A DNA stretch of 64,000 nucleotides, from positions 96,001 through 160,000 of IMG/VR virus record IMGVR_UViG_3300027763_000027; one strand, 5' to 3'. Shown here in pieces: positions 1 to 64,000 of the stretch (position 1 is its first letter; each line of letters begins with the position of its first letter). The translations under genes and the position numbers were made by a program. Source of the stretch: a virus. The notes beneath the pieces were generated by a model. The model had not been told where the DNA came from, did no database searches, and saw only the letters and a program-made list of their open reading frames with translations.

Positions 1-228
1 AAAAGAACTGCTAGTAAATTCAGAGAAAAAGAAAGACCACAAATAGGAACTCCTTGTGATTGTTGTAGTAGAACAGATAAAAAATTGATATTAGATCATT
101 GTCATATTACTGACGCTTTTCGTGGTTGGTTATGTCAAAATTGCAATTTAGGTATTGGAAGATTAAATGATTCTTTACAAGGAGTAAAAAATGCTTTAAA
201 ATATTTGGAGAAATTTTATGACTCATAA
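1..228 (+). CDS. Recombination endonuclease VII-like nuclease, 5'-truncated by window
   Basis: Frame 1 translation by hand: CDCC...LILDHCHITDAFRGWLCQNCNLGIG, the EndoVII DHxH/RGxLCxxCN signature; TAA at 226-228. Confidence 0.85.
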   Translation, partial: KRTASKFREKERPQIGTPCDCCSRTDKKLILDHCHITDAFRGWLCQNCNLGIGRLNDSLQGVKNALKYLEKFYDS

Positions 229-306
229 GTTATATGAAATGTTTATTGTTATATTAGGTGTGATAGCTAATATTGTGCTTATTATAAATGCAATTCATCA
301 TTGGTA

Positions 307-969
307 ATGAATAAATATTTAATTGTATCAGATATTCACCTTGGAGATAAAGATTGCAAGGCTGAAATTTTATTAAAAGTTTTTAAACAAAACAAAGCAA
401 AAACAATTATAATTGCTGGCGATCTTTTTGACCACCACAATCTTCATAGGTTAAATAAAACTCATTGGAAGGTATTATCTAAACTACGAAAACTTTCTAA
501 AAAATGCAAGATAATTTATCTGATTGGCAATCATTGTTTTCTTAAAGCAGAGTTTATGAGTATTCTTCTTGGTTTTAATTGCAAAGACGAACATATTATA
601 GAATTAAAAAATAGTAAAGTATTAGTTGTTCACGGAGATGTTTTCGACATTTATTTTACAAAATATAAATGGATTACTAATTTTATTGTTAAAGCCTATT
701 ACTTTATTAGACATTATACTCCATTTGCAGATGATTTCTTTAGATTATTTAAACATCATACAAACGATTTTGTAGAGAAAAGCTCGGATATTAAACAAAA
801 CGCTTTGAATTACATCAATATGAATAGATATGATAAGATAATTTGCGGTCATACCCATCTTCCAGAATATAGCGATAAATACATAAATACTGGAAGTTTT
901 TGTGAAAAAGAATGTAGCTATGTTATTATAGATAAAAAAGACAAGATAACATTGACAAATATTAAATAA
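307..969 (+). CDS. Calcineurin-like metallophosphoesterase (LpxH/UDP-2,3-diacylglucosamine hydrolase-like)
   Basis: SDIHLG, GDLFD, GNH, HGD, GHTH, NTG motifs; ATG at 307 overlaps the stop of a 29-aa upstream ORF (218-307). Confidence 0.8.
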   Translation: MNKYLIVSDIHLGDKDCKAEILLKVFKQNKAKTIIIAGDLFDHHNLHRLNKTHWKVLSKLRKLSKKCKIIYLIGNHCFLKAEFMSILLGFNCKDEHIIELKNSKVLVVHGDVFDIYFTKYKWITNFIVKAYYFIRHYTPFADDFFRLFKHHTNDFVEKSSDIKQNALNYINMNRYDKIICGHTHLPEYSDKYINTGSFCEKECSYVIIDKKDKITLTNIK

Positions 970-986
970 AAGGTATCATATAGTAT

Positions 987-1634
987 ATGGGTTTATTTAA
1001 TTATATCAAAGTTGAGCAAGATTTACCTCTTAACGAGGAATTAAAAGCTCTTAATATTGACTTTAAGAAAGAAGAATTTCAAACAAAAGAACTAGAAGAA
1101 AGCCTTATGTCTACCTATATTATCCGTGATTATAGATTATTTGAATTAAAAATAAATAGTCATTGGGAAGATAATCCAGACTATGCAAAAGATGGCAGTA
1201 GATTTGGTGAATTTTTTAATAAGAATAAATTGGTAGAAGATAGTAGAGAAGAAGTTTTTAGAGATGATTATACTGGCACATTTACTTTTGGTGCTTATAT
1301 CTCTGGTAAAACTAAAGAAAGCTATGATTACTTTCCAGACTGGAAATGTGTCGTAGTCCAAGGTTTATTAACAGAAATATCCTTAATTAAGCCAATAGAA
1401 AAAAATTCATCTAGACAAAGAATAGAATCTCTAGAAGCCTTTAAAAAAGAATTAGACGATCACGAAAGAAAAATGAGATGTCCAGTTTATAGTTTTTATT
1501 TTAAATATTATGTTAAGGCTATGAATGTTATTGAATGGAAACTTGATGCTGGAATAAATACTATCATAAGATTCTTCAACTGGTTGCGATGGAAAGGTAT
1601 TAGAAAAATAATAAGGATTTTAACACCAAGATGA
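987..1634 (+). CDS. Hypothetical phage protein
   Basis: 215-aa ORF; TTGACA(952)-16-TATCAT promoter immediately upstream. Confidence 0.7.
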   Translation: MGLFNYIKVEQDLPLNEELKALNIDFKKEEFQTKELEESLMSTYIIRDYRLFELKINSHWEDNPDYAKDGSRFGEFFNKNKLVEDSREEVFRDDYTGTFTFGAYISGKTKESYDYFPDWKCVVVQGLLTEISLIKPIEKNSSRQRIESLEAFKKELDDHERKMRCPVYSFYFKYYVKAMNVIEWKLDAGINTIIRFFNWLRWKGIRKIIRILTPR

Positions 1635-2293
1635 AAAAGAGCAAAAGAAATAAAAATACTTTTAAGAAAATCTTTCCTACGAAAGAGATACTAGAAAAAC
1701 ATCTTTTTATTGATATAGAAAAACAAGAAATTACAAAACTTTCTACTGGAAACAAATTAACTTTTCGTTTAGCTGGTAGAAAGAACAATCATTATCATAC
1801 AATTAATTTTTGTTTAAAAGGAAAATCGTATAATTTTTTGGTGCATCGTTTATTTTTTTATTGGCATTATGGATATTTGCCATATCAAATAGATCACATA
1901 GACGGAAATAGTCTTAATAATAAAATTAATAACTTAAGAGAGACAAACGACTCTAATAATCAAAGGAACAAAAAGAAAAATAATATTAGACTTGGTAAAA
2001 AGACATCTTCTAGACATAAAAATGTAACTTGGGATAAAAGAGGAAAAAAATGGATTGCCAGAGTCAATCTCAATAAAAAGAAGCAAGGGTTAGGAAGCTA
2101 TGAAAATGAAGATGATGCTGGCGAAGCCGTTAATCAATTTTATATAAAAAATAATTTGATAGATTACGCACACTTTAATGATACTCCTCAACAAAGAATA
2201 AGAGAGAATAATCAATTTGACCCCTTACCACCAGAGATGAATCATCTTAAAGATTTATTTTTAAATATTGAGCCTTTGGTAGATTTTAAATGA
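1631..2293 (+). CDS. Free-standing HNH homing endonuclease with AP2-like domain
   Basis: VHRL...IDHIDGNSLNNKINNLR HNH motif then KNVTWDKRGKKWIARV...LGSY AP2-like motif. Confidence 0.85.
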   Translation: MKKSKRNKNTFKKIFPTKEILEKHLFIDIEKQEITKLSTGNKLTFRLAGRKNNHYHTINFCLKGKSYNFLVHRLFFYWHYGYLPYQIDHIDGNSLNNKINNLRETNDSNNQRNKKKNNIRLGKKTSSRHKNVTWDKRGKKWIARVNLNKKKQGLGSYENEDDAGEAVNQFYIKNNLIDYAHFNDTPQQRIRENNQFDPLPPEMNHLKDLFLNIEPLVDFK

Positions 2294-2481
2294 AGAAAAA
2301 CACTCATATTTTAGAAGTTAAAGAACAAGACGGATATCAATACATTGAGTTGCCAGATTCTTTGATGAAAAAAATGGGATGGAAAATCGGTGATACGATT
2401 GATTGGCAAGATAACAAAGATGGTAGTTGGAGTTTGTTGAAAGTTGTAAGTCCTTCTAAATCAAAAAAAAACAAAATTTGA
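2290..2481 (+). CDS. AbrB/MazE/SpoVT-like small DNA-binding protein
   Basis: YIELPDSLMKKMGWKIGDTI pattern. Confidence 0.65.
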   Translation: MKKNTHILEVKEQDGYQYIELPDSLMKKMGWKIGDTIDWQDNKDGSWSLLKVVSPSKSKKNKI

Positions 2482-2512
2482 CAGCTTGGATAATCCAGTA
2501 TAAACTGGAAGT

Positions 2513-3625
2513 ATGAAGTTACCTACAATTTATAAAAAGACTAAAACTGGCAAAGTCCAAGAGTGGACTATTGAAGTTAAAGGGAATCAATACCGCACAA
2601 TTTCTGGTCAAACAGATGGCGAAAAGATCACTAACAAATGGACAGATTGCGATATAAAAAACGAAGGTAGATCAAATGCTACTACTCCAGAAGAACAAGC
2701 AATCAAAGAAGCAGAAGCAAAACGCAAAAAGAAATTAGAATCTGGATACTTTGAATCTGTCAAAGATATTAACAAGGTTCAATACTTTGAGCCAATGCTT
2801 GCACAAAAGTATGAAGATCACGAAATTAATTATCCAGTTTATAGCCAACCTAAACTAGATGGTATTCGTTGTATTGTAACAAAAGATGGAATGTTTAGTA
2901 GAAATGGCAAGAAGATTATTTCTGCACCGCACATTCGCCAAAATTTAGATTTATTCTTTAAAGATTATCCTAATGCAATTCTTGATGGTGAGTTATATTG
3001 TGATAAGTTTGCAAATGACTTTAATAAAATTTGTTCCCTTGTCAAGAGAACTAAACCTACTGATGAAGAACTAGAAGAAAGTGCTGATAGTATTCAGTAT
3101 TGGGTTTATGATGCTCCTAAAATTGGAATAATGAATGAGAAAGATTCTTTTTATCAAAGATATGAATTAGTATCTGATGCTCTTACTAAAAGAAAATATA
3201 CAAGCATAGTTGTTGTAACTACTTTAAAAGTAAATAACGAAAAAGAACTTACTCAAGCATACGAAATGTATGTAGAGCAAGGCTATGAAGGTCAAATGGT
3301 TAGATTAGACCGACCTTATGAGAATAAGCGTAGCAAGTTTCTTCTTAAAAGAAAAGAGTTTATGGATGCCGAATTTGAGATTAAAGGAGTCCAAGAAGGC
3401 GAAGGCAATCGCAAAGGAACTGCTGGATATATGGAGTTTGTGAACGCTCAAGGAAAATACTTTAAGAGTAATATCAAAGGTGATTTTGGTTATCTTAAAG
3501 AAGTATATAAAGAAAGAAATGAATTAGTAGGCAAGAAAGCTACAATAAAGTTTTTTAATTACACACCAGATGAAGTGCCAAGGTTTCCTTATGTTGTTGC
3601 TATTGATAGAGATAGCTACGAATAA
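2513..3625 (+). CDS. ATP-dependent DNA ligase
   Basis: QPKLDGIRC adenylation motif, LDGELY, EGQMVR, LLKRK, PRFP. Confidence 0.95.
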   Translation: MKLPTIYKKTKTGKVQEWTIEVKGNQYRTISGQTDGEKITNKWTDCDIKNEGRSNATTPEEQAIKEAEAKRKKKLESGYFESVKDINKVQYFEPMLAQKYEDHEINYPVYSQPKLDGIRCIVTKDGMFSRNGKKIISAPHIRQNLDLFFKDYPNAILDGELYCDKFANDFNKICSLVKRTKPTDEELEESADSIQYWVYDAPKIGIMNEKDSFYQRYELVSDALTKRKYTSIVVVTTLKVNNEKELTQAYEMYVEQGYEGQMVRLDRPYENKRSKFLLKRKEFMDAEFEIKGVQEGEGNRKGTAGYMEFVNAQGKYFKSNIKGDFGYLKEVYKERNELVGKKATIKFFNYTPDEVPRFPYVVAIDRDSYE

Positions 3626-3668
3626 AATATTATTTGACATCATTTTAAATTTAATTTAAATTCAATAT

Positions 3669-5867
3669 ATGAAATTACTAGAAAAACCAATCAATGTAGT
3701 CGAGTCCGATAGTTTTGAATCCGTAAGTTTTGGAATCAAGCAATCTGGACTTCCTTATATCTTCAACATCCTTCGCAATCAGTTGTATTCCAACAAACCT
3801 CTCGCAGTTTTGCGTGAGATTACTTGTAATGCACAAGACGCTAATATCGAAGCAAAGAGCAAGCGTCCTATTGAGATTAAACTTCCTACGAAGCTAGAAC
3901 CTACCTTAACTATCAGAGATTTTGGTAATGGTCTTTCTGCTGATGATATTAAGAATCTTTATTGTTATTATGGTGAATCTACCAAACGCAATAACAATTC
4001 TGCTATTGGATATTACGGCATCGGTAAATTCGCACCATTCAGTTATGGTGATAACTTTGTTTTGATTTCTTATCACGATGGCAAGAAAACTACTTACAAT
4101 GCTTTTATTGATGAAACTAAAATTGGTAAGATCGTTAAGCTCAAGGATGAAAAATCTTCCGAGCCTACTGGCGTTTTGATTTCTGTGCCAATCAAAGAAG
4201 AAGATACAGAAACCTTTTTGTCTACTGCTCAAGAATTATTTAAGTATTTCAAGAACAAGCCAATTATCAAAGGTGCAAGAAAAGAAGATTTGTCAGAAAT
4301 CTATGATCGCACACCAGTATTTAAAGGTAATGGTTGGGCTTATTATAATAACTCTGGCTATGGTAGAGAATCTGTTGCGATTATGGGAGTTGGTTATCCT
4401 ATCGAAACTAGCGATGTGCAATTCAAAGAAGATTCTGACGAGCAAAGTATTTGCTCTCAAGGATTTGAAGTAGAGTTTGAACTTGGCGAACTAGATATTA
4501 CTGCAAGCCGAGAGAATCTAGAATATACTGAAAAGACTAGAAAAGCTATTAGAGATAAATTCCGTAAAATCAAGAAAGAGATGGCAGAGTGCATCTCTCA
4601 ACAATTTAAAGATTCTACAAACATCTATGATGCCAAAGCTCTTTATAACGAAGTCTTTGGGACTTATGGCAGTTTGGGTTATATTGTTCGTAACGCTTTA
4701 AGCAACAAAGTGACTTGGAATAGCAAAACTATTACTGATAATCATATTGATTTCAATGATAAGATTGCGAAGATGATTGAGAATGGCAAATTGACTTCAA
4801 AGTTTTATCAGAAGTCTCGCAGAAGCACAAAATTAAATTCAGAGAATGAAGCCAAAAGGATTCTTTGCGAAAAGACACATAAAGTCCTAGTCAATGATAC
4901 TGGTTCAGCTATGGGAGTAACTCATCGTCTTGCTACTCTTTGGAATGAATTAGGAGACAAGATTGATGGTGCTTATGTATTTACATTCGTAGATCAAGCA
5001 ACGAAAGATACCTTTAACAAAGAACTTGGTATTGTTAATGAGAATTATTTGAATCTTTCTGATTATGAGAAGATTACTATTCAGAAGATCAACTCTGGAA
5101 CTAGCGTTGTAACCAGTAAGAATCCAAAACATTCTTCTCAAATCTTTAAGTTTAAGCGTAAAGACGCTACGAATTGGGGAACAAATTCTAATAATTGGGA
5201 GACTATGGCTATGGATTTAGCTAATGATACTGCTATCTATGTGGAGATCAGTAACTTCCAAGCCCAAGGCAAGGAACACGAATTTAGAAATGGGACTCTA
5301 AAAGATATTCTTGAGAAGTATGAAGAACTTACTGGCGAGAAACTTCCAGAGATTTATGGAATCAAATCTAAAACTTTTGAAGCCAAGAAAAAGATTATTA
5401 CTAAAAATAAAAATCTTACAAGCCTCTGGAAATATCTTGAAGATGGAATCCGCAAGGAGTATTCTAAACTATCACAGCAAATCACAGACAAGAACCATTG
5501 GGATAAGCACAATGGAGAAGATAATGGTTTTGCTGATCTTGTTCAAAATCTCCACAAGAAAGAACTACACGAACTTATTGAAAATCAAAATTCAGAGTTT
5601 GCACAATACTTGAGTGCGATTATGTTCTATGCGAAATCGAACTTTAAGAAGGTTGGCGAAGCTCTTGGGTTTTTAAAATTGGCTGAAATTGATATTAAAT
5701 TCGATCAAGTCAATCCAACTTATAATTTGGATACTCTCTTAAAGAATATCCAAAGCAAATATGAAATACTCGATGTATTTATGCCTCATACTTCTATGTG
5801 GCAGATTAGCGAGAAGAAACAAATGACAAGGATTGTAAATTACATAAATGTCATTGACAAAAACTAA
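3669..5867 (+). CDS. rIIA: rIIA-like protein (N-terminal GHKL ATPase)
   Basis: LYSNKPLAVLREITCNAQDA, IRDFGNGL, GYYGIGK, SRENL; followed by rIIB-like gene. Confidence 0.85.
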   Translation: MKLLEKPINVVESDSFESVSFGIKQSGLPYIFNILRNQLYSNKPLAVLREITCNAQDANIEAKSKRPIEIKLPTKLEPTLTIRDFGNGLSADDIKNLYCYYGESTKRNNNSAIGYYGIGKFAPFSYGDNFVLISYHDGKKTTYNAFIDETKIGKIVKLKDEKSSEPTGVLISVPIKEEDTETFLSTAQELFKYFKNKPIIKGARKEDLSEIYDRTPVFKGNGWAYYNNSGYGRESVAIMGVGYPIETSDVQFKEDSDEQSICSQGFEVEFELGELDITASRENLEYTEKTRKAIRDKFRKIKKEMAECISQQFKDSTNIYDAKALYNEVFGTYGSLGYIVRNALSNKVTWNSKTITDNHIDFNDKIAKMIENGKLTSKFYQKSRRSTKLNSENEAKRILCEKTHKVLVNDTGSAMGVTHRLATLWNELGDKIDGAYVFTFVDQATKDTFNKELGIVNENYLNLSDYEKITIQKINSGTSVVTSKNPKHSSQIFKFKRKDATNWGTNSNNWETMAMDLANDTAIYVEISNFQAQGKEHEFRNGTLKDILEKYEELTGEKLPEIYGIKSKTFEAKKKIITKNKNLTSLWKYLEDGIRKEYSKLSQQITDKNHWDKHNGEDNGFADLVQNLHKKELHELIENQNSEFAQYLSAIMFYAKSNFKKVGEALGFLKLAEIDIKFDQVNPTYNLDTLLKNIQSKYEILDVFMPHTSMWQISEKKQMTRIVNYINVIDKN

Positions 5868-5889
5868 AAAAAGAGAGAAAATACAAAAA

Positions 5890-6807
5890 ATGAAAATACC
5901 ATATATATTAACAGATCGTAGTCTTACTATCGTTCTTAACGATGAGCCAAAGACTATCACTAGCGAAAATCCAGTTTGGAATGACGCTATCACCGCAATC
6001 AGAGAAGGAAGGTTTAGCGATCTTCCAGATATTCTCGACAAGAGCAAAGCTATTGCACGATTCTCTCACGGCAAGATTGAAGTCCGTGATGGTCTTGTGA
6101 CTTATGCTGGCGAAGAAATTCATAATATTGTTGTAGATAGAATCTTAAACTTTATTAAGAATGGTTTGCCTTATGAGCCTCTTGTTAAGTTTCTTGATAA
6201 GCTAATGGCAAATCCTTCTCGTAGAGCAGTTAATGAACTCTACAAATTCTTGGAGCATAAAAAAATGCCTCTCACACCAGATGGCGATTTCCTTGCATAT
6301 AAGAGTGTTAGAGCAGATTTTACTGATTGGTATAGTGGCAAACATAATTTTGCTATCGGCCAAGTCCGTGAGATGGCAAGAAATCAAGTTTGCGATAATG
6401 CAGATGTTGGTTGTTCTGCTGGTTATCACGCTGGCTCAGAAGAATATGCAAAAAGTTTTAATGGTGGTGGTAATCTTGTGATAGTTAAGATTAACCCTGC
6501 TGATGTTGTATCTGTTCCAACAGATTGTGAATGTCAGAAACTTCGTGCATCTAAACTAGAAGTTGTTGCACTATATCGTAAATCTCTTGACAAAGAACTT
6601 TATGATATTGCTTATGGAAACTTTATTCATCCATATAGTCCAGAAGCTCAAGAAGCTATGCAAGAAATGTATGATGTAGACCCCGATGGCGAATACGATG
6701 ATGAAGATGAGGAAGATGATGTTCCTAGTTGGGGAACTGATGGCACACTTAAAGCGAATTATCACAATAAGCGTGACCCTCATACTGGAAGGTTTATTAA
6801 GGGATAA
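5890..6807 (+). CDS. rIIB: rIIB-like protein
   Basis: NPSRRAVNELYKFL, TPDGDFLAYK, CSAGYH, VKINPADVVSVP; likely start MKIPY at 5890. Confidence 0.85.
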   Translation: MKIPYILTDRSLTIVLNDEPKTITSENPVWNDAITAIREGRFSDLPDILDKSKAIARFSHGKIEVRDGLVTYAGEEIHNIVVDRILNFIKNGLPYEPLVKFLDKLMANPSRRAVNELYKFLEHKKMPLTPDGDFLAYKSVRADFTDWYSGKHNFAIGQVREMARNQVCDNADVGCSAGYHAGSEEYAKSFNGGGNLVIVKINPADVVSVPTDCECQKLRASKLEVVALYRKSLDKELYDIAYGNFIHPYSPEAQEAMQEMYDVDPDGEYDDEDEEDDVPSWGTDGTLKANYHNKRDPHTGRFIKG

Positions 6808-7049
6808 TGAAGTTAGGTTTGCACATTGATTGGTGCATAGGGAGATGGTTTGGTAGGAACAATAATCTTGAGATTAGAGTTACCCTACCGACCATCTCTC
6901 TCGGTTATAAACAAGAAGATGATGATAAATGGTTTGGATTTAAATTCAATTTAAGGACAGACATATCATTTGAATCATACGAATATGGAAAAATATTTAC
7001 CTTGATTTTATTTGGATTTGGAGTTAAAGTAAGCAAGTTTAATTTATGA
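6807..7049 (+). CDS. Hypothetical protein
   Basis: Coupled ORF (stop/start overlap). Confidence 0.55.
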   Translation: MKLGLHIDWCIGRWFGRNNNLEIRVTLPTISLGYKQEDDDKWFGFKFNLRTDISFESYEYGKIFTLILFGFGVKVSKFNL

Positions 7050-7240
7050 GTGAAGAAGATAATTTTAATTGTAAAGCTGGAAATCAGTTGAGAGATACTT
7101 TATATAAAGATATATTAAGATATGCTCACGAAAGCGATATGACAGCTTATCAAGTAATTGGCGTTTTAGAATCATTGAAATTTGATTTATTAAATGCTAT
7201 GAGAAATGTTGATGAAGGAGGAGATGAAGATGAAATCTAA
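7046..7240 (+). CDS. Hypothetical protein
   Basis: Coupled ORF. Confidence 0.55.
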   Translation: MSEEDNFNCKAGNQLRDTLYKDILRYAHESDMTAYQVIGVLESLKFDLLNAMRNVDEGGDEDEI

Positions 7241-7480
7241 TCGTGGTCGTAAAAAAGGTTCGTTTTGTTTTTCAATGGTAACATTGAGTGAACTTAATAA
7301 AGTATTGAAGCAAGATGCAGTAGTTATCGTATCAAAGAAATTCCTCGACAATTTAAATATAAAAGGAATTGAAAAGGAAGTCAATACTAAAACCTATAAT
7401 AGTTTAGAGCAACCTATTGATTTTCAAGTAGTTTAAACAAACTTCTTGATTAGAATTTAAAACCCATATATAAAGGTTCT

Positions 7481-8416
7481 ATGGCAAAAGAAAATTATTC
7501 AGAAATAGTTGGACAAGAAAAAACAAAAGGAAAGTTAAACTTTCTACTTGAGGGATTTGAGCAAACAAAAATTATGCCTCATCTTCTTTTTGTTGCTCCA
7601 AGAGGTTGCGGTAAAACTATGATCGCTCAAGAGACAGCGAAGATTATGAATAGAGAAAGGAATGTTATTGTTAATTGCTCTACAATCAAAAATGTTAAGA
7701 GTTTCTTTAATCAAATTATGCTTCCTTATGTTTATGATAAGAATACTACAATTATCTTTGATGAAGCAAGTGAATTGCCTAGAGATGTGACTATGGCACT
7801 TCTTACTATTTTAAATCCTAATACTAATAATCAAAATGAATTTACTTTTGAAGATGGGACTTATACTTTCAGATTCAATCAAAACTCTTTTATCTTTTGC
7901 ACAACAGAAGCTCAAAAGATTTTTCACGCTCTTGCCGATAGACTTTATAGAATTGATATGGAAGATTATTCTTATATTAGTCTTGGTAAGATTATTCAGA
8001 ATAACTTGAAATCTAAAAGTCAATTCATAGAATTAGATGTTATTGATGAAGTCGCTAGTGTTTGCCGTGGTAATGCTAGACAAGCTCAATCCTTGGCGAA
8101 TCAAATCTCATCTTATTTGATGAGTAAAAAATCTAATAAACTCACTATTGGAGGTTGGAGTGAGATTAAAGGCAAATTATCCATCTACCCTCTCGGTCTT
8201 TCAGAAATTGAACTTAATATAATTAAAATTCTAAAAGAACACGGAGAAGTTAGATTAACCAATCTTTCAGCTAAAACTAATCTTACCAAAGATATGTTGC
8301 AAAAGAATGTTGAAATGTATTTGATGAGAAATAATCTTATTGAGATTCGTCCAACTGGTCGTGCTTTAACTAAAAAAGGTCACGATTATCATAAGGAGCA
8401 TCTTGAAAAGCGTTAA
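7481..8416 (+). CDS. ruvB: RuvB-like AAA+ Holliday-junction branch-migration ATPase
   Basis: IVGQE, PHLLF, Walker A APRGCGKT, Walker B IIFDEA, CRGNAR, C-terminal winged helix ending RPTGRALT. Confidence 0.8.
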   Translation: MAKENYSEIVGQEKTKGKLNFLLEGFEQTKIMPHLLFVAPRGCGKTMIAQETAKIMNRERNVIVNCSTIKNVKSFFNQIMLPYVYDKNTTIIFDEASELPRDVTMALLTILNPNTNNQNEFTFEDGTYTFRFNQNSFIFCTTEAQKIFHALADRLYRIDMEDYSYISLGKIIQNNLKSKSQFIELDVIDEVASVCRGNARQAQSLANQISSYLMSKKSNKLTIGGWSEIKGKLSIYPLGLSEIELNIIKILKEHGEVRLTNLSAKTNLTKDMLQKNVEMYLMRNNLIEIRPTGRALTKKGHDYHKEHLEKR

Positions 8417-9028
8417 AATTAAAAGCAAAAAATACGGCACAATTAGCGAAGTTAAATACTATAATAGTAAAATTAAAATGTTTTATTGCTATATCCCTCA
8501 TCTTGATATGAATATGCACATACATCCTTCTGCTTTTTTGCTTGATATTGGAGAAAAAGAGCTAGATAATCTAAAAATGGAGATGTTACTAAATGAACAA
8601 GAAAATAATTGATAAAATTGATTTAGTTATAGAAGATATTTTTAATCTTCAAGAATTAATAGACTTCGACACATCTGATTCTAGCGAATACGATTTGGAT
8701 TCAGTAGTGACTCTACTAGCTAAAATTCGTGGTAGAGTAGCGAATCAAGAGGATGAAGTAGAAAAAATTGATCTTAAACAGCTATGACATTACATCCTAA
8801 AATTAAAATGATTGCAGAGGAGTTTGGTGAATCCTATGAATGGATTGCTGGTGATGAGAGCTTGTTTATTAAGGTCGGTAATCATTTCATAGATATTGTA
8901 AAAGAAAGATTAAAAACTTGCAAGCTAGAACTTGTAGAAACTCAAGAAAAAAACGATCATACCTATCTTTGGTTTCGTTCTCCAGAGGAAAACGAACCAG
9001 TTTATGATTTTGAGGATGAGGATGAGGA

Positions 9029-9361
9029 ATGAATATTTATGTTACTGGACATAATTGGCTTGCTAAAGTAGATATTAATACTAATTTAATAGATAAATCT
9101 GATTGGTACAATGAGGCTTGCACAAGAGCAATAGAAAGCGTTCTAGATCAAGAAGAAAAAGATGGAGTAGAATTAAAAATTCAAGATTATGATGATTTTG
9201 GTCTTGGAATTATTACCTTGACTTACGATGAAAAAGACATTAAAAATGAGGGAGAACATCGAGTAATGCTTACAAGTAATATTCTAGCCAACGCTGGGCG
9301 TTGGGAGCAATATAAATTCTTGAAGGATTATGAGGAAAAATGTAAGGAGCAAGGATTATGA
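9029..9361 (+). CDS. Hypothetical protein
   Basis: Coupled ORF in operon-like run. Confidence 0.6.
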   Translation: MNIYVTGHNWLAKVDINTNLIDKSDWYNEACTRAIESVLDQEEKDGVELKIQDYDDFGLGIITLTYDEKDIKNEGEHRVMLTSNILANAGRWEQYKFLKDYEEKCKEQGL

Positions 9362-9705
9362 AACATAAAATATTTTGGGAAAAGAATAGCAGAGTTAAGG
9401 GTGTTGTCCCATCTGCACAAATTATCAATAAAACATCCACGGATAAATTTCCTTGTGATGCAGTAACTATTCGTATGTATAATCTTAATGATAAAAACCC
9501 AACGGCAACCGCATATTTTTATGGGAAAGAAGCTCAAGGAAGCTCTTGGAATGGAAGCAATTATACTTATGCCGAAACTAAATTAATGGTTACCTTTGAT
9601 AAAGATAAAGAAGGTTATAGCTTTAATGGTGGAGCTAAATCATTCTCTTTACAAGACATTAAAGAAGTGTTAGATTCAGTAAGGGAAACATTAAACAAAT
9701 TATGA
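9358..9705 (+). CDS. Hypothetical protein
   Basis: Coupled ORF. Confidence 0.6.
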   Translation: MKHKIFWEKNSRVKGVVPSAQIINKTSTDKFPCDAVTIRMYNLNDKNPTATAYFYGKEAQGSSWNGSNYTYAETKLMVTFDKDKEGYSFNGGAKSFSLQDIKEVLDSVRETLNKL

Positions 9706-10376
9706 GTCAAAAACAAACATTTGAAGAATTGATGCGATCTTTTAGATTTCACAAGAATCCTATTTTAAACTGGTTTCTAGGTGAACTCAGTTATTACTCT
9801 CATACTTATCTTAATGTTAAGTGGGGATTAAAAAATAAACTTCAAAAATTAATTCGTGGATATTCTGATAGTGATTGCTGGAATCTTCCTCAATCTACTG
9901 CGAAGTTTATGCTTCCAAGAATCAAGCATCTTCGACAAAACTATCATAGCCTTGCTAATCGTCACCATTTAATTATTGATGATAAGATTGTTCCTTATGT
10001 TGGTAAAGAAGATGATTTTGTATTTAATACAACTCTTGGATGCCACATTGATAAAACAACTGGCTTGGAAATTTCCCTAGATCAAAAAGAATATGAATAT
10101 GTATTAGATGAAATTATTTTTGCACTCCAAACTATTGTTGATGAAGATGATATTAATGTAAGTCTAGAAGAAGTTTATGAGGTTTATCCAAAAGGATTTG
10201 ACCCAATTAAAGATAGACAAATGTTCTTGACTCGTCAAGAAGATGGCACAAGTTTGGTAGAATTTGAAACAAAGGACAATATTCAACCAGATTACTCAAA
10301 ATTAAATAAAGCCTATGAGCGTCAAAGAAATGGATTGATGCTCCTTGGCCTTTACTTTAAGGACTTATGGGATTAA
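9702..10376 (+). CDS. Conserved hypothetical phage protein
   Basis: RGYSDSDCWNL...LFGxYF-like C-terminus (GLMLLGLYFKDLWD) typical of a widespread phage family. Confidence 0.65.
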   Translation: MSQKQTFEELMRSFRFHKNPILNWFLGELSYYSHTYLNVKWGLKNKLQKLIRGYSDSDCWNLPQSTAKFMLPRIKHLRQNYHSLANRHHLIIDDKIVPYVGKEDDFVFNTTLGCHIDKTTGLEISLDQKEYEYVLDEIIFALQTIVDEDDINVSLEEVYEVYPKGFDPIKDRQMFLTRQEDGTSLVEFETKDNIQPDYSKLNKAYERQRNGLMLLGLYFKDLWD

Positions 10377-10730
10377 ATTATGAACAACGATAGAATACTA
10401 TTAGACATTAAAAGAAGTTTGGTTGATATATCTCAATCACTCTATAATTTATCACTTGATATTAACAAGATTACAAGGAAAATAATTGAAGAAGATGAAA
10501 AAGAAGAAAAAAAGAATGACAAGCGAAGAATTTGAGAAAGCTATGAAAGCTCAAGGTAGATTGGTAAGCAAAGTCTACTATCGTATCACATTTAAAGGTG
10601 TGGGGCTTTATATTTTAAATTCATTTAAGTTTAAATTGTTTCCTAAATTTTTTTATATGAATGGTAAATACTTTACTGAATGTGGATTTAATTGGTTGGG
10701 ATGGATTTTTGAGTTTCAATGGAATAGATA

Positions 10731-11033
10731 ATGAAACCTAGATACGACTTTACTAAAGGAAAATTAATTTCATACGATGGTGAAATTATCGAGTTTGCTG
10801 GTTCAGCAGGAGTGGACAAGTATCCAGATCAAGTGCAAGAAATAATGGATTTATTTGATTTTAAAAAAGGCGAATACCTTGTGACTGATGAAAGCTCTGT
10901 TGGGGATTTTGAAAAACAGAATATGAATCCTAAAAAACTTGCAAAATTTAAGAAAAAATACGGATTCAGTTTGACAAATAAATCAAACATAAGTAAGATA
11001 GCTGAAAGGATGTATAACTTTAGACCATTTTAA
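10731..11033 (+). CDS. Hypothetical protein
   Basis: 100-aa ORF, coupled. Confidence 0.55.
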   Translation: MKPRYDFTKGKLISYDGEIIEFAGSAGVDKYPDQVQEIMDLFDFKKGEYLVTDESSVGDFEKQNMNPKKLAKFKKKYGFSLTNKSNISKIAERMYNFRPF

Positions 11034-11039
11034 AAATGT

Positions 11040-11330
11040 ATGAAATACACAATAACATCGCAAGACAAAGAAGCACTAACTGAATTTGACCAGATAAAAG
11101 AAGGAGAAGTTTTTTCTTTCTTTGACCCCGAATCGGTTCAGCGAGGCAATCACGCAATCTATATGAAGATTAAAGTTCCTAATACAACAAGCGTAAATAT
11201 TCTAGATTTAGGAGATGGCAAGGCTTATGACTTTTCTAATAAAAAGCGTAACACACTAAATGACCCCGATGAGCAACAAGGCAATCGAGTTTATAAATTA
11301 AACGCAAAAATTAATATTGTTGTTTTATGA
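11040..11330 (+). CDS. Hypothetical protein
   Basis: 96-aa ORF. Confidence 0.55.
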   Translation: MKYTITSQDKEALTEFDQIKEGEVFSFFDPESVQRGNHAIYMKIKVPNTTSVNILDLGDGKAYDFSNKKRNTLNDPDEQQGNRVYKLNAKINIVVL

Positions 11331-11713
11331 GTAAAATCAAATATACATATTATATAGAGCAAGACAAGGATAAAGATGGAAACCTTGTGCAAGGTTGGTC
11401 AATTTATAAAACTCCATTAGTTAAAACTATTAAACTTAAAACATTTAAAAAGCTAAAAGATGCAGATACTTTTCTAGATAAATATGAAAGTAATTAGATA
11501 CATAAAACAATTAGAAGATGAGTTTGGAAATGACCTTGAATTATGGGGAGCTTACGAGGAAACTCGTAAAGACAATTACCCCAATGTTGATTTCATTGAT
11601 GCTAAATTGTTAAAAACCTTTCCAAGTCCTTATCACGCAAGGAATTGGATGGAAAATGATGGTAAGAACAATTAATTCTTTGACTTAAATTAAATTTAAA
11701 TTATATTTGAGTT

Positions 11714-12388
11714 ATGGATACAACTAAACCAGATCAGTTTTTCGCCAGCTTTAACGAGCTTCATAGTCACAAGGTAGAAGCCTATAAGCAGTATTGGGAA
11801 ACCCTTAAACCTTTAACCAATGAAGATATTTTTAGGCGTTATCTTTTTGCTTTCTGCTCGGTTCATACTACTTGGGAAGGCAACATCAAGGGTTATCTTG
11901 CTATTCGTGATTTTATTTATTGGAGATACAACCGCAAAGAATTGTTGAAGCGTCTTACTCGTTCTGGTGTTGGTTGTCAGAATGAACGCACAGATTATAT
12001 TTGGGATTTTGCAAAAGATTTCTGGCAGAATCCCAAAGACTTTGTTTGCTATAACAAGAAGCACTATATCAAGGTTCGTGATAGTCTTGTTGAGCGTATT
12101 CGTGGATTGAGCTATGCTAAAGTTAGCTTTGCTCTTGAGATGATTAATCCCAATCACACCAAAGTTGTATGCGGTGATGTTCACCATCTTCGATTCTATG
12201 GTATGGAGAATTTAAAATATACAAAGTCAAAGGTTGGTGCGTTAAAATATAAAGCGATGGAAAAGCATTGGATTGATAATTGCGATAAATTAGGTGTGCC
12301 ATCTTATATTGTTCGTTGCCTTATGTGGGACGATATTCAAAAACAAGCCGATAGTGATTATTGGGGATATGTTCTCAAGCCATTTTAA
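11714..12388 (+). CDS. Helix-hairpin-helix DNA glycosylase/AP lyase (Ogg-like)
   Basis: IRGLSYAKVSFAL (HhH with Lys) and VVCGDVHHLR resemble the GIGxKxAS...LDRHILR motifs of Ogg enzymes. Confidence 0.6.
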   Translation: MDTTKPDQFFASFNELHSHKVEAYKQYWETLKPLTNEDIFRRYLFAFCSVHTTWEGNIKGYLAIRDFIYWRYNRKELLKRLTRSGVGCQNERTDYIWDFAKDFWQNPKDFVCYNKKHYIKVRDSLVERIRGLSYAKVSFALEMINPNHTKVVCGDVHHLRFYGMENLKYTKSKVGALKYKAMEKHWIDNCDKLGVPSYIVRCLMWDDIQKQADSDYWGYVLKPF

Positions 12389-13367
12389 TATGAAAGCATC
12401 ATCTTATTTTACTGATGGAGAGATTGAATTAGCTATGGGAATCCTTGGAGATTTATTATCTAATAAAGATTTTTTAGATGAAATTTCAATATCTCACGAT
12501 GCTACCGATAAGTATTATAAATTAGTAGACAAGATAGATGTTTATTTTAATGATTTTAATTTACATAACGAAACTCCACAAGAATGAACCTAGAAGATTT
12601 AATTGATCGTAAAATTCTTTACTTGAATTACCCTATCAATAAGTATTTAATTCAAGAGGGAAAAGTAACAGAAATTTCTCCCGCCAAAAAATGTATTAAA
12701 ATAAATGCTGATTGGCATTTGAAGGATAACATTCGTATCATAGAATTATTTAGCGAAGATGAAAGGCCAAAGTTAGGATTTGGTTTGACAAAAAATGAAA
12801 AACAAGCAAAATAAAGATATGGAAAAAGCAATTAAACTTTTAGAGGAGCTTGTTAATCAAGCTGACGAAGATTGTCCTCAAGATTGTAGAACAATGCACT
12901 TCACTAATGCTCTTGAGGAAGCTAGTGAATTTATAATGGAGTATAAAAACACAAAATGAAAATGGGACGAGTTTGTTTGGATTTAAATTATATTGTAGAT
13001 ATGGACAATCAAGAAATGGTTGAACGAGCTATTGAATGTCTTTATGAAGATTTGATGCAAGGCGTAAAATATGGTAACATCACTAACTGGATTGATGTTA
13101 TCGAAGATAAAAACGCAAAAAAAAATATGATTCCAGAGTTCTTATTGGAGAAAGAGAATGACTAATCCAAGATCAAAGATTCTATCAGACCTTAAAAGAG
13201 CATATCTCAAAGAACATTCTATAACTCTTGTGGATAGGATTCTTGGTTATTTAAATAATCTAACAGATTTTCAACTTTGTCAATTATATTCTGAAAAGTA
13301 TGAAACTAACCCAAAATATATAGCAGAGCAGTTTGAGTTTAAATTTTAATATTTAATTAGAATTACT

Positions 13368-14108
13368 ATGATTTATATAGCGTATAGGGGAAGATTAGGC
13401 AATAGATTAATTCAATATTGTTTAGCGAGAATACTTTCCAAAAAATTCAACGAACAAATTTCGCATCCCGAAATAAAATTTTTCAAACCACGATATATAA
13501 CAAATTATAAAATTCATAAAAAAAATATTTTAGTTGATGATAATAATTTTTTAGAGATTTTACAATTAGAAAATTTAGAACCAGCAAATCTTGTTTTAAG
13601 TGGATATTTTCAAGATAAGTTGTTTTTATCAGAATATCGTAAAGAAATATTACAATTAATTAAATTTACTTGGGAAGAAAAAGAGGGTATATTTATACAT
13701 TATAGGCTAGGGGATTGTTTGACCAACAATAACGGAAGTATAAGGCTAATTCCAGCCCAAGAATATTATATGTATTGTTTAGATGAAATTTTAAAAACCT
13801 CAAATCAACAAGTTTATATATCTAGCGATTCGCCAAACCACGATAGAGTTACAAGTTTAAGCAAAAAATATAAAGCAAATATAATTAATTTTGAAAACCC
13901 GATAATCGCTATGTTTTATGGTTCTCAATTTAAAAATAAAATTTTAAGTTTAGGAACTTTTAGTTGGTGGATTGGTTTCTTGGGTAATCAAAACAATATA
14001 TATTATCCCGATGGTAAAGAATGTGGATATAACAGAAATATATTTAACCTAGAAGAATGGAAGTCTGTAAAAAGAAAAAAATATTTATTGAAAAAAGAAC
14101 AAAATTAG
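13368..14108 (+). CDS. Glycosyltransferase family 11 (alpha-1,2-fucosyltransferase-like)
   Basis: GRLGNRL, GYFQ, HYRLGD, SD, GTFSWW motifs. Confidence 0.85.
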   Translation: MIYIAYRGRLGNRLIQYCLARILSKKFNEQISHPEIKFFKPRYITNYKIHKKNILVDDNNFLEILQLENLEPANLVLSGYFQDKLFLSEYRKEILQLIKFTWEEKEGIFIHYRLGDCLTNNNGSIRLIPAQEYYMYCLDEILKTSNQQVYISSDSPNHDRVTSLSKKYKANIINFENPIIAMFYGSQFKNKILSLGTFSWWIGFLGNQNNIYYPDGKECGYNRNIFNLEEWKSVKRKKYLLKKEQN

Positions 14109-14538
14109 AATATTATATATTATATGGAAGAAGAAGTTAAAGCGATTCGCACAATAAAAGAGTTTATCTCTTGGTATGAAGCAAAAGAAAATATTAATAC
14201 TGAACAGAGTTTGCAGGGAGATTTAGAGCTTCACAAGTTTTATATTAAATTTAAATACATTCTTGAACAAGAAAAAGAAGAAAACAAAAGAATGGGTAAT
14301 TTTTTAGGATAAATCCTTGAAAGATCAAACCACATTAGTTAGCAGAGTAAATAAAGAGCTTCAAGAGCTAGAGAATGATATTACAGCTTTAGTTGAATGG
14401 CACGATAACAACTATAAAGATATTTCTGGAATCAAATGGCAAGAATTAGACGAGGCTCAACTCCTTGTTCAAAAAATTAAAAAATATATAAAAAAATAAT
14501 ACTTGCTTCTGTATTAAAATACAAGTATAAGTTTATAT

Positions 14539-14835
14539 ATGGCAACCGCAAAAATTACTAAAACAAGGAAATCAATAAAATCATTTATTGAAATGAATTA
14601 TAGTGATTATGCAGACAAGATTCTTCTTGCAGATGGATTCGATAATTGTCTCATAGGTTTTACGCCTAATGATAAAGGGAATCCAGTAGCAGTTTATGAT
14701 AAGTGGAAAATGATTAAACAATTATCTAAAGACTTGAAAAGTGATGATGGTGAAGCTCTTGAGTATTTTGAATTTAATATTGAAGGTGCTTATGTGGGAG
14801 AATTTACTCCTAAATATTTGGATAAATATGAATAA
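14539..14835 (+). CDS. Conserved hypothetical phage protein
   Basis: ADGFDNCLIG...AVYD...EALEYFEFNIEGAYVGEFTP, common phage family. Confidence 0.65.
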   Translation: MATAKITKTRKSIKSFIEMNYSDYADKILLADGFDNCLIGFTPNDKGNPVAVYDKWKMIKQLSKDLKSDDGEALEYFEFNIEGAYVGEFTPKYLDKYE

Positions 14836-15157
14836 AAAAATTAATTGGGTTAATCTAGTTTCTTCTTACGCATTATTTTCTTTTGGTTATAGTGCGGTTA
14901 TTTATATTATCTGGAATTATCTTTTCGCACCAGTTTTTGATAATTTGACTTTATCTTATTTACAAATTATTGGTGCTTATACGATTTGTAGAATTTTATT
15001 TGGTAATACTAACACAAATTATATTAGTAATTTTTATAGTCCACCAACTCCAGACCTAGATAAGATTGATGGCTACTTAAAAGAAATACAAGCAGATTTA
15101 GACAAAGAAGCAGACGAAGTTGAAAGACAATACGAAGATTTAGATAAAAAAGATTAG
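14828..15157 (+). CDS. Membrane protein (two TM segments)
   Basis: Likely start MNKKINW at 14828; hydrophobic N-half, acidic C-tail. Confidence 0.55.
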   Translation: MNKKINWVNLVSSYALFSFGYSAVIYIIWNYLFAPVFDNLTLSYLQIIGAYTICRILFGNTNTNYISNFYSPPTPDLDKIDGYLKEIQADLDKEADEVERQYEDLDKKD

Positions 15158-15158
15158 T

Positions 15159-15572
15159 ATGAACTTCAATAAGATTATTGAGGTTACTTATGCCTTGATT
15201 AATAAGCATAATGCAGATTTAAGATGCCGACATTTTTCTTTTATTCTTGACCGCAATCGTATTATTAGTATTGGAATGAACTCTACCAAGACTCATCCAA
15301 TGAATTTAAAATACAATTATGTAAATAAAAATAAAGAAAAGATTAGCAATATTGTTGGAACTCATAGCGAATTAAATGCAGTTATTAAACTTGGAGAGGA
15401 AGATTGTTCTAAATTAACCCTAGTTAATACTAGAATCAATAGAAATAATGTCTTAGATAATTCTTCTCCTTGCTCTGGATGTGCTGATATGATTAATCAG
15501 TTAAATTTTAAAAATGTATATTTTAGTAATCTTAAAGGTGGATTTGATAAATTTAATTTGACAAATAGTTAA
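15159..15572 (+). CDS. Cytidine/dCMP deaminase-like zinc protein
   Basis: HSE...PCSGC zinc-binding motif. Confidence 0.75.
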   Translation: MNFNKIIEVTYALINKHNADLRCRHFSFILDRNRIISIGMNSTKTHPMNLKYNYVNKNKEKISNIVGTHSELNAVIKLGEEDCSKLTLVNTRINRNNVLDNSSPCSGCADMINQLNFKNVYFSNLKGGFDKFNLTNS

Positions 15573-15936
15573 AATATATATAATATTAATCATTATGGCA
15601 AACAGACCCAAAACATACTTTGTTAAAATGACAGACAACATTAATGGAACATTTACCATTAGTGAGGCAAAGGTTCTTGATAAGGTTAATCAACACACTC
15701 GTCATTGGCGTTCCTTTGATAAGCGTAAATTGACTAGCAAGCTCCGAGTTGCTGACATTCTTACAAAGTAATACTATTATAGGATACATTCATAGGGATT
15801 AAATGCCCCTATGGGTGTAATCTATATTATTATGAAGTCTATAAATCATAAGGAATTATTTAGTCGCTAGAAGAAGTTAATCTAGCTTGACATTTTAATC
15901 AATTTAAATTAATCTCAAATAAGTCGAGGACAAGTT

Positions 15937-16404
15937 ATGAAAATACTATGTAGAATATCCGTTTTGTTGTTAGCCTCTTGTATATTATTCAAGAGCGAAA
16001 TAACATCATCTTCAAAGAAACCTATTATCTTTAATAAAGATCAAATGGTTGATAATTTTATTAAAACTAATACTCCCAAGAAAGAAATCAAGGTTCGCTT
16101 AACTGCTTATTGGGCAAGAGGTTCTGATACGGATTCTTGGAGTGCAAAGAGACAAAGCTCTACTGGTGCGACTCTTAAACCTAATAAGAGCGTTGCAGTA
16201 GACCCTAGAATTATACCTTACTTCTCAAGACTTTATATTCCTAATCTTGGATTTAGATTTGCTCACGATACTGGCACAGATGTTATTAGAAAGAAAGCTA
16301 GTCACGGCAAGTATCCAGTTGTTGATATTTTCTTTATGACAGAAAAAGAAGCTATGAGGTTTGTTAATAATAATCCTAAAATAGTTAAAGTTGCTGTATA
16401 TTAA
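15937..16404 (+). CDS. 3D-domain (MltA-like) cell-wall protein with signal anchor
   Basis: TAY, VAVDPRIIP, AHDTG, VVDIF (three Asp); hydrophobic N-terminus. Confidence 0.8.
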   Translation: MKILCRISVLLLASCILFKSEITSSSKKPIIFNKDQMVDNFIKTNTPKKEIKVRLTAYWARGSDTDSWSAKRQSSTGATLKPNKSVAVDPRIIPYFSRLYIPNLGFRFAHDTGTDVIRKKASHGKYPVVDIFFMTEKEAMRFVNNNPKIVKVAVY

Positions 16405-16781
16405 AATGATTATTGATGATAGCGTAACTTTTTTTGGTGTTTATTTTTATAACTGCACATTAAACTTAAATACCATAAAAGCATTACAAAAGATAATGGA
16501 TAATTACAAATACAACAATTTAATTCTTTGTCAAAAAGATCAGTTTGGTGGGTATCTTTTGACTCATAATGTATTTAATGATAAGAAAATGAGAGATGTG
16601 CAAAGTCATTATTTTAAAACAAAAGATTCTTTAAAGCAATCATATAAAGATATGCTTAATAAATTTTCTAATATAGAAAAAACTTTTTATTTGATTTGTT
16701 CTGAATATAATGATATAAATGAAACAGAAGGTTTATTATCAAAATGGAGAGAAGGAATCCAAGAAGCGTGTAATACATAAT

Positions 16782-16991
16782 ATGCCTTCTAAAGAGAAAA
16801 AAATGACACTTTTAACAGATCATTTAGAAAGTTTAAATTATTGGAGAGATCAATTATTGGGTTTAGAGAAATCGTATTATAGTAAAGACCCCGAAAAAGA
16901 AAGAACTTGCCGTAATATGATTAATAAATATTTAGATGATGTTTTAGATCATAATAAAAAAATCAAGGAAAAGTCTAAAAACAAGGTGTAA
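16782..16991 (+). CDS. Hypothetical protein
   Basis: Start MPSKEKK preceded by GTGTAA at 16768. Confidence 0.5.
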   Translation: MPSKEKKMTLLTDHLESLNYWRDQLLGLEKSYYSKDPEKERTCRNMINKYLDDVLDHNKKIKEKSKNKV

Positions 16992-18476
16992 TAGTTGATA
17001 GAACAAATTTATGGAAATCGCAATTTTATCAGCTTGTTTTATTTTAGGTGGAATTTTTGGAGTCCGTATATGAACTGGCTTACCGACCTTTATTGGAATA
17101 TTCGTCTTAAAATTGAAGATAAAATTTATGAATGGCAATCTAATCGTGAATTAGCTAGACTTGAAAAAGAAGATGTTGCTTTTGCTGATGAAGATAATAA
17201 CGAAATTATAGCTAGTTGGGAAGATGAAGAAGTAGAAGTTAAACCAAAGAAAAAGAAAGCCAAAAAGAAAAGTGTTAAGAAAGTTAAAAAAAGTAATTAA
17301 TTTTATTTTAAACCTCAAATTAGAGTGTGGTTGTAGAGGTTGTAAGCCAAGGTATAAAGCACCAGTCAAGAAAAAATGCGATGGAAAATGTGTTTCTTGT
17401 AAATGTAAAAAAGATTAAAAGATTCATTTAAAATTTTCTTGCTTTTTTATTAAATTCTTTGTATAAAAGAGGACTATGGCATTAACAAAACAAGACTTAA
17501 AAGAAATCAGAGCATTTCAAGCTAATCTAAAAAACTCTGGTATGAATCCTTGGGGTAATCTCAAGCGTGGTAAAGATATGAAAGTGACAAATATGGGCAG
17601 ACCCAAGAGGGCTATCTACAATAAAGAAGATGTGAACGAACAGCCCAAAGAAGAAAAGTTTAAAAATAAATAATATATATTGACATTATCTCAAATATAT
17701 ACTAATATTAACATTATGAATACAACTCAAACTCAATATACTTGGCAAGTCAAAGCTACGACTGGTCAGCTTGTTGTTGCTCCCAAGAGTTACCCAACTC
17801 TCCGTGGTGCAAAGATCGCTAGTAAGCGATTTGCCAACAAGACTGGTGGTGCGGTAGTTTCTGTCTCGGTCAAGTAATGTAATGGTAGGATAGATGGTTC
17901 AATCCCACTATCCTATCATATAATTTTATGTGGACTCCAGTAGAAATTTTTCTTTTAACATTACTTTTGAATCATTCGCCAACAAAAAGCGAAAGACTTT
18001 CAGTAAAAGAAGTTATTCAAAATCGTGAAGCTCAATTAGTAATAGAAAGCGTATCGTTAAGAAATGACTTTCAGTATTAAAAGAATAATAGGTTTTGTAT
18101 TATATTGTTTATTTTGGATACTTTTGGCATACTTGTTTATTGGTTGTGTAAATACATCCTATAAGACGATTCCTAGTGCGATGAGTGAAGATGCTCAAGA
18201 TTATCCTACAAAATATAATATGATGGATAGTCAAGATGGTCGCAGAAATCCTAATGCTCAAGTAAATATTTTTGGTGCGACCTATTGACGATTTTTAAAT
18301 TTGCAGTATATTGAATATATGAGCAAAACTAAAACGAAGAAAACTAATATAGTAAGAATTGAAATCAACAGAGGTATGGCAGAAGTTGTGTCTAAACCAG
18401 CAGGGGTAGTTGTTGAGATTGCTGACTTTGACAATGAAGATCATATTGAAACATACGGAGTTAGGCAAGTTATCAA

Positions 18477-19019
18477 ATGAAAAAGAAATTCAAGAACGCA
18501 TTAAAGTTTTACAATAGTCTTTCGGGAGATGAGAGAGAAGTTGTTACTCGTAATTATGTTGAGATGAGTAAAATGGATTTAATTGAGCTTGTCTTTCAAA
18601 ATAGACCTTATTATGATGATCTTGAGAAGATTGTAAATTCTCATAGAAAAGAGTTGGCTCATATTCAAAAAGAAATACTTGCAACCAAGAAAGATCAAAA
18701 GAAGAAGTTAGCAGAATTTAAAAGTGGCGTAAGATATAAAGTAACAATCTATACTATCACAGATGATATTAGTAACAAACACGGCTCAAGCTCCCAGCAT
18801 ATTCTTGAATCTTATGCAGACGAAGCAGAGAATGATGCTCACGGATGCGTTACAAGAGAAGAAGATGAGGAATATCTGACAGATGCAGAATTAGACGATT
18901 GGGCTGAATTTAACGGAGCAAAAGAAGAATTAGCAGAGTGGAGAAAAGAAAGAGAGTTAGAACAATTTGATATGAAAGGTGAGGAAGTTGTCAAGAGAAA
19001 GTCTAGAAGGTGTTCCTAG
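18477..19019 (+). CDS. Hypothetical protein (N-domain paralogous to 19217-19474)
   Basis: KKFKN...DLIELVF similarity. Confidence 0.6.
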   Translation: MKKKFKNALKFYNSLSGDEREVVTRNYVEMSKMDLIELVFQNRPYYDDLEKIVNSHRKELAHIQKEILATKKDQKKKLAEFKSGVRYKVTIYTITDDISNKHGSSSQHILESYADEAENDAHGCVTREEDEEYLTDAELDDWAEFNGAKEELAEWRKERELEQFDMKGEEVVKRKSRRCS

Positions 19020-19474
19020 AATGAAGAAAATTAAAAAAGATAAATACACCTTTCAGTATGAATATGCTGATGAAATTGGCAGAGAAACGAATCATAAGAT
19101 TACTTTTAATGCAACAACTATTGATGAAATTTGCTGTAAGTTAAGAGATTTTCTTAAAGGATGCGGATTTTCATTTGACGAAATAGGAGTAATAGATTAT
19201 GACAAAGAAGATGAAGATGAAAAAGTTTAAAAATATCAAAGAGTTTCTTGAGACTTGTTCCGAGGGTGAAAAAGAGTATGTCTATGATTTGTATAATAAT
19301 GCTTCAGTAGCAGATTTAATTGATTTACTTTTTGAACATTTGCCAGCAGATGAGACTATAAAAGAAATTGAAGAATACAGAGAAGAACTAGAATGGGACG
19401 ATAACGAAGCTAAAAAATCAAATAAACTCAATAGAAAGTGCGATTGTGACTTTGTTGGATGCCAAGGTTGTTAA

Positions 19475-19708
19475 ATGAAAAAACAGATTCCACAGATTAA
19501 ATATAGCAATCTTAAATCTATTACATCTTATGTTGCAGATTTACAAGGAGACGAGAAAGCATTTAAAATACTAAAGAATGTTGGCAAGAAGGTTATCACA
19601 GAAGAAGAATATATTATGATTGGTTTTAGGCATATATTCTCAAATTCAAAAAATAATAAATTTGAATTGACTTCTCTTAATAAAAAGTTAAAATCTAAAA
19701 AGAGATGA
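19475..19708 (+). CDS. Hypothetical protein, tandem paralog of 19705-19947
   Basis: GKKVITEEEYIMIGF vs GRRVITEDEFINIGF. Confidence 0.6.
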   Translation: MKKQIPQIKYSNLKSITSYVADLQGDEKAFKILKNVGKKVITEEEYIMIGFRHIFSNSKNNKFELTSLNKKLKSKKR

Positions 19709-19947
19709 AAAATAAAACAATATCTAAAAACGACCCTTACCATCTTAAAGTAGGTAAATTCAAGAAAAAGAATGTATTTGATACTCAAGTAGATATGGGA
19801 GATCGTATGAGAGATTTTTTCCTTGGCTTGGGCAGAAGGGTAATTACAGAAGATGAGTTTATTAATATTGGTTTTAACTATGCACTAATTAAAGGCTTGG
19901 GCGAAGCGAAAAAAACTAATAAAAAATCAAAGAAAGGTCGAAATTAA
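19705..19947 (+). CDS. Hypothetical protein, tandem paralog of 19475-19708
   Basis: See previous feature. Confidence 0.6.
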   Translation: MKNKTISKNDPYHLKVGKFKKKNVFDTQVDMGDRMRDFFLGLGRRVITEDEFINIGFNYALIKGLGEAKKTNKKSKKGRN

Positions 19948-19970
19948 AGGCGAAATGATTTTTTTATATT

Positions 19971-20393
19971 ATGGATAAAGAATTAGCTTTAATTTGGGAA
20001 AATTTAAAACAATTTGGCTATTTTTCTCCTTATATTTATCTAAAAAGTGCTGGACATAAAGGTTTAGGAGTTTTTGCGAAAACTGATATTCCGCAAGGTG
20101 TTATTATAGAATATTGTCATTCTTTTGTTTTAAATAATGCAATTAAAGATATGCAAGATAATAAATTAAATCAATATATTTATACTTTTCATTCGGGCAA
20201 AAGGGGAATTATACCAATGGGATTTGGTATGATATATAATAGTGCTGATAGTCAAGAAGAAGCAAATGCAGAATATGTTGCTTTTGATCAAGAAAATCTT
20301 GTAATTTATAAAGCTAAAAAAAATATTGACAAAGATGCTGAAATTCTGTTATGGTGGGGAGAGGATTATTACAACTATTGGTGCAAAAAATAA
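19971..20393 (+). CDS. SET-domain protein-lysine methyltransferase
   Basis: KGLGVFAKTDIPQG, GMIYNSA...NA, AKKNIDKDAEILLWWGEDY (GxGxFA, NHS-like, ExxxxY motifs). Confidence 0.8.
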   Translation: MDKELALIWENLKQFGYFSPYIYLKSAGHKGLGVFAKTDIPQGVIIEYCHSFVLNNAIKDMQDNKLNQYIYTFHSGKRGIIPMGFGMIYNSADSQEEANAEYVAFDQENLVIYKAKKNIDKDAEILLWWGEDYYNYWCKK

Positions 20394-20398
20394 ATAAA

Positions 20399-20734
20399 AT
20401 GACATTTAATAACTATCAAGCCAATGCTGGTCGAACTGCTTTTTATCCAAGAGATTTAGCGGGTGATGGGTTATACTATACTACTTTAGGGCTTGTTGGT
20501 GAAGCTGGTGAGATTGCTAATAAAGTTAAGAAGGTAATGAGAGATAACAATGGAAACCTCTCAAAAGAAAATAAAGCTAGTATTGCTGATGAACTTGGTG
20601 ATGTGCTTTGGTATTGTGCGAGTTTAGCAGATGAACTTGGTATGAATCTTGAAGATATTGCAGGAAATAATATAATTAAACTTGCAGATAGATTAAAAAG
20701 AGGTAAAATAAAAGGAAGTGGAGATAAAAGGTAA
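20399..20734 (+). CDS. mazG: MazG-like NTP pyrophosphohydrolase
   Basis: LGLVGEAGEIANKVKK, DELGDVLWY, GSGDKR. Confidence 0.9.
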   Translation: MTFNNYQANAGRTAFYPRDLAGDGLYYTTLGLVGEAGEIANKVKKVMRDNNGNLSKENKASIADELGDVLWYCASLADELGMNLEDIAGNNIIKLADRLKRGKIKGSGDKR

Positions 20735-20913
20735 CAAATGATAATTTCTAATAAAGAATTGACTTGTGTTAATTGTGGCAGAGTTGTTACACCAGAGCAA
20801 ATGAAAAAAGATGAAGTGCGTATGCACAGATATAAAGATGACTTTTATTGTGAGCTATGCTATGGAGACATAAGGGAGCAAATATATAAATCTATGAATG
20901 AGGGAGAAAATCT

Positions 20914-21219
20914 ATGACTCAATTTATTAACGCTAACCCATTAGATTATGACGCAAAGTATCCTCAAAGCGTTGATACTAGCGTAAATGAAGATGCTAAA
21001 ATGTTTCTTATGGAACGAAATGAAGGCAAAGAGGTAGCGTTTCAGATTGAAGATGGAACTCAATACTATGGTAAGATTAGCTATGTGCCAAATAGTGAGC
21101 ATTATTGTGTTGTTGTCGATAAGAATGGAACTCCTTGGGAATGGTATGTTAGGGAAGAAGCTGTAAGATTTGTAGAAAATACTATCAAAGAAAGCCTTTG
21201 GCAAAATCCTTTAGTATAA
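20914..21219 (+). CDS. Hypothetical protein
   Basis: 101-aa ORF with GGGAG SD-like sequence. Confidence 0.6.
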   Translation: MTQFINANPLDYDAKYPQSVDTSVNEDAKMFLMERNEGKEVAFQIEDGTQYYGKISYVPNSEHYCVVVDKNGTPWEWYVREEAVRFVENTIKESLWQNPLV

Positions 21220-22228
21220 TGAATTTGATAGTGCCATTATTAGCGGTATCGCTTGTGGGATGGTTTGTTTATCTATTAAATCAAAGATAATATGTTCCTT
21301 ATAATTAATGATAATCTGACTTATACTGACCTAAACCTCACTATTAGCCTTGATCTTGCAATATTCTTATGCAGTTTCTTGGCACTATTCTTTTTGAACT
21401 GCTTTATTTTACTTGAAATAAAGGCTATTAGAAGGTATATTAAAAAGAGAGGTGAAAAGTAAGATTATGTCTTTATTAGGTATATATTTTGATATAGAAG
21501 GGTATGTATTCAAGCCCTTTTACCTACTACTAGGGGTATTATACTTTATTGTATTAATAACTTTATTAGGAACTTTGTATGTTGTGCTATACTTAAGAAA
21601 TACTCTAGAGAATGTGTTAAATAACATAGAAAACAATAGAAAGAAGTATAATAAGTTAAAATAGTATTGGTTATCCCGAAAATATATATTTACAAGCAAG
21701 TCAAGCATAAAATTATAAAAATATCTATTATTTATATAGTATATTACTTAAATGAACCTAGATTTAGAGCAACAATTAAGTAAATATTATGAAACTATAA
21801 AGAATCCCTCTTATAGACTAGATAACTGGATAATAGCTAATAATGAACTATATAATATACTATATAATAACTTAACTATAAGTAATATAATATCAGTTAG
21901 TCAAACTACAATTAATGAATTAGTAATAGTATTTGATACTAAAAAAGAATACTATGTATTCAAATACAATAATAACTATATATGTTTGAAGATTAGTCCA
22001 ACAGAATATGGATTAATAACTCAAGATTATCAATTATTAGCAGTAGAACAAAATGCACTATATACTCTAATAAATAATAAAGAAACGGCAAGATTCAAAG
22101 AGCTATGCAAGTTATTGAAGTGGAAGATAAGCAAAAGAGCAAAGGATGATTTAAATTATTTTAAGAATATTTAAATTAATTTAAAAAATTTTATTGACTT
22201 TTGATTATATTTGTTTTATTATTAAATA

Positions 22229-22290
22229 CTTGGAAGCCGTGACCCAAGGAAGCATAGGTTGGTGGTTATCCTAAGCTCATAAAAAACCAC
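22229..22290 (+). ncRNA. Candidate hairpin + H-type pseudoknot leader RNA
   Basis: Starts at predicted TSS of TTGACT(22194)-17-TATTAT; CTTGG/CCAAG hairpin, AGC-TAGG/CCTA-GCT stem, loop GTGGTT complementary to AACCAC after an A-run. Confidence 0.35.
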
Positions 22291-22890
22291 ATTAACTAAA
22301 AGCAAATAACCAAATACTAAATAATATGCCCGAAATAACACAAACAACACTACTCTTATTAAGCGGATTAGCAATCCTTCATTGGATGCAATTTGCCAAA
22401 TAAATGATATCAAATAATCAAATAAGAGCTTTGTCAGAGGACGAGCTAACTTATCTTTTTTATTGCTGTAAAACTGAATGGGATAGTCTAAATATGGGTT
22501 ATGATTTTGATTGGTATGTGCTTAAAGCATTTAGAAATAATATGATACATAATTTATTAAATAAACATAGTGCGAACTTGACAGATGAAAATAAAGGTAT
22601 TATACTACAAATACTAAATAAATTGGAGGCAAATATATGAATCATTTAATAGCTTGGGCAATTCTTGTAACAGCTTTCAGTTCGGGGCTATATCCAATTT
22701 ATAAATTTGTTAGATCTAAATATGTATCCTATGATACAAATCCGATTCGCTATTGGTCAAATAGAAAGCAAAGAGTAAAGAAAAGATATAAGACTCTTAG
22801 AAGGTATAAAGCTAAAAAGCGAAATAGCTATCTTGCAGTTATAAATAAATATAAATTGACATCTCGTAAATAAAGGTTATATATAGTTAT

Positions 22891-23442
22891 ATGATTAATT
22901 TTAATATCCCATCGGAAGATCCCATTGTTCATTGGCCTAATCTAAAAGTAAAAGATCAAAATGTTTTAGATCTTGGGTGTGGAAGGCATGGATCTGGTTG
23001 GGATTTAATTGATGATAATGGGATGCCAGCTGGAGCTTCGGGTGCAACACCTTTTTATTTTTTAAATAATTGTCAAGCAAATAAAGTAGTAGGCGTGGAT
23101 TTATCTAAAAGAGACATAGATTTTTATAATAAAATAAATTCTTCACCAAATATAATTTTTATAGAGCAAGATCTAAGCGTTCCTAATGCAGATGAAATAA
23201 TTAAAAATATAATCAAAGAACACCAAATAACATATATTAAATCTGATATAGAAGGATATGAATTATTCTTTTTAAATTTCAAAAAAGAAGATTATCAAAC
23301 AATAAATGGTATTGCGATTGAATATCATAACTTAGAGGGAAAGAGTTTATTACTATCACATTTTATTTCAATGGGATTTACTCTTGATGCCGAAGGAATT
23401 TATAATGATCAAGTTGGGGTTTTAGTCTTAAATAAGAATTGA
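22891..23442 (+). CDS. SAM-dependent methyltransferase (FkbM-like)
   Basis: VLDLGCG motif I, IKSDIEGYE, IAIEYH. Confidence 0.75.
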   Translation: MINFNIPSEDPIVHWPNLKVKDQNVLDLGCGRHGSGWDLIDDNGMPAGASGATPFYFLNNCQANKVVGVDLSKRDIDFYNKINSSPNIIFIEQDLSVPNADEIIKNIIKEHQITYIKSDIEGYELFFLNFKKEDYQTINGIAIEYHNLEGKSLLLSHFISMGFTLDAEGIYNDQVGVLVLNKN

Positions 23443-23472
23443 CTATACTTAAATAAAGGTTATATTAATTAT
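23439..23472 (+). promoter_or_regulatory. Representative sigma70-like promoter with leaderless geometry
   Basis: TTGACT-16-TATATT-6-ATG; same geometry at more than a dozen genes. Confidence 0.75.
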
Positions 23473-23764
23473 ATGAGCCAATATACAGATGAAAATTTTA
23501 AAAGAGAAGATTGGGAATTAATTCAAGATGCTATTGTAGATCAAATCTCGTACCTTAAGCATAAGCAATCTTGGGGGTACGAGGAGCAGGTTGAGCGTCT
23601 AGAAGCCTTGCTGGAAAAAGCTAGAATTAGTAGATTAGTTGCAAATAAGGGATAATCAAATAATGAATTACTATTATATTTTTGGTGTTATCCTAGTAGT
23701 ATATATTTTAAATATTTTCTTAAACAGGGATTGACAAAGTTTAAGTTTAGATTATATTGGATGT

Positions 23765-24283
23765 ATGAGCAAAACATCTAAATCTAAAAAAATCAAAATG
23801 CCAAAGATGACAGACATCATGGCACAAATTAAAGCAGAGCAAATCAAAAAAGGAGATAGAGTAAAGTATCATTCTAATCTATTATTTGATACTCTAGCAC
23901 AAACAAAAGTATCTTCTATTGAAGTATCTTTTGAAGGTTGCGGAGACTCTGGACAAATCGAATCAGTAGATTATACAGATGCTAATGGCAAGGGCATAGA
24001 CGAAGCATATCTTGATAAGGTTATTGTTAAAGGTTCAGCTAAAACATCCTATCACAAATGGGACGAAAAGACAAAAAAGCTAGTCAAGACAGAAGCCACA
24101 GAAGGAAATGTCAGAGAGATTATCGAAGAGATATGTTATGATAAGTTAGGTGCAAGCCACGGAGGTTGGGAGATTAACGAAGGTAGCTATGGAACATTCT
24201 ACTTTGATGTCTCTACTCGCAAGGTGCGTCTCGAATACAACGAGAGGATAGAGGAGGTTCGGACTAGTGAGGAGAGTTTCTAA
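23765..24283 (+). CDS. DUF6878-like protein
   Basis: FEGCGDSGQIE...GWEINEGSYG; paired with the next gene as in other mobile elements. Confidence 0.65.
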   Translation: MSKTSKSKKIKMPKMTDIMAQIKAEQIKKGDRVKYHSNLLFDTLAQTKVSSIEVSFEGCGDSGQIESVDYTDANGKGIDEAYLDKVIVKGSAKTSYHKWDEKTKKLVKTEATEGNVREIIEEICYDKLGASHGGWEINEGSYGTFYFDVSTRKVRLEYNERIEEVRTSEESF

Positions 24284-24633
24284 TGGCTAATCCATACCAT
24301 CATTCTGTCTCTTCGTCAAAGAAGTGGGGTGGAACTCCAGAAGATTATCAGAAGATTCACGACTGGTTCGATGAATCAAAGATGATGATGGCAGACTTTA
24401 GACATCGTGCTTTGCGACATCACGCCGAGGGTATCTTTATGTGTGAGAGGATATTTGGTCACACCATTACTTTAAGTAATGGAAAAAAGATTCCTACTCG
24501 TTGGGTTGGCGAACAGCATGTAGCAGAGGACTTGGGATTTATTCCATCTATGCAAGATTGGCTTAAACATATTATGCCAGAACCTTGGATGGGTAAGACA
24601 AAGAAACTTGACATAGAAAAGCAATTAGTATAA
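24283..24633 (+). CDS. DUF6915-like protein
   Basis: PYHHSVSSSKKWGG, IHDWFDESK, RHRALRHH, EQHVAEDLG. Confidence 0.7.
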   Translation: MANPYHHSVSSSKKWGGTPEDYQKIHDWFDESKMMMADFRHRALRHHAEGIFMCERIFGHTITLSNGKKIPTRWVGEQHVAEDLGFIPSMQDWLKHIMPEPWMGKTKKLDIEKQLV

Positions 24634-24643
24634 TATATTGTAT

Positions 24644-25300
24644 ATGAAAAAATTAAACTTAAGTTTATTTCTAATACTATTTGTTTCTAGTGTTTTTTCT
24701 CAAACACCTTACGATAGAGTTGCTATTGAGAAAACTATTAAACCTAACAAAGCAACAAAAAATATATATTTATTTGTTAATCCTCTTGTTCAAGATCCCC
24801 ACCAGTGCCAAACCACCTGTGTTTCAATGCTGTTAGGTTATGGTGGAATTAATATAACCCCAGCCAGTATCGAAATGGCATCTACTGGCAAGTTAGACGG
24901 AACTCCTACTATGTGGAAAATAGTAGAAACATTATTAAGGGAATGGAATATTCCATTAAAGGTTTCTAGATATGAGGCCAAGTATTCTAGCGTAGACCAT
25001 ATTGTTGAGTTCTTTAAGGAGTTGTTAGATCGTAATACGCCGTGCTATTTCTTGGCTAATTATCACGCAATCGTTGTTCAAGGTTACGACCAAGGTACGA
25101 GAAAAATATATTGCATTGACCCTAGCCGTTCGAACTCTATTGTTCTCGTATTTACCTACCAAGAGTTTATGAATTATATTCGTAACTCAATAGAGTACAA
25201 AAAGAATAAAGGTATATTAATCGCACACCAATCAACTAAATTAAACAATTTCTTTTATCTAGAAAATAATATCTTTATATTTAAAGGAGCTTTAAGATAA
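24644..25300 (+). CDS. Secreted papain-like (C39-like) peptidase
   Basis: Signal peptide; Q...QCQTTC, HAIVVQGYD, IDP catalytic pattern. Confidence 0.7.
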   Translation: MKKLNLSLFLILFVSSVFSQTPYDRVAIEKTIKPNKATKNIYLFVNPLVQDPHQCQTTCVSMLLGYGGINITPASIEMASTGKLDGTPTMWKIVETLLREWNIPLKVSRYEAKYSSVDHIVEFFKELLDRNTPCYFLANYHAIVVQGYDQGTRKIYCIDPSRSNSIVLVFTYQEFMNYIRNSIEYKKNKGILIAHQSTKLNNFFYLENNIFIFKGALR

Positions 25301-25388
25301 TTTGGTGAGGTGGTTTGGTCATCGGTAGTTGCTTCCGTTAATAGCAAATCGTTTGGGAATACCGAATAATTCTCGTGTAATAACTATT

Positions 25389-25685
25389 ATGAATGATTTT
25401 AATATTTTAAACGAGATAAATGAATGTTTGATAATAGCAAACCAATTTCAGTTTGGACATAATACTTTTTCTAGAAATGTTAGATCTTATCTTTTGTACA
25501 AAAAAATAAGTTCTTTATATAGAAAAGTAGATAATTTTGAACTAGCAACTTATTATAGTTCACAAGCGGAAACTGCATTATCTCTAATAGAAGATGGTGA
25601 ATACAAAAACAAGCTAGCTCAAGTTGTATCAGACGATTTTCCTCCTTCATTATTTTTAAAAGAAGTAACTAATTCTACTGAATAA
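25389..25685 (+). CDS. Hypothetical protein
   Basis: ATG 25389 preceded by GTGTAA at 25375. Confidence 0.5.
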   Translation: MNDFNILNEINECLIIANQFQFGHNTFSRNVRSYLLYKKISSLYRKVDNFELATYYSSQAETALSLIEDGEYKNKLAQVVSDDFPPSLFLKEVTNSTE

Positions 25686-25876
25686 ATTTTTTTGTTCTAC
25701 TATTTGTTGTATTTGTGTTATAATAGATAGTATGAGTAAAAAAGAAATGGAGAAAAATCTTAATTATGGTGATTGCAATAATATTTTCTGTTTTTTCAGT
25801 GATGTTCTTGAGAGCGCACTTCAGAGTGTAGAAAAAAGTATTGACCTAATCGTAAAAAAAGATTAAAATATAAACA

Positions 25877-26054
25877 GTAGAAGGCACACTCTCATTTGCG
25901 AGAGGGTGCAAAGAAAGAGAGCGAGGCGCCCTATATTTCTTTCGTTCCTTCTACGTTGATTTCCGCACAGAAATCAAGGATTGGCTGTTGAGGTGATTGC
26001 GGGATTAACCTCAACCATATATCCCTTGAGCGTTTTTTGGTGTCGCAGAAACCA
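25877..26054 (+). ncRNA. Candidate structured ncRNA A
   Basis: TTGACC(25841)-17-TAAAAT promoter; GTAGAAGG/CCTTCTAC closing stem, CTCTC/GAGAG, AAAGAAA/TTTCTTT, TTGATTTC/GAAATCAA, GTTGAGGT/ACCTCAAC stems; no ORF. Confidence 0.55.
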
Positions 26055-27153
26055 TTTATTTTCGTGTAATTTGAGATATGAAATACAAACAATTAAAAGA
26101 ATACTTGAATACCCTAACTGAAGAACAATTAAACCAAGATGTGGTGGTTGTAGAAAAAACAGATTATGCTCCTTTAGTTTCTTATATAGATTCAGCTTTT
26201 GTGGTAGAAGATGGAGATACTTTATCTTACGAAAATCTTTTAAATAAAGTAGTATTGTACGTTCCTAGATTGAATTAATCATGTATATTATGAGTTATTT
26301 ATAAATAATCATTGACTAAATAATAATTTAAGTTATATTTGGTAGATGACCACATATAAATACATAGCAGACTATATAAATAAACCTACTATATTTTGTT
26401 ATATTGTAGATTGTGTGATAAATAACAATCCTTATTTGTTTGGTGGCGAGTATAATAAAAAATTACTAAACAAGAAAGTATGGATGGCTAAACAAGTATT
26501 TCCTCATTGTGAACCAACTCAATATACTTATTTCAAAACATTCAAAGAAGCAAAAGATACATTAAATAGATGGGGCGCAAAGTGGGAAAGGGTTTGACAA
26601 AATAATAATTCAATATGAAAATACTTAATCAACAAGATAATATAGATTATTCTTCTTATACTATAGAAGATAATAATAACATATATAGTGTTGTTAAACC
26701 ATGTAAAGGAACTTGGGTAGCTTTTGCAGGAGTAAAATTATCTGTAAGAGATTCAGAAGGAAATATTGTTCGAGATAAGAATATTATTGAAAATATTAAC
26801 AATTTAATATTTTAAAAAAGAAATTGACTAAATAATAATTTAGATTATATTCTATTTATGACTAAAACATTCAAAATAGGTGAGTATGCAGTAGGAGGAA
26901 AGATCAAAGTATCTATTCCTAAAACCTTAACTAATATAAAGATAGATGTTATTGATTCTAATTTTGGCACAGGTCAATTAGTTAATCAGTATATCTATTA
27001 TAGCTTTGATAGGATTAGAATTGAAAGAGATTTGTTTCAAATAGTAAGTGGTTACTGGTCAGATCAAATACTAGCATGGATTAATAAAAGTTGGCAAAGT
27101 CAATTAGCCAAAATATAATTTGACAATAAATATAAAAGGAGTATATTAAAACT

Positions 27154-27390
27154 ATGAACAACACCGAAAAACCCCTAAAGAAATTCACGATTCGTATGCA
27201 ACGCAACCAAATCGCAGAAGTGGACATCGAGGTGGAGGCCACATCAGATGAGGAAGCGGTTGATAAGGCAACAGAGATGGCTGAAAATTGCACTGATGCT
27301 AATGGCTTTGCCCTTGAGTGGGATGAGGTTGATTATAACTTCGAAGCTATTGATGTCGAGGAAGAAGAGGAGGACGAAGATGAAGTCTAG
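27154..27390 (+). CDS. Acidic hypothetical protein
   Basis: IEVEATSDEEAVDKA pattern; own promoter at 27120. Confidence 0.6.
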   Translation: MNNTEKPLKKFTIRMQRNQIAEVDIEVEATSDEEAVDKATEMAENCTDANGFALEWDEVDYNFEAIDVEEEEEDEDEV

Positions 27391-28304
27391 TGAACAAATT
27401 ACTAAAGAAATCAGTGATAGGATTGTAGAATACAAAGCTCTTATGATTGAGCATGATAATAATCAAAGTGCAGTAGATGAATTAGAAAGTGCAATTCATG
27501 AACTAGATCATCTATTAAGGTGGATTAATGAGTAATACTCCTTTATTTTTCGCTATTGTATTAAGCATTGTTTTTGCTATTTATATATATTTTAGCTACA
27601 ATGAATAAGATAATTAATTATATTATATGGATAGCTTTTGGCCTTATTATATTTGGCTTATTAAGATTATTTTTATGAGCTTTGCACGAGATATACTAAC
27701 AAATAAACCTGTAATATGCTTTGATGAATTGCTACTAGCTAAATATGAAATAGATAATAGTGTAATAAGAGATAGTGAAGATACTAAAGAGTCTAGTTAA
27801 TATAGTTTTGTTTTTCTTATTATTTCCTCTGATATTATTAAGTGATATGATAAATGATGATTGACATAATTTTAATTTGGGTTATAGTTGGTTTATGAAA
27901 TTCGAAGTAAAAGATACTACTCCAACTAATACAATTAAGCTTCATTATCCTCATATCTTATTAAAGATTATTTTTGGATTTCACGACTTTAATCTTGAAG
28001 CTAAAGCGTTTGTTAGATTAAACTCTATTCAGCGTGATGAAGTTGGGAAACTTATCATATCTAAAGAAGATAAAAATGATATTATATCTAAAGTCAAGAA
28101 AAAAATGTCAAAAAAGTTTAATGGCACTTTTCCTAAAGCATTAAAGTATTGTTCTATATATTCTAATAAAATACAAGATTATAGCACCCCTAATGGCACT
28201 CGTTATTTAGAAAGCTGGATTATATCTAAAACATATAATGATAAGAATCAATTAGTAGAGTGTTTTTGATTTGACATATATTTAATTTACTATATTATTA
28301 GCCT

Positions 28305-28757
28305 ATGAAGCTAATTAATACCACCTCATATTGTTCTGAAAAGTTAAAAGAAATTATCAAATGGTGTATGCCAGAAGGCGTATTCCTTAAAGACATTAGA
28401 AAGATAGATTTTGGTAATACTAAATTAAATTGGCATGGCAGGGCTTGGGGAAGCATGAGAGTGCATATTGGTGTGCCACGATACGGCAAGTATATTCGTC
28501 CTTATAATACAGGAGGCAGAAGAGGCTATTTAAGTGTTGAAACATATAGCTGGGAAGAAGGTTTAATTGAATTAATTGCTCATGAATTAAGACATATATA
28601 TCAATGGAAAAAAGGTAAGTATTATCATGGTATTAAAAAGATAAGAAAATATAACATGGGTACACGAGCTAAATTATGTGAAGTAGATGCTAGTTTATAT
28701 GCTAAGAGAAAAGTAAGAGAGTATAGAAAAAGTAATTTTAAATTAAATTTGGTTTGA
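28305..28757 (+). CDS. SprT-like zincin metalloprotein
   Basis: IAHELRHIYQ HExxH motif, downstream E. Confidence 0.6.
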   Translation: MKLINTTSYCSEKLKEIIKWCMPEGVFLKDIRKIDFGNTKLNWHGRAWGSMRVHIGVPRYGKYIRPYNTGGRRGYLSVETYSWEEGLIELIAHELRHIYQWKKGKYYHGIKKIRKYNMGTRAKLCEVDASLYAKRKVREYRKSNFKLNLV

Positions 28758-28758
28758 C

Positions 28759-28833
28759 ATAAGTAGTTGATTATTATATAGTTACGTGGGCGGGCTCCCC
28801 GCGCGCGCAAGTCGTTGATAGGTAAGCATTTAC
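28759..28833. repeat. 75-bp paired-palindrome element E1 (extra half site at 28865-28891)
   Basis: ATAAGTAGTTGATTATTATATAGTTAC + 21 bp + GCAAGTCGTTGATAGGTAAGCATTTAC. Confidence 0.85.
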
Positions 28834-28941
28834 ACAACAACAGTAAAAAACTTTAACAGGATTGGCAAGTGTCTGATAATCAGAATCTTATGATACGAAA
28901 AAAGTTCTTGTCATAGTTTAAAAGTGTGGTATGATTAACAT

Positions 28942-29799
28942 ATGGCTAGAACAACAAAACCCGCTCAAAGTGTATACGATTTCGATGTACACCAAGAGCC
29001 ACTCCTCACAACAGACGGCAAGAGGACAGGATACTTCGGGATGGTACGCCGTGATACCCCCGAACCCATGACGCTCGGAGTTTGCACCGAGCAGTATGGT
29101 GTGGTGAAGAATGCAGACCTCGTAACGATGGTCGAAGAGTCGCTAGCGCAGAACAGTATGCTCGCCAATCACAACTCCAAAAAGTTTGTGGTTCGTGATG
29201 GATCCCGTTTCTATGCTAGCTATGACTTCCCTGAGTTCAAAACTCAGTTGAAGCCAGTTGGCAAACGTGCGGTTGGTGATGTGCTTGGTTTGAGATTGAC
29301 TGTTAACAACAGTTATGATCGCTCCAGTCGCGTTTCCCTCTCGCTTGGCTTCCTCCGTTTGGTTTGTTTGAACGGAATGAAGTCGTTGACCAAAGAGTTC
29401 AGCATGACGAAGAGACACACTCTCGCCGTGAATCTGGATTTTATTGGTGATGCATTGGCAAACGCACTCTCCAGTGTTGATACCTCTGTAGCAATCTTCA
29501 ACAGGTTGGCGCAGAAGGCAATCACTGATGAGCAGGGTTTGACATTGCTCACTAAGCTGGAAGAGAAGGCTGTCATCTCTGCTAAGGTGCGCGAAGGCAT
29601 CGAAGCAGTTTGGCGGAATCCTTCTTACGAGGAGGATCATGATCGCAACCTGTACAACTTGTACAACGCCACTACGCAGTTTTTAACTCGTAATGTCGCT
29701 GACGAGCGGTACGAGTATAGCGAGAGGGTCAGCACCGACTTGCTCAAAGTCTTCAGCGGAAAAACCCGCGACGAAGAGCTCCTGAAGCTGGTCGCCTAA
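28942..29799 (+). CDS. DUF932 family protein
   Basis: LGVCTEQYGVVKN, NSYDRS, RLVCLNGM, KRHT, LYNLYNATTQ; visibly GC-richer than the backbone. Confidence 0.85.
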   Translation: MARTTKPAQSVYDFDVHQEPLLTTDGKRTGYFGMVRRDTPEPMTLGVCTEQYGVVKNADLVTMVEESLAQNSMLANHNSKKFVVRDGSRFYASYDFPEFKTQLKPVGKRAVGDVLGLRLTVNNSYDRSSRVSLSLGFLRLVCLNGMKSLTKEFSMTKRHTLAVNLDFIGDALANALSSVDTSVAIFNRLAQKAITDEQGLTLLTKLEEKAVISAKVREGIEAVWRNPSYEEDHDRNLYNLYNATTQFLTRNVADERYEYSERVSTDLLKVFSGKTRDEELLKLVA

Positions 29800-29819
29800 A
29801 CTAAAACGAAACTTTAACA

Positions 29820-29851
29820 GAGGCGGAGGGCAAAACCCTCCGCTTCTTTTT
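29820..29851 (+). terminator. Rho-independent terminator
   Basis: GAGGCGGAGGG-CAAAA-CCCTCCGCTTC then T-run. Confidence 0.85.
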
Positions 29852-29869
29852 GCTTTTTTATTGACATGC

Positions 29870-29944
29870 ATAAGTCGTTATCTATCAAGTATTTACAGCG
29901 CGAGGGACCCTGCGTTTGTAACTCGTTATCTATCAGAGGCTTAC
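29870..29944. repeat. 75-bp paired-palindrome element E2
   Basis: 27+21+27; spacer AGCGCGAGGGACCCTGCGTTT. Confidence 0.9.
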
Positions 29945-29983
29945 AACACTTGACATTTATATTATTTATGTTATAGTTATGAG

Positions 29984-30325
29984 ATGAAAGCAAAGCATAA
30001 AGTATATTATAACTTACATAAGAAGTGTCTTTCTATTATGCTTCGTGGAAAAGTATTAGAGCATAGCACAGAATTTTTTTTGCGTGATGTTGAGTTTAGA
30101 GTGAGTCAAGCAGGGCGCTCCAGGGTTCTAAAGGAACAAAGAAAGAATGTACACGCCTTTGTATGTGGGACTCCAGATGATGGTTGGCCTATTGACCAAA
30201 ATGAAAGAAAGGTAACCTATAATCCTTATAAGTATAACAGCTTTGTTTATTCTGATACCTTTGAACCAGTATATAAAGCAAAATGGGTTGGAGTTATTAA
30301 TAGAGATATTTTTGTCTTGAATTAA
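29984..30325 (+). CDS. Conserved hypothetical phage protein
   Basis: VYYNLHK...GRSRVLKEQRKNVHAFV...YNPYK, widespread phage family. Confidence 0.7.
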   Translation: MKAKHKVYYNLHKKCLSIMLRGKVLEHSTEFFLRDVEFRVSQAGRSRVLKEQRKNVHAFVCGTPDDGWPIDQNERKVTYNPYKYNSFVYSDTFEPVYKAKWVGVINRDIFVLN

Positions 30326-30492
30326 TCTAAAAGTATAGTAAGATTATCTAATGGAAATCACTAAAGCCAAGAAACTAAAGGAGGGCGGTTACGCACTATA
30401 CGCAACTGACCCTAAAACTAAAACCGAAACCCAAGTTGGATATATTGGAGAAGGTCTGACTTTGGAAGCGTGGCTTCCTAAAGGAGTAAAAA

Positions 30493-30879
30493 TTGAAAAC
30501 TCTTGAAGAAACATTTACTAGCAGAGGCTTTAAGTTCACGATGGTTGGTCGTGATGGCGATGTTGCTATCTATAAAAAGCGACTCGATGAACCAGACAGC
30601 GAAGCTTTTAACTATGAAGTGATTGCTATTAAGCGTCACAATGGATATGAGATTGCAGGTGTCAAGATGCCTCCTGCTGAAATGTATCCGTCCGATAGTC
30701 AATGGGGCGATTGGGCTTATACTTGTATTGATCGTGAAGATGCAGACAAGCGATTCGTTCAACTAAAAGAAAAACTATCAGCTTATGTTGCAACATCAAC
30801 TTTAGCTAATGGTGAGAAGCGTGGTCGTGGCCGTCCTCGCAAAATTGATTTGACAAAAACAGAACTTGTGGTATCATAA
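30493..30879 (+). CDS. Hypothetical protein with C-terminal AT-hook
   Basis: KRGRGRPRK. Confidence 0.65.
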   Translation: MKTLEETFTSRGFKFTMVGRDGDVAIYKKRLDEPDSEAFNYEVIAIKRHNGYEIAGVKMPPAEMYPSDSQWGDWAYTCIDREDADKRFVQLKEKLSAYVATSTLANGEKRGRGRPRKIDLTKTELVVS

Positions 30880-31307
30880 CAAAATGACATATAAATGTGC
30901 AGTAAGCGGTGAAGCACTTTCACCAGAGAGAGTTGAGGCTCTGCAAGTCCTCGGCGTTCCAGAGAGTCAATGGACAAAGAAAGAACATAGTCAAACAAAA
31001 AAACTACGAGCTGTATATGCTGGTGACGATGGCAGTAATGACATTGTTATTTGTGATGCAGTAGATGGTGGCTCGATGTTTGATAACGCAGTAGCGTTGG
31101 AGGTAGAAAATGAATCTTAAGTATATCGTTTTGCGAGACGGAATTCGTGTGAGTGAAGATATGCACACGAAGATTGAAGATGCTGAACACGAAGCGGAGT
31201 TTTGGCGTAAAGTCATTCGCTCGTGGCCTGATGGAACGAAAGTTACCATCAAGAAAATCGGCGGATAACTTCGGAGGCTGACATTGAGCTACGGCTTAGT
31301 GTTGATT

Positions 31308-31398
31308 GCTAGGGTCGTCTAACTGGTTAAGACCCCACACTTATAATGTGGTCGCTCTAGATTTGGGCAAAATGTAGGTTCGAATCCTACCCCTAGTA
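31308..31398 (+). tRNA. tRNA-Ile(UAU) with long variable arm
   Basis: Acceptor GCTAGGG/CCCTAGT, anticodon arm CCACA-CTTATAA-TGTGG, T arm GTAGG-TTCGAAT-CCTAC, ~20-nt variable region; no encoded CCA. Confidence 0.8.
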
Positions 31399-31683
31399 TG
31401 TATTATATGTAAGTACTTAATGTTCAACCAATTATTTTTATTGACTATTTTTCTGATTCTTGTATATTAAACCTATGACAAACAAAACAGCACCATTCTA
31501 TGTGATGAATGTGTTCGGTCAAGACCGAGCCGTTATCCTAAACACCTCAATCCGTATGTGTACGCCTAAAGAGACTTGTTCTCTTAAAGAATTGGAGAAC
31601 ATCTCCAAGGCTTTTGGAGTAGAGTTCTTTCAAGTACCAAAACCTTCTAGCTTCCCAGCGAAAGTAGTAGCTTCGTGAAAGAT

Positions 31684-31759
31684 GGGCTTGTAGCTCAATG
31701 GTTAGAGCAGAGCACTCATAATGCTTTGGTTGGGGGTTCAAGTCCCTCCGAGCCCACCA
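31684..31759 (+). tRNA. tRNA-CAT, Ile2-like (lysidine) rather than Met
   Basis: GGGCTTG acceptor, GAGCA-CTCATAA-TGCTT, TTCAAGT loop, encoded CCA. Confidence 0.85.
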
Positions 31760-31886
31760 CTTCTCCTTGTGCGGATTGGATGCTCAACTCTTATAGTAAG
31801 CATGCTGAGATAACTCAAGAAGATGTAGAATGGTATTTAAAAAACAAAAGCATTGACAACAAACAAAGATAGGATAAACTAAAACT

Positions 31887-32273
31887 ATGAAACTTATTAA
31901 ACAAAACCTCGGTGCCCATTGGGTCATCGGAATCAAAGGCAACAAGGACGAGATTGAGCAGTTCCACAATCGAGTCTATAACTGGGGCGGAACAAACGGA
32001 GAGCTTCAATGGATGAGCAACGATTTTGCTTATTTTTGGATTACTCTAGAAAAGTTGGAACGAGTAATGTTTAAGTATGTTATGAATGGCATCACAGATA
32101 AACTTGGTAAGAAGTTTCGTGGTGCAAAAGGTGGATTAAAAGGAGTCGTATCTAATCGTGTCAAGAATACTATTGATAATATTCCAAACGAAACATTTGT
32201 TCGCACAGCACAAGTCGAGGATATATATTCTCTTGGAACAATCTCTGCGGAAAAATTAGATACTGATAGCTAA
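31887..32273 (+). CDS. Hypothetical protein, paralog of 39682-40137
   Basis: YNWGGTNGEL, KGGL, YSLGTISAEK shared. Confidence 0.75.
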   Translation: MKLIKQNLGAHWVIGIKGNKDEIEQFHNRVYNWGGTNGELQWMSNDFAYFWITLEKLERVMFKYVMNGITDKLGKKFRGAKGGLKGVVSNRVKNTIDNIPNETFVRTAQVEDIYSLGTISAEKLDTDS

Positions 32274-32279
32274 ACAATC

Positions 32280-32352
32280 CGCCTAGTAGCCCAATGGCAG
32301 AGGCAAACGACTTAAAATCGTTCAAGTGTCAGTTCGAGTCTGACCTAGGCGA
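32280..32352 (+). tRNA. tRNA-Leu(UAA) with short variable loop
   Basis: CGCCTAG/CTAGGCG acceptor, AACGA-CTTAAAA-TCGTT, GTCAG-TTCGAGT-CTGAC. Confidence 0.8.
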
Positions 32353-32361
32353 AAATCTTTT

Positions 32362-32435
32362 GCTTTCATAGCTCAATTGGATAGAGCAACGGATTTCTAA
32401 TCCGTAGGTTGCAGGTTCAATCCCTGCTGAAAGCG
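32362..32435 (+). tRNA. tRNA-Arg(UCU)
   Basis: GCTTTCA/TGAAAGC acceptor, ACGGA-TTTCTAA-TCCGT, GCAGG-TTCAATC-CCTGC. Confidence 0.9.
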
Positions 32436-32449
32436 TGTAATAATATATT

Positions 32450-33088
32450 ATGATAAGAATACATCCAGTATATTCTTTACGTTTATTAAGGCGTTTAAAT
32501 GTTCCTATTAATACAATTATAGATGTTGGCGTACAATATTCTACTCCATGTCTTAAAAATACTTTTCCAGATAAATTACATATTCTATTTGAGCCTGCTG
32601 CTAATTATTGGAATAAAATAGAAGAATCTTATAAAGATATAAAATATATTCTATATAAAATAGCTTTATTTAAAGAAGATAAAAAAGTTAATTTGAAAAA
32701 AAATGGAGAGCTTTATAGAATCACAGATAATAATGAAATCGGGTTAATAGAAGTGCAAGCTAATAAACTAGACACAATACTTAAGGATACAAACTTCGAA
32801 AAGCCTTATCTTCTTAAACTAGATGTAGACGGAGCAGAACTTGAAATATTAGAAGGCGCACAAGAAACATTAAAAGATTGCTCTACAATATTCATAGAAG
32901 CTCACCCAAGAGATTATTTAGAAAGATGTAATGCAATAGAAAAATATGGTTTTAAATTATTTGATATCGTAGACTTTCGTTATCATGATAATAGACTAGC
33001 TCAATTTGATTTGATATTTATAAAAAAAGATCTTCTACCACATAAAAAACAAAAATTTGATATAACTAAATGGAAAGCGCTAAGATAG
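32450..33088 (+). CDS. FkbM family methyltransferase
   Basis: IIDVGV, FEP, LKLDVDGAELEILEGA, QFDLIF. Confidence 0.85.
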   Translation: MIRIHPVYSLRLLRRLNVPINTIIDVGVQYSTPCLKNTFPDKLHILFEPAANYWNKIEESYKDIKYILYKIALFKEDKKVNLKKNGELYRITDNNEIGLIEVQANKLDTILKDTNFEKPYLLKLDVDGAELEILEGAQETLKDCSTIFIEAHPRDYLERCNAIEKYGFKLFDIVDFRYHDNRLAQFDLIFIKKDLLPHKKQKFDITKWKALR

Positions 33089-33379
33089 CGCACAATAGAA
33101 GGATTCATCAAAATAGTAATTACACATCTAAAATAACTTTTACCAAATATCTAACAGGATAATATAAATACTTGAAATATTTCCTAAATGCCTGTAATAT
33201 AAGTTGATATGAAACATCAAAATAGATTAAGTAAAATACTTGAAAAAAGAATCTTACAAGACGAAGATCCCAAAATGATAGATCAAATAGATAAATTCTT
33301 AAATAATCTAGAAGTTGTTTTTGTTAAATGGGCTAAAGCTCATCCCAATTGGAAAGAATCAGAAGAATAATTAATTACT

Positions 33380-33454
33380 GTAACTGGTTTAGCATAAAGT
33401 AGTTACAAAAGATCCCTCCCTGCCGTCGTAAGTCGTTGACCATCAACGAGATTT
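33380..33454. repeat. 75-bp paired-palindrome element E3
   Basis: 27+21+27; spacer AAAAGATCCCTCCCTGCCGTC. Confidence 0.85.
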
Positions 33455-33502
33455 AACTAAAGATTTTTCTTGTGAAAAAACAAAGCTGTGGTATATTTAA
33501 GT

Positions 33503-33769
33503 ATGAACAAAATCAAATTAGCAATCATATACGCAACCTCATATCTGAAACACTTCGTCCTTTTCCTTTTTGGGCAAAGGTATTTAATCGAATACAAACC
33601 CTACGGCAAGAATGATGTCTATACTTACATCATCGGCAAGCCTTCTTCTCATACCATCAGCAAGGCAGGGAACAAGCTATTCACTAGCTTCTGCTTTTCT
33701 GGTCGTATGGATTCTGGCGTGAAGCAATTTCGCTACGATAGAATTACTGGCGGTCTCTCACCAGTCTAA
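33503..33769 (+). CDS. Hypothetical protein
   Basis: Start MNKIK just after promoter downstream of E3; followed by terminator. Confidence 0.6.
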   Translation: MNKIKLAIIYATSYLKHFVLFLFGQRYLIEYKPYGKNDVYTYIIGKPSSHTISKAGNKLFTSFCFSGRMDSGVKQFRYDRITGGLSPV

Positions 33770-33821
33770 CAACAGAGAGATTAGAGGGTTTATTATTCTG
33801 TTCCCTCTATCCTTCATATAG

Positions 33822-33853
33822 AAAGGGCGAGGCCTAAAAACCTCGCCTTTTTT
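33822..33853 (+). terminator. Rho-independent terminator
   Basis: AAAGGGCGAGG-CCTAAAAA-CCTCGCCTTT + T-run. Confidence 0.8.
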
Positions 33854-33886
33854 ATTGCACATAAACAAAGTTATGTTAAGATAGTT

Positions 33887-34104
33887 TTAGTTCTTCGATA
33901 TCAGAGAAGGTTGACCGCAAGGTTGCAGTTCTGGAAAGTTTCTAATGGAAACATTAGTTATATATAACGGAATGCCAATACTTCTCGAGCGAGTCTGACT
34001 AACTCCATAAGAGGATGAACCTGCCAACGCCCAGAGTCTGAGGCAAATTAAAAGAGCAGGGTATTTCCTTTACGAATCATGAGCGTAAAGGGTCGAAGAA
34101 CTAA
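33887..34104 (+). ncRNA. Candidate structured ncRNA B (~218 nt)
   Basis: TTGCAC-16-TAAGAT promoter; 12-bp perfect closing stem TTAGTTCTTCGA/TCGAAGAACTAA; internal stems with GCAA and GAAA tetraloops. Confidence 0.65.
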
Positions 34105-34280
34105 TTTTTATTACGCCATTTTTCTCTATGATGGCAAACCCAATTTAACAGAGCTTTTTCAAAACCAATATCGTGTCCTGCTTTTTCGCTTTCGATCCAT
34201 TTGTGTTTTAATATCTCTTCGCGTTCTTCCATAAACTTTTTATACAACGCAGAAGATTCAAGTAAACCAGATACCCTCAT
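34101..34280 (-). CDS. 59-aa DUF4032-like protein (not in ORF track)
   Basis: MRVSGLLESSALYKKFMEEREEILKHKWIESEKAGHDIGFEKALLNWVCHHREKWRNKN; GTGTAA motif upstream on minus strand (34289-34294). Confidence 0.75.
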   Translation of the reverse strand: MRVSGLLESSALYKKFMEEREEILKHKWIESEKAGHDIGFEKALLNWVCHHREKWRNKN

Positions 34281-34318
34281 AACTTATATTACACTATATT
34301 GATTTAAAATCAAATATT

Positions 34319-34393
34319 TTATCTCTTTGATAGTTAAGCACTTACAACGCAAGAGTCCCTGTCTTTATAAGTTGTTGATAATGAGAGAGTTAT
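34319..34393. repeat. 75-bp paired-palindrome element E4
   Basis: 27+21+27; spacer AACGCAAGAGTCCCTGTCTTT. Confidence 0.85.
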
Positions 34394-34527
34394 TACTCTC
34401 CCATATCACGAGCATGGTCAGCATCAAGCTCTGCCTGAGTTTCTAAGGCTCGTTCCATAGCTTGATCGTCCCACATTTCTTTTGCCCAGATTTTTAGTGT
34501 TTTTTCGTCATCGAATATGTTCATCAT
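34393..34527 (-). CDS. 44-aa acidic protein, sole gene between E4 and E5
   Basis: MMNIFDDEKTLKIWAKEMWDDQAMERALETQAELDADHARDMGE; AAGGAGGT SD and TTGACA promoter on minus strand. Confidence 0.65.
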   Translation of the reverse strand: MMNIFDDEKTLKIWAKEMWDDQAMERALETQAELDADHARDMGE

Positions 34528-34581
34528 ATTTACCTCCTTTCTTTCTATAGATTATCATATTTTTGTTTTATGTCAACATTT

Positions 34582-34656
34582 TTATTCTGTTGATTATCAA
34601 TGACTTGTGAAGGCAACCTCCCTCGTGCTATAAGTTGTTGATGGTGAATGAGATTT
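34582..34656. repeat. 75-bp paired-palindrome element E5 (between divergent promoters)
   Basis: 27+21+27; spacer GAAGGCAACCTCCCTCGTGCT. Confidence 0.85.
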
Positions 34657-34695
34657 ATTAGTAGACAAAAAAACAATTTCTGATATATTTAAGCT

Positions 34696-35535
34696 ATGAA
34701 AGTAAATGAAATCATCACCGAAAAATTCATCGAAGCCCTCAACAAAGGTGTCATCCCTTGGCAGAAACCTTGGAAAGTTTTTGATCTCTGCAATGGAGTT
34801 TCAAAAAAGAATTATAGGGGGATTAATCAATTTTTGCTACGGATGCTCGCTTCTGATGATTTCTTTTTTACATTCAATCAGATTAAGGAGCTAGGTGGGA
34901 GAATCAAAAAGGGTGCAAAGTCTCACATGGTAGTTTATTACAAATTGCTCAAAACTGAAAGCAACAATGAAACCAAAACTTTTCCAATGATGAGATTCTA
35001 TAAAGTTTTTGGGTTGAGTGATATTGAGGGCATGAAGTGGAAACAGCCCGAAGTTAAGAAGTTGGATTTTTCACCAGTAGAAGAAGCAGAAAAGTTGATC
35101 AACAAGTGCATCATTCAGATTAAACATGGTGGCAGTCGTGCCTGTTATTATCCGCAGGAGCATAAAATTGATCTTCCTCCAAAAGAAAACTTCACCAGCG
35201 TTGAGGAGTATTATTCCACAGCGTTCCATGAGATTGGTCACGCTATGCACAAGGCTACAAGCGATGAAGTGAAGAATGGATTTGGTTCACAGAATTATAG
35301 CAAAGAAGAATTGACAGCAGAAATTTTTGCGAGTCTCTGCCTTAACTTCTGCGGAATTGATTCAGAAAAATGTTTCAACAATTCTGCGAGCTATCTTTCG
35401 AGCTGGCTTCAAGTATTAAAGAAAGACATGAACTTTATTATTTCAGCTTCTAGCAAAGCACAAAAAAGATTTGACGCTTTTATTGGTAGAAAAGAAAGCG
35501 AAGAGATTCCACAAGAAGAAGCTGTAACTGCTTAA
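34696..35535 (+). CDS. ardC: ArdC-like antirestriction protein (ssDNA-binding + zincin)
   Basis: GVIPWQKPW, YRGIN, TFNQ, RACY, YYSTAFHEIGH, YSKEELTAE, SASYLSSW. Confidence 0.9.
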   Translation: MKVNEIITEKFIEALNKGVIPWQKPWKVFDLCNGVSKKNYRGINQFLLRMLASDDFFFTFNQIKELGGRIKKGAKSHMVVYYKLLKTESNNETKTFPMMRFYKVFGLSDIEGMKWKQPEVKKLDFSPVEEAEKLINKCIIQIKHGGSRACYYPQEHKIDLPPKENFTSVEEYYSTAFHEIGHAMHKATSDEVKNGFGSQNYSKEELTAEIFASLCLNFCGIDSEKCFNNSASYLSSWLQVLKKDMNFIISASSKAQKRFDAFIGRKESEEIPQEEAVTA

Positions 35536-35598
35536 GTATTAACTACTTACGCAAGCGGGGTCCCTGCCTTCGTAAGTCATTGATAGTCAATGAGATTT
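35524..35598. repeat. 75-bp paired-palindrome element E6 (overlaps ardC stop)
   Basis: 27+21+27; spacer GCAAGCGGGGTCCCTGCCTTC. Confidence 0.85.
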
Positions 35599-35647
35599 AA
35601 CTGTAAAAAAAACTTGTCACAAGAAAAAAAAGTGTTAATCTAATTCT

Positions 35648-36283
35648 ATGTTCAAAAACAAAAAACAAGCCGAAGAGATTGTAGGTACACTCTCAAAACC
35701 CTCGAAGATGCCTGGATATGCTTATTCAACGCCCGCAAAGCGTTGTCTTATCGGGCAGAAAATGCGGAATGTTGTAGGAAGCATTTGTGCTTTTTGCTAT
35801 GCTCTTAAAGGGCGTTATGTTTTTCCTAATGTTCAGAAAGCCATGGAAAAGCGTTTCGCTTCTCTTACTAACGATTTGTGGGTAGATGCTATGACATACT
35901 TAATCGGCAAAGTTAAGAATCCACATTTCAGGTGGCACGATTCAGGAGACTTGCAAGGTGTGTGGCATATTGAAAAGATCGTGAAGATTGCAAAGAATCT
36001 TCCTCACATTTCTTTTTGGCTTCCAACTCGTGAATATGCTTTCGTTTCAACTTATATCGAACAAGGTGGAGAAGTGCCTAGTAATCTTACCATCCGTTTG
36101 TCTGCTCTTATGATGGATGGCCCCGCACCCGTAGGAATTGCACAACGCCTTGGCTTGTGTGTTAGTGGTGCAAGCAAGTTAGGAAACTTTAACTGCCCAT
36201 CTTCCAAACAAGGCAACAAGTGCGGTGATTGTCGCAAGTGTTGGGATAAAAATGAGTTTGCAATCGACTATAAAAAGCATTAA
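35648..36283 (+). CDS. Phage Gp88-like Cys-rich protein
   Basis: SKMPG, C...CAFCYA, FRWHDSGD, WLPTRE, C...CGDCRKCW. Confidence 0.75.
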   Translation: MFKNKKQAEEIVGTLSKPSKMPGYAYSTPAKRCLIGQKMRNVVGSICAFCYALKGRYVFPNVQKAMEKRFASLTNDLWVDAMTYLIGKVKNPHFRWHDSGDLQGVWHIEKIVKIAKNLPHISFWLPTREYAFVSTYIEQGGEVPSNLTIRLSALMMDGPAPVGIAQRLGLCVSGASKLGNFNCPSSKQGNKCGDCRKCWDKNEFAIDYKKH

Positions 36284-36516
36284 GATGTCTAGATGACATT
36301 ATTTTTAATCTTATTTACCTTATTTACCATCGTACTTATTAAAAAATCATATGAATAAAATCGAAAAATTACTAAACGAAAACCTAGAATCTTTTTATCC
36401 TTGGAACGATTCTGATAATCCTCCACTCGACACAAACAAAAGCTTTGTGCAAAAGCAGAGAGAGATTGACGAAGTGTTTGAAGGTTGGCGAGCGAGTATG
36501 TAAAAAACTTGCTGGT

Positions 36517-36591
36517 GTAAGTCTTTGATTATCAAGGATTTACATCGGCAGAGACCCTGCGGTTGCAAGTCGTTGACTATCAATAACTTAG
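36517..36591. repeat. 75-bp paired-palindrome element E7 (at transcription convergence)
   Basis: 27+21+27; spacer ATCGGCAGAGACCCTGCGGTT. Confidence 0.9.
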
Positions 36592-36685
36592 CGACGCTCT
36601 ATAATTGATCTTATTAAAGCATAAATTAATTGCAAAAAAACCAATCCAAAGTATGCATAAACACAGATTAAAAAAGTTTGCATAA

Positions 36686-36949
36686 TTATTCTCCACAAAG
36701 ATTTTCGTCACCAGCCCAACCGAAATCTTCCATCTGGAAGCACCCGCCATTGTAATCCTCGTCAGTGCCGTGGCCAGCAGAAGCCATAGCAGAGTCGAAG
36801 TCGCCATCCATAGAATCGTCTGGCTCGTTAGAGGTTTCGGATTTGATAGCGCGATCATCCTCGCGCATTTCGTTAAGGATGTCGCGCACATCCTGCGAGC
36901 CCAACATATGTTGAGCCATCCATTCCTTGAGAGACGCTTTGTAGTCCAT
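36686..36949 (-). CDS. Acidic hypothetical protein
   Basis: DSAMASAGHGTDEDY; GGAGG SD; GC-rich. Confidence 0.7.
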   Translation of the reverse strand: MDYKASLKEWMAQHMLGSQDVRDILNEMREDDRAIKSETSNEPDDSMDGDFDSAMASAGHGTDEDYNGGCFQMEDFGWAGDENLCGE

Positions 36950-36950
36950 A

Positions 36951-37115
36951 TTATTTTACCTCCACAATAGTTTCGACCGAATCGTAAACCCCACTCAACG
37001 CATCGAGCATCGAGTTAACCACATCATTGGAATTGATGTAGTCAAAGAACGCATTTGCGTCCGCATAAACTTCCTCGCAGGTTTCCGTCGCTAGGGATGT
37101 GATTTGATTTGTCAT
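36951..37115 (-). CDS. 54-aa acidic protein (not in ORF track)
   Basis: MTNQITSLATETCEEVYADANAFFDYINSNDVVNSMLDALSGVYDSVETIVEVK. Confidence 0.6.
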   Translation of the reverse strand: MTNQITSLATETCEEVYADANAFFDYINSNDVVNSMLDALSGVYDSVETIVEVK

Positions 37116-37244
37116 AGATTAAATGTATCACAGATTTGATTTAGCGCAAGATTTATTTTGTGAAAAAGGAAATAGAAGAATATCTAATAGCAAATAGCCT
37201 CGATCTTTTGGCTTCATTCAGTTTTTGTCGCAAGATCAGCATTC

Positions 37245-37319
37245 GTAAGTTGTTGATAGTCAAAGGTTTACGCGCGCCCCCTCCCTGCGCTCGTAAGTCG
37301 TTGATGCTTAGAGGCTTAC
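37245..37319. repeat. 75-bp paired-palindrome element E8
   Basis: 27+21+27; spacer GCGCGCCCCCTCCCTGCGCTC. Confidence 0.9.
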
Positions 37320-37453
37320 AAGAGGTCTCTGAGATTCAAACAACTCGCAGAAAGATAGTAGAAAAATCTTTCACGCAGAAAGTTTTTTGCATAACCATTT
37401 TTCACGGCAAGTCTATAAGTTTTTTTATTTAGTTTGAAAAGGATTTTTTTCAT

Positions 37454-37717
37454 TTAGTCTCCTTTATATTTCGAGGATTCGTTGAAACTTCCTATGAAGT
37501 TCATCGTTCCATTTTTGCGTTCTTCGCATTGTTTGAGAAGTTCGGGAGTCATTTCGACTTCGGTCACTTCATCATAAAAAGCTAGGACACTTCCAACACC
37601 AGAGATTCTGGAAAGGCATTTTTTGTTAGAGGTTGAATTGAGCATTTCGCAGATTGCGATATGGTTTTCGATTTGGTAGTATTTTCCTACTACGAGGTTT
37701 TCTATTATGTTTTTCAT
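37454..37717 (-). CDS. Hypothetical protein
   Basis: Likely start MKNIIEN; half site at 37759-37785 upstream of its promoter. Confidence 0.55.
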   Translation of the reverse strand: MKNIIENLVVGKYYQIENHIAICEMLNSTSNKKCLSRISGVGSVLAFYDEVTEVEMTPELLKQCEERKNGTMNFIGSFNESSKYKGD

Positions 37718-37781
37718 ATACTTATAATCTATCACACTTTCCTATTTTGTCAAACTTTTTTTCTCTTTGATTATTAACGAT

Positions 37782-38000
37782 TTAGCGATACCAGACAAGA
37801 GAATCTGTATCGACATTATACAATCCGCTACGAAGATAAATGGTTGTCCATTTACCTTTGTCCTCACCTTCGAGGATTTCAGCAGTTGCAGTCATAGTTT
37901 TCCAACCGATTGTAGAAGGGAAAACCTTTACGAGTAGTCTTTCGTGACCATATCGAAAAGTATTTTCATCTGTAGTTAGTTCTTTATTTATTGTTATCAT
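37782..38000 (-). CDS. Hypothetical protein, paralog of 38554-38829
   Basis: TAEILEGEDKGKWTTIYL vs VVTFLEGKDKDKVGTINL; shared 5' leader. Confidence 0.6.
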   Translation of the reverse strand: MITINKELTTDENTFRYGHERLLVKVFPSTIGWKTMTATAEILEGEDKGKWTTIYLRSGLYNVDTDSLVWYR

Positions 38001-38087
38001 TTTATTTTTTCTTTCTTTGTTATTTCTTATCTTGTTATAAGTATAGTTTAGCATATTTCAGAGAAAACGCAACAAAAATCTTCATTT

Positions 38088-38162
38088 AAATTTCATTGAT
38101 CATCAACGAGTTACAACGCAAGGGCCCCTGCGTCTGTAAGTCATTGTCTTCTAACAACTTAC
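38088..38162. repeat. 75-bp paired-palindrome element E9
   Basis: 27+21+27; spacer AACGCAAGGGCCCCTGCGTCT. Confidence 0.9.
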
Positions 38163-38176
38163 ATCAGCTAATTTTG

Positions 38177-38374
38177 TCAAACACCAAACTTGTTACGATA
38201 TTGATTATATAGGTTTTGATATTCTTCGCCCCATTCTGATTCACCAGCTTGGGCGATAGCTTCTTCTATCTCTTCGAGTTGTTTTTGACCCCTACGATAG
38301 TAGTATGAGTCTTCACTCATTTGGTAAGTCCAATCGTGATTCTTTAAGAGTTCTTCGAATTGTTGAATGTTCAT
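38177..38374 (-). CDS. Conserved hypothetical phage protein
   Basis: LLKNHDWTYQMSED...YRRG. Confidence 0.65.
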   Translation of the reverse strand: MNIQQFEELLKNHDWTYQMSEDSYYYRRGQKQLEEIEEAIAQAGESEWGEEYQNLYNQYRNKFGV

Positions 38375-38378
38375 TTAT

Positions 38379-38552
38379 TTATTTTCCATTAAGTTTTGCC
38401 TTTAGTAAGGCGTGAGCTTTAGCCTTTTCAGGATTATTCTTTTTCCATTCAGACCATCGCTTTTTGCGATTAGCCCAAAGAGCTTGATTTTTTTCTTTAC
38501 GTTGAATTTCCCATTCTTGGGAAGTTAGTTCTTTTTTATTATCTTTATTCAT
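38379..38552 (-). CDS. 57-aa basic protein (not in ORF track)
   Basis: MNKDNKKELTSQEW...WKKNNPEKAKAHALLKAKLNGK; fills gap between neighbours. Confidence 0.55.
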   Translation of the reverse strand: MNKDNKKELTSQEWEIQRKEKNQALWANRKKRWSEWKKNNPEKAKAHALLKAKLNGK

Positions 38553-38553
38553 T

Positions 38554-38829
38554 TTATTTACTTTCTTTCTGTACTAGTGAAGCATTGTTAAGGTTGATAG
38601 TTCCAACCTTATCTTTATCTTTACCTTCTAGGAAGGTTACAACTGCAGTATTTGCAGAAGTTTTGTAAGAAACTTTTACTAGAGTTCCTTCGTAAAGGTA
38701 TATTTCACCAAAGTAAGTTGGTGTATTGTTAGAGTTAGTTATGATGGATTCATTACTATCCATATTTTTTCGCATATTTTCACGCATTTGTTTTCGTTGA
38801 AAATTCCAATTTATCATTCTATGTGTCAT
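38554..38829 (-). CDS. Hypothetical protein, paralog of 37782-38000
   Basis: See 37782; half site at 38923-38949 upstream. Confidence 0.6.
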   Translation of the reverse strand: MTHRMINWNFQRKQMRENMRKNMDSNESIITNSNNTPTYFGEIYLYEGTLVKVSYKTSANTAVVTFLEGKDKDKVGTINLNNASLVQKESK

Positions 38830-39020
38830 TTTATTTTTTTCTTTCTTTGTTATTTGTTATCTTTTATCTTATGTATATAGTTTACCAGAAAATCCTCAAA
38901 AGTCAAATTATTTTTTTCATTTATTTTTCGTTGATTATTAAGCACTTAGGATTGAGTAAAAGATTCCTGCCATAAAAATTGCCCAAATTAGGATTGCTGT
39001 TGCGAAGATTCCTTCTTTGT

Positions 39021-39179
39021 TCATTTTTGTGTTTCCTCGTGAGCTACTTCGACTTTGTGTTCGTATTTTGCGAAACTTTCATCGAGTCTTTTTTGGGATT
39101 CTTCAACGGCTTTTTTGAGGTCAGCCGAGGCTTTGTCTAAATTTCCGAGGAGGATTTCTAATTTTGTTTTTCTTTTCAT
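39021..39179 (-). CDS. 52-aa coiled-coil protein, paralog of 40143-40316
   Basis: MKRKTKLEILLGNLDKA...; first gene downstream of E10. Confidence 0.6.
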   Translation of the reverse strand: MKRKTKLEILLGNLDKASADLKKAVEESQKRLDESFAKYEHKVEVAHEETQK

Positions 39180-39228
39180 ACCTATAATTTATCACATTTT
39201 AGAAATTTTGCAAGATATTTTTTCATTT

Positions 39229-39303
39229 AAATTTCATTGTCCATCAACGAGTTACAACGCAAGGGAGCGCCCCGTCCTAAGTCGTTGTTACTCAGCTACT
39301 TAC
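39229..39303. repeat. 75-bp paired-palindrome element E10 (overlaps SleB stop)
   Basis: 27+21+27; spacer AACGCAAGGGAGCGCCCCGTC. Confidence 0.85.
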
Positions 39304-39677
39304 AACTTATAGAACTTGTGGTTGCGTATTGTAGCCACTAGCCTTGCGTCCCTAGCCCACCTAGGAGCGACGCTGATAGCGTGGTAATGGTTTGCACCCT
39401 TTACAATGTCTGGCATCTGTTTATGGATGACTAGGTCAGCAAGGTATAGAGCGTTCTTACCTTGTGCCGTTGCTAGTAGTTTCTTCTTTGTTGCCTCACT
39501 TACTCCACCATTCCAGAAGCTGAATTGTTTGGGTGATAAGCATACTTGTTTAGCTGATTGCTTACGCTCTACCATTCGTGTTTGTATGACGCTAGCAACG
39601 CCCGCCATTCCTTCGAATGTCTCGCCCCTAGCTTCGCCTAGGAGCGTAAGTGCTACGATGAATAGTTCTGCTGTCAT
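39300..39677 (-). CDS. Cell wall hydrolase, SleB/Hydrolase_2 family
   Basis: GEARGE, VASVI..R, QFSFWN, GANHYHA, PRWA, NHKFY. Confidence 0.9.
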   Translation of the reverse strand: MTAELFIVALTLLGEARGETFEGMAGVASVIQTRMVERKQSAKQVCLSPKQFSFWNGGVSEATKKKLLATAQGKNALYLADLVIHKQMPDIVKGANHYHAISVAPRWARDARLVATIRNHKFYKL

Positions 39678-39681
39678 AGGA

Positions 39682-40101
39682 TTAATCCCTTCCGTTACTT
39701 ACTGCACCGCAGTAATCGCTAGGTTTCTCTGCACTGATAGTGCCGAGGCTATACCCCTCGGAGCTACTCGCACCCCAAAGGAAGCAGGTCTGCACCATAT
39801 CATCTATAATGCTCTGTGCCTTGTCTGTTGCGAGATCAAGGAGTCCACCTTTTCGACCCTTTGCGTTAATCTTGTTCACGAATGCGTGAAGGGCAACCTT
39901 AACAAGAGCCTTCTTCACATCATCTGGATGAGCGTAGAAGTAAAACGCTTTGCCGTTGCCCATATCGTGCAACTTGCCGTTAGTTCCTTCCCAATTATAG
40001 ATGCTATTGAAGAAGTGATTGATTTGTTTGATACTTCCTTCGAGAAGGTAAGCATTGTTTTCGCCGAAGGTTTGGTAACTGATTTTGAGGTTTTGTTTCA
40101 T
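39682..40101 (-). CDS. Hypothetical protein, paralog of 31887-32273
   Basis: YNWEGTNGKL, KGGL, YSLGTISAEK; likely start MKQNLK. Confidence 0.75.
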   Translation of the reverse strand: MKQNLKISYQTFGENNAYLLEGSIKQINHFFNSIYNWEGTNGKLHDMGNGKAFYFYAHPDDVKKALVKVALHAFVNKINAKGRKGGLLDLATDKAQSIIDDMVQTCFLWGASSSEGYSLGTISAEKPSDYCGAVSNGRD

Positions 40102-40142
40102 AGGTTCTATATTGCCTTTCTGGATTGGTTTCGTCAAGTAAT

Positions 40143-40316
40143 TTATTCGATGATATGAGAGATATTCGTTACAGCGAGAAACGCTTGTTTCTCCTTCTGT
40201 AACTTCTCGTATTCGCTGGCTACTTTGCCAAGTTGGATTACTGCTTGGTTATGGTTGCTCATAGCTTTATCTAGGTTAGCTAGGAGTCTTTCGAACTTAT
40301 TCATTTTTTTCTTCAT
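40143..40316 (-). CDS. 57-aa coiled-coil protein, paralog of 39021-39179
   Basis: MKKKMNKFERLLANLDKA... Confidence 0.6.
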   Translation of the reverse strand: MKKKMNKFERLLANLDKAMSNHNQAVIQLGKVASEYEKLQKEKQAFLAVTNISHIIE

Positions 40317-40365
40317 ACCTTTAATCTATCACAGAATAGGAATATCACAAGATATTTCTTCAGTT

Positions 40366-40392
40366 AAATTTCATTGAATATCAACGACTTAC
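40366..40392. repeat. Single 27-bp palindrome (last half site of the array)
   Basis: AAATTTCATTGAATATCAACGACTTAC. Confidence 0.8.
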
Positions 40393-40680
40393 ATATGGCG
40401 TACCCCCATTAATTAAATCAGACACAAGAAAGACACCCCCATTTTTGAAAAATTATAAGCGAGAGCGTTTGGAATAGCGTCGTGGGGGTATAAAAATCAT
40501 TCTCCCCATACTAATAAAAGTATTCTTCTATATAGGTATACCCTACCCTTTTTTTAAAATCTATTTAAATTCAAGCTTAGAGTATATCTTTACAAGGCAA
40601 AAAAATCATCGGGGCTATTTATTCTTATAACTCTTTTTGTATATATAAAAATCCTATACTATAGTGTAATAACAATTACT

Positions 40681-40902
40681 ATGAAAATTAATTTAAAAAC
40701 AATATTATTAACAGTTATGCTAGGTAGTTTATACTACTTCTTATCTCACAATAAAAACAATAAAACAGAAATCAAAATCAAACAAAAAGAACAAATAACA
40801 ATTATTGATAAAAAACCTTCAAAATTACCCGCGCCCAAGGTTTATATTTCTTGTGCGCCCCAGAATAGACTAGGGGTAACAAATAACTGGAGGAGCAGAT
40901 AA
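40681..40902 (+). CDS. Small membrane-anchored protein
   Basis: Hydrophobic N-terminus; GTGTAA at 40664. Confidence 0.55.
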   Translation: MKINLKTILLTVMLGSLYYFLSHNKNNKTEIKIKQKEQITIIDKKPSKLPAPKVYISCAPQNRLGVTNNWRSR

Positions 40903-40903
40903 T

Positions 40904-41377
40904 ATGATAGCTTCAATTCAAGAAATAACCAAACCATTTCAAGAGGCGAATATTAGACCAAGAAATTTTGTAATAGCAGACAAAGAATACTTTTGCCCAA
41001 CAAGAGAAACAGTAACTAATCTAATATATCCAGCTTATGTTTGGTGGTTAAAATCTTTAAAATTAACTAAATGGACTCATAAATGGGATTGTGATAACTT
41101 TGCAGACGCTTTTAAGTTGTTTGGTTGTGGATACCACTATCAAAACATCCAAGATGATGCAGAAGGAATAGCTATTGGAGTTATTAATTATATGGCAAAT
41201 AGCCGCGCAGAGAATGGCACAGCAGGAGGCCATGCCATAAATCTTATATATACCGACGATGGCAAGAAAGATGATGGCTCCAATAATATAGGAATGATAT
41301 TCCTAGAACCTCAAAATGGTAAACTTTATAACCTAAAAGCAGAAGAATTTAATAGCATTTGGACAGTTTATATTTGA
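40904..41377 (+). CDS. Papain/transglutaminase-like cysteine protease fold protein
   Basis: WDCDNFA...GHAIN...FLEPQ (Cys-His-Glu). Confidence 0.65.
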   Translation: MIASIQEITKPFQEANIRPRNFVIADKEYFCPTRETVTNLIYPAYVWWLKSLKLTKWTHKWDCDNFADAFKLFGCGYHYQNIQDDAEGIAIGVINYMANSRAENGTAGGHAINLIYTDDGKKDDGSNNIGMIFLEPQNGKLYNLKAEEFNSIWTVYI

Positions 41378-41868
41378 CAAATACAAATATTTAATATAAT
41401 ATAAATGCATGAAACTTTTATTATCTTATTTATTTTATTATTTAGGGGATATTATAAGCAGAACAACTATGGTTTGGGGCAAAGGCTTTGGTTACCATAC
41501 TTATAGTAAACTAATGAATTTAAGTCTTACTCTAGATAAAGAAGGCAAAATCTGGAAATACGTTAAACCAAAAACTAAAAAAAGAAAAAAGAAATGAATT
41601 GGATTAAAATATTAAATTTTATTGACGGAGTTTTTGAAGAAGAAGAAGAACAACCAGTGCTAGGAACTCTTTATAAAATCAAAGGAGAAGATTTGGCATT
41701 TAGATATATTAGATACTCCCAAGAACCATTCTCAACAAAACCAATTTATCACTTTAAACATCATCAACTAAAAGAGCATAAATTTAATAATCTTTCCAAA
41801 ATAGAAAGAAAAGCTAACAGTGAAGAGATTAGAATATATAACTTAATCAAATCTCACGTAAATAACAT

Positions 41869-42558
41869 ATGTTAATTTCTCATAGATATAAATTTCTATT
41901 TGTTTCTATTCCCAAAACTGGAACAGTAGCTATGCAAAAGGCTTTGCATCCATATGGAGACGTTTTTCATACTACAAACGCTCCTTCACCTTTATATGTT
42001 CATGGTAAAGCTAAGGATTTAAAAAAATATTTTATTGAAAATGGATGGAATTGGGATGAATATTTTAAATTTGGTTTTGTCAGAAACCCTTGGGATTCAC
42101 TTGTTTCTCAATATTTTTATAAAATTAATTTTGCTGAGAGAGAAAAAACTAATGTACCACATAATAAATTGTTTATGTTATATTGTAAAAGATTTAAATA
42201 TTTATGCAAAGATTTTAATTCAGCGGTAATATCTAATATGCTTACGACTACTAATCAAAAAAACTGGGCATTTGATGACGAAAACAAAAATTTATTAAAT
42301 TTTATTGGAAGATTTGAAAATATAGATCAAGACTTTAAAATAGCTTGTGAAAAAATAAATTTACCCCAAATTGAACTTAAGCGTTTTAATCGAACAACCC
42401 ATGAAAATTATAAAAAATACTATACAGAAGAAACAATAAAAATTATTGAAAAAAAGTTCAAAGAAGATATTCGAATATTTAATTATAAATTTGATGGTTT
42501 TACAGAAATTATGTCTAGCGAAGATTATAATAAAAGGATTTCCAGCATTAATCAATGA
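41869..42558 (+). CDS. Sulfotransferase family 2 protein
   Basis: IPKTGT 5'-PSB, FVRNPWDSLVS 3'-PB, IGRFENIDQDF. Confidence 0.85.
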   Translation: MLISHRYKFLFVSIPKTGTVAMQKALHPYGDVFHTTNAPSPLYVHGKAKDLKKYFIENGWNWDEYFKFGFVRNPWDSLVSQYFYKINFAEREKTNVPHNKLFMLYCKRFKYLCKDFNSAVISNMLTTTNQKNWAFDDENKNLLNFIGRFENIDQDFKIACEKINLPQIELKRFNRTTHENYKKYYTEETIKIIEKKFKEDIRIFNYKFDGFTEIMSSEDYNKRISSINQ

Positions 42559-42804
42559 TCTCATTTATTACATATATAGTATTAACATATTATTCAATTA
42601 ATTTTGTATTATGGTTGTATAATGTTAATAAACCAGAATATCAAATAAACGATTATTCTCTTATTAAAATAGCCCCTATTAATAATATTAAAAAAAAAGA
42701 AATTATATCAGAAGATATTCAAGAATCCAAGATAGCAGACAATACAAAATTTACTAATAAAATTTATAAAAAACATCTGAGTGTTCGTGTAAACTATACA
42801 CAAC

Positions 42805-43779
42805 ATGATCTGGTTTAATACATTACTAGGACTAAGTGCTCTTTTTGTAGCTGGTTGCGGAGCATTTTTCTCTGTCAAAGGAATAGGATTACTATTCTCT
42901 GGTAGTTTTTGGGCAACAGTCTTAATGGCAAGCAGTCTAGAATTTGGGAAAATCATGGCGACCAGTTTCTTGTATAGATATTGGAATAGAATAAATAAAT
43001 TAATTAAAATATATTTAACTTCAGCAGTTGTTATCTTAATGGGTATTACTAGTTTAGGAGTATTTGGCTTTTTGAGCCAAGCCTTTTATTCAACTAAAAG
43101 TAATAATGACGCTATAGAGTCTCAAATAAATCTTCTAGAAAATAAAAAACAATCACTTAATACTCAAATCAACTCTAATAACGAAAGGATCAAAACCCTA
43201 ACAGATACAAGAAAAAATCAAGAAGTTAATTTAACAAAAGCGCTAGATCAATCGACCACAACAACAATAACTAAATCTGGAGGTTTATTTAATAAAGATA
43301 CTCAAGAAAAGGTAATAGATAAAAAATCTGTAGAGCTAAAAACTCAATCATTAAACTCTATGCAATCTAGCATATCTTCTTTAGAAAATAATATAGAAAA
43401 AATTAATATTAATAATAATACTTTAATAAACGATATTAATATTATAGACAATTCTCTCATCGACCTGCAAAAACAATCAAGTAAATCAGACATAGGGACA
43501 TACAAGTTCATAGCAGAAGCTTTTAATGTAAAAATAGAAACAGTAGTAAAGTGGTTTATATTGTTTATAGTTTCAGTTTTTGACCCATTAGCTGTATGTT
43601 TAATTTTAGCTTACAACATAGCTTCAAATAAGAGATATGGAATCGAAATAGAAGAAAAAATTATAGAGAAAATAATAGAAAAACCAGTAGAAATAGTAAA
43701 AGATATATACCATCAGTACAAAAGGGGTACAAAAAAACCCCACAACTCAGACCTAGCAGACCCAAGTATTAAATATTAA
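42805..43779 (+). CDS. Membrane protein with long coiled coil
   Basis: Three N-terminal TMs (FFSVKG...LEFGK), coiled coil, C-terminal TM FDPLA. Confidence 0.7.
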   Translation: MIWFNTLLGLSALFVAGCGAFFSVKGIGLLFSGSFWATVLMASSLEFGKIMATSFLYRYWNRINKLIKIYLTSAVVILMGITSLGVFGFLSQAFYSTKSNNDAIESQINLLENKKQSLNTQINSNNERIKTLTDTRKNQEVNLTKALDQSTTTTITKSGGLFNKDTQEKVIDKKSVELKTQSLNSMQSSISSLENNIEKININNNTLINDINIIDNSLIDLQKQSSKSDIGTYKFIAEAFNVKIETVVKWFILFIVSVFDPLAVCLILAYNIASNKRYGIEIEEKIIEKIIEKPVEIVKDIYHQYKRGTKKPHNSDLADPSIKY

Positions 43780-44057
43780 ACTAAAGCGTAACCTTTTTTA
43801 AAATTTAATTTTAAAGAAAAAGAATTAACGGCTTGCCCGTGGTCAAATCTTTTAATAAAATCTGCACCGACTTTTGGCATCAAAGCAATATATTCTTGAT
43901 TCTTCATTTTAACAACTACATGAGAAGGAAGAACGGAAACACTGTTTATTTTTCCTTTCATTTCTTTTTTAATAGCTCTAGCTATGGCGCAATTTTGAGG
44001 ATTAGCTTTTTCACCCTCAAATATATTTCTTTCTGTTATATTTATATTTTTATTCAT
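43776..44057 (-). CDS. Hypothetical protein
   Basis: CAIARAIK motif; coupled to next gene. Confidence 0.6.
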   Translation of the reverse strand: MNKNINITERNIFEGEKANPQNCAIARAIKKEMKGKINSVSVLPSHVVVKMKNQEYIALMPKVGADFIKRFDHGQAVNSFSLKLNFKKGYALV

Positions 44058-44692
44058 TTATTTTCCTTTATTTTATAATCATAATTATCACTATCTTCAG
44101 TAACCCATTTGGGGCTATTTTCAGCAGTATAAATATGAGAATTTATTTTTCTTTGCAACAATAATTCATTTGGTTTTGTTGCGAAGCTTGGATCGAACAC
44201 CCTAATCCTATTATTAGGTTGTATTGCAAAATTACCATTATCGAGTTTTATAACATGACCAGCTTTATGTTGATCTGCTCTTTGACTAAATCCAAAATTT
44301 AATTCATTATAATCGCTATGAGCCCAGTCGAGAGTAAATAAATAACGGCCCATATATTCTTTACCACTTCTACCAGTATATTTAATTATTTTATTTTCTA
44401 GCAAATAAAAATTTGTTACAGATATATGATAACTAAAGCTATCCCAAAGCTCTAATTCAGCAAGCTCCATATCTGGAGCATCTTCTATAGAACAAAAAGC
44501 ACTTATAGGCGCATGCCACCAAATACCACCATCTTCCATAAGAAAATTAAAAAGTGGGACTTGGCTAGGTAAACTTGTAACTCCAAAAATTAAACATTTA
44601 TATTTTTTATCGAAACTATCTTCTTGATTTCTTAAATAATTTCCTCTTACAAAGGCTTCAATTGGAGGAATATTTGCGTTTAGATATGCCAC
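44054..44692 (-). CDS. Conserved hypothetical phage protein
   Basis: LNANIPP, LWDSFS, YLFTLDW, QPNNR; GTGTAA upstream on minus strand. Confidence 0.75.
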   Translation of the reverse strand: MAYLNANIPPIEAFVRGNYLRNQEDSFDKKYKCLIFGVTSLPSQVPLFNFLMEDGGIWWHAPISAFCSIEDAPDMELAELELWDSFSYHISVTNFYLLENKIIKYTGRSGKEYMGRYLFTLDWAHSDYNELNFGFSQRADQHKAGHVIKLDNGNFAIQPNNRIRVFDPSFATKPNELLLQRKINSHIYTAENSPKWVTEDSDNYDYKIKENK

Positions 44693-44748
44693 AGCTAATT
44701 TATTTACACATAATATTAAATTATAGTGTAAATATGAATGTAAGCTAC

Positions 44749-45468
44749 ATGTCTAAAAAGCATAAACAAAAAGAAGATAAGTCCGCTCCCGTTCCTCAAA
44801 GAGATAAAATTGAAGGTTTCTTAAATATTCGAGAATTACAATGGACAGATAATCAGAAAACATTCATACAACTTCTTCAAGATAAGAGCACTAAAATAGT
44901 CCTTTGCAAAGGTCCAGCTGGTACAGCTAAAAGTTTACTGAGCGTTTATGCTGCTTTAAATGCTATTAATAGTAAGAAAATAGGCGAAATATTCTATGTT
45001 CGTAATCCCGTAGAGAGCTCTTCTCATAATCTCGGATTTCTTAAAGGTGACCTTCATAGTAAACTTGATCCTTATTTGCAACCCCTTATGGATAAACTTC
45101 ACGAACTACTACCTAAAGGACAAGTAGACATGCTTTTGAAACAAGAAAGAGTAAAAGGATTACCAGTCGGATTCTTAAGAGGATTAAGTATCAACGCAAG
45201 TTATATAATATGCGACGAAGCCCAAAACTTAAGCGTAAATGATCTTTTACTTATTAAAACTAGAATGGGTAAATTTAGTAAGCTTATATTAATAGGAGAT
45301 ATACGTCAATCTGATATTAAGAATAGTGGTTTTGAAAAAATTTACAACCTTTTTGATGATAAAATAAGTCGAGAAAAAGGCATACATACATTTAAATTTC
45401 GAACAGAGGATATCATGAGAAATGATATTCTAGCTTATATTATAGAAAAATTCGAAGAACTTAAATAA
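44749..45468 (+). CDS. phoH: PhoH-like ATPase
   Basis: GPAGTAKS, LGFLKG, FLRG, DEAQN, TRMG, GDIRQSD, DIMR. Confidence 0.92.
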   Translation: MSKKHKQKEDKSAPVPQRDKIEGFLNIRELQWTDNQKTFIQLLQDKSTKIVLCKGPAGTAKSLLSVYAALNAINSKKIGEIFYVRNPVESSSHNLGFLKGDLHSKLDPYLQPLMDKLHELLPKGQVDMLLKQERVKGLPVGFLRGLSINASYIICDEAQNLSVNDLLLIKTRMGKFSKLILIGDIRQSDIKNSGFEKIYNLFDDKISREKGIHTFKFRTEDIMRNDILAYIIEKFEELK

Positions 45469-45503
45469 TTGAAATTTTAATTAATTTAAAGTATAATTAT
45501 ATT

Positions 45504-45953
45504 ATGCTTAAAGTATATTGTTCTCAATGTGGTTCGCCTACATCTTATTCCGCTGTTAAACCTAAATTTTGTAGTGGATGTGGGCGCTCTTTCGATGGTA
45601 CGGTAGTTAATAAAATACAAAATCAACAACCAGTTATAATAAAACAAGAACCTATTAAAAAAAATATACCAAAAATTCAACCAAGAGCACAAATTGAAAA
45701 TTATGATGATGGGGATGATTATGAAGGCCAAGAAGTCAATTATGTTCCAGAAATTTCAAGGTTGGATTGCGAAATAACCGAATCAAAACCAAAGGGAACT
45801 AAAATTAAAGATTTAGCTGGAACATTAAAAGATTCAGAAAGATCAATAGAACCTAATTCTATTATTAAAAGTAAAAAAATGTCAAAATCTGAAAAAAAGA
45901 AAGCGGCATTAAGTATCTTGAAAGAGGGAGCATCTATTCGCGTCAAGAAATAA
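45504..45953 (+). CDS. Zinc-ribbon protein
   Basis: CSQCG...FCSGCG. Confidence 0.65.
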   Translation: MLKVYCSQCGSPTSYSAVKPKFCSGCGRSFDGTVVNKIQNQQPVIIKQEPIKKNIPKIQPRAQIENYDDGDDYEGQEVNYVPEISRLDCEITESKPKGTKIKDLAGTLKDSERSIEPNSIIKSKKMSKSEKKKAALSILKEGASIRVKK

Positions 45954-45967
45954 TTGAGACATAAATA

Positions 45968-46651
45968 ATGGCGAATAAAAAATTAATTTTTGAGAATCAT
46001 ATTAATCAAATTGACAATGAGATCTTAAAAAGAAAAAATAAATGGAATCTACAGAGCATTTCATGGATGGACTTTAGCGATGTTTCTCAAATATTAAGAA
46101 TACATATATATAAAAAATGGCATTTATATAATTCATCTAAACCATTAGCTCCATGGATAAATAGAATTATAAGTAATCAAATTAAAAACTTAATAAGAAA
46201 TACTTATACAAATTACGCTCGCCCTTGCCTTAGATGTGCTGCTTCAGATGGCGACGAAGGTTGCAGTATATATGTTAAACAATGTGTTAATTGCCCACTT
46301 TATGCGAATTGGATAAAATCGAAAAAGAATGCTCATGATACTAAATTACCAGTATCTATAGAAAATCATTTAAATGAAGTACATGAAATCAAAAATGAAA
46401 TTTTAGATTTAGAAAAAACAGCAACAAATATTCATGAAAAAATGAAAAAAATACTTAAGCCAATCGAATGGAAAGTATACAATTATTTATATATAGAACA
46501 TAAAAACGAAGAGCAAACAGCGAAATTAATGGGCTACAGAACAAGCGAAAAGAATAGAGTAGCTGGATACAAGCAGATTAAAAATATAAAAAAGAATATT
46601 ATATCTAAAGTTAAAGTTCATTTATATTCTGGAGACATAGACATAACATGA
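45968..46651 (+). CDS. Sigma-70-like phage sigma factor with Cys-rich insertion
   Basis: Region 2-like FSDVSQ..RIHIYKKW...PWINRIISNQIKN, region 4-like LKPIEWKVY...EQTAKLMG; CLRC/CVNC insert. Confidence 0.65.
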   Translation: MANKKLIFENHINQIDNEILKRKNKWNLQSISWMDFSDVSQILRIHIYKKWHLYNSSKPLAPWINRIISNQIKNLIRNTYTNYARPCLRCAASDGDEGCSIYVKQCVNCPLYANWIKSKKNAHDTKLPVSIENHLNEVHEIKNEILDLEKTATNIHEKMKKILKPIEWKVYNYLYIEHKNEEQTAKLMGYRTSEKNRVAGYKQIKNIKKNIISKVKVHLYSGDIDIT

Positions 46652-47742
46652 GCGAAGACGTACTAATCCTAACAGAAGAACAGCAATTAAAATTATTAAA
46701 TGAATGGAATAATCGCACGGATAATCCACCATCATTAGTAGAATTAGTTCAATTAGCTTTTGGTAGAGACGACCTAGATGGCAGAAGTAAAGAAGGAAAA
46801 GCTGTTAAAAACTTTCTAGCTAGTAGACAAATCAAACCTAAAAAAAGTCACGAATATCAAGCTAAAGGGCTCCTAGAATTACCACAAGAACAAAAAGAAT
46901 ATATAAGTAACAATTGCAATACAATGACAGGATTAGAAATGGCAAAAATTTTATTCAAGAATGATAATCTTACTAATTTGTCTCAAGAGACAAGAAGCAT
47001 TCTAGAATACATGAAAAATATACCTAGCAATATAAAATTCAATAATACAGAAAATGAAAACGCAGCAACAGAAGGTTATAAACCACCCCGCAGCGAAGAA
47101 AGAATGATAGCAAAAGTTAATAAATATGTTCTAGATGGAATTGACAAAAATAAACTTACTCATAAACATAAAAAAGAAATTAATTCTCTAATTGGTTATA
47201 TGAATACTCACAGATTCATTCATCAAACAAATATTTATGATAACGAAGGAGATAGAGAGCTTTTCGAAAGTAGTTTCGTCAGATATACTTACGATAAAGG
47301 CGATCTTTCTCAAGAAGAGGTAGATCAATATATAGTGCTTTGCACAGAAGTTGTTATATCGTCAAATATTCAACAGACAATTAATGTTTTGCAAAATCAA
47401 ATAGAATTATCAATGCAAGAAGATGGAAAAATACCCATGGCACTTGTAGAAGCGAGTAGTACTGCTCGTAAAGAATATAATGATTGTGTTAATCGTCAAC
47501 AAAAATTAAATAATGATCTCAAAGTTAAGCGCAGTGATAAGTTAAGCAAGCAAGTAAAAGAAACTGCATCAGTTATCAACCTTGTCCAAATGTGGAAAGA
47601 GGAAGAGAGTAGAGCAAAACTACTTAAAATGGCTGACATGAGAAAACAAACCATAGAAAAAGAAATAGACCGTTTATCTACAATGGATGAAGTAAAATGT
47701 AAAATACTAGGGATCTCAAAAGATGAGATTTTAAATGGATGA
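46648..47742 (+). CDS. Hypothetical helical protein (possible terminase small subunit)
   Basis: Position upstream of terminase; coiled-coil C-half. Confidence 0.4.
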   Translation: MSEDVLILTEEQQLKLLNEWNNRTDNPPSLVELVQLAFGRDDLDGRSKEGKAVKNFLASRQIKPKKSHEYQAKGLLELPQEQKEYISNNCNTMTGLEMAKILFKNDNLTNLSQETRSILEYMKNIPSNIKFNNTENENAATEGYKPPRSEERMIAKVNKYVLDGIDKNKLTHKHKKEINSLIGYMNTHRFIHQTNIYDNEGDRELFESSFVRYTYDKGDLSQEEVDQYIVLCTEVVISSNIQQTINVLQNQIELSMQEDGKIPMALVEASSTARKEYNDCVNRQQKLNNDLKVKRSDKLSKQVKETASVINLVQMWKEEESRAKLLKMADMRKQTIEKEIDRLSTMDEVKCKILGISKDEILNG

Positions 47743-48674
47743 GCGTAATATGCAAAGTAGATGGTAAGGAATTTAAAGACGAAAAGAGTCTTCATCTTTC
47801 GTTAAAAAGCTATGGTTTAAATAAAGTAAAATATTATCAAAAATATTTTGAGCGTAGAGATCTGCTTACTAAAGAGCTTATTAATTTTAAAACAAAAGAG
47901 CAATATTTTAATAGCGATTTTAATGACAAAAATAATATGAAAAAATGGTTGAAAGAACAGTCAATAGAGAAAGCCCAAGAGTATTGTAAGTCTTTACTAA
48001 TAAAAAGAAAAGAAGATAAGAAGCTCACCTACTCTCCATCGCAAGTAGAACTAAGAACTATAATGGCGCCTTCTATTATTTTTTACAATAAAATATTTAA
48101 TGATTATTATGACGTCTGTTCTTCGATAGGTTTAGAAAATAAATACATACATCCAAAAAATATTATACATCAATTTAAAAATAAATTGATTTCAAGAGAT
48201 ACAATATACGTAGACACAAGAGAACAAAGTTGGTTAAAATTTGATATTCCATTTGAAATAAAAACCTTGCCATTTGGCGATTATTCTTGTAGTAACGATA
48301 ATTGCAATTGCTTTATAGAAAGAAAAAGCTTAAGTGATTTTATAAGCACTTTAAGTGTTAAAAATTTTGATAGATTTAAAAATGAAATTAAAAAAGCTAA
48401 AGAAAATAATTCTTATATTATAGTAATGATAGAGGAAACGCTAACAAATGCTTTAAGTTTTCCTTATTTGCCTCATATAAGTAAAAATATTAAAGCAACA
48501 CCAGAATATATATTTCATAATGTTAGACAATTAATTCAAGAACATGATAATTTGCAATTTTTATTTGTTGACGGCAGAAAAGAAATGACAAAAATTATAG
48601 AAATAATATTCGCTAGTAAATGTTTTTACAAAAAAATAGATTTACAATTAGCATATGATATGAAACTACTATGA
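47739..48674 (+). CDS. ERCC4/XPF-like nuclease
   Basis: VDTREQ, LPFGDY, IERKSLSDF motifs. Confidence 0.75.
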   Translation: MSVICKVDGKEFKDEKSLHLSLKSYGLNKVKYYQKYFERRDLLTKELINFKTKEQYFNSDFNDKNNMKKWLKEQSIEKAQEYCKSLLIKRKEDKKLTYSPSQVELRTIMAPSIIFYNKIFNDYYDVCSSIGLENKYIHPKNIIHQFKNKLISRDTIYVDTREQSWLKFDIPFEIKTLPFGDYSCSNDNCNCFIERKSLSDFISTLSVKNFDRFKNEIKKAKENNSYIIVMIEETLTNALSFPYLPHISKNIKATPEYIFHNVRQLIQEHDNLQFLFVDGRKEMTKIIEIIFASKCFYKKIDLQLAYDMKLL

Positions 48675-50515
48675 TATATTGTCCAGATAAATATATAAGA
48701 GAAGTTAAAGATGTTAATGCCGAATTAGCGGAACTAAAGGGTTATCTTAATGATAAAGAAGCGAAAATTAGTTTAGCTAAATTTCTTAGAGCTAATATCG
48801 GATTTTCTACTGAACTTATTAGCGGAGTCAAACTCGCTCCTTATCAAGAAATTCATTTAAAGGCTTTATTAAATAGAAATTTTAATATGTGCGTTTTTGG
48901 TCGAGGTTGTGGCAAATCATTTATAGCTGCAGTATTTTGCTTTCTTCAATGTATATTCGAACCAAATACAAAAATTCTTATAGCTGGACCAACATTTAGA
49001 ACTGCAAGGTTTATATTTAATAATTTAGAAAAAATTGTAGAAAGTAAAGGGGCGGAATTATTATCTCAATGTTTTGGAGCAAAAGCTAAACGAAACGATC
49101 AATTTGAATGGCAAATTAACGGAGGAAGCATTGTGGCAATCCCGCTTAATGGTGAAAAAATTCGAGGCTTTCGAGCCAACATTCTTGTTTTGGATGAGTT
49201 TCTTTTGCTACCAGAAGAAATTATTAAAAACGTTCTTATGCCATTTTTAGTTGCCCCACAAAATATGAAAGAGCGAATGCAAATTAGAGAACTTGAAGAT
49301 AAACTTATATCAGATGGATTAATGAAAGAGGAAGATAGAATGGTATTTCAAAATACTAGCAAAATGATAGCTTTGTCTTCTGCAAGTTATACTTTTGAAA
49401 ATCTTTATAAAACATACATGGAATGGTCGGAAAAAATAAATAGCAAAGAAAGAGGAGAGGCAACCTACTTCGTAAGTCAATTGAGTTACGAAGCTCTTCC
49501 AGAAGAAATGATTGATAAAACAATTATTGAAGAAGCTCAAGCTGGTGGTTCTAGCCATAGTGGATTTTTGCGAGAATACTGCGCACAGTTTACAGATGGA
49601 AGTGATAGTTATTTTAATGCAAAAAAAATGGAAGAATGTACTTTAAAAAAAGGAGAATCTCCCCACACGTTAATGAAAGGCGATCCAAAGAAAAAATACA
49701 TATTAGGAATTGATCCTAATATGAGTGATAGTCCTAATGCTGATTATTTTGCTATGGCAGTTATGGAGCTAGATGAAGAAAAAAATCATGGAGTTTTAGT
49801 TCACACTTATGCTGGACTAGGCACTTTAAAAAATCATGTTAATTATCTTTATTATATAATTAAAAATTTTAATATTGTATTTATGATTCTTGATAATGCA
49901 GGATCAGACACATTCTTGGCTGCATGTAACGAGTCAGAATTTTTCAAAAAAGATAAAATTAATATTAAATTATTAGATATGGATTCTGAATTAGAAGGAG
50001 ATGAATATAATTTAATGTTAAGAAATTGCAAAAATCAATACAATTTAGATAATAGAAGAATAGCATTTAATCAAGTATTTACTAGTAATTTTATTAGAAA
50101 AGCAAATGAATACCTGCAAGCTTGTATAGATTATAAAAAAGTATGGTTTGCTAGTAGAACTTCTTCTGATGAAAGTTTTTTTAATCACGCAATATCTTTA
50201 AACATACCCATTGATTTAATGAAAACAGAAGATAAAAAAGATTGGACTTTATTAGATTTTATTGAAAATCAAGATGATTTTATTTATCAAACAAAAAAAC
50301 AATGCGTATTAATTGAACACTCTGCTACTAGTAGGGGTAATCAAAATTTTGATTTACCCCAACATTTAAAAAGAAGTTCTTCTGCAAATAAAGCTAGAAA
50401 AGATAATTATTCTGCATTTATGTTAGCAAATTGGGCCGTTAAATGCTATAATGATATGATGGCAACACCTAAAATAGAAGAAGTATCTACTTTTTTGCCT
50501 AGAATGATAAGTTAA
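48671..50515 (+). CDS. terL: Terminase large subunit
   Basis: YQ motif, GRGCGKS, IRGFRANILVLDE, FLREYCAQF, nuclease LGIDP...KDNYSA. Confidence 0.92.
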   Translation: MIYCPDKYIREVKDVNAELAELKGYLNDKEAKISLAKFLRANIGFSTELISGVKLAPYQEIHLKALLNRNFNMCVFGRGCGKSFIAAVFCFLQCIFEPNTKILIAGPTFRTARFIFNNLEKIVESKGAELLSQCFGAKAKRNDQFEWQINGGSIVAIPLNGEKIRGFRANILVLDEFLLLPEEIIKNVLMPFLVAPQNMKERMQIRELEDKLISDGLMKEEDRMVFQNTSKMIALSSASYTFENLYKTYMEWSEKINSKERGEATYFVSQLSYEALPEEMIDKTIIEEAQAGGSSHSGFLREYCAQFTDGSDSYFNAKKMEECTLKKGESPHTLMKGDPKKKYILGIDPNMSDSPNADYFAMAVMELDEEKNHGVLVHTYAGLGTLKNHVNYLYYIIKNFNIVFMILDNAGSDTFLAACNESEFFKKDKINIKLLDMDSELEGDEYNLMLRNCKNQYNLDNRRIAFNQVFTSNFIRKANEYLQACIDYKKVWFASRTSSDESFFNHAISLNIPIDLMKTEDKKDWTLLDFIENQDDFIYQTKKQCVLIEHSATSRGNQNFDLPQHLKRSSSANKARKDNYSAFMLANWAVKCYNDMMATPKIEEVSTFLPRMIS

Positions 50516-50516
50516 C

Positions 50517-50523
50517 GTGTAAT
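50517..50523 (+). promoter_or_regulatory. Representative GTGTAA(T) putative late-promoter motif
   Basis: Recurs 8-17 nt upstream of starts at 16768, 25375, 26064, 32435, 40664, 42787, 44726, 50517, 57358 and on minus strand at 34289, 44704. Confidence 0.65.
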
Positions 50524-50536
50524 AGAATTAAGTAAA

Positions 50537-52444
50537 ATGGCTAAAAAATCTCAAAATAAATCAAAAAGTAAGAAAAACGAGGAAATCCAACCATTAATGG
50601 TTTCTAACGCTTCGTATCAAGAGGTCGTGGCTTCTTCACAAGATACGAGGTCGAGAAGAAATTTAGCAGCTAATATTACTAGGACAGATAGATACAAAAA
50701 TATTGACGATGGGTTAATACCTTTCAGATATTCAACTGGAGTTAAAGCTAACTCTAATATGAATGTAAGAGATGCTGTTATTTTATGTCAAAAGGCTTAT
50801 TATAATTTTGCTATATTTAGAAATACTGTTGATTTAATGACCGAGTTTTCTTGTAGTAATATTTATTTTAAAAATGGTAGTCAAAAAAGTAGGGATTTTT
50901 TTAGTGCGTTATTTTCTAAAATTAACATCTCAGAAATGCAAGATAAATTTTTTAGAGAGTATTATCGTAGCGGTAATGTTTTTATATATCGTTTTGATAC
51001 AAAAGTGCAAGATGAAGATATTGTTAAAATTACCCAAACATTTGGTTTAAACTCAAAAGCTAGCGTTTTACTTCCTTCAAAATATATTATTTTAAATCCA
51101 GCCGATATTCAAATCGGAGGAAGTATTAATTTTTCCGTAGGAAGATATTATAAACTACTTAGTGATTATGAATTAGAAAGATTAAAAAGCCCAAAGACAG
51201 ATGAAGATCGAGAAGTATTAAATAGTTTACCACCAGAAACCCAAAAATTAATAAATCAAAAAACAGTTGGAGTATTAACTTTACCATTAGATAGAGAAAG
51301 ATTAGCGGCAGTTTTTTATAAAAAACAAGATTACGAGCCATTTGCTGTTCCCATGGGTTTTCCAGTATTAGATGATATTAATTGGAAAGCAGAAATGAAA
51401 AAAATGGATATGGCATTAACACGCACAATGCAACAAGCAATACTTTTAATTACAATGGGTGATACTCCAAGCAACGGAGGAATCAATCAAAAGAATCTAG
51501 AGGCGATGCAAAAACTTTTTGAAAATCAAAGTGTTGGTAGAGTTTTAATTGCGGATTATACAACAAAAGCACAATTTGTTATTCCTGATATTGGAAATCT
51601 TATTGGACCACAAAAATACGAAGTTGTGGATAGGGATATTCAGATGGGTTTAAATAATATTCTTATTGGTAGCGAAAAATTTGCTAATCAAACGATTAAA
51701 GTACAAGTATTTATTCAAAGATTAAAACAAGCAAGAGAAACTTTTATTAATGAATTTCTAGTTCCAGAAATTCGCAGGATGAGTAAAGATCTTGGTTTTA
51801 AAAATTATCCAACTCCTCACTTTGAAGATATTGATATTAAAGATGATATTCAGTATTCTAGAATTTATACAAGGCTAGTAGAACTTGGGATATTAACTCC
51901 AGAAGAAGGAATTCAAGCCATAGATACTGGAGTACTTCCATCTGCTGAAGATTCAGCTTTATCTCAACAAAAATTTAGAGAATTAAAAGACCAAGGACTT
52001 TATCAACCTTTAATTGGTGGAAGCGCTCAAGCTGGTTCAGCAGGAAGACCAGCTGGAAGTACTGGAATTCCTCAACAAACTAAAAATATAAAGCCAATTG
52101 GAGAAGGTAAACAATCAAAAGCAACATTTTTTGATTTAGATAAAATTAAAAATAATTTTTTACTGGCTTCTAAATTACAAGAAAAAATAGAAGCAAGTCT
52201 TAAAGAAAAACATTCTTTACGTAAACTTTCCAAACAACAAAAAGAAGTAGCATTTGAAATTTCTAAAATTATTGTATCAAATGAAAATCCAGAAACTTGG
52301 CAAAATGTAATTGAAGAATACATTAAAAATCCAAAAGATAAAAATATAGAAAAAATTCATGAAATACAAAGCATAGCGGTAGATCATTCTGTAGATAGTT
52401 ATATTGCTAGTATTCTTTATCATAGCAAAAATATAAAGGGATAA
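50537..52444 (+). CDS. Portal protein
   Basis: Follows terL; FRNTVDLMTEF, EYYRSGNVF, KQDYEPFAVP; 635 aa. Confidence 0.8.
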   Translation: MAKKSQNKSKSKKNEEIQPLMVSNASYQEVVASSQDTRSRRNLAANITRTDRYKNIDDGLIPFRYSTGVKANSNMNVRDAVILCQKAYYNFAIFRNTVDLMTEFSCSNIYFKNGSQKSRDFFSALFSKINISEMQDKFFREYYRSGNVFIYRFDTKVQDEDIVKITQTFGLNSKASVLLPSKYIILNPADIQIGGSINFSVGRYYKLLSDYELERLKSPKTDEDREVLNSLPPETQKLINQKTVGVLTLPLDRERLAAVFYKKQDYEPFAVPMGFPVLDDINWKAEMKKMDMALTRTMQQAILLITMGDTPSNGGINQKNLEAMQKLFENQSVGRVLIADYTTKAQFVIPDIGNLIGPQKYEVVDRDIQMGLNNILIGSEKFANQTIKVQVFIQRLKQARETFINEFLVPEIRRMSKDLGFKNYPTPHFEDIDIKDDIQYSRIYTRLVELGILTPEEGIQAIDTGVLPSAEDSALSQQKFRELKDQGLYQPLIGGSAQAGSAGRPAGSTGIPQQTKNIKPIGEGKQSKATFFDLDKIKNNFLLASKLQEKIEASLKEKHSLRKLSKQQKEVAFEISKIIVSNENPETWQNVIEEYIKNPKDKNIEKIHEIQSIAVDHSVDSYIASILYHSKNIKG

Positions 52445-52448
52445 CTTT

Positions 52449-53123
52449 ATGGCTCAAAATTTAATAAGATTAAAGCAATTAAATACAACTGAATTAAGTG
52501 GATTTTTTGCGTCAACGATAACAAACACAGGTGCTTTTGTAGATTCATTGGGTTTATTACCGTATCAGTTTCCAAGTTCAACAGGAATAAGAAGACATGT
52601 GCCCTTAGATTTATTTAGCACAACCAGCGTAATACCAGTCTCTGGAACAATAAATTATTTTCCTTTCCTAATCAAGAAAAAAACTACTGATCCCGTAGCT
52701 TGCGTTGAGATGACTGTATATTCGACATTTAATCCAAAAGTAACTATAGGTATTTACGATGGACGCAATGGTTTTGAAAATGCAAATTTAATTGCTTCTG
52801 GATCTATAACTGGAAATATTTCTAATACTGGAATTTATAGAACCACACTAAACGGAACTTTCAATCAAGGTCCATACATAATTGCTTCTATCTTAGAAAG
52901 CGGAGCAGGGTCTACTTTTAGAGGGCCTTCCTCTCATGGATTTAGAGAGCATTTTGGTATAAATACTGGATCTAGCACATTATTTGGAGGAACAGCTAAC
53001 ACGGTTCTTACTAATTCATTAGGCCAAACTGGAGCTTCTATTTTACCACAAAATATAGGATCTGGGGTTTGGTATGCAACAGCAGCTAACGTATTAAGTC
53101 CATTAGTATTTTTAGAATATTAA
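52449..53123 (+). CDS. Putative virion protein (beta-rich)
   Basis: Gly/Thr/Ser-rich, inside head module. Confidence 0.5.
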   Translation: MAQNLIRLKQLNTTELSGFFASTITNTGAFVDSLGLLPYQFPSSTGIRRHVPLDLFSTTSVIPVSGTINYFPFLIKKKTTDPVACVEMTVYSTFNPKVTIGIYDGRNGFENANLIASGSITGNISNTGIYRTTLNGTFNQGPYIIASILESGAGSTFRGPSSHGFREHFGINTGSSTLFGGTANTVLTNSLGQTGASILPQNIGSGVWYATAANVLSPLVFLEY

Positions 53124-53182
53124 TTATCAGATATTAAAATTAATTTAAAATCTCATTTCTATACGTGTATTATATATATAGA

Positions 53183-53680
53183 ATGAATTATAATTCTGAA
53201 CAATATGGCTTTGAGCAAATCAAAGTCAGAAAAACGTATAAACCAAAAGTCCGTAAAAATAAAGGTTCAGAAAAATCATTAGTGTTTTCTAAAAAAATTA
53301 TATCAGCCTTGGAGGATAAAATCAATCTTCATAATAAAAACAATAATAAACAACTTAAATTAGTTGATTTAAAAAAAGCCTATAAAAGCGGATTCAATGG
53401 AAATAAAAATTTAAACAAAGAAACTTTAGCTCATGTTAATATGACATTAAGAATTTCAAGGGGTGAAATTAGTGATATTATTAATAATTTTAAATCTAGC
53501 TCTTTTGAAATAATTGGCTCACAATTTATTGTTAAAGGCGATTTAATTCCTAATGAAAATGACTACAAACAAGCAGAAGAAGATATTAAAACTTATAATT
53601 TAGAAGACTTTGATTTTCAAAGTCATGAAGAATTATATCTCGAAGACGAGGAAGATCGTGTAACATATGGATTAATATAA
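53183..53680 (+). CDS. Hypothetical protein
   Basis: Likely start MNYNS, GTGTAT upstream. Confidence 0.55.
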   Translation: MNYNSEQYGFEQIKVRKTYKPKVRKNKGSEKSLVFSKKIISALEDKINLHNKNNNKQLKLVDLKKAYKSGFNGNKNLNKETLAHVNMTLRISRGEISDIINNFKSSSFEIIGSQFIVKGDLIPNENDYKQAEEDIKTYNLEDFDFQSHEELYLEDEEDRVTYGLI

Positions 53681-53682
53681 TT

Positions 53683-55227
53683 ATGAAGAATAAAACTAAA
53701 TTTTCAACCATTTTTTCTAATTTAAAAATTAGACCAGTAGTAAGCGAAGAAAAAGATAAATATTTATCTATAGCTTCTTTAGATAAATTAAGGAAATTCT
53801 TACCAGATATTAATACAGAAGATAATATCGATCTTCTTCCTATTGCATTTGACGCGTGCGTAGTAAATCGTGTTAATAAAAACGGCGATGTTATGGATGG
53901 AATAACCGCCGCTAAAGTTACTAAAAATTTCGTTAATAAACCAATTAATGTTGAGCATAATAGAAATCAAGTTATTGGATGCATACTTACTGCTAGTTTT
54001 AGTAAATTTGGATCTAATGAGAGTTTAGATACAGAAGAAGTAAAAGATATAAAAGCTCCATTTAATATTACTTTAGGTGGAGTTATATGGAAAGTAGTAA
54101 ATAAAGATTTAGCAGAACAAATAGAAGAGAGCAATGATCCTACTAGTGAAAATTATATGAGTATAAGTGCTAGTTGGGAATTAGGATTTAATGATTATAA
54201 TTTAATTGTATTAGAAAATGGCGAAAAGAATATTGAAAATGGACAAATTATATCTGACGCTAAACAAATTGAAAAATATCAAAATTCATTAAGAGGATTT
54301 GGTGGATCTGGAAAAATTGATGAGAATAAAATGGTATATAGACAAGTTTTGGGTAAAGTTGTTCCCCTTGGAGTTGGATTAACTCTTAATCCAGCTGCAG
54401 ACGTACAAGGAATAGCTATCCAATCAGAAGATAATAATATTATCGAAAAAGACGAAGAAGTAGAAGCTGGCATAATCACTCAAGAACCAGGCTCTACAGA
54501 AAATAATATTTCCCAAGAGGAAAATTTAAATGTAAAAAAAGAGAGGATATTTATGAAAATAACAAAAATCGAAGATATTACAGACGCTCTTCTTAAAGAG
54601 GTAACGGCTAGTTCTGTTACTGAATTTATTGCTGAAGAGATTAAAAAAGCTAATGATGCATTCGTAGCTGAAAAAAGCGAAAAAGAAAATGAGCTTAAAG
54701 CTGCTAATGAGAAAATTGCTAATGTAACTGCAGAACACGAAGTAGTTAAAAAGCAAGTAGAGGAAGTGAGTCAAAAGCTAGCTTCTCTCGAAGCCGAAAA
54801 AGAAGCAAAAGCTAAAGAAGAAATATTCACAATGCGTATGGCTACCCTAGACGAAGAATATGATCTATCAGATGAAGATCGTCAAGTCCTAGCCGCAGAC
54901 ATTAAAGATTTAAGCGAAGAAGCTTTTTCTGCATATAAAAATAAAATGGCAATTCTTATGAAAGAAAAAAACAAGAAGTCTAAAGAAGAAAAAATGCAAA
55001 AAGAAAAAGAAATGAAAGCTTCACTACCAGTAGAAGAAGTTAAAGCTTCTGAAGAAGTAGTAGCACCACAAATTTCTACAACCCAGGAGGTTGTCGAACA
55101 AGCTGTTGATAATGGATCAAAAGCTTCCACAGAAATTCCAAATTCAGTTCCAGCCAGTCAACCAAGCGTAAAAGAAAAATACGCTTCGGCTTTCGGTTTG
55201 GACGGATTTGAATTAACAAAAAAATAA
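53683..55227 (+). CDS. Prohead protease / scaffold fusion
   Basis: NKNGD, INVEH, SASWE, PAA protease-like N-half; coiled-coil acidic C-half; between portal and capsid. Confidence 0.75.
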   Translation: MKNKTKFSTIFSNLKIRPVVSEEKDKYLSIASLDKLRKFLPDINTEDNIDLLPIAFDACVVNRVNKNGDVMDGITAAKVTKNFVNKPINVEHNRNQVIGCILTASFSKFGSNESLDTEEVKDIKAPFNITLGGVIWKVVNKDLAEQIEESNDPTSENYMSISASWELGFNDYNLIVLENGEKNIENGQIISDAKQIEKYQNSLRGFGGSGKIDENKMVYRQVLGKVVPLGVGLTLNPAADVQGIAIQSEDNNIIEKDEEVEAGIITQEPGSTENNISQEENLNVKKERIFMKITKIEDITDALLKEVTASSVTEFIAEEIKKANDAFVAEKSEKENELKAANEKIANVTAEHEVVKKQVEEVSQKLASLEAEKEAKAKEEIFTMRMATLDEEYDLSDEDRQVLAADIKDLSEEAFSAYKNKMAILMKEKNKKSKEEKMQKEKEMKASLPVEEVKASEEVVAPQISTTQEVVEQAVDNGSKASTEIPNSVPASQPSVKEKYASAFGLDGFELTKK

Positions 55228-55243
55228 ATAAGGAGAAAAAAAT

Positions 55244-55795
55244 ATGGCACACGATCTAAGACCATTCAGAGATTATGACGAACACGATGTCATTAATCTT
55301 TTCGCTTACAGCGGAGACAGTACACAAGTTGTAAAAGGTCTCGTTGTTAAGCTAGAAGCAGGATTTAATCCTGGCACAGCAGTAAATAGCACTCCAAACA
55401 CCGCCCTAGGCAGTGTTGGAGCCTCTTATGCTAATACCGTTTCTGAAAGATACGGTATCTCAAGCAGAGTATCTACTGCAACATCAGGCAGCAACGTTCT
55501 AGGATTAACTCTTATGGACGTTCGTGAATTTGATGAAAACGGTGAAAAACTAGTTTTCAATCCTCGTAAAGCAGCAGAAATCGGCGCAGTAGTAAGTGGA
55601 CAAGCTGTACCAGTTCTTACAAAAGGACTTGTTATGTACAGTGGCACCAACGCTACCGCTGGTCACCTAGCTTACGTAGGTGCAACCGCTGGAGAATTAG
55701 CCTCTGCAGCAACTCTACCTGGTTCCACAGTTAAAGTTGGCAGATGGTTGAGCACAGCCGTCAACAATGTTGCTCTACTCAAAATTGAGCTCTAA
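55244..55795 (+). CDS. Capsid decoration/cement protein
   Basis: Strong AGGAGA SD, 183 aa, immediately upstream of the major capsid gene. Confidence 0.6.
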   Translation: MAHDLRPFRDYDEHDVINLFAYSGDSTQVVKGLVVKLEAGFNPGTAVNSTPNTALGSVGASYANTVSERYGISSRVSTATSGSNVLGLTLMDVREFDENGEKLVFNPRKAAEIGAVVSGQAVPVLTKGLVMYSGTNATAGHLAYVGATAGELASAATLPGSTVKVGRWLSTAVNNVALLKIEL

Positions 55796-55818
55796 TCTTA
55801 TAAAGGAGAAAATTTAAA

Positions 55819-56880
55819 ATGAAATTAAGATTAAAAAATACCCCAGAACAAGTTGAACTTGTAAAAGCAATGGGCAGCAGAGAAGGTTCTGTAGCTAAAG
55901 AAGCTACCGAAGCTTTTGCAGCTTTCATTGGACCAGTAGTAAACAAAGTTCTAATGCAAGCAGCCACTGCTTCTGCAGTTTATACTGATCTTCCATATGA
56001 TGAAGATGACTCTCCCTCTATCCCACTAGATCTATATGCTGGTGAGGGCGAAGGATATGTTACCACTTTCAGCCAAAGCGTCGCTGGTGGTCTTCCTACT
56101 TCAACAGTAGAAGGATTCAGCGAAATGAAAGTTTCTACCTATCGTTTAGATAGCGCAGTAAGCTTTTTGAAACGCTATGCTCGTCGTGGCCGTCTTGATG
56201 TTGTTAGCAAAGCCGTAGAACGCATGAGCAATGAAGTTCTTGTAAAACAAGAGCGCAATGCTTGGGCAGTAGTTCTAAAAGCTCTTGCCGCTGCTACTGC
56301 AAACATTGAAGCAGTAACTGGTCTAGGAGCAACTCCTGGAGCAGCCTTCCAACTTAGCCATCTAAATAAACTCGTAACAAGAGTTAAAAGAATTAATAGT
56401 TCTTATGCTGGCGGTTCTACAACCGATTCCTACGGATTAACCGATATCTTTGTCAGCCCAGAAGTCAAAGAAGCAATCCGTGGTTTTGCCTACCAACCAA
56501 TGACAACTGGTAATACCAATCTTGCTGATGGTGTCCGTGAAGAAATTTATCGCGGCGCTGGAACCCAAGAGATTTATGGTATCACAATCCATGAGTTAGT
56601 TGAACTTGGTTTAGGTAAAAAATACGGAGTTCTATTTGATGAATTCGCAGGCAGCACCTTTGATAGTTCAACTGATGACGTTGTTATCGGTTTAGATCTT
56701 ACAAAAGATGCCTTCGTTCGTCCTGTAGCTCGTCAAGCAGAATCAGGTGGAACATTCACCGCTCTTCCAGATGACCAATTCCTATCTCGCTCAGAAAAGA
56801 TTGGATTCTATGGCTTCCTAGAAGAGGGCCGTGTTTGTATCGATTCACGCGCTATTGCTGGTCTAACTCTCAAAGCCTAA
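55819..56880 (+). CDS. Major capsid protein
   Basis: 353 aa, AGGAGA SD, biased codons, synteny, terminator after; C-terminal IGFYGFLEEG..CID. Confidence 0.8.
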   Translation: MKLRLKNTPEQVELVKAMGSREGSVAKEATEAFAAFIGPVVNKVLMQAATASAVYTDLPYDEDDSPSIPLDLYAGEGEGYVTTFSQSVAGGLPTSTVEGFSEMKVSTYRLDSAVSFLKRYARRGRLDVVSKAVERMSNEVLVKQERNAWAVVLKALAAATANIEAVTGLGATPGAAFQLSHLNKLVTRVKRINSSYAGGSTTDSYGLTDIFVSPEVKEAIRGFAYQPMTTGNTNLADGVREEIYRGAGTQEIYGITIHELVELGLGKKYGVLFDEFAGSTFDSSTDDVVIGLDLTKDAFVRPVARQAESGGTFTALPDDQFLSRSEKIGFYGFLEEGRVCIDSRAIAGLTLKA

Positions 56881-56899
56881 AGCTTAGAGTAGTTCAATT

Positions 56900-56940
56900 G
56901 AAAAGCCCAAGGGTTCATCCCCTTGGGTTTTTCTTTTTTT
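56900..56940 (+). terminator. Rho-independent terminator
   Basis: AAAAGCCCAAGGG-TTCATC-CCCTTGGGTTTTT + T-run. Confidence 0.85.
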
Positions 56941-56984
56941 AGATATATTCATGTTTTTTCAATATAATAGATTAGGAGATAATC

Positions 56985-57323
56985 ATGCCTAAAAAATCAA
57001 AATTAGATACATTAAGTCAAGTTCATGGTAAAGTCGAAAAACCAATTACCCTAGACCAAGTATGGGGAGATACTGGTAGAAATAAATATGGGACACTTGA
57101 TCCGAAGGAATACGACCAAAAGTTAAACGAATATAATAAGAGCGATTTACAAGCTCATGCAGTTAAAGTTGGATTAGTGCCAATAGATAATAGAGAAACT
57201 TTAATTAAAAGACTAAAACAAGAATTCGCTAGACACATCTCTCAGTTTAAAGCTAGACCAGACGTTAATAATTTAAAAGGTAATTCAAAAAAAGCAAAAG
57301 ATATTTTGTCAGAAGGTCGTTGA
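56985..57323 (+). CDS. Hypothetical protein
   Basis: AGGAGA SD. Confidence 0.65.
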   Translation: MPKKSKLDTLSQVHGKVEKPITLDQVWGDTGRNKYGTLDPKEYDQKLNEYNKSDLQAHAVKVGLVPIDNRETLIKRLKQEFARHISQFKARPDVNNLKGNSKKAKDILSEGR

Positions 57324-57371
57324 TTTTTTAAAAATATTTCTTAAATATTATGCTTACGTGTAATATTTTAG

Positions 57372-58757
57372 ATGGCTACGATTTATAATATCAATTATAC
57401 AAAAGGCGACACTCTAAATATCCCTTTAATAGCTAAATATAACTCTGGCGATATTATTGATTTATCTTCATATTCCTTAAGAGGATCTGTTAAGTATAGA
57501 TATTCTTCTACTAGTTCTATATTAGATTTTAATATTATCATAACAAATGCAGAGCAAGGATTTTTTACTTTATATGGAGCAGCACAAGATTCTTCAAATT
57601 TTCCAATAGTAGAAGCTTTATATGACATAGAACTTTTTAATGAAAATGATATTTTTGTAACTAAAATATATCAAGGTAAATTTAATATATTTCCAGAGGT
57701 AACATCTAGTACACTTACTCCAATTGAAGGAGGAGGTAGTGGAAGCGGAACGCTTGCACCAACAGTTGCACCAACAGTAGCTCCAACAGTAGCTCCAACA
57801 GCACCGCCAACAACTGCTCCAACAGTAGCTCCAACAGCACCGCCAACAACTGCTCCAACAGTAGCTCCAACAGCACCGCCAACAACTGCTCCAACAGTAG
57901 CTCCAACAGCACCGCCAACAACTGCACCAACAGTTGGACCAACAACTGCTCCAACAACTGCTCCAACAGTTGGACCAACAACTGCTCCAACAACTGCTCC
58001 AACAGTTGGACCAACAACTGCTCCAACAACTGCTCCAACAGTTGGACCAACAACTGCTCCAACAACTGCTCCAACAGTTGGACCAACAACTGCTCCAACA
58101 ACTGCTCCAACAGTTGGACCAACAACTGCTCCAACAACTGCTCCAACAGTTGGACCAACAACTGCTCCAACAACTGCTCCAACAGTTGGACCAACAACTG
58201 CTCCAACAGTAGCTCCAACAGCACCGCCAACAACTGCACCAACAGTTGCACCAACAACTGCTCCAACAGTAGCTCCAACAGCACCGCCAACAACTGCTCC
58301 AACAGTAGCTCCAACAGCACCGCCAACAACTGCTCCAACAACTGCTCCAACAATTGCACCAACAACTGCTCCAACAGTATCTACTTATAAAATATTTTAT
58401 GGTACAGTATCTGGTCCATCAACTAACGTACCACTTTTAAATGATTCTCAAATTAATTCTTTACAAAACTCTGTAATATCTCCTGATTTAATAGGAAATT
58501 ATCAAGGAATTTATAACTGCCCAGCATTAGCAAATGGTTATAAATACATCTGCTATCCAGAAATTTTACCAACAATTTCTACAAGTATAGATTACGACAG
58601 TACTTCTCCATCTCCATTTGATGCAGTTGTATTTAATGATTTTAATGGCTTGAATTATTATATTGTAAGTGTAACCGTAAATAGTATTCTAGTCAATTAT
58701 AGGGTATATAGAACCGCTAGTAGATCAAATAATTTGCTCAGAATACAAGTAACATAA
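57372..58757 (+). CDS. Virion-associated protein: BppU-like N-domain + mucin-like Pro/Thr linker + C-domain
   Basis: KGDT...DLSSY...YDIEL...QGKF N-domain; ~200 aa of PT(T/V/A)(A/G/P) repeats. Confidence 0.7.
   Translation: MATIYNINYTKGDTLNIPLIAKYNSGDIIDLSSYSLRGSVKYRYSSTSSILDFNIIITNAEQGFFTLYGAAQDSSNFPIVEALYDIELFNENDIFVTKIYQGKFNIFPEVTSSTLTPIEGGGSGSGTLAPTVAPTVAPTVAPTAPPTTAPTVAPTAPPTTAPTVAPTAPPTTAPTVAPTAPPTTAPTVGPTTAPTTAPTVGPTTAPTTAPTVGPTTAPTTAPTVGPTTAPTTAPTVGPTTAPTTAPTVGPTTAPTTAPTVGPTTAPTTAPTVGPTTAPTVAPTAPPTTAPTVAPTTAPTVAPTAPPTTAPTVAPTAPPTTAPTTAPTIAPTTAPTVSTYKIFYGTVSGPSTNVPLLNDSQINSLQNSVISPDLIGNYQGIYNCPALANGYKYICYPEILPTISTSIDYDSTSPSPFDAVVFNDFNGLNYYIVSVTVNSILVNYRVYRTASRSNNLLRIQVT
57756..58379 (+). 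repeat. 12-bp-based coding tandem repeat (24- and 36-bp higher-order units)
   Basis: CCAACA every 12 nt; PTTAPTVG and PTVAPTAPPTTA units. Confidence 0.95.
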
Positions 58758-58761
58758 TAAA

Positions 58762-61700
58762 ATGAGCAAAATACCTAATAGCATTAATGTAGGTCAGCAA
58801 ATTGCTCCAAATTATACAGATGATACATTTGCTTTATTTGATCCAATTTATGGAATCGGAGGATTAAGAGAAGTAGCAAGTTTAACAGAAAGAAACAACA
58901 TATCTGCAGAAAGACTTAGAATTGGAATGTTAGTTTATGTTACTAGTGAAAATAAATTTTATCGTTTAGTTAGTTTTTCAGAAAATCAAAATCCACCTTA
59001 TGATATTATAACTAATTGGGAAAATGTAATATTTTTAAATAATAGTGAACAAACTATTAGTGGAACCAAGACTTTCGCTTCTCGTCCAAATGTAAATGGA
59101 ACAGGGTTTGTTTTAAGTGGCGAGACTTTAACTTTACCAACTACAGTTGCTTATACAACTGGAGATCAAACTTTAAGTGGAACCAAGACTTTTGCTTCTC
59201 GTCCAAATGTAAATGGAACAGGATTTTTGTTAAGTGGCGAAGTTTTAACTTTACCAACTACAATTGTTTATACAACTGGAGCTCAAACTTTAAGTGGAAC
59301 CAAGACTTTTGCTTCTCGTCCAAATGTAAATGGAACAGGGTTTGTTTTAAGTGGCGAGACTTTAACTTTACCAACTACAGTTGCTTATACAACTGGAGAT
59401 CAAACTTTAAGTGGAACCAAGACTTTTGCTTCTCGTCCAAATGTAAATGGAACAGGATTTTTGTTAAATGGAGAAGTTATTGGATTAATAAATGGAATTC
59501 AAACTTTTAGTGGAGCAAAAACGTTTAATGTTCGTCCAAATGTAAATGGAACAGGATTTTTGTTAAGTGGCGAAGTTTTAACTTTACCAACTACAATTGT
59601 TTATACAACTGGAGCTCAAACTTTAAGTGGAAATAAAACTTTTTCAAATCAAATAGTTTTTGGAAATGAAAATGGCAGAGGTGGTTTTATTTCTGGAAGT
59701 ACGAACGGTGGAGATTCTAGTTTAGTCATAAACGCAGATGGTCCTGAAGCAAAATATATATATTTAAATGCTAGTCCAGCATCAATGAGACTTGGAGAAG
59801 ATGGAATACATTTCAATGCAGGTAATGAAGATTTAAGCATTAATGGGGCTGATTCAGTTTTAATATATGGAAATGGTGATGTATATGCTCCTAATATGTC
59901 AGCATATTTTAAAAATGCAAATATTAATAATTTATTAAATATTACTGATACTGGAAATTACCAAGTTGGTTATATTTCTGGATATACTCAAGAAAATGGT
60001 GAGGTAACTCGTTTATATATTACAGCAAATGGCGGATTAGAAAAAAATTTAATTTTAAGCGCAGAAGGTCAATCATTAACAATTGGAAGAGATGGAGGTT
60101 TAAATTATGGAAATAATACTTTCGTTATTAATGGTAATGGTGAAGATTTAACAATTCAAAACGCAGATGTATACGTACAGAGAAACGCTTATGCTAGTAA
60201 TTTAGTTTACAATGTTGGTGATCAAATTATAAGCGGAAATAAAACATTTCTTGATAATATATTAATCAATAATCTTACAGTAACAGGAACAAGAACAATA
60301 GCAAATACTGAAGAAAATAATATAGATAGTAATTATTTATTATTAAATATAACAGGCGGAATAACAAACGGAGGAATATATTTTGTAACTGGAGCAGGAT
60401 TCTCTGGAGTAAATAGCTCTGGACCAATAATTGCTTATGATGCTAATATTAATAAATTCAGAATCGGAACAGGAATTAGATCAACAAATATTAATTCATT
60501 AAAAACAATAGCAGCCGTAGAAGATGTTGTAACTCTTGCTGGTAATCAAACTATTTCTGGAGTTAAAAGTTTCAGTGATCAAATAAAATTTTTAAGAGAA
60601 GGAGCAGCATACCCATTTAATCCAACAATTTCTGGAGGAGCTAGTATTGATAACGAACCAACTTTAGATATTGATGCTTTTAAATTAAATTTACGCGCTG
60701 GTTATAACAAATCAGAATATATTGAATTGGGTGGTGAAGAAGGTAGATTAAATATCAATACAGTAGCAGACACTAGTACTTTTAATCTTGGAACCGTACA
60801 CAACGCTTCATCAAATCTATCTTACAACATAAGTTCTCCATCTATTAATTTATATGGTCAAGTTAATGGTCAAACTGGAACTTTCCAAAAACTTTATGCA
60901 GACAATCTAGTATACAATACTGGTAATCAAACTGTTAGTGGATTTAAAAATTTTCCAGATGGCATTACAAGTATTACTGAGGATGGATACCCTGCTTCGA
61001 CAACTTTAGGCTATGGTGGAATAACTATATTTAATGGAGACGGTAATAATACTGTATTAGATAACGGTAGTTTAAGATGTCAAACTGAAGCTTTTACAAT
61101 AAAAACTGAAGATTATGATCCTTTATATTTAGGAACAAATAACCAAAACAGATTAACGATAACTCCAGATGGAAATATTGGTATAGGCACAGATGATCCA
61201 TCTGAAAAATTAGAAGTAGTTGGGAATATAAAAGCAGACAATTTAGTTTACAATGTTGGTGATCAAATTATTAGCGGAAATAAAAACTTTACTAATGGTT
61301 TAAATATTAACAATAACCCTTTATTCTATTCACAACCAAGTGGATTTTTTAGTGGAGTCGCAGTAACTGGAAGTGGTGATGGAGGATATTTTATTGGTAA
61401 AACTAAAATTTCACAAAATACTTTAATCTTAAAAGACGAAAGTTTTGGAAAAAATCATGTAACAAAACAATCAATAAGAAATTGGCAATCAGTTGCAATA
61501 TCTGCAGATGGAAAATATCAAACAGCAGTTACAAATATTGCTGGTTCCATTTATATTTCCAATGATTACGGAGATACTTGGCAAGAAAAGGGACCAGTTC
61601 TAAGTTGGTTTAGGATTGCAATGAGTAGCTGTGGTAAATACCAAACAGCATCTACTTATAATTCGCCTTTTGGAGATCTTTATATTTCTGATAATTATGG

Positions 61701-64000
61701 ACATACATGGACACAAATTTTAACAAATGTAACATCTATTCAAAAAATTGCAATGTCTAGTGATGGTAAAATTCAAATTTTTGTAAGATATACTACAAGC
61801 GAATATAGCATATCTAGAGATTATGGAAAAACTTGGACAAACGGAACAGTAAATAGCACAAGTGGAGTAAAAGGAGTTGCAATAAGTAGCGATGGAAAAT
61901 ATATAACTATAGTTGGTGCGGGTAGCATGGATAGAATTTATACTTCTAGTAATTACGGATTAAATTGGACGACAATAGGATCAATCGGAACATGGAATTC
62001 AGTTACTATGAGTGCGGATGGAAAATTTCAAGCTGCTGTGGCAGGTGGAACAGGATACGTTTATATTTCAAACGATTACGGAAATACTTGGACTAGAAAA
62101 AATAACGCAGGATCTAGGCCTTGGTTGTCAATTTCTATGTCTAGTGATGGCAAATATATAGCTGCAACAACTAATGGTACTTACAATTATGTTTCTTATG
62201 ATTATGGTGAAAATTGGATAGTTAGTTATATAAATAATCGAATAGGAGGATCTTATTATACTTGTAATGACATTGCGGTTAGCAGTAACGGTAAGTATAT
62301 ACTTACAGCTGCTCAAGGTCAATATATTTATGTTTCTAAAACTGAAGAAAAAGTAGATGGAAATCTTTATACAGATAATGTTTATGGTAATAATTTAGTT
62401 TATAGAAGCAGCAATCAAACTATTAGTGGAGTTAAGACTTTTGCTGATCGTCCAACAGTAAATGGAACGGGAATACTTTTAAGTGGCGAAATGATATTAC
62501 CAAGCAATATTGTCTATACTACTGGCTATCAAATTATAAGTGGCATGAAATCATTTAATGATCAATTAAATGCCATAAATGGATTCACTTCACAATCAGT
62601 ATCTTATTTTAACAATACTGTTATATTAGGAGAACAAGATACTTTTAATAATATTGATGTGATATTATATGATGCTAACAATAATGAATATTATCAAAAA
62701 ATTAATGCAGTTGAGCATTTGTTTAATTTACAATCATTTAATGGTCAAACTGGATTCGCAATTGATATAACTGGCGGCGAAATATTTCATTATAATAGTG
62801 GATATCAAAACAAAATATCAAATATTTACTTTAAATCTGGAGCAATTGATTTAAATAATAATAATTTAATAAATGCTCGTAATTTAGTTTATAATACTGG
62901 AAATCAAACTATAAGCGGCGAAAAAACTTTCAAAACTCGCCCAACCGTAAATGGAAGTGGAGTGTTTTTAATAGGTGATAGTTTAGCGAATTTGCCTTCA
63001 TCGTCAGATACAATAAATGTTAAAACTGGAAATTTTTATCAACTTAATACTGATAATCTTGTCGTAAGTGGAACAGCTACTTTTAATAATATTAATTTAT
63101 CAGAAATCGATAGCGTTTATGTTTCTGGAGCAGATGTAGTCATAGACTATTCTGGTAATGACTTTTTCAAAATTACCCCAACTGGCATTTTATCAAATTT
63201 ACCAATTGTTTTTGGAAATAATAATGTTAATAGTGGAGCCAGTAGTAATTCTATTTTTGGAGGTTATTTTAATACGATAGGAAGAACAAACAGAGATAGT
63301 TTCATTATACATGCGGGTGCAAATAGTATAACTTCAAATTCTGGATCGTGGAATACTATTAATGGAGGAAAAAACAACGACATAACTTCTGGAAGTAATA
63401 ATTATATTTTTGGGGGCCTTGCTAATGAAATAAAAGGAGAAAATTCATATATAATGGGTGGAGAGTTTAATTTTATTTCTGGATCATTTCAAAAATTATT
63501 TACATATGGAGGAACTGCTATTGGAGATTATTCATCTTTAATTGGTGGAACTTTCAATACGATCCATGGAGGACAACAAAATTTAATTTTAGGTGGAAAT
63601 TATAATGATATATTTACAAGTGCAACAACAGGAATTAATACTATAATAAATAGTTGGAGATCAGCTATCCAGGAGTCATCTAAAACAAATCTAATTATAA
63701 ATGGAGCATATAATAACGCTTCTGGAGATTATAATTCAATTATAAACGGATTTTATAATAAAAATTATGGAAGGTATAATAATGTTCTTAATGGCTATGA
63801 TAATACAATAAGCGGCGCATATTCTACAATAATTAATGGAAAAAACAACATTCTTAATGGTAGCAGTTCGACTGTATTGTGCGGTTCAGATAATACTATA
63901 TCCAAAGATGGTTCCGCAGTGATAGGAAATAAAAATTATATTGATCATAGTGGAGCTGTTCTCATTTCAGATTCTACTTCTAGAGGAAAATATTCAAAAG
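58762..64000 (+). CDS. Giant tail fibre/adhesin-like protein, runs off window (>1740 aa)
   Basis: Starts MSKIPNS; absent from ORF track, consistent with no stop before 64000; TGDQTxSGxKTF fibre repeats, GNIGIGT motif, Asp-box propeller (61.5-62.3 kb), Gly/Asn beta-helix-like C-part. Confidence 0.8.
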   Translation, partial: MSKIPNSINVGQQIAPNYTDDTFALFDPIYGIGGLREVASLTERNNISAERLRIGMLVYVTSENKFYRLVSFSENQNPPYDIITNWENVIFLNNSEQTISGTKTFASRPNVNGTGFVLSGETLTLPTTVAYTTGDQTLSGTKTFASRPNVNGTGFLLSGEVLTLPTTIVYTTGAQTLSGTKTFASRPNVNGTGFVLSGETLTLPTTVAYTTGDQTLSGTKTFASRPNVNGTGFLLNGEVIGLINGIQTFSGAKTFNVRPNVNGTGFLLSGEVLTLPTTIVYTTGAQTLSGNKTFSNQIVFGNENGRGGFISGSTNGGDSSLVINADGPEAKYIYLNASPASMRLGEDGIHFNAGNEDLSINGADSVLIYGNGDVYAPNMSAYFKNANINNLLNITDTGNYQVGYISGYTQENGEVTRLYITANGGLEKNLILSAEGQSLTIGRDGGLNYGNNTFVINGNGEDLTIQNADVYVQRNAYASNLVYNVGDQIISGNKTFLDNILINNLTVTGTRTIANTEENNIDSNYLLLNITGGITNGGIYFVTGAGFSGVNSSGPIIAYDANINKFRIGTGIRSTNINSLKTIAAVEDVVTLAGNQTISGVKSFSDQIKFLREGAAYPFNPTISGGASIDNEPTLDIDAFKLNLRAGYNKSEYIELGGEEGRLNINTVADTSTFNLGTVHNASSNLSYNISSPSINLYGQVNGQTGTFQKLYADNLVYNTGNQTVSGFKNFPDGITSITEDGYPASTTLGYGGITIFNGDGNNTVLDNGSLRCQTEAFTIKTEDYDPLYLGTNNQNRLTITPDGNIGIGTDDPSEKLEVVGNIKADNLVYNVGDQIISGNKNFTNGLNINNNPLFYSQPSGFFSGVAVTGSGDGGYFIGKTKISQNTLILKDESFGKNHVTKQSIRNWQSVAISADGKYQTAVTNIAGSIYISNDYGDTWQEKGPVLSWFRIAMSSCGKYQTASTYNSPFGDLYISDNYGHTWTQILTNVTSIQKIAMSSDGKIQIFVRYTTSEYSISRDYGKTWTNGTVNSTSGVKGVAISSDGKYITIVGAGSMDRIYTSSNYGLNWTTIGSIGTWNSVTMSADGKFQAAVAGGTGYVYISNDYGNTWTRKNNAGSRPWLSISMSSDGKYIAATTNGTYNYVSYDYGENWIVSYINNRIGGSYYTCNDIAVSSNGKYILTAAQGQYIYVSKTEEKVDGNLYTDNVYGNNLVYRSSNQTISGVKTFADRPTVNGTGILLSGEMILPSNIVYTTGYQIISGMKSFNDQLNAINGFTSQSVSYFNNTVILGEQDTFNNIDVILYDANNNEYYQKINAVEHLFNLQSFNGQTGFAIDITGGEIFHYNSGYQNKISNIYFKSGAIDLNNNNLINARNLVYNTGNQTISGEKTFKTRPTVNGSGVFLIGDSLANLPSSSDTINVKTGNFYQLNTDNLVVSGTATFNNINLSEIDSVYVSGADVVIDYSGNDFFKITPTGILSNLPIVFGNNNVNSGASSNSIFGGYFNTIGRTNRDSFIIHAGANSITSNSGSWNTINGGKNNDITSGSNNYIFGGLANEIKGENSYIMGGEFNFISGSFQKLFTYGGTAIGDYSSLIGGTFNTIHGGQQNLILGGNYNDIFTSATTGINTIINSWRSAIQESSKTNLIINGAYNNASGDYNSIINGFYNKNYGRYNNVLNGYDNTISGAYSTIINGKNNILNGSSSTVLCGSDNTISKDGSAVIGNKNYIDHSGAVLISDSTSRGKYSK
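59050..59645 (+). repeat. 117-bp (39-aa) coding tandem repeat
   Basis: GGAACCAAGACT at 59062, 59179, 59296, 59413; alternating A/B unit variants. Confidence 0.9.

Follow-up and report, generated by a model that had tools for sequence, protein, structure and literature searches.

What are the paired palindromes that recur between the genes of one segment of an uncultured phage genome, and what might they do there? The genome is complete (171,916 bp). We analyzed a 64,000-nucleotide stretch of it, referred to as the window, in which the array spans positions 28759–40392.

Geometry and position of the array

The initial annotation had described ten intergenic elements and five lone half sites in this region. 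We re-found all ten elements with their common geometry: each module consists of a 27-bp palindrome (P1), a 21-bp GC-rich spacer or core, and a second 27-bp palindrome (P2), which add up to 75 bp. The distance from the start of P1 to the start of P2 is exactly 48 bp in all ten. The five additional sites (28865, 31409, 37759, 38923, and 40366) also lie where they had been placed, but they are not halves, since each is a complete single 27-mer (P) scoring 13–21 bits with a half-site PWM from whose training they had been excluded. Using this PWM, with Markov-1 simulations as background, we scanned the whole genome and found 25 sites with scores of at least 14, compared to 0.4 expected. All sites scoring at least 13 fall inside the array save two borderline ones (genome position 94358, about 1.6 kb ahead of the window start, and genome position 115770, window position 19770). 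In the complete genome the modules are confined to the array; the initial annotation had seen none elsewhere in the window. The region encodes ArdC, DUF932, and GP88 proteins, an L5 gp82-like gene, and small ORFans. The GC content of these cassette genes varies from 0.27 to 0.51 compared to about 0.30 for core genes, which points to a mixed origin. The features are as follows (window coordinates; strand where assigned).

28305–28757: ORF, stop 2 nt before the start of element 1
28759–28833: paired element 1 (P1 28759–28785, 21-bp GC-rich spacer, P2 28807–28833)
28865–28891: single P, 16 nt upstream of the -35 of the DUF932 promoter
28908–28935, plus: sigma70-like promoter of the DUF932 gene, TTGTCA-16-TGnTATGAT
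28942–29799: DUF932 gene, driven by the predicted promoter at 28908–28935
29819–29857, plus: canonical intrinsic terminator (12-bp stem and T-run) between the DUF932 gene and element 2
29870–29944: paired element 2, -35 TTGACA at 29950, 5 nt past P2; left breakpoint of the block transposed in relative L003
31409–31435: single P after tRNA-Ile, -35 TTGACT at 31441, 5 nt beyond; L003 transposition breakpoint
33380–33454: paired element 3, -35 TTGTGA at 33470, 15 nt past P2; L003 transposition breakpoint
34319–34393: paired element 4, convergent junction, no promoter; left edge of the cassette 34394–34581
34394–34581, minus: small cassette, missing or relocated in relatives
34571–34576, minus: -35 TGTCAA left of element 5, 5 nt from P1, seen by eye
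34582–34656: paired element 5, divergent junction
34662, plus: -35 TAGACA right of element 5, 5 nt from P2, from the promoter scan; ardC promoter
34696–35535, plus: ArdC-like anti-restriction gene (ArdcN and MPTase-PolyVal domains), stop within P1 of element 6
35524–35598: paired element 6, promoter-like TTGTGC about 14 nt past P2 (by eye), then the GP88-family gene
35648–36283: GP88-family gene, downstream of element 6
36517–36591: paired element 7, convergent junction, promoter on neither side; top-scoring palindromes of the genome
37245–37319: paired element 8
37759–37785: single P, 5 nt from the minus-strand -35 TTGACA (37753–37748)
38088–38162: paired element 9, P1 facing the minus-strand promoter of gene 37782–38054, P2 adjoining the end of gene 38177–38374
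38923–38949: single P, 16 nt from the minus-strand -35 TTGACT (38906–38901)
39229–39303: paired element 10, P2 overlapping the stop of the SleB-like gene
39300–39677, minus: SleB-like cell-wall hydrolase gene, stop inside P2 of element 10
40366–40392: single P, upstream of the minus-strand operon 40316–39300; right end of the array

Modules occur at all kinds of predicted operon junctions, whether tandem, divergent (34582), or convergent (34319 and 36517). The reported overlaps with the ArdC and SleB-like stop codons are real (P1 of the module at 35524 and P2 of that at 39229), and so is the variant end on the promoter-facing arm, which is A/T-rich and flips with gene orientation (..GAGATTT on the plus strand, AAATTTC.. 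on the minus strand). Next to promoters, -35 hexamers start 5 or 15–16 nt beyond P. The gap between P and the -35 peaks at 5 (75 cases), 15–16 (43), and 29 nt (22), with a flat control; gaps of 5 and 15–16 nt place the center of P near -55 or -65 of host-type sigma70-like promoters. These distances show P to be in helical register with the predicted host-type sigma70 promoters. The earlier proposal that the array divides the region into separate transcription units is supported.

The palindrome as a duplex protein site

The constant spacing of the self-complementary modules had been attributed to selection either on protein-binding geometry or on a single-stranded DNA hairpin. Among 685 distinct copies of P, we found no covariation between mirror positions, and among 384 elements none between P1 and P2. 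The absence of mirror-position covariation shows that P behaves as a duplex site and not as a hairpin, with the conservation pattern of a double-stranded protein-binding palindrome that a symmetric binder would recognize and whose halves vary independently. Duplex conservation of this kind supports the view that the modules are selected as a protein-binding geometry rather than being subject to sequence drift. The hairpin reading falls, since compensatory changes are absent, and the self-complementarity of the 75-mer appears to be a by-product of one palindromic site being repeated rather than a selected structure.

The half-site ATCAA-N4-TTA is the consensus of IHF, mirrored in P. In reverse complement, the half-site consensus (ATCAA-CGAS-TTAC) equals the IHF consensus WATCAANNNNTTR at all specified positions. 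Positions A3 and T10 are invariant in 683–685 of the 685 copies, and of the four positions where P is least conserved, three coincide with N positions of the IHF consensus. The AA/TT steps in P are separated by 9 bp, as are the two kinks that IHF introduces; the IHF consensus and the 9-bp kink spacing are confirmed in bioRxiv 10.1101/382655. The length of 27 bp is also close to the IHF footprint. However, the IHF sites known so far lack symmetry, whereas the consensus is perfectly mirrored in P, which in addition conserves positions 1, 6, and 7, outside the IHF consensus. Because each half-site is a mirrored IHF consensus, a DNABII (IHF/HU-type) host factor is the leading candidate for the binder of P, although we propose this identity tentatively and with less than even confidence. 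The consensus match is a lead and not a proof. Neither the phage nor four further contigs carrying the elements yielded an HU/IHF gene, so that the DNABII reading has to assume a host factor. P-type palindromes are absent from E. coli despite the abundance of IHF in this organism.

Intergenic repeats that carry IHF sites beside GC-rich palindromes, terminators, and promoters include BIME-1 (RIP) in E. coli and the Correia elements in Neisseria. P resembles both in being intergenic and in adjoining such palindromes, terminators, and promoters. The arrangement in BIME-1 is the opposite one: two GC-rich REPs surround one IHF site, whereas the modules place two IHF-like sites around one GC-rich core.

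This core contains G-runs and C-runs and is of constant length within a genome. It raises the alternative that the modules act mainly as RNA, namely as terminators, stabilizers, or RNase III-type hairpins between early messages, comparable to the early RNase III sites of T7 or to the promoter-early stem-loop (PeSL) elements of T4-type phages (Arbiol et al. 2010, PMC2839356; Comeau et al. 2014, PMC4122927). The G-run/C-run cores do recall the GGGG...CCCC stems of PeSLs, some elements form much more stable folds than their shuffled sequences (z -5.4 and -3.7), some positions of the 50-bp-class core covary, and the 58-bp-class core forms a clear stem, capped by a tetraloop and followed by a T-run, which makes a convincing terminator hairpin. 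The 48-bp-class core of this phage has a palindromic consensus, but its minimum free energy barely beats that of shuffles, a search for covariation gave none, and its terminator potential is weak. Five elements that we folded differ from each other, with no RNA fold common to the modules, and one of the five folds no better than shuffles. The canonical terminator at 29819–29857 precedes element 2, which is therefore not the sole terminator there, and element 34582 lies between divergent promoters and would not be transcribed. Together with the lack of covariation in P and between P1 and P2 over hundreds of copies, these observations make a mainly RNA-level role improbable.

Distribution in a phage clade and in bacterial chromosomes

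The same modules occur across an uncultivated phage clade with a PhoH / Zn-ribbon / sigma-like / ERCC4 / TerL neighborhood. This phage is not T4-like, and its TerL shows only a remote relationship to the TerL proteins of Bacillus siphophages. We found no isolate relative of the clade among the isolate phages searched, and no published description of the modules in the literature and isolate phages searched, so the label "undescribed" stands. Each genome has one module spacing, which in relatives is 41, 42, 47, 49, 50, 51, 52, 53, 57, or 58 bp. The spacing that had been called invariant is hence invariant within this genome (48 bp) and not across the family (41–58 bp). This range has no shared helical phase across lineages, and among relatives with 80–90% nucleotide identity all spacers shift in concert from 48 to 49, 50, or 51 bp. 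Both facts count against a fixed three-dimensional geometry in an architectural reading of the modules. Modules lie on both sides of the DUF932 cassette in genomes of the spacing classes 48, 50, 51, 53, and 58. Since this arrangement persists while the DUF932 proteins are 24–37% identical, the layout of modules around cassettes shows itself to be ancient, as judged from protein divergence.

A palindromic duplex site that recurs wherever early transcription units meet, at fixed distances from the -35, could also be the operator of a phage-encoded regulator, either a repressor for early-gene shut-off or an activator, with the length of the core set by a protein that bridges both palindromes. Stoperators of cluster A mycobacteriophages are asymmetric 13–14-bp sites that follow the direction of transcription and bind the repressor of the temperate phage itself. 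Like stoperators, the modules provide many copies of one protein-binding site at gene or operon boundaries across a genome segment; P differs in being a 27-bp palindrome that is mostly paired, in belonging to a phage without integrase, and in occurring also in bacterial chromosomes. Genome-specific spacing and core flavor suggest a co-evolving phage-encoded "ruler", and clade-conserved proteins adjoin the region (a 149-aa Zn-ribbon, a 227-aa sigma-like, and a 364-aa protein). Yet P hardly varies between lineages whose orthologous proteins share about 25% identity, the scanned cassette proteins gave no DNA-binding domain, and bacteria of several phyla carry P with no homologues of the ERCC4, 364-aa, or 149-aa phage proteins. 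We consider a phage-encoded regulator unlikely.

In bacteria, the copy number of P is patchy: one Microscillaceae MAG contains 325 copies compared to 0–6 in 24 genomes of the same family, and a WOR-3 MAG contains 44, located within a longer conserved repeat. This distribution is unlike the behavior expected of a conserved nucleoid-protein site. HU/IHF-like genes are present in four of the five P-carrying bacterial genomes examined, canonical IhfA in none of the five, and the 325-copy genome gave no himA-like match at E ≤ 1e-5. Explosive and patchy amplification would suit a selfish REPIN- or MITE-type element, spread by an enzyme acting in trans and only secondarily found in regulatory positions. 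REPINs, as Bertels and Rainey reportedly described in 2011, are inverted doublets with conserved, family-specific spacing; the modules are likewise inverted doublets whose spacing is constant per genome and takes values of 41–58 bp in different genomes. Unlike REP/REPIN sequences with their RAYT, P is not associated with a Y1 transposase. This RAYT-type HUH enzyme is absent from the phage and from the WOR-3 MAG; of 25 Microscillaceae genomes, 21 encode it irrespective of how many copies of P they contain, and it does not flank P. Hairpin covariation is missing, and the modules keep orthologous positions around cassettes over the deep divergence of the phage clade. A selfish origin seems to us as improbable as a role in RNA.

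Cassette exchange at the modules

The initial annotation had proposed comparing relatives for cassettes gained, lost, or inverted at the elements; such a comparison shows cassettes that were gained, lost, or transposed, with breakpoints inside the elements. In relative L003, the block 29947–31398 is transposed with three of three breaks at P. The cassette 34394–34581 is deleted in relatives L016 and L018 with differing crossover points, and is also relocated in L018. Overall, breakpoints favor the elements without being restricted to them: 32 of 88 distinct breakpoints (36%) lie within 25 bp of P compared to 13% of random positions (2.7-fold), and nearly two thirds lie elsewhere.

A dedicated site-specific system with integron-like attC sites had also been considered. 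In its favor, the units enclosed by elements are single genes or small operons, which are gained, lost, and moved between relatives. Like attC sites, the modules include imperfect palindromes between mobile gene cassettes. However, attC sites conserve structure over sequence and require the integrase IntI; the modules conserve sequence, and no compensatory covariation accompanies the 685 copies of P. The remark that no integrase is encoded in the window extends to the complete genome, which contains neither a tyrosine (PF00589) nor a serine recombinase (PF00239), while control genomes were positive. Crossovers differ between independent deletions, cassettes occur in both orientations and with their own promoters, and elements also occupy other kinds of junctions. 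Finally, the core is too variable within the genome for a recombinase core site. We dropped the attC identity; a site-specific system is largely refuted and very improbable.

Varying crossover points within the elements are as expected for homologous recombination. The cassette changes fit this process as it appears to act on PeSL cassettes, rather than an integron-like one. The likeness that the initial annotation had drawn to T4-type shuffling cassettes is apt: both are dispersed composite intergenic repeats limited to hyperplastic regions of small accessory genes, crossovers fall inside the repeat at varying points, and the flanked genes are inserted, deleted, or replaced between relatives. 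In PeSLs, a sigma70-like early promoter adjoins a GC-rich stem-loop that terminates upstream transcription; the modules have promoter-like boxes at fixed distances from P and a GC-rich G-run/C-run core, whose hairpin is weak in the 48-bp class and convincing as a terminator only in the 58-bp class. For PeSLs, small excised circles have been shown (PMC2839356; PMC4122927). PeSLs differ in lacking the flanking 27-bp palindromes, the rigid genome-specific spacing, and the IHF-like motif; modules also occupy convergent junctions without any promoter, and the phage clade that carries them is not T4-like. The relation, as far as such parallels reach, is one of analogy and not homology.

On balance, and with slightly better than even confidence, we favor the explanation that the modules are boundary units between transcription units of a hyperplastic early/accessory region, built from pairs of the protein site P, with recombination as a by-product. 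The binder of P may be a DNA-bending architectural protein. Bound at both flanks of a stiff GC core, it would set the architecture upstream of promoters and insulate neighboring units, and in some lineages the core may double as a true terminator hairpin. As dispersed repeats, the modules would offer preferred crossovers for ordinary homologous recombination with no need for a dedicated recombinase. Recombination at these units may thus allow cassettes to be deleted, moved, and exchanged, as with the PeSL elements in T4-type phages.

Boundary modules and the clade that carries them

All ten paired elements described in the initial annotation are present at the positions claimed, each consisting of two 27-bp palindromes (P1 and P2; the palindrome in general is called P below) separated by a GC-rich spacer of 21 bp. 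The proposed fixed geometry was reproduced in the window, where the distance from the start of P1 to the start of P2 is 48 bp in 10 out of 10 elements. The five lone "half sites" had been placed correctly, but each of them is an entire single 27-mer P. The features discussed in the following are listed here in window coordinates unless marked otherwise.

Features of the element region and its surroundings
28759, 29870, 33380, 34319, 34582, 35524, 36517, 37245, 38088, 39229: starts of paired elements 1–10 (75 bp each)
28865, 31409, 37759, 38923, 40366: single P
31307–31399 (+): tRNA-Ile(TAT), 93 nt
32450–33088 (+): FkbM-type methyltransferase gene, GC 0.27, immediately 3' of tRNA-Arg
36686–36949 (−): acidic 87-aa protein, GC 0.51
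31887–32273 (+) and 39682–40137 (−): two paralogous proteins of 128–151 aa, no known family, in separate cassettes
44662–50515 (+): conserved clade module encoding PhoH, a 149-aa Zn-ribbon protein, a 227-aa sigma70_r2-like protein, a 364-aa protein of no known family, a 311-aa ERCC4-domain nuclease and TerL
genome 70338–70725 (−): one-piece tmRNA, outside the window

A 13-nt half-site position weight matrix was trained on the ten pairs, leaving out the five single P, and used to scan the whole 171,916-bp virus record, which is rated complete in IMG/VR and of which the window covers bases 96001–160000. The genome contains 25 sites of at least 14 bits, compared with 0.4 expected from Markov-1 simulations. 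All sites of at least 13 bits, including the five untrained singles, lie within 28759–40392 except for two borderline sites at genome position 94358 (about 1.6 kb ahead of the window start) and genome position 115770 (window 19770). An Rfam search of the region returned four tRNAs only. Megablast of the region matched nothing in isolate phages except the tRNA-Arg gene and nothing at all in plasmids; a single element searched by blastn had only matches at chance level among isolate phages. Literature searches with the motif strings returned nothing relevant and no published description; those combining IHF with intergenic palindromic repeats in phage genomes returned CRISPR papers only.

The region is organized in small transcription units on both strands, coding for a DUF932 protein, an L5 gp82-like protein, four tRNAs, an FkbM methyltransferase, ArdC, a GP88-family protein, the acidic 87-aa protein, a SleB-like hydrolase and many ORFans. 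The GC content of these genes ranges from 0.27 to 0.51 (core genes: ~0.30), which fits a mixed origin. The rest of the window contains genes for ligase, rIIA/rIIB, a clamp loader and a remote TerL. The FkbM gene is missing from 27 of 27 related loci, the alignments of which skip from ~32435 to ~33090–33110; this gene is a genome-specific insertion without bounding P elements. The tRNA-Ile(TAT) exceeds the usual 73–77 nt, which suggests an insertion or an unusually long arm. The family of the 128–151-aa paralogues occurs in 46 of the loci retrieved. The tmRNA encodes a long tag peptide of 24 residues that ends in ASVA; it gave no lead on the host.

A search with the ArdC protein identified 27 related loci, and a scan of viral DNA with the P pattern matched more than 118 stretches, a lower bound. 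No related isolate phage was found, even by tblastn of the clade-specific 364-aa protein against isolates. Since all element-bearing contigs share the PhoH-to-TerL module just downstream of the element region, they represent one uncultivated clade. P is near-identical across this clade, and each contig has a core of its own flavour. The spacing, described initially as invariant, is indeed constant within a contig, apart from mixed genomes such as locus L006 (47 bp six times, 48 bp twice, 49 bp once), but between contigs it is 41, 42, 47, 48, 49, 50, 51, 52, 53, 57 or 58 bp. The DUF932 gene has paired elements on both sides in spacing classes 48, 50, 51, 53 and 58, with DUF932 proteins that are only 24–37% identical. 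The module layout is ancient, and P is constrained more strongly than its flanking genes. The acidic 87-aa protein has no Pfam or PHROG match, keeps the motif SMDGDFDSAMASAGHGTDEDYG across spacing classes 42, 48, 50 and 51, and may mimic DNA or inhibit a DNA-binding protein of the host.

In the PhoH tree, the subclade of the window uses 48 bp except for loci L014 (49 bp, 7/7 elements), L028 (50 bp, 7/7) and L011 (51 bp, 6/7), which differ from their 48-bp neighbours by 10–20% at the nucleotide level. L006, with mostly 47 bp, is likewise only 10–20% away from 48-bp relatives. Orthologous spacers have been rewritten in sequence as well as in length, and the spacing lengths share no common helical phase. 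This concerted shift could come from a lineage-specific ruler protein or from homogenization among modules. The elements are genuine boundary modules, present throughout the clade and under strong selection.

Duplex site, hairpin and cassette exchange

The self-complementarity of the 75-mer had been read as a possible single-stranded DNA hairpin. We examined this idea with a set drawn from related contigs, which comprised 384 different paired elements and 685 different 27-mers. Pairing between mirror positions within P does not exceed the shuffled expectation (all z ≤2.7; for positions 5/23, 0.454 observed and 0.416 expected), and P1 and P2 show no excess complementarity to each other. The core of the 48-bp class has a palindromic consensus (GCrGGG-n-CCCTGC) without covariation, and its folding energy is only a little better than that of shuffles (−4.95 vs −3.89 kcal/mol). 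Some covariation was detected in the core of the 50-bp class, and a stem with a tetraloop and a T-run terminator is obvious only in the core of the 58-bp class. RNA folds of five window elements are heterogeneous: a long hairpin, three hairpins, or structures no better than shuffles (z −5.4 to 0.0). The covariation tests on P, on P1 against P2 and on the 48-bp-class core, together with these inconsistent folds, led us to reject the hairpin reading as unsupported. Because mirror and P1–P2 covariation are absent and the folds disagree, we infer that P is recognized as double-stranded DNA by a symmetric binder. That the 75-mer is self-complementary simply follows from the repetition of one palindromic site.

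Comparison of the window with 27 relatives by blastn revealed a mosaic, with cassette loss and transposition at breakpoints within elements. In locus L003, the block 29947–31398 is relocated past 33354, and all three breaks coincide with modules, namely elements 2 and 3 and the single P at 31409. The minus-strand cassette 34394–34581 between elements 4 and 5 is missing in L014–L018 and L024, where one hybrid element remains. The crossover lies at the 3' end of the core in L016 and within the core in L018, which carries the same cassette past element 7. We mapped 88 distinct rearrangement breakpoints; 32 are no more than 25 bp away from P (random positions: 13%), and nearly two thirds are located elsewhere.

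The absence of an integrase, noted before for the window, extends to the complete genome, in which we found neither a tyrosine nor a serine recombinase; a Y1 transposase is absent from the phage genome as well. Variable crossover points, the lack of such recombinases genome-wide and the lack of hairpin covariation argue against sites of the integron attC type. The variable crossovers and the missing tyrosine or serine recombinase point instead to homologous recombination between dispersed repeats. Homologous recombination with varying crossovers has been shown for the promoter-early stem-loop (PeSL) cassettes of T4-type phages (PMC2839356, PMC4122927). The modules described here resemble PeSLs in this repeat-driven exchange and work alike, but they are not homologous to PeSLs and contain in addition a pair of rigidly spaced, IHF-consensus-like putative protein sites.

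Promoters and gene junctions

The predicted promoters in the region are sigma70-like with a TTGACA-like −35 and an extended TGnTATAAT-like −10 element, and in the window, whichever strand they are on, they start 5 or 15–16 nt beyond the outer edge of the P that faces them. Across the clade (~2,000 distinct P flanks), the gap between P and a promoter-like −35 shows sharp peaks at 5 nt (75 cases), 15–16 nt (43) and 29 nt (22), compared with a flat control of 0–8 per bin. Since these gaps differ by steps of ~10 bp, P lies on the same helix face, with its centre near −55 or −65.

Paired elements occupy three kinds of junction: tandem (gene end, module, promoter), a divergent promoter pair (one case, element 34582) and convergent gene ends without a promoter (elements 34319 and 36517). 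It follows that each transcription unit is bracketed by P and that units are joined via the GC core. A canonical terminator (29819–29857) lies upstream of element 2, and therefore the module is not simply the terminator.

Bacterial copies of P and its candidate binder

The strict P pattern matched at least 120 stretches of bacterial genomes from several phyla (loci L147–L266; bacterial handles G005–G033), where ~4–10 are expected by chance. Among the matches listed, some are paired and lie on contigs resembling misbinned phage, but the majority are solitary and intergenic. Fibrobacter has P at two orthologous intergenic positions, in 18 and 10 metagenome-assembled genomes (MAGs), and in other phyla the surroundings of P vary widely (gidA, polysaccharide export, M23 peptidase, histidine kinase). 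With up to three mismatches we counted 325 copies in a Microscillaceae MAG, 44 in a WOR-3 MAG, 10 in a Verrucomicrobiae chromosome and 3–7 in Fibrobacter, with reversed-pattern controls at 0. Because the other 24 genomes of the Microscillaceae family contain only 0–6 copies, P expands patchily in bacteria, like a mobile repeat. In the WOR-3 MAG, P forms part of a longer conserved repeat and has a −35-like TGGACA after it. The occurrence of Y1 transposases is unrelated to that of P, which eliminates a REP/RAYT link in bacteria, and no recurring gene was found beside P in the 325-copy MAG. An origin of replication was also dismissed, as no DnaA boxes were found around the P site that precedes gidA in a Kiritimatiellae MAG.

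Read as its reverse complement, ATCAA-CGAS-TTAC, the half-site consensus agrees with the IHF consensus WATCAANNNNTTR at every specified position, and of the four positions at which P is least conserved, three fall on the four N positions. Two bases of the half-site are invariant: in CAA the second A, and in TTR the middle T. The TTGAT-N-ATCAA in P contains two TT/AA steps 9 bp apart, and we take this TT/AA step to be the IHF kink. The IHF consensus has been confirmed, with WATCAR located between two kinks 9 bp apart and TTR in the flank (bioRxiv 10.1101/382655). On this resemblance, a DNABII-type (IHF/HU-type) host factor is a tentative candidate for the binder of P. Several findings count against this candidate. 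An HU/IHF gene is absent from the phage genome and from four other element-bearing contigs, which are fragments. Canonical IhfA is missing in five P-carrying bacteria, the most P-rich of which has no himA-like match.

E. coli K-12 has no P-type sites, a further point against IHF/HU-type binding. The generic mirrored-IHF pattern TAA-N4-TTGAT-N-ATCAA-N4-TTA with 1–2 mismatches matched its chromosome (NC_000913.3) in seven rrn leaders and five other places, against one match for the control, a result that speaks neither for IHF nor against it. The rrn matches are a single sequence repeated just ahead of mature 16S rRNA in 7/7 operons (for example, 223747–223771), and they are probably coincidental. 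Three phage proteins (ERCC4 nuclease, 364-aa protein and 149-aa Zn-ribbon protein) were rejected as a binder common to the phage and the P-rich bacterium, since neither the 325-copy MAG nor the rest of its family has a homologue of them. Given that P occurs in bacteria and expands patchily, we keep the identity of the binder open.

The joint shift of core lengths (48 to 49, 50 or 51) and the explosive, patchy expansion of P in unrelated bacteria (325 copies in one genome, 0–6 in its relatives) also suggest a bolder scenario, which we consider rather improbable: P would be the docking site of an unrecognized, horizontally spread DNA-binding factor other than classical IHF, and would combine with the core, lineage-specific and of measured length, into a tripartite complex that serves as a chromatin boundary or insulator. 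If this were true, the system would organize early transcription of the phage and channel cassette exchange. On this scenario, the two observations point to a protein-and-site system, or a miniature mobile palindrome, of a new class that phages and bacterial chromosomes have in common. The occurrence of P in several bacterial phyla, with hundreds of copies in one genome, raises the possibility of a cross-kingdom repeat or site family.

P has remained nearly unchanged while the flanked proteins fell to ~25% identity, which places it among the strongest non-coding constraints in a phage clade. Because this constraint is so strong, an important, still unnamed protein–DNA interaction at P is likely. 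Should a DNA-bending protein of the host turn out to be the binder, the chromatin architecture of the host would be the frame for the early promoters and operon boundaries of these phages. The modules also set where accessory genes can be exchanged, including anti-restriction genes such as ardC, DUF932 genes and cell-wall hydrolases, and since they define these exchange points, they provide a handle to predict and engineer cassette turnover in large environmental phages.

Follow-up and report, generated by a model that had tools for sequence, protein, structure and literature searches.

The window analysed here, a stretch of 64,000 nucleotides, covers bases 96001–160000 of a 171.9-kb IMG/VR virus record (IMGVR_UViG_3300027763_000027) that is rated 100% complete. 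DNA searches of the INPHARED phages with the RNA locus described below and with the terminase region gave no match, and the best match of the terminase protein, to Bacillus phages, is only 24% identical; thus the phage has no cultured relative and no host can be assigned to it. An early island at 28305–36283 encodes ArdC (an ArdcN and a zincin domain), a DUF932 protein, an FkbM-type methyltransferase, an L5 gp82-like protein and a GP88-like protein among dispersed tRNA genes, and it resembles a plasmid leading region. The tRNA genes lie at 31307–32436, and four tRNAs are the only Rfam 15 matches across the window. A 93-nt tRNA-Ile(UAU) found by ARAGORN at 31307–31399 (plus strand) is unusually long for Ile, and most related loci have the same gene ahead of the RNA.

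An RNA gene of 218 nt, as bounded by its terminal stem, lies in this island on the plus strand at 33887–34104, between two small genes. The upstream one (33488–33769, plus strand) encodes 93 amino acids with the C-terminus FRYDRI(T/A)GGLSPV, belongs to no known family and ends about 100 nt before the RNA; it is present in 58 loci. The downstream one (34101–34280, minus strand) is convergent and encodes 59 amino acids with a weak match to DUF4032 (23.2 bits, just below the cut-off); its stop codon overlaps the 3′ stem of the RNA, in a position kept in 63 loci, all of the main lineage. No partner protein was found for the RNA: both genes are conserved in the main lineage only and are absent from its other contexts.

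The 93-aa gene is closed by an intrinsic terminator (33826–33853), a GGCGAGG-loop-CCTCGCC hairpin (33826–33847) followed by T6, which is kept upstream in most family members. A sigma-70-like promoter (33855–33882) comes next, consisting of TTGCAC (33855–33860), a 16-nt spacer and TAAGAT (33877–33882). The original prediction, a stand-alone RNA with its own promoter behind a terminator, is borne out in both elements, and most loci keep both the promoter and its distance from the 5′ end: agreement with the sigma-70 consensus reaches 8 or more of the 12 positions in 67 of 90 distinct loci, and the −10 hexamer ends exactly 6 nt ahead of the first conserved base of the RNA in 64 of the 90. Host RNA polymerase would transcribe the RNA from this early promoter of its own.

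The letters of 33887–34104 match their earlier description, including a perfect 12-bp terminal stem (33887–33898 with 34093–34104) and, directly 3′ of it, TTTTT at 34105–34109. The placing of the start exactly at the stem has to be amended, as transcription is predicted to begin at about A33889; the RNA probably starts there, two bases further inside. The 3′ strand of the stem with its U-run (34093–34109) is the likely 3′ end, and a run of at least four T occurs within 16 nt 3′ of the RNA in 61 of the 90 loci with sufficient downstream sequence. Fourteen loci have, in place of the U-run, a tRNA gene (for Lys, Pro or Tyr) that begins 7–10 nt 3′ of the RNA on the same strand, and there the 3′ end may be set by RNase P. 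The ends of the RNA would be sealed by the terminal stem, P1, of 10–12 bp.

The plus strand of 33887–34104 folds with −64.9 kcal/mol (z = −3.9), and none of 200 shuffled sequences folds equally well. Folding energy alone cannot pick the strand, since the minus strand is well folded too (z = −4.5). No open reading frame is conserved across the short and long forms of the RNA; frames of 46 aa on the minus strand and of 17 aa on the plus strand occur in the long form only.

A family of short and long forms and its spread

Loci were first gathered through the neighbouring ArdC gene, and BLAST then revealed the 218-nt RNA in several of them; many of the loci hold instead a shorter relative that has in common with it a core around GCCCAGAGTCTGAGGC. 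Motif scans returned 38 viral and 97 metagenomic loci, together with 89 loci from 185,579 prokaryote genomes. With a covariance model built for the family, R1, the viral and metagenomic short forms gave 95 hits scoring 87–151 bits. The family comprises about 93 distinct copies; the contigs that carry them, viral and metagenomic, number more than 100 and belong to uncultured phages, and each genome searched has a single copy. The short forms (83 distinct sequences) measure about 128–153 nt, typically about 130 nt; the 11 distinct long forms, in two subtypes, are all 218 nt. The long form is a short form with an 84-nt insert (33903–33986 in the window) in the 5′ strand of helix P2. A metagenomic copy at positions 1–117 of L206 (minus strand), which has no family similarity beyond the J4/6 strand, is probably a chimeric assembly or a disrupted copy.

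Among the 185,579 prokaryote genomes an exact 16-mer scan found no true copy. On the 89 matching loci, R1 aligned only 16–29 nt around the searched motif, with the exception of two weak full-length alignments of at most 21.7 bits; because R1 aligns little beyond the motif itself, all 89 are regarded as chance matches. Nearly all members were retrieved with the invariant motif of hairpin P5, so that the invariance of P5 is partly an effect of the search. Two further scans, one with the P5 loop and one with the entire P5 hairpin unconstrained but other conserved flanks still fixed, brought no divergent member. The family has little depth, with similarity above 85% among most copies; many of the covarying cells share ancestry.

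The phages that carry the RNA are not all related. The terminase of one of them (L008) is 89% identical to that of the window, the L035-clade phage (139.6 kb, 66% complete) has one that matches with only 25% identity over 147 residues, and that of the 65.9-kb L048 phage has no match to it. There is no flanking gene common to all contexts of the RNA, and its neighbours in the island, ArdC included, do not accompany it into the other contexts. Since the terminases are unrelated and no neighbour is shared throughout, the RNA gene has moved between unrelated phages and is selected for itself.

The site can also be occupied by a different RNA. Loci L019–L023 have the same flanks, with ArdC 88% identical, and lack the RNA of the window (type 1); another multibranch RNA of about 175 nt is found there. 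This second RNA (type 2) is flanked by that same terminator and promoter on one side and by the same convergent gene on the other (2829–2995 in L019), with further copies in L021 (3463–3630) and L022 (3471–3640) and divergent ones in L271 and L273. It folds with −53.6 kcal/mol (z = −2.6), includes a GCC-GAAA-GGC hairpin, has no Rfam match and is absent from the genome of the window. In L271 and L273 its closing stem is fully compensated and the GAAA loop is changed to GCAA. Both types of RNA begin with the same lineage-specific bases, AUAGUUCUUU in one lineage and GGUGAA-GGUGAACA in the other, the starts compared being those of L048 (112–256, minus strand) with L271 and L273, and of the window (33887–33898) with L019 (2818–2829). 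Judged from these sequences, the terminal stem follows the phage lineage and the core follows the RNA type, and the slot looks like a cassette with interchangeable RNA cores. Swapping of RNAs in one slot is of a kind often seen at arms-race loci.

Secondary structure and loop contacts

Base pairs were counted on a model-based alignment of the short forms (A2), in which P1 has 10 bp, P2 has 5 bp and encloses P3, P4 encloses P5, and P6 has 9 bp. Twenty-four of the 46 pairs change on both sides, against 4–7 when the partners are slid by 1–3 columns, and 93.1% of the cells are paired, against 45–52% in the slid controls; none of 500 shuffles reached any of the observed pairing measures. The original prediction was to fall if its helices did not covary, and the covariation is strong. 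It is heavy in P1, P2, P3 and P6 and is seen in P5 at the outer pair, and P4 shows no variation. The comparison establishes the fold of P1, P2, P3, the outer part of P5 and P6, and it supports a predicted core in the form of a four-way junction (P1, P2-P3, P4-P5 and P6). It also settles the strand, since many positions have G-U pairs (U112-G158 in 71 sequences, for example, or G67-U105 in 60) that would turn into A-C on the opposite strand; the promoter agrees with this. RNAalifold applied to the long forms alone misdraws the 3′ half, because the two subtypes are one column out of register and diversity is low, and the short-form alignment was therefore used for P4–P6.

Of the P1 pairs formed by the 5′ strand at 33887–33898, those of the short forms change on both sides in 7 of 10 cases, and the terminal stem of L048 has an entirely different, longer sequence and yet is paired. 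P2 is formed in the window by UAUC (33899–33902) with GAUG (34014–34017); it is homologous to P2 of the short forms, where 3 of 5 pairs covary and the versions CAAGG/CCUUG, CAAUG/CAUUG and CAGUAC/GUACUG are found. P3 is the hairpin GAGU-CUGACUA-ACUC (33991–34005), with covariation at 4 of its 5 stem pairs; the core of its loop, GACU (33997–34000), is invariant in 83 distinct sequences and was part of no search pattern. P4 (34020–34060) pairs CCUGC (34020–34024) with GCAGG (34056–34060) and encloses P5 (34029–34044), which has a GCC/GGC stem and a near-invariant 10-nt loop, CAGAGUCUGA, where AGUC (34035–34038) is a candidate pseudoknot partner of the P3 loop. The pair adjoining the P5 stem covaries, being U-A in 53 sequences and C-G in 22, and the loop varies at one position only (U, A or C), also in the two loop-free scans with the conserved flanks fixed. 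P6 (34067–34091) consists of CCUUUACG, a 9-nt loop and CGUAAAGG; 8 of its 9 stem pairs covary, and its loop contains the palindrome UCAUGA (34077–34082), a hexamer that stays self-complementary throughout the lineages. The junction is tight, P1 meeting P2 and P6 without a spacer, with AA between P2 and P4 and an AU-rich strand of about 6–7 nt between P4 and P6. P1 would stack directly on two neighbours, P2-P3 to one side and P6 to the other, leaving P4-P5 as the fourth arm.

The insert of the long form (33903–33986) is Y-shaped. Its stem, GAGAAG (33904–33909) with CUUCUC (33981–33986), had been among the predicted helices and is invariant in the relatives. It bears two GNRA hairpins (33914–33923 and 33942–33957), both of which had also been proposed. 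The GACC-GCAA-GGUU hairpin of the window is kept as ACC-GNRA-GGU with a loop of GCAA, GUAA or GAAA; in the other, CUAAUG-GAAA-CAUUAG, the stem is compensated in three variants (CCAAUG/CAUUGG, UCAAUG/CAUUGA and CCAAUA/UAUUGG) and the loop is GAAA, GCAA or GAGA, so that the two tetraloops remain GNRA in the relatives. Within the insert the pairs 24-93, 56-71, 57-70 and 61-66 covary, 24-93 as G-U, G-C or A-U. The Y domain with its two tetraloops would probably dock onto the core.

All six helices named at the outset are present in the sequence, and the relatives back five of them or leave them uncontradicted. The helix CCTTTACG/CGTAAAGG covaries across the family. CCUGC/GCAGG never varies among the long forms and is replaced in the short forms by CCCC/G-N-GGG, itself invariant. 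The composite helix GCC-CAG/CUG-GGC survives in its outer half alone: GCC/GGC is accompanied by the covarying flanking pair, but the inner CAG/CUG has to be dropped, as its middle pair is A-A in long-form subtype B and A-C in L178 and L267.

Do the arms touch each other? The loop cores of P3 (GACU) and P5 (AGUC) are complementary and both invariant, and their pairing shows no covariation. A flanking position gives a fifth pair in two lineages, A-U in L025, L236 and L249 and U-A in long-form subtype B, and the local CAG/CUG helix that would compete with the contact is broken in two lineages. The chance of a 4-bp match between two loops of such size is roughly 1 in 10. We regard a putative kissing contact (GACU:AGUC) as about evenly probable; it would lock the two arms side by side.

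The P6 loop offers a contact of another kind. Its 9 nt are made up of two bases, a 6-nt palindrome and one purine, except in the L035 clade. The palindrome is UCUAGA in most copies, UCAUGA in the window, L011 and long-form subtype B, and UCCGGA in L178 and L267; L162 has UCUAGG, which is wobble-compatible, and the L035 clade has GUCGAC or GUGCAC in an enlarged loop of 13–14 nt with a different layout. L016 departs from the window at three of 218 bases, and two of these make up an AU-to-UA swap that preserves the palindrome. The palindrome has switched independently about four times, and the chance of such a pattern is estimated at well below 1 in 20. Its axis lies half a base off the axis of the hairpin, so that it is not merely an extension of the inverted repeat; because of this offset, and because the hexamer is unable to fold back on itself, intermolecular pairing is the simplest reading. 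Kissing duplexes of UCUAGA or UCAUGA are weak, about −5 kcal/mol, and RNAcofold finds the extended duplex of two copies favourable, which is a weak test, being true of any hairpin. On balance we lean towards a predicted homodimer held together by kissing P6 loops. A coupling of the variable base in P5 to the palindrome of P6 was considered and rejected: UCUAGA is accompanied by U, UCCGGA by C and UCAUGA by A, but the window, which has U and UCAUGA, breaks the pattern; the apparent association is probably due to shared ancestry.

Relation to known RNAs and possible functions

Rfam 15 gave nothing for 33887–34104 at gathering scores, nor at E ≤ 10 within the long form, and for the short forms only a single chance-level snoRNA hit of 21 nt (7.9–8.5 bits, E 5–8). 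By its sequence the family is uncatalogued in Rfam 15, the sole library compared; the original prediction, which had named such a scan beforehand, had likewise been unable to assign the RNA to a known class. Its reading as a stand-alone, multibranch non-coding RNA is supported by the strong covariation, the strand-specific G-U pairs and the conserved promoter, and we have little doubt that 33887–34104 represents a genuine new family of structured RNAs.

Individual candidates were examined as well. No Rfam 15 covariance model of tmRNA, RNase P, 6S, SRP, riboswitches, ribozymes or group I introns matches. A tRNA or tRNA-like RNA was rejected because ARAGORN and the Rfam tRNA model are both empty at 33887–34104, and the predicted loop contact joins arms 2 and 3 rather than 2 and 4. 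A bacterial Y RNA (YrlA) was dismissed, there being no Rfam match and no TROVE domain in the 171.9-kb genome (controls positive). A retron msr-msd or DRT template RNA would share the terminal stem, but no RVT_1 match is found anywhere in the genome. With its filters switched off, R1 scores at best 8.7 bits in the T4 tRNA cluster, at neither rnaC nor rnaD, and a homologue of these was rejected. Identity with GOLLD (RF01998) or ROOL (RF03087) was likewise discarded, there being no covariance-model match and a length of 130–218 nt against the more than 500 nt required.

Several known RNAs are nevertheless alike in part. GOLLD and ROOL are phage or prophage RNAs, often near tRNA islands, that form homo-oligomers through kissing loops and A-minor contacts (PMC12286853). 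The present family is similar to them as a phage RNA in a tRNA island with GNRA loops and a covarying self-complementary loop; unlike GOLLD and ROOL (about 580–800 nt), it measures 130–218 nt and has its own promoter and sealed ends, and the finding of only one self-complementary loop would point to a dimer and not to a cage. Two small stable RNAs of T4 known since the 1970s, species 1 and 2 (rnaC and rnaD), lie inside its tRNA cluster with a few bases between them and a tRNA gene, much as the family RNA does in the 14 loci with a tRNA 7–10 nt downstream. However, T4 rnaC folds with a tRNA-type T arm, which the family lacks, and unlike the T4 pair the family has its own promoter and many copies that are not beside a tRNA. 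To our knowledge, no function is known for the structured RNAs of phage tRNA islands (T4 rnaC and rnaD, GOLLD and ROOL).

The P6 loop recalls the dimerisation initiation site of HIV-1, whose 9-nt loop consists of two bases, a 6-nt palindrome (variants GCGCGC and GUGCAC) and one purine. The 2+6+1 layout is the same, and here too the palindrome is kept through switches (UCUAGA, UCAUGA, UCCGGA and GUCGAC/GUGCAC). The likeness is one of mechanism only, without homology: most P6 palindromes are AU-rich and weaker, the bases on the 5′ side of the loop are not always purines, and the loop of the L035 clade has 13–14 nt. Another phage RNA with paired ends and oligomerisation by loop-loop pairing is the phi29 pRNA, of 120–174 nt, in which a helix is formed between the 5′ and 3′ ends; the family resembles it in its paired ends and in the predicted loop-loop oligomer. 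The pRNA differs in that it uses two distinct complementary loops and serves the packaging motor of small protein-primed podoviruses, whereas the RNA described here lies in the early island of 66–172-kb phages and has no sequence or model similarity to it.

What could such an RNA do? Taken as a whole, the evidence inclines us to the reading of a trans-acting, highly structured, predicted non-coding RNA gene of an undescribed family, which probably acts through its shape rather than by base-pairing with mRNAs. Our best guess is a role as decoy or scaffold, with no binding partner indicated by the analysis: the dimeric RNA would bind a host or phage factor early in infection, and it would belong to an island of tRNA and anti-restriction genes that is exchanged between unrelated phages. 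A specific version of this explanation is an anti-defence decoy, which mimics a tRNA or another RNA target, or an RNA activator, of a host immune nuclease or sensor. It would fit the early island with the anti-restriction protein ArdC, DUF932 and a methyltransferase beside phage tRNAs, the near-identical flanks that carry different RNAs (short, long or type 2), and the transfer of the gene between unrelated phages. This is an argument from context, however, and the RNA resembles neither tRNA nor any family of Rfam 15, the one library searched; we hold this version to be possible but doubtful.

The main alternative to a trans-acting RNA is a module that acts in cis on tRNA transcripts, as their 5′ leader or in their processing: the promoter would drive the RNA together with the tRNAs downstream of it, and the folded leader, with no function of its own, would protect the precursor or guide RNase P or RNase E. 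The 14 loci with a tRNA (Lys, Pro or Tyr) close downstream, the 70 of 101 loci that have tRNA genes, always of the same strand, no more than 2.5 kb away, and the similar placing of T4 rnaC and rnaD would suit it. In the window and most loci, however, the next gene downstream is the convergent minus-strand ORF and no tRNA follows within the first 260 nt, and none of the listed L035-clade loci has a tRNA within 2.5 kb; moreover, the near-invariant loops and the palindromic loop exceed what a leader needs, and in most loci a U-run follows P1. We therefore regard a leader as unlikely. A leader based on the motif TAGTTCTTY was also abandoned, since its other occurrences in the window (37977 and 38526) lie outside a promoter context. 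A ligand-sensing, riboswitch-like RNA or a self-cleaving ribozyme, with the junction and kissing loops as pocket or active site, is very unlikely. The closing stem, the two arms joined by a loop-loop contact and the conserved junction strands form a layout comparable to that of the purine and lysine riboswitches and of small ribozymes, but most loci have no downstream gene to be controlled in cis, no such family is found at E ≤ 10 inside the RNA, and no cleavage-site signature was recognised. Least credible is a DNA-level element (protein binding site, origin or recombination site) or a small protein-coding gene. The well-folded minus strand and the loop hexamers, which are DNA palindromes like restriction sites, could be taken to speak for the former, but the G-U pairs are strand-specific, the helices are kept by compensating changes even with wholly different sequences (L048), the promoter stands at a fixed distance and the axis of the palindrome is off that of the hairpin; for a coding gene, the two small ORFs are confined to the long form.

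Returning to the trans-acting RNA, its most far-reaching version is a swappable cassette in the early anti-defence and tRNA island, in which a lineage-specific promoter and terminal stem would surround different cores (type 1 short or long, and type 2); the core of type 1, a compact homodimer of RNA alone, would neutralise a host factor. We put this forward as a speculation, slightly less probable than the anti-defence decoy. Several handles on these questions are provided by the family itself. The short form of 130 nt is of a size open to probing and mutational tests and, as a dimer, to structure determination by crystallography or cryo-EM; the palindromic loop with its natural compensating variants is a direct handle on dimerisation, and the natural short and long versions are one on the contribution of the GNRA domain. 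Near-isogenic phages with the other RNA in the slot amount to a natural swap experiment. The spread over unrelated phages indicates a function independent of the neighbouring genes. Should the RNA act against host defence, an agent made of RNA alone would join the counter-defence tools already known; and if the cassette reading is true, the family would be a miniature counterpart of GOLLD and ROOL, an RNA-based counter-defence module traded between unrelated phages.
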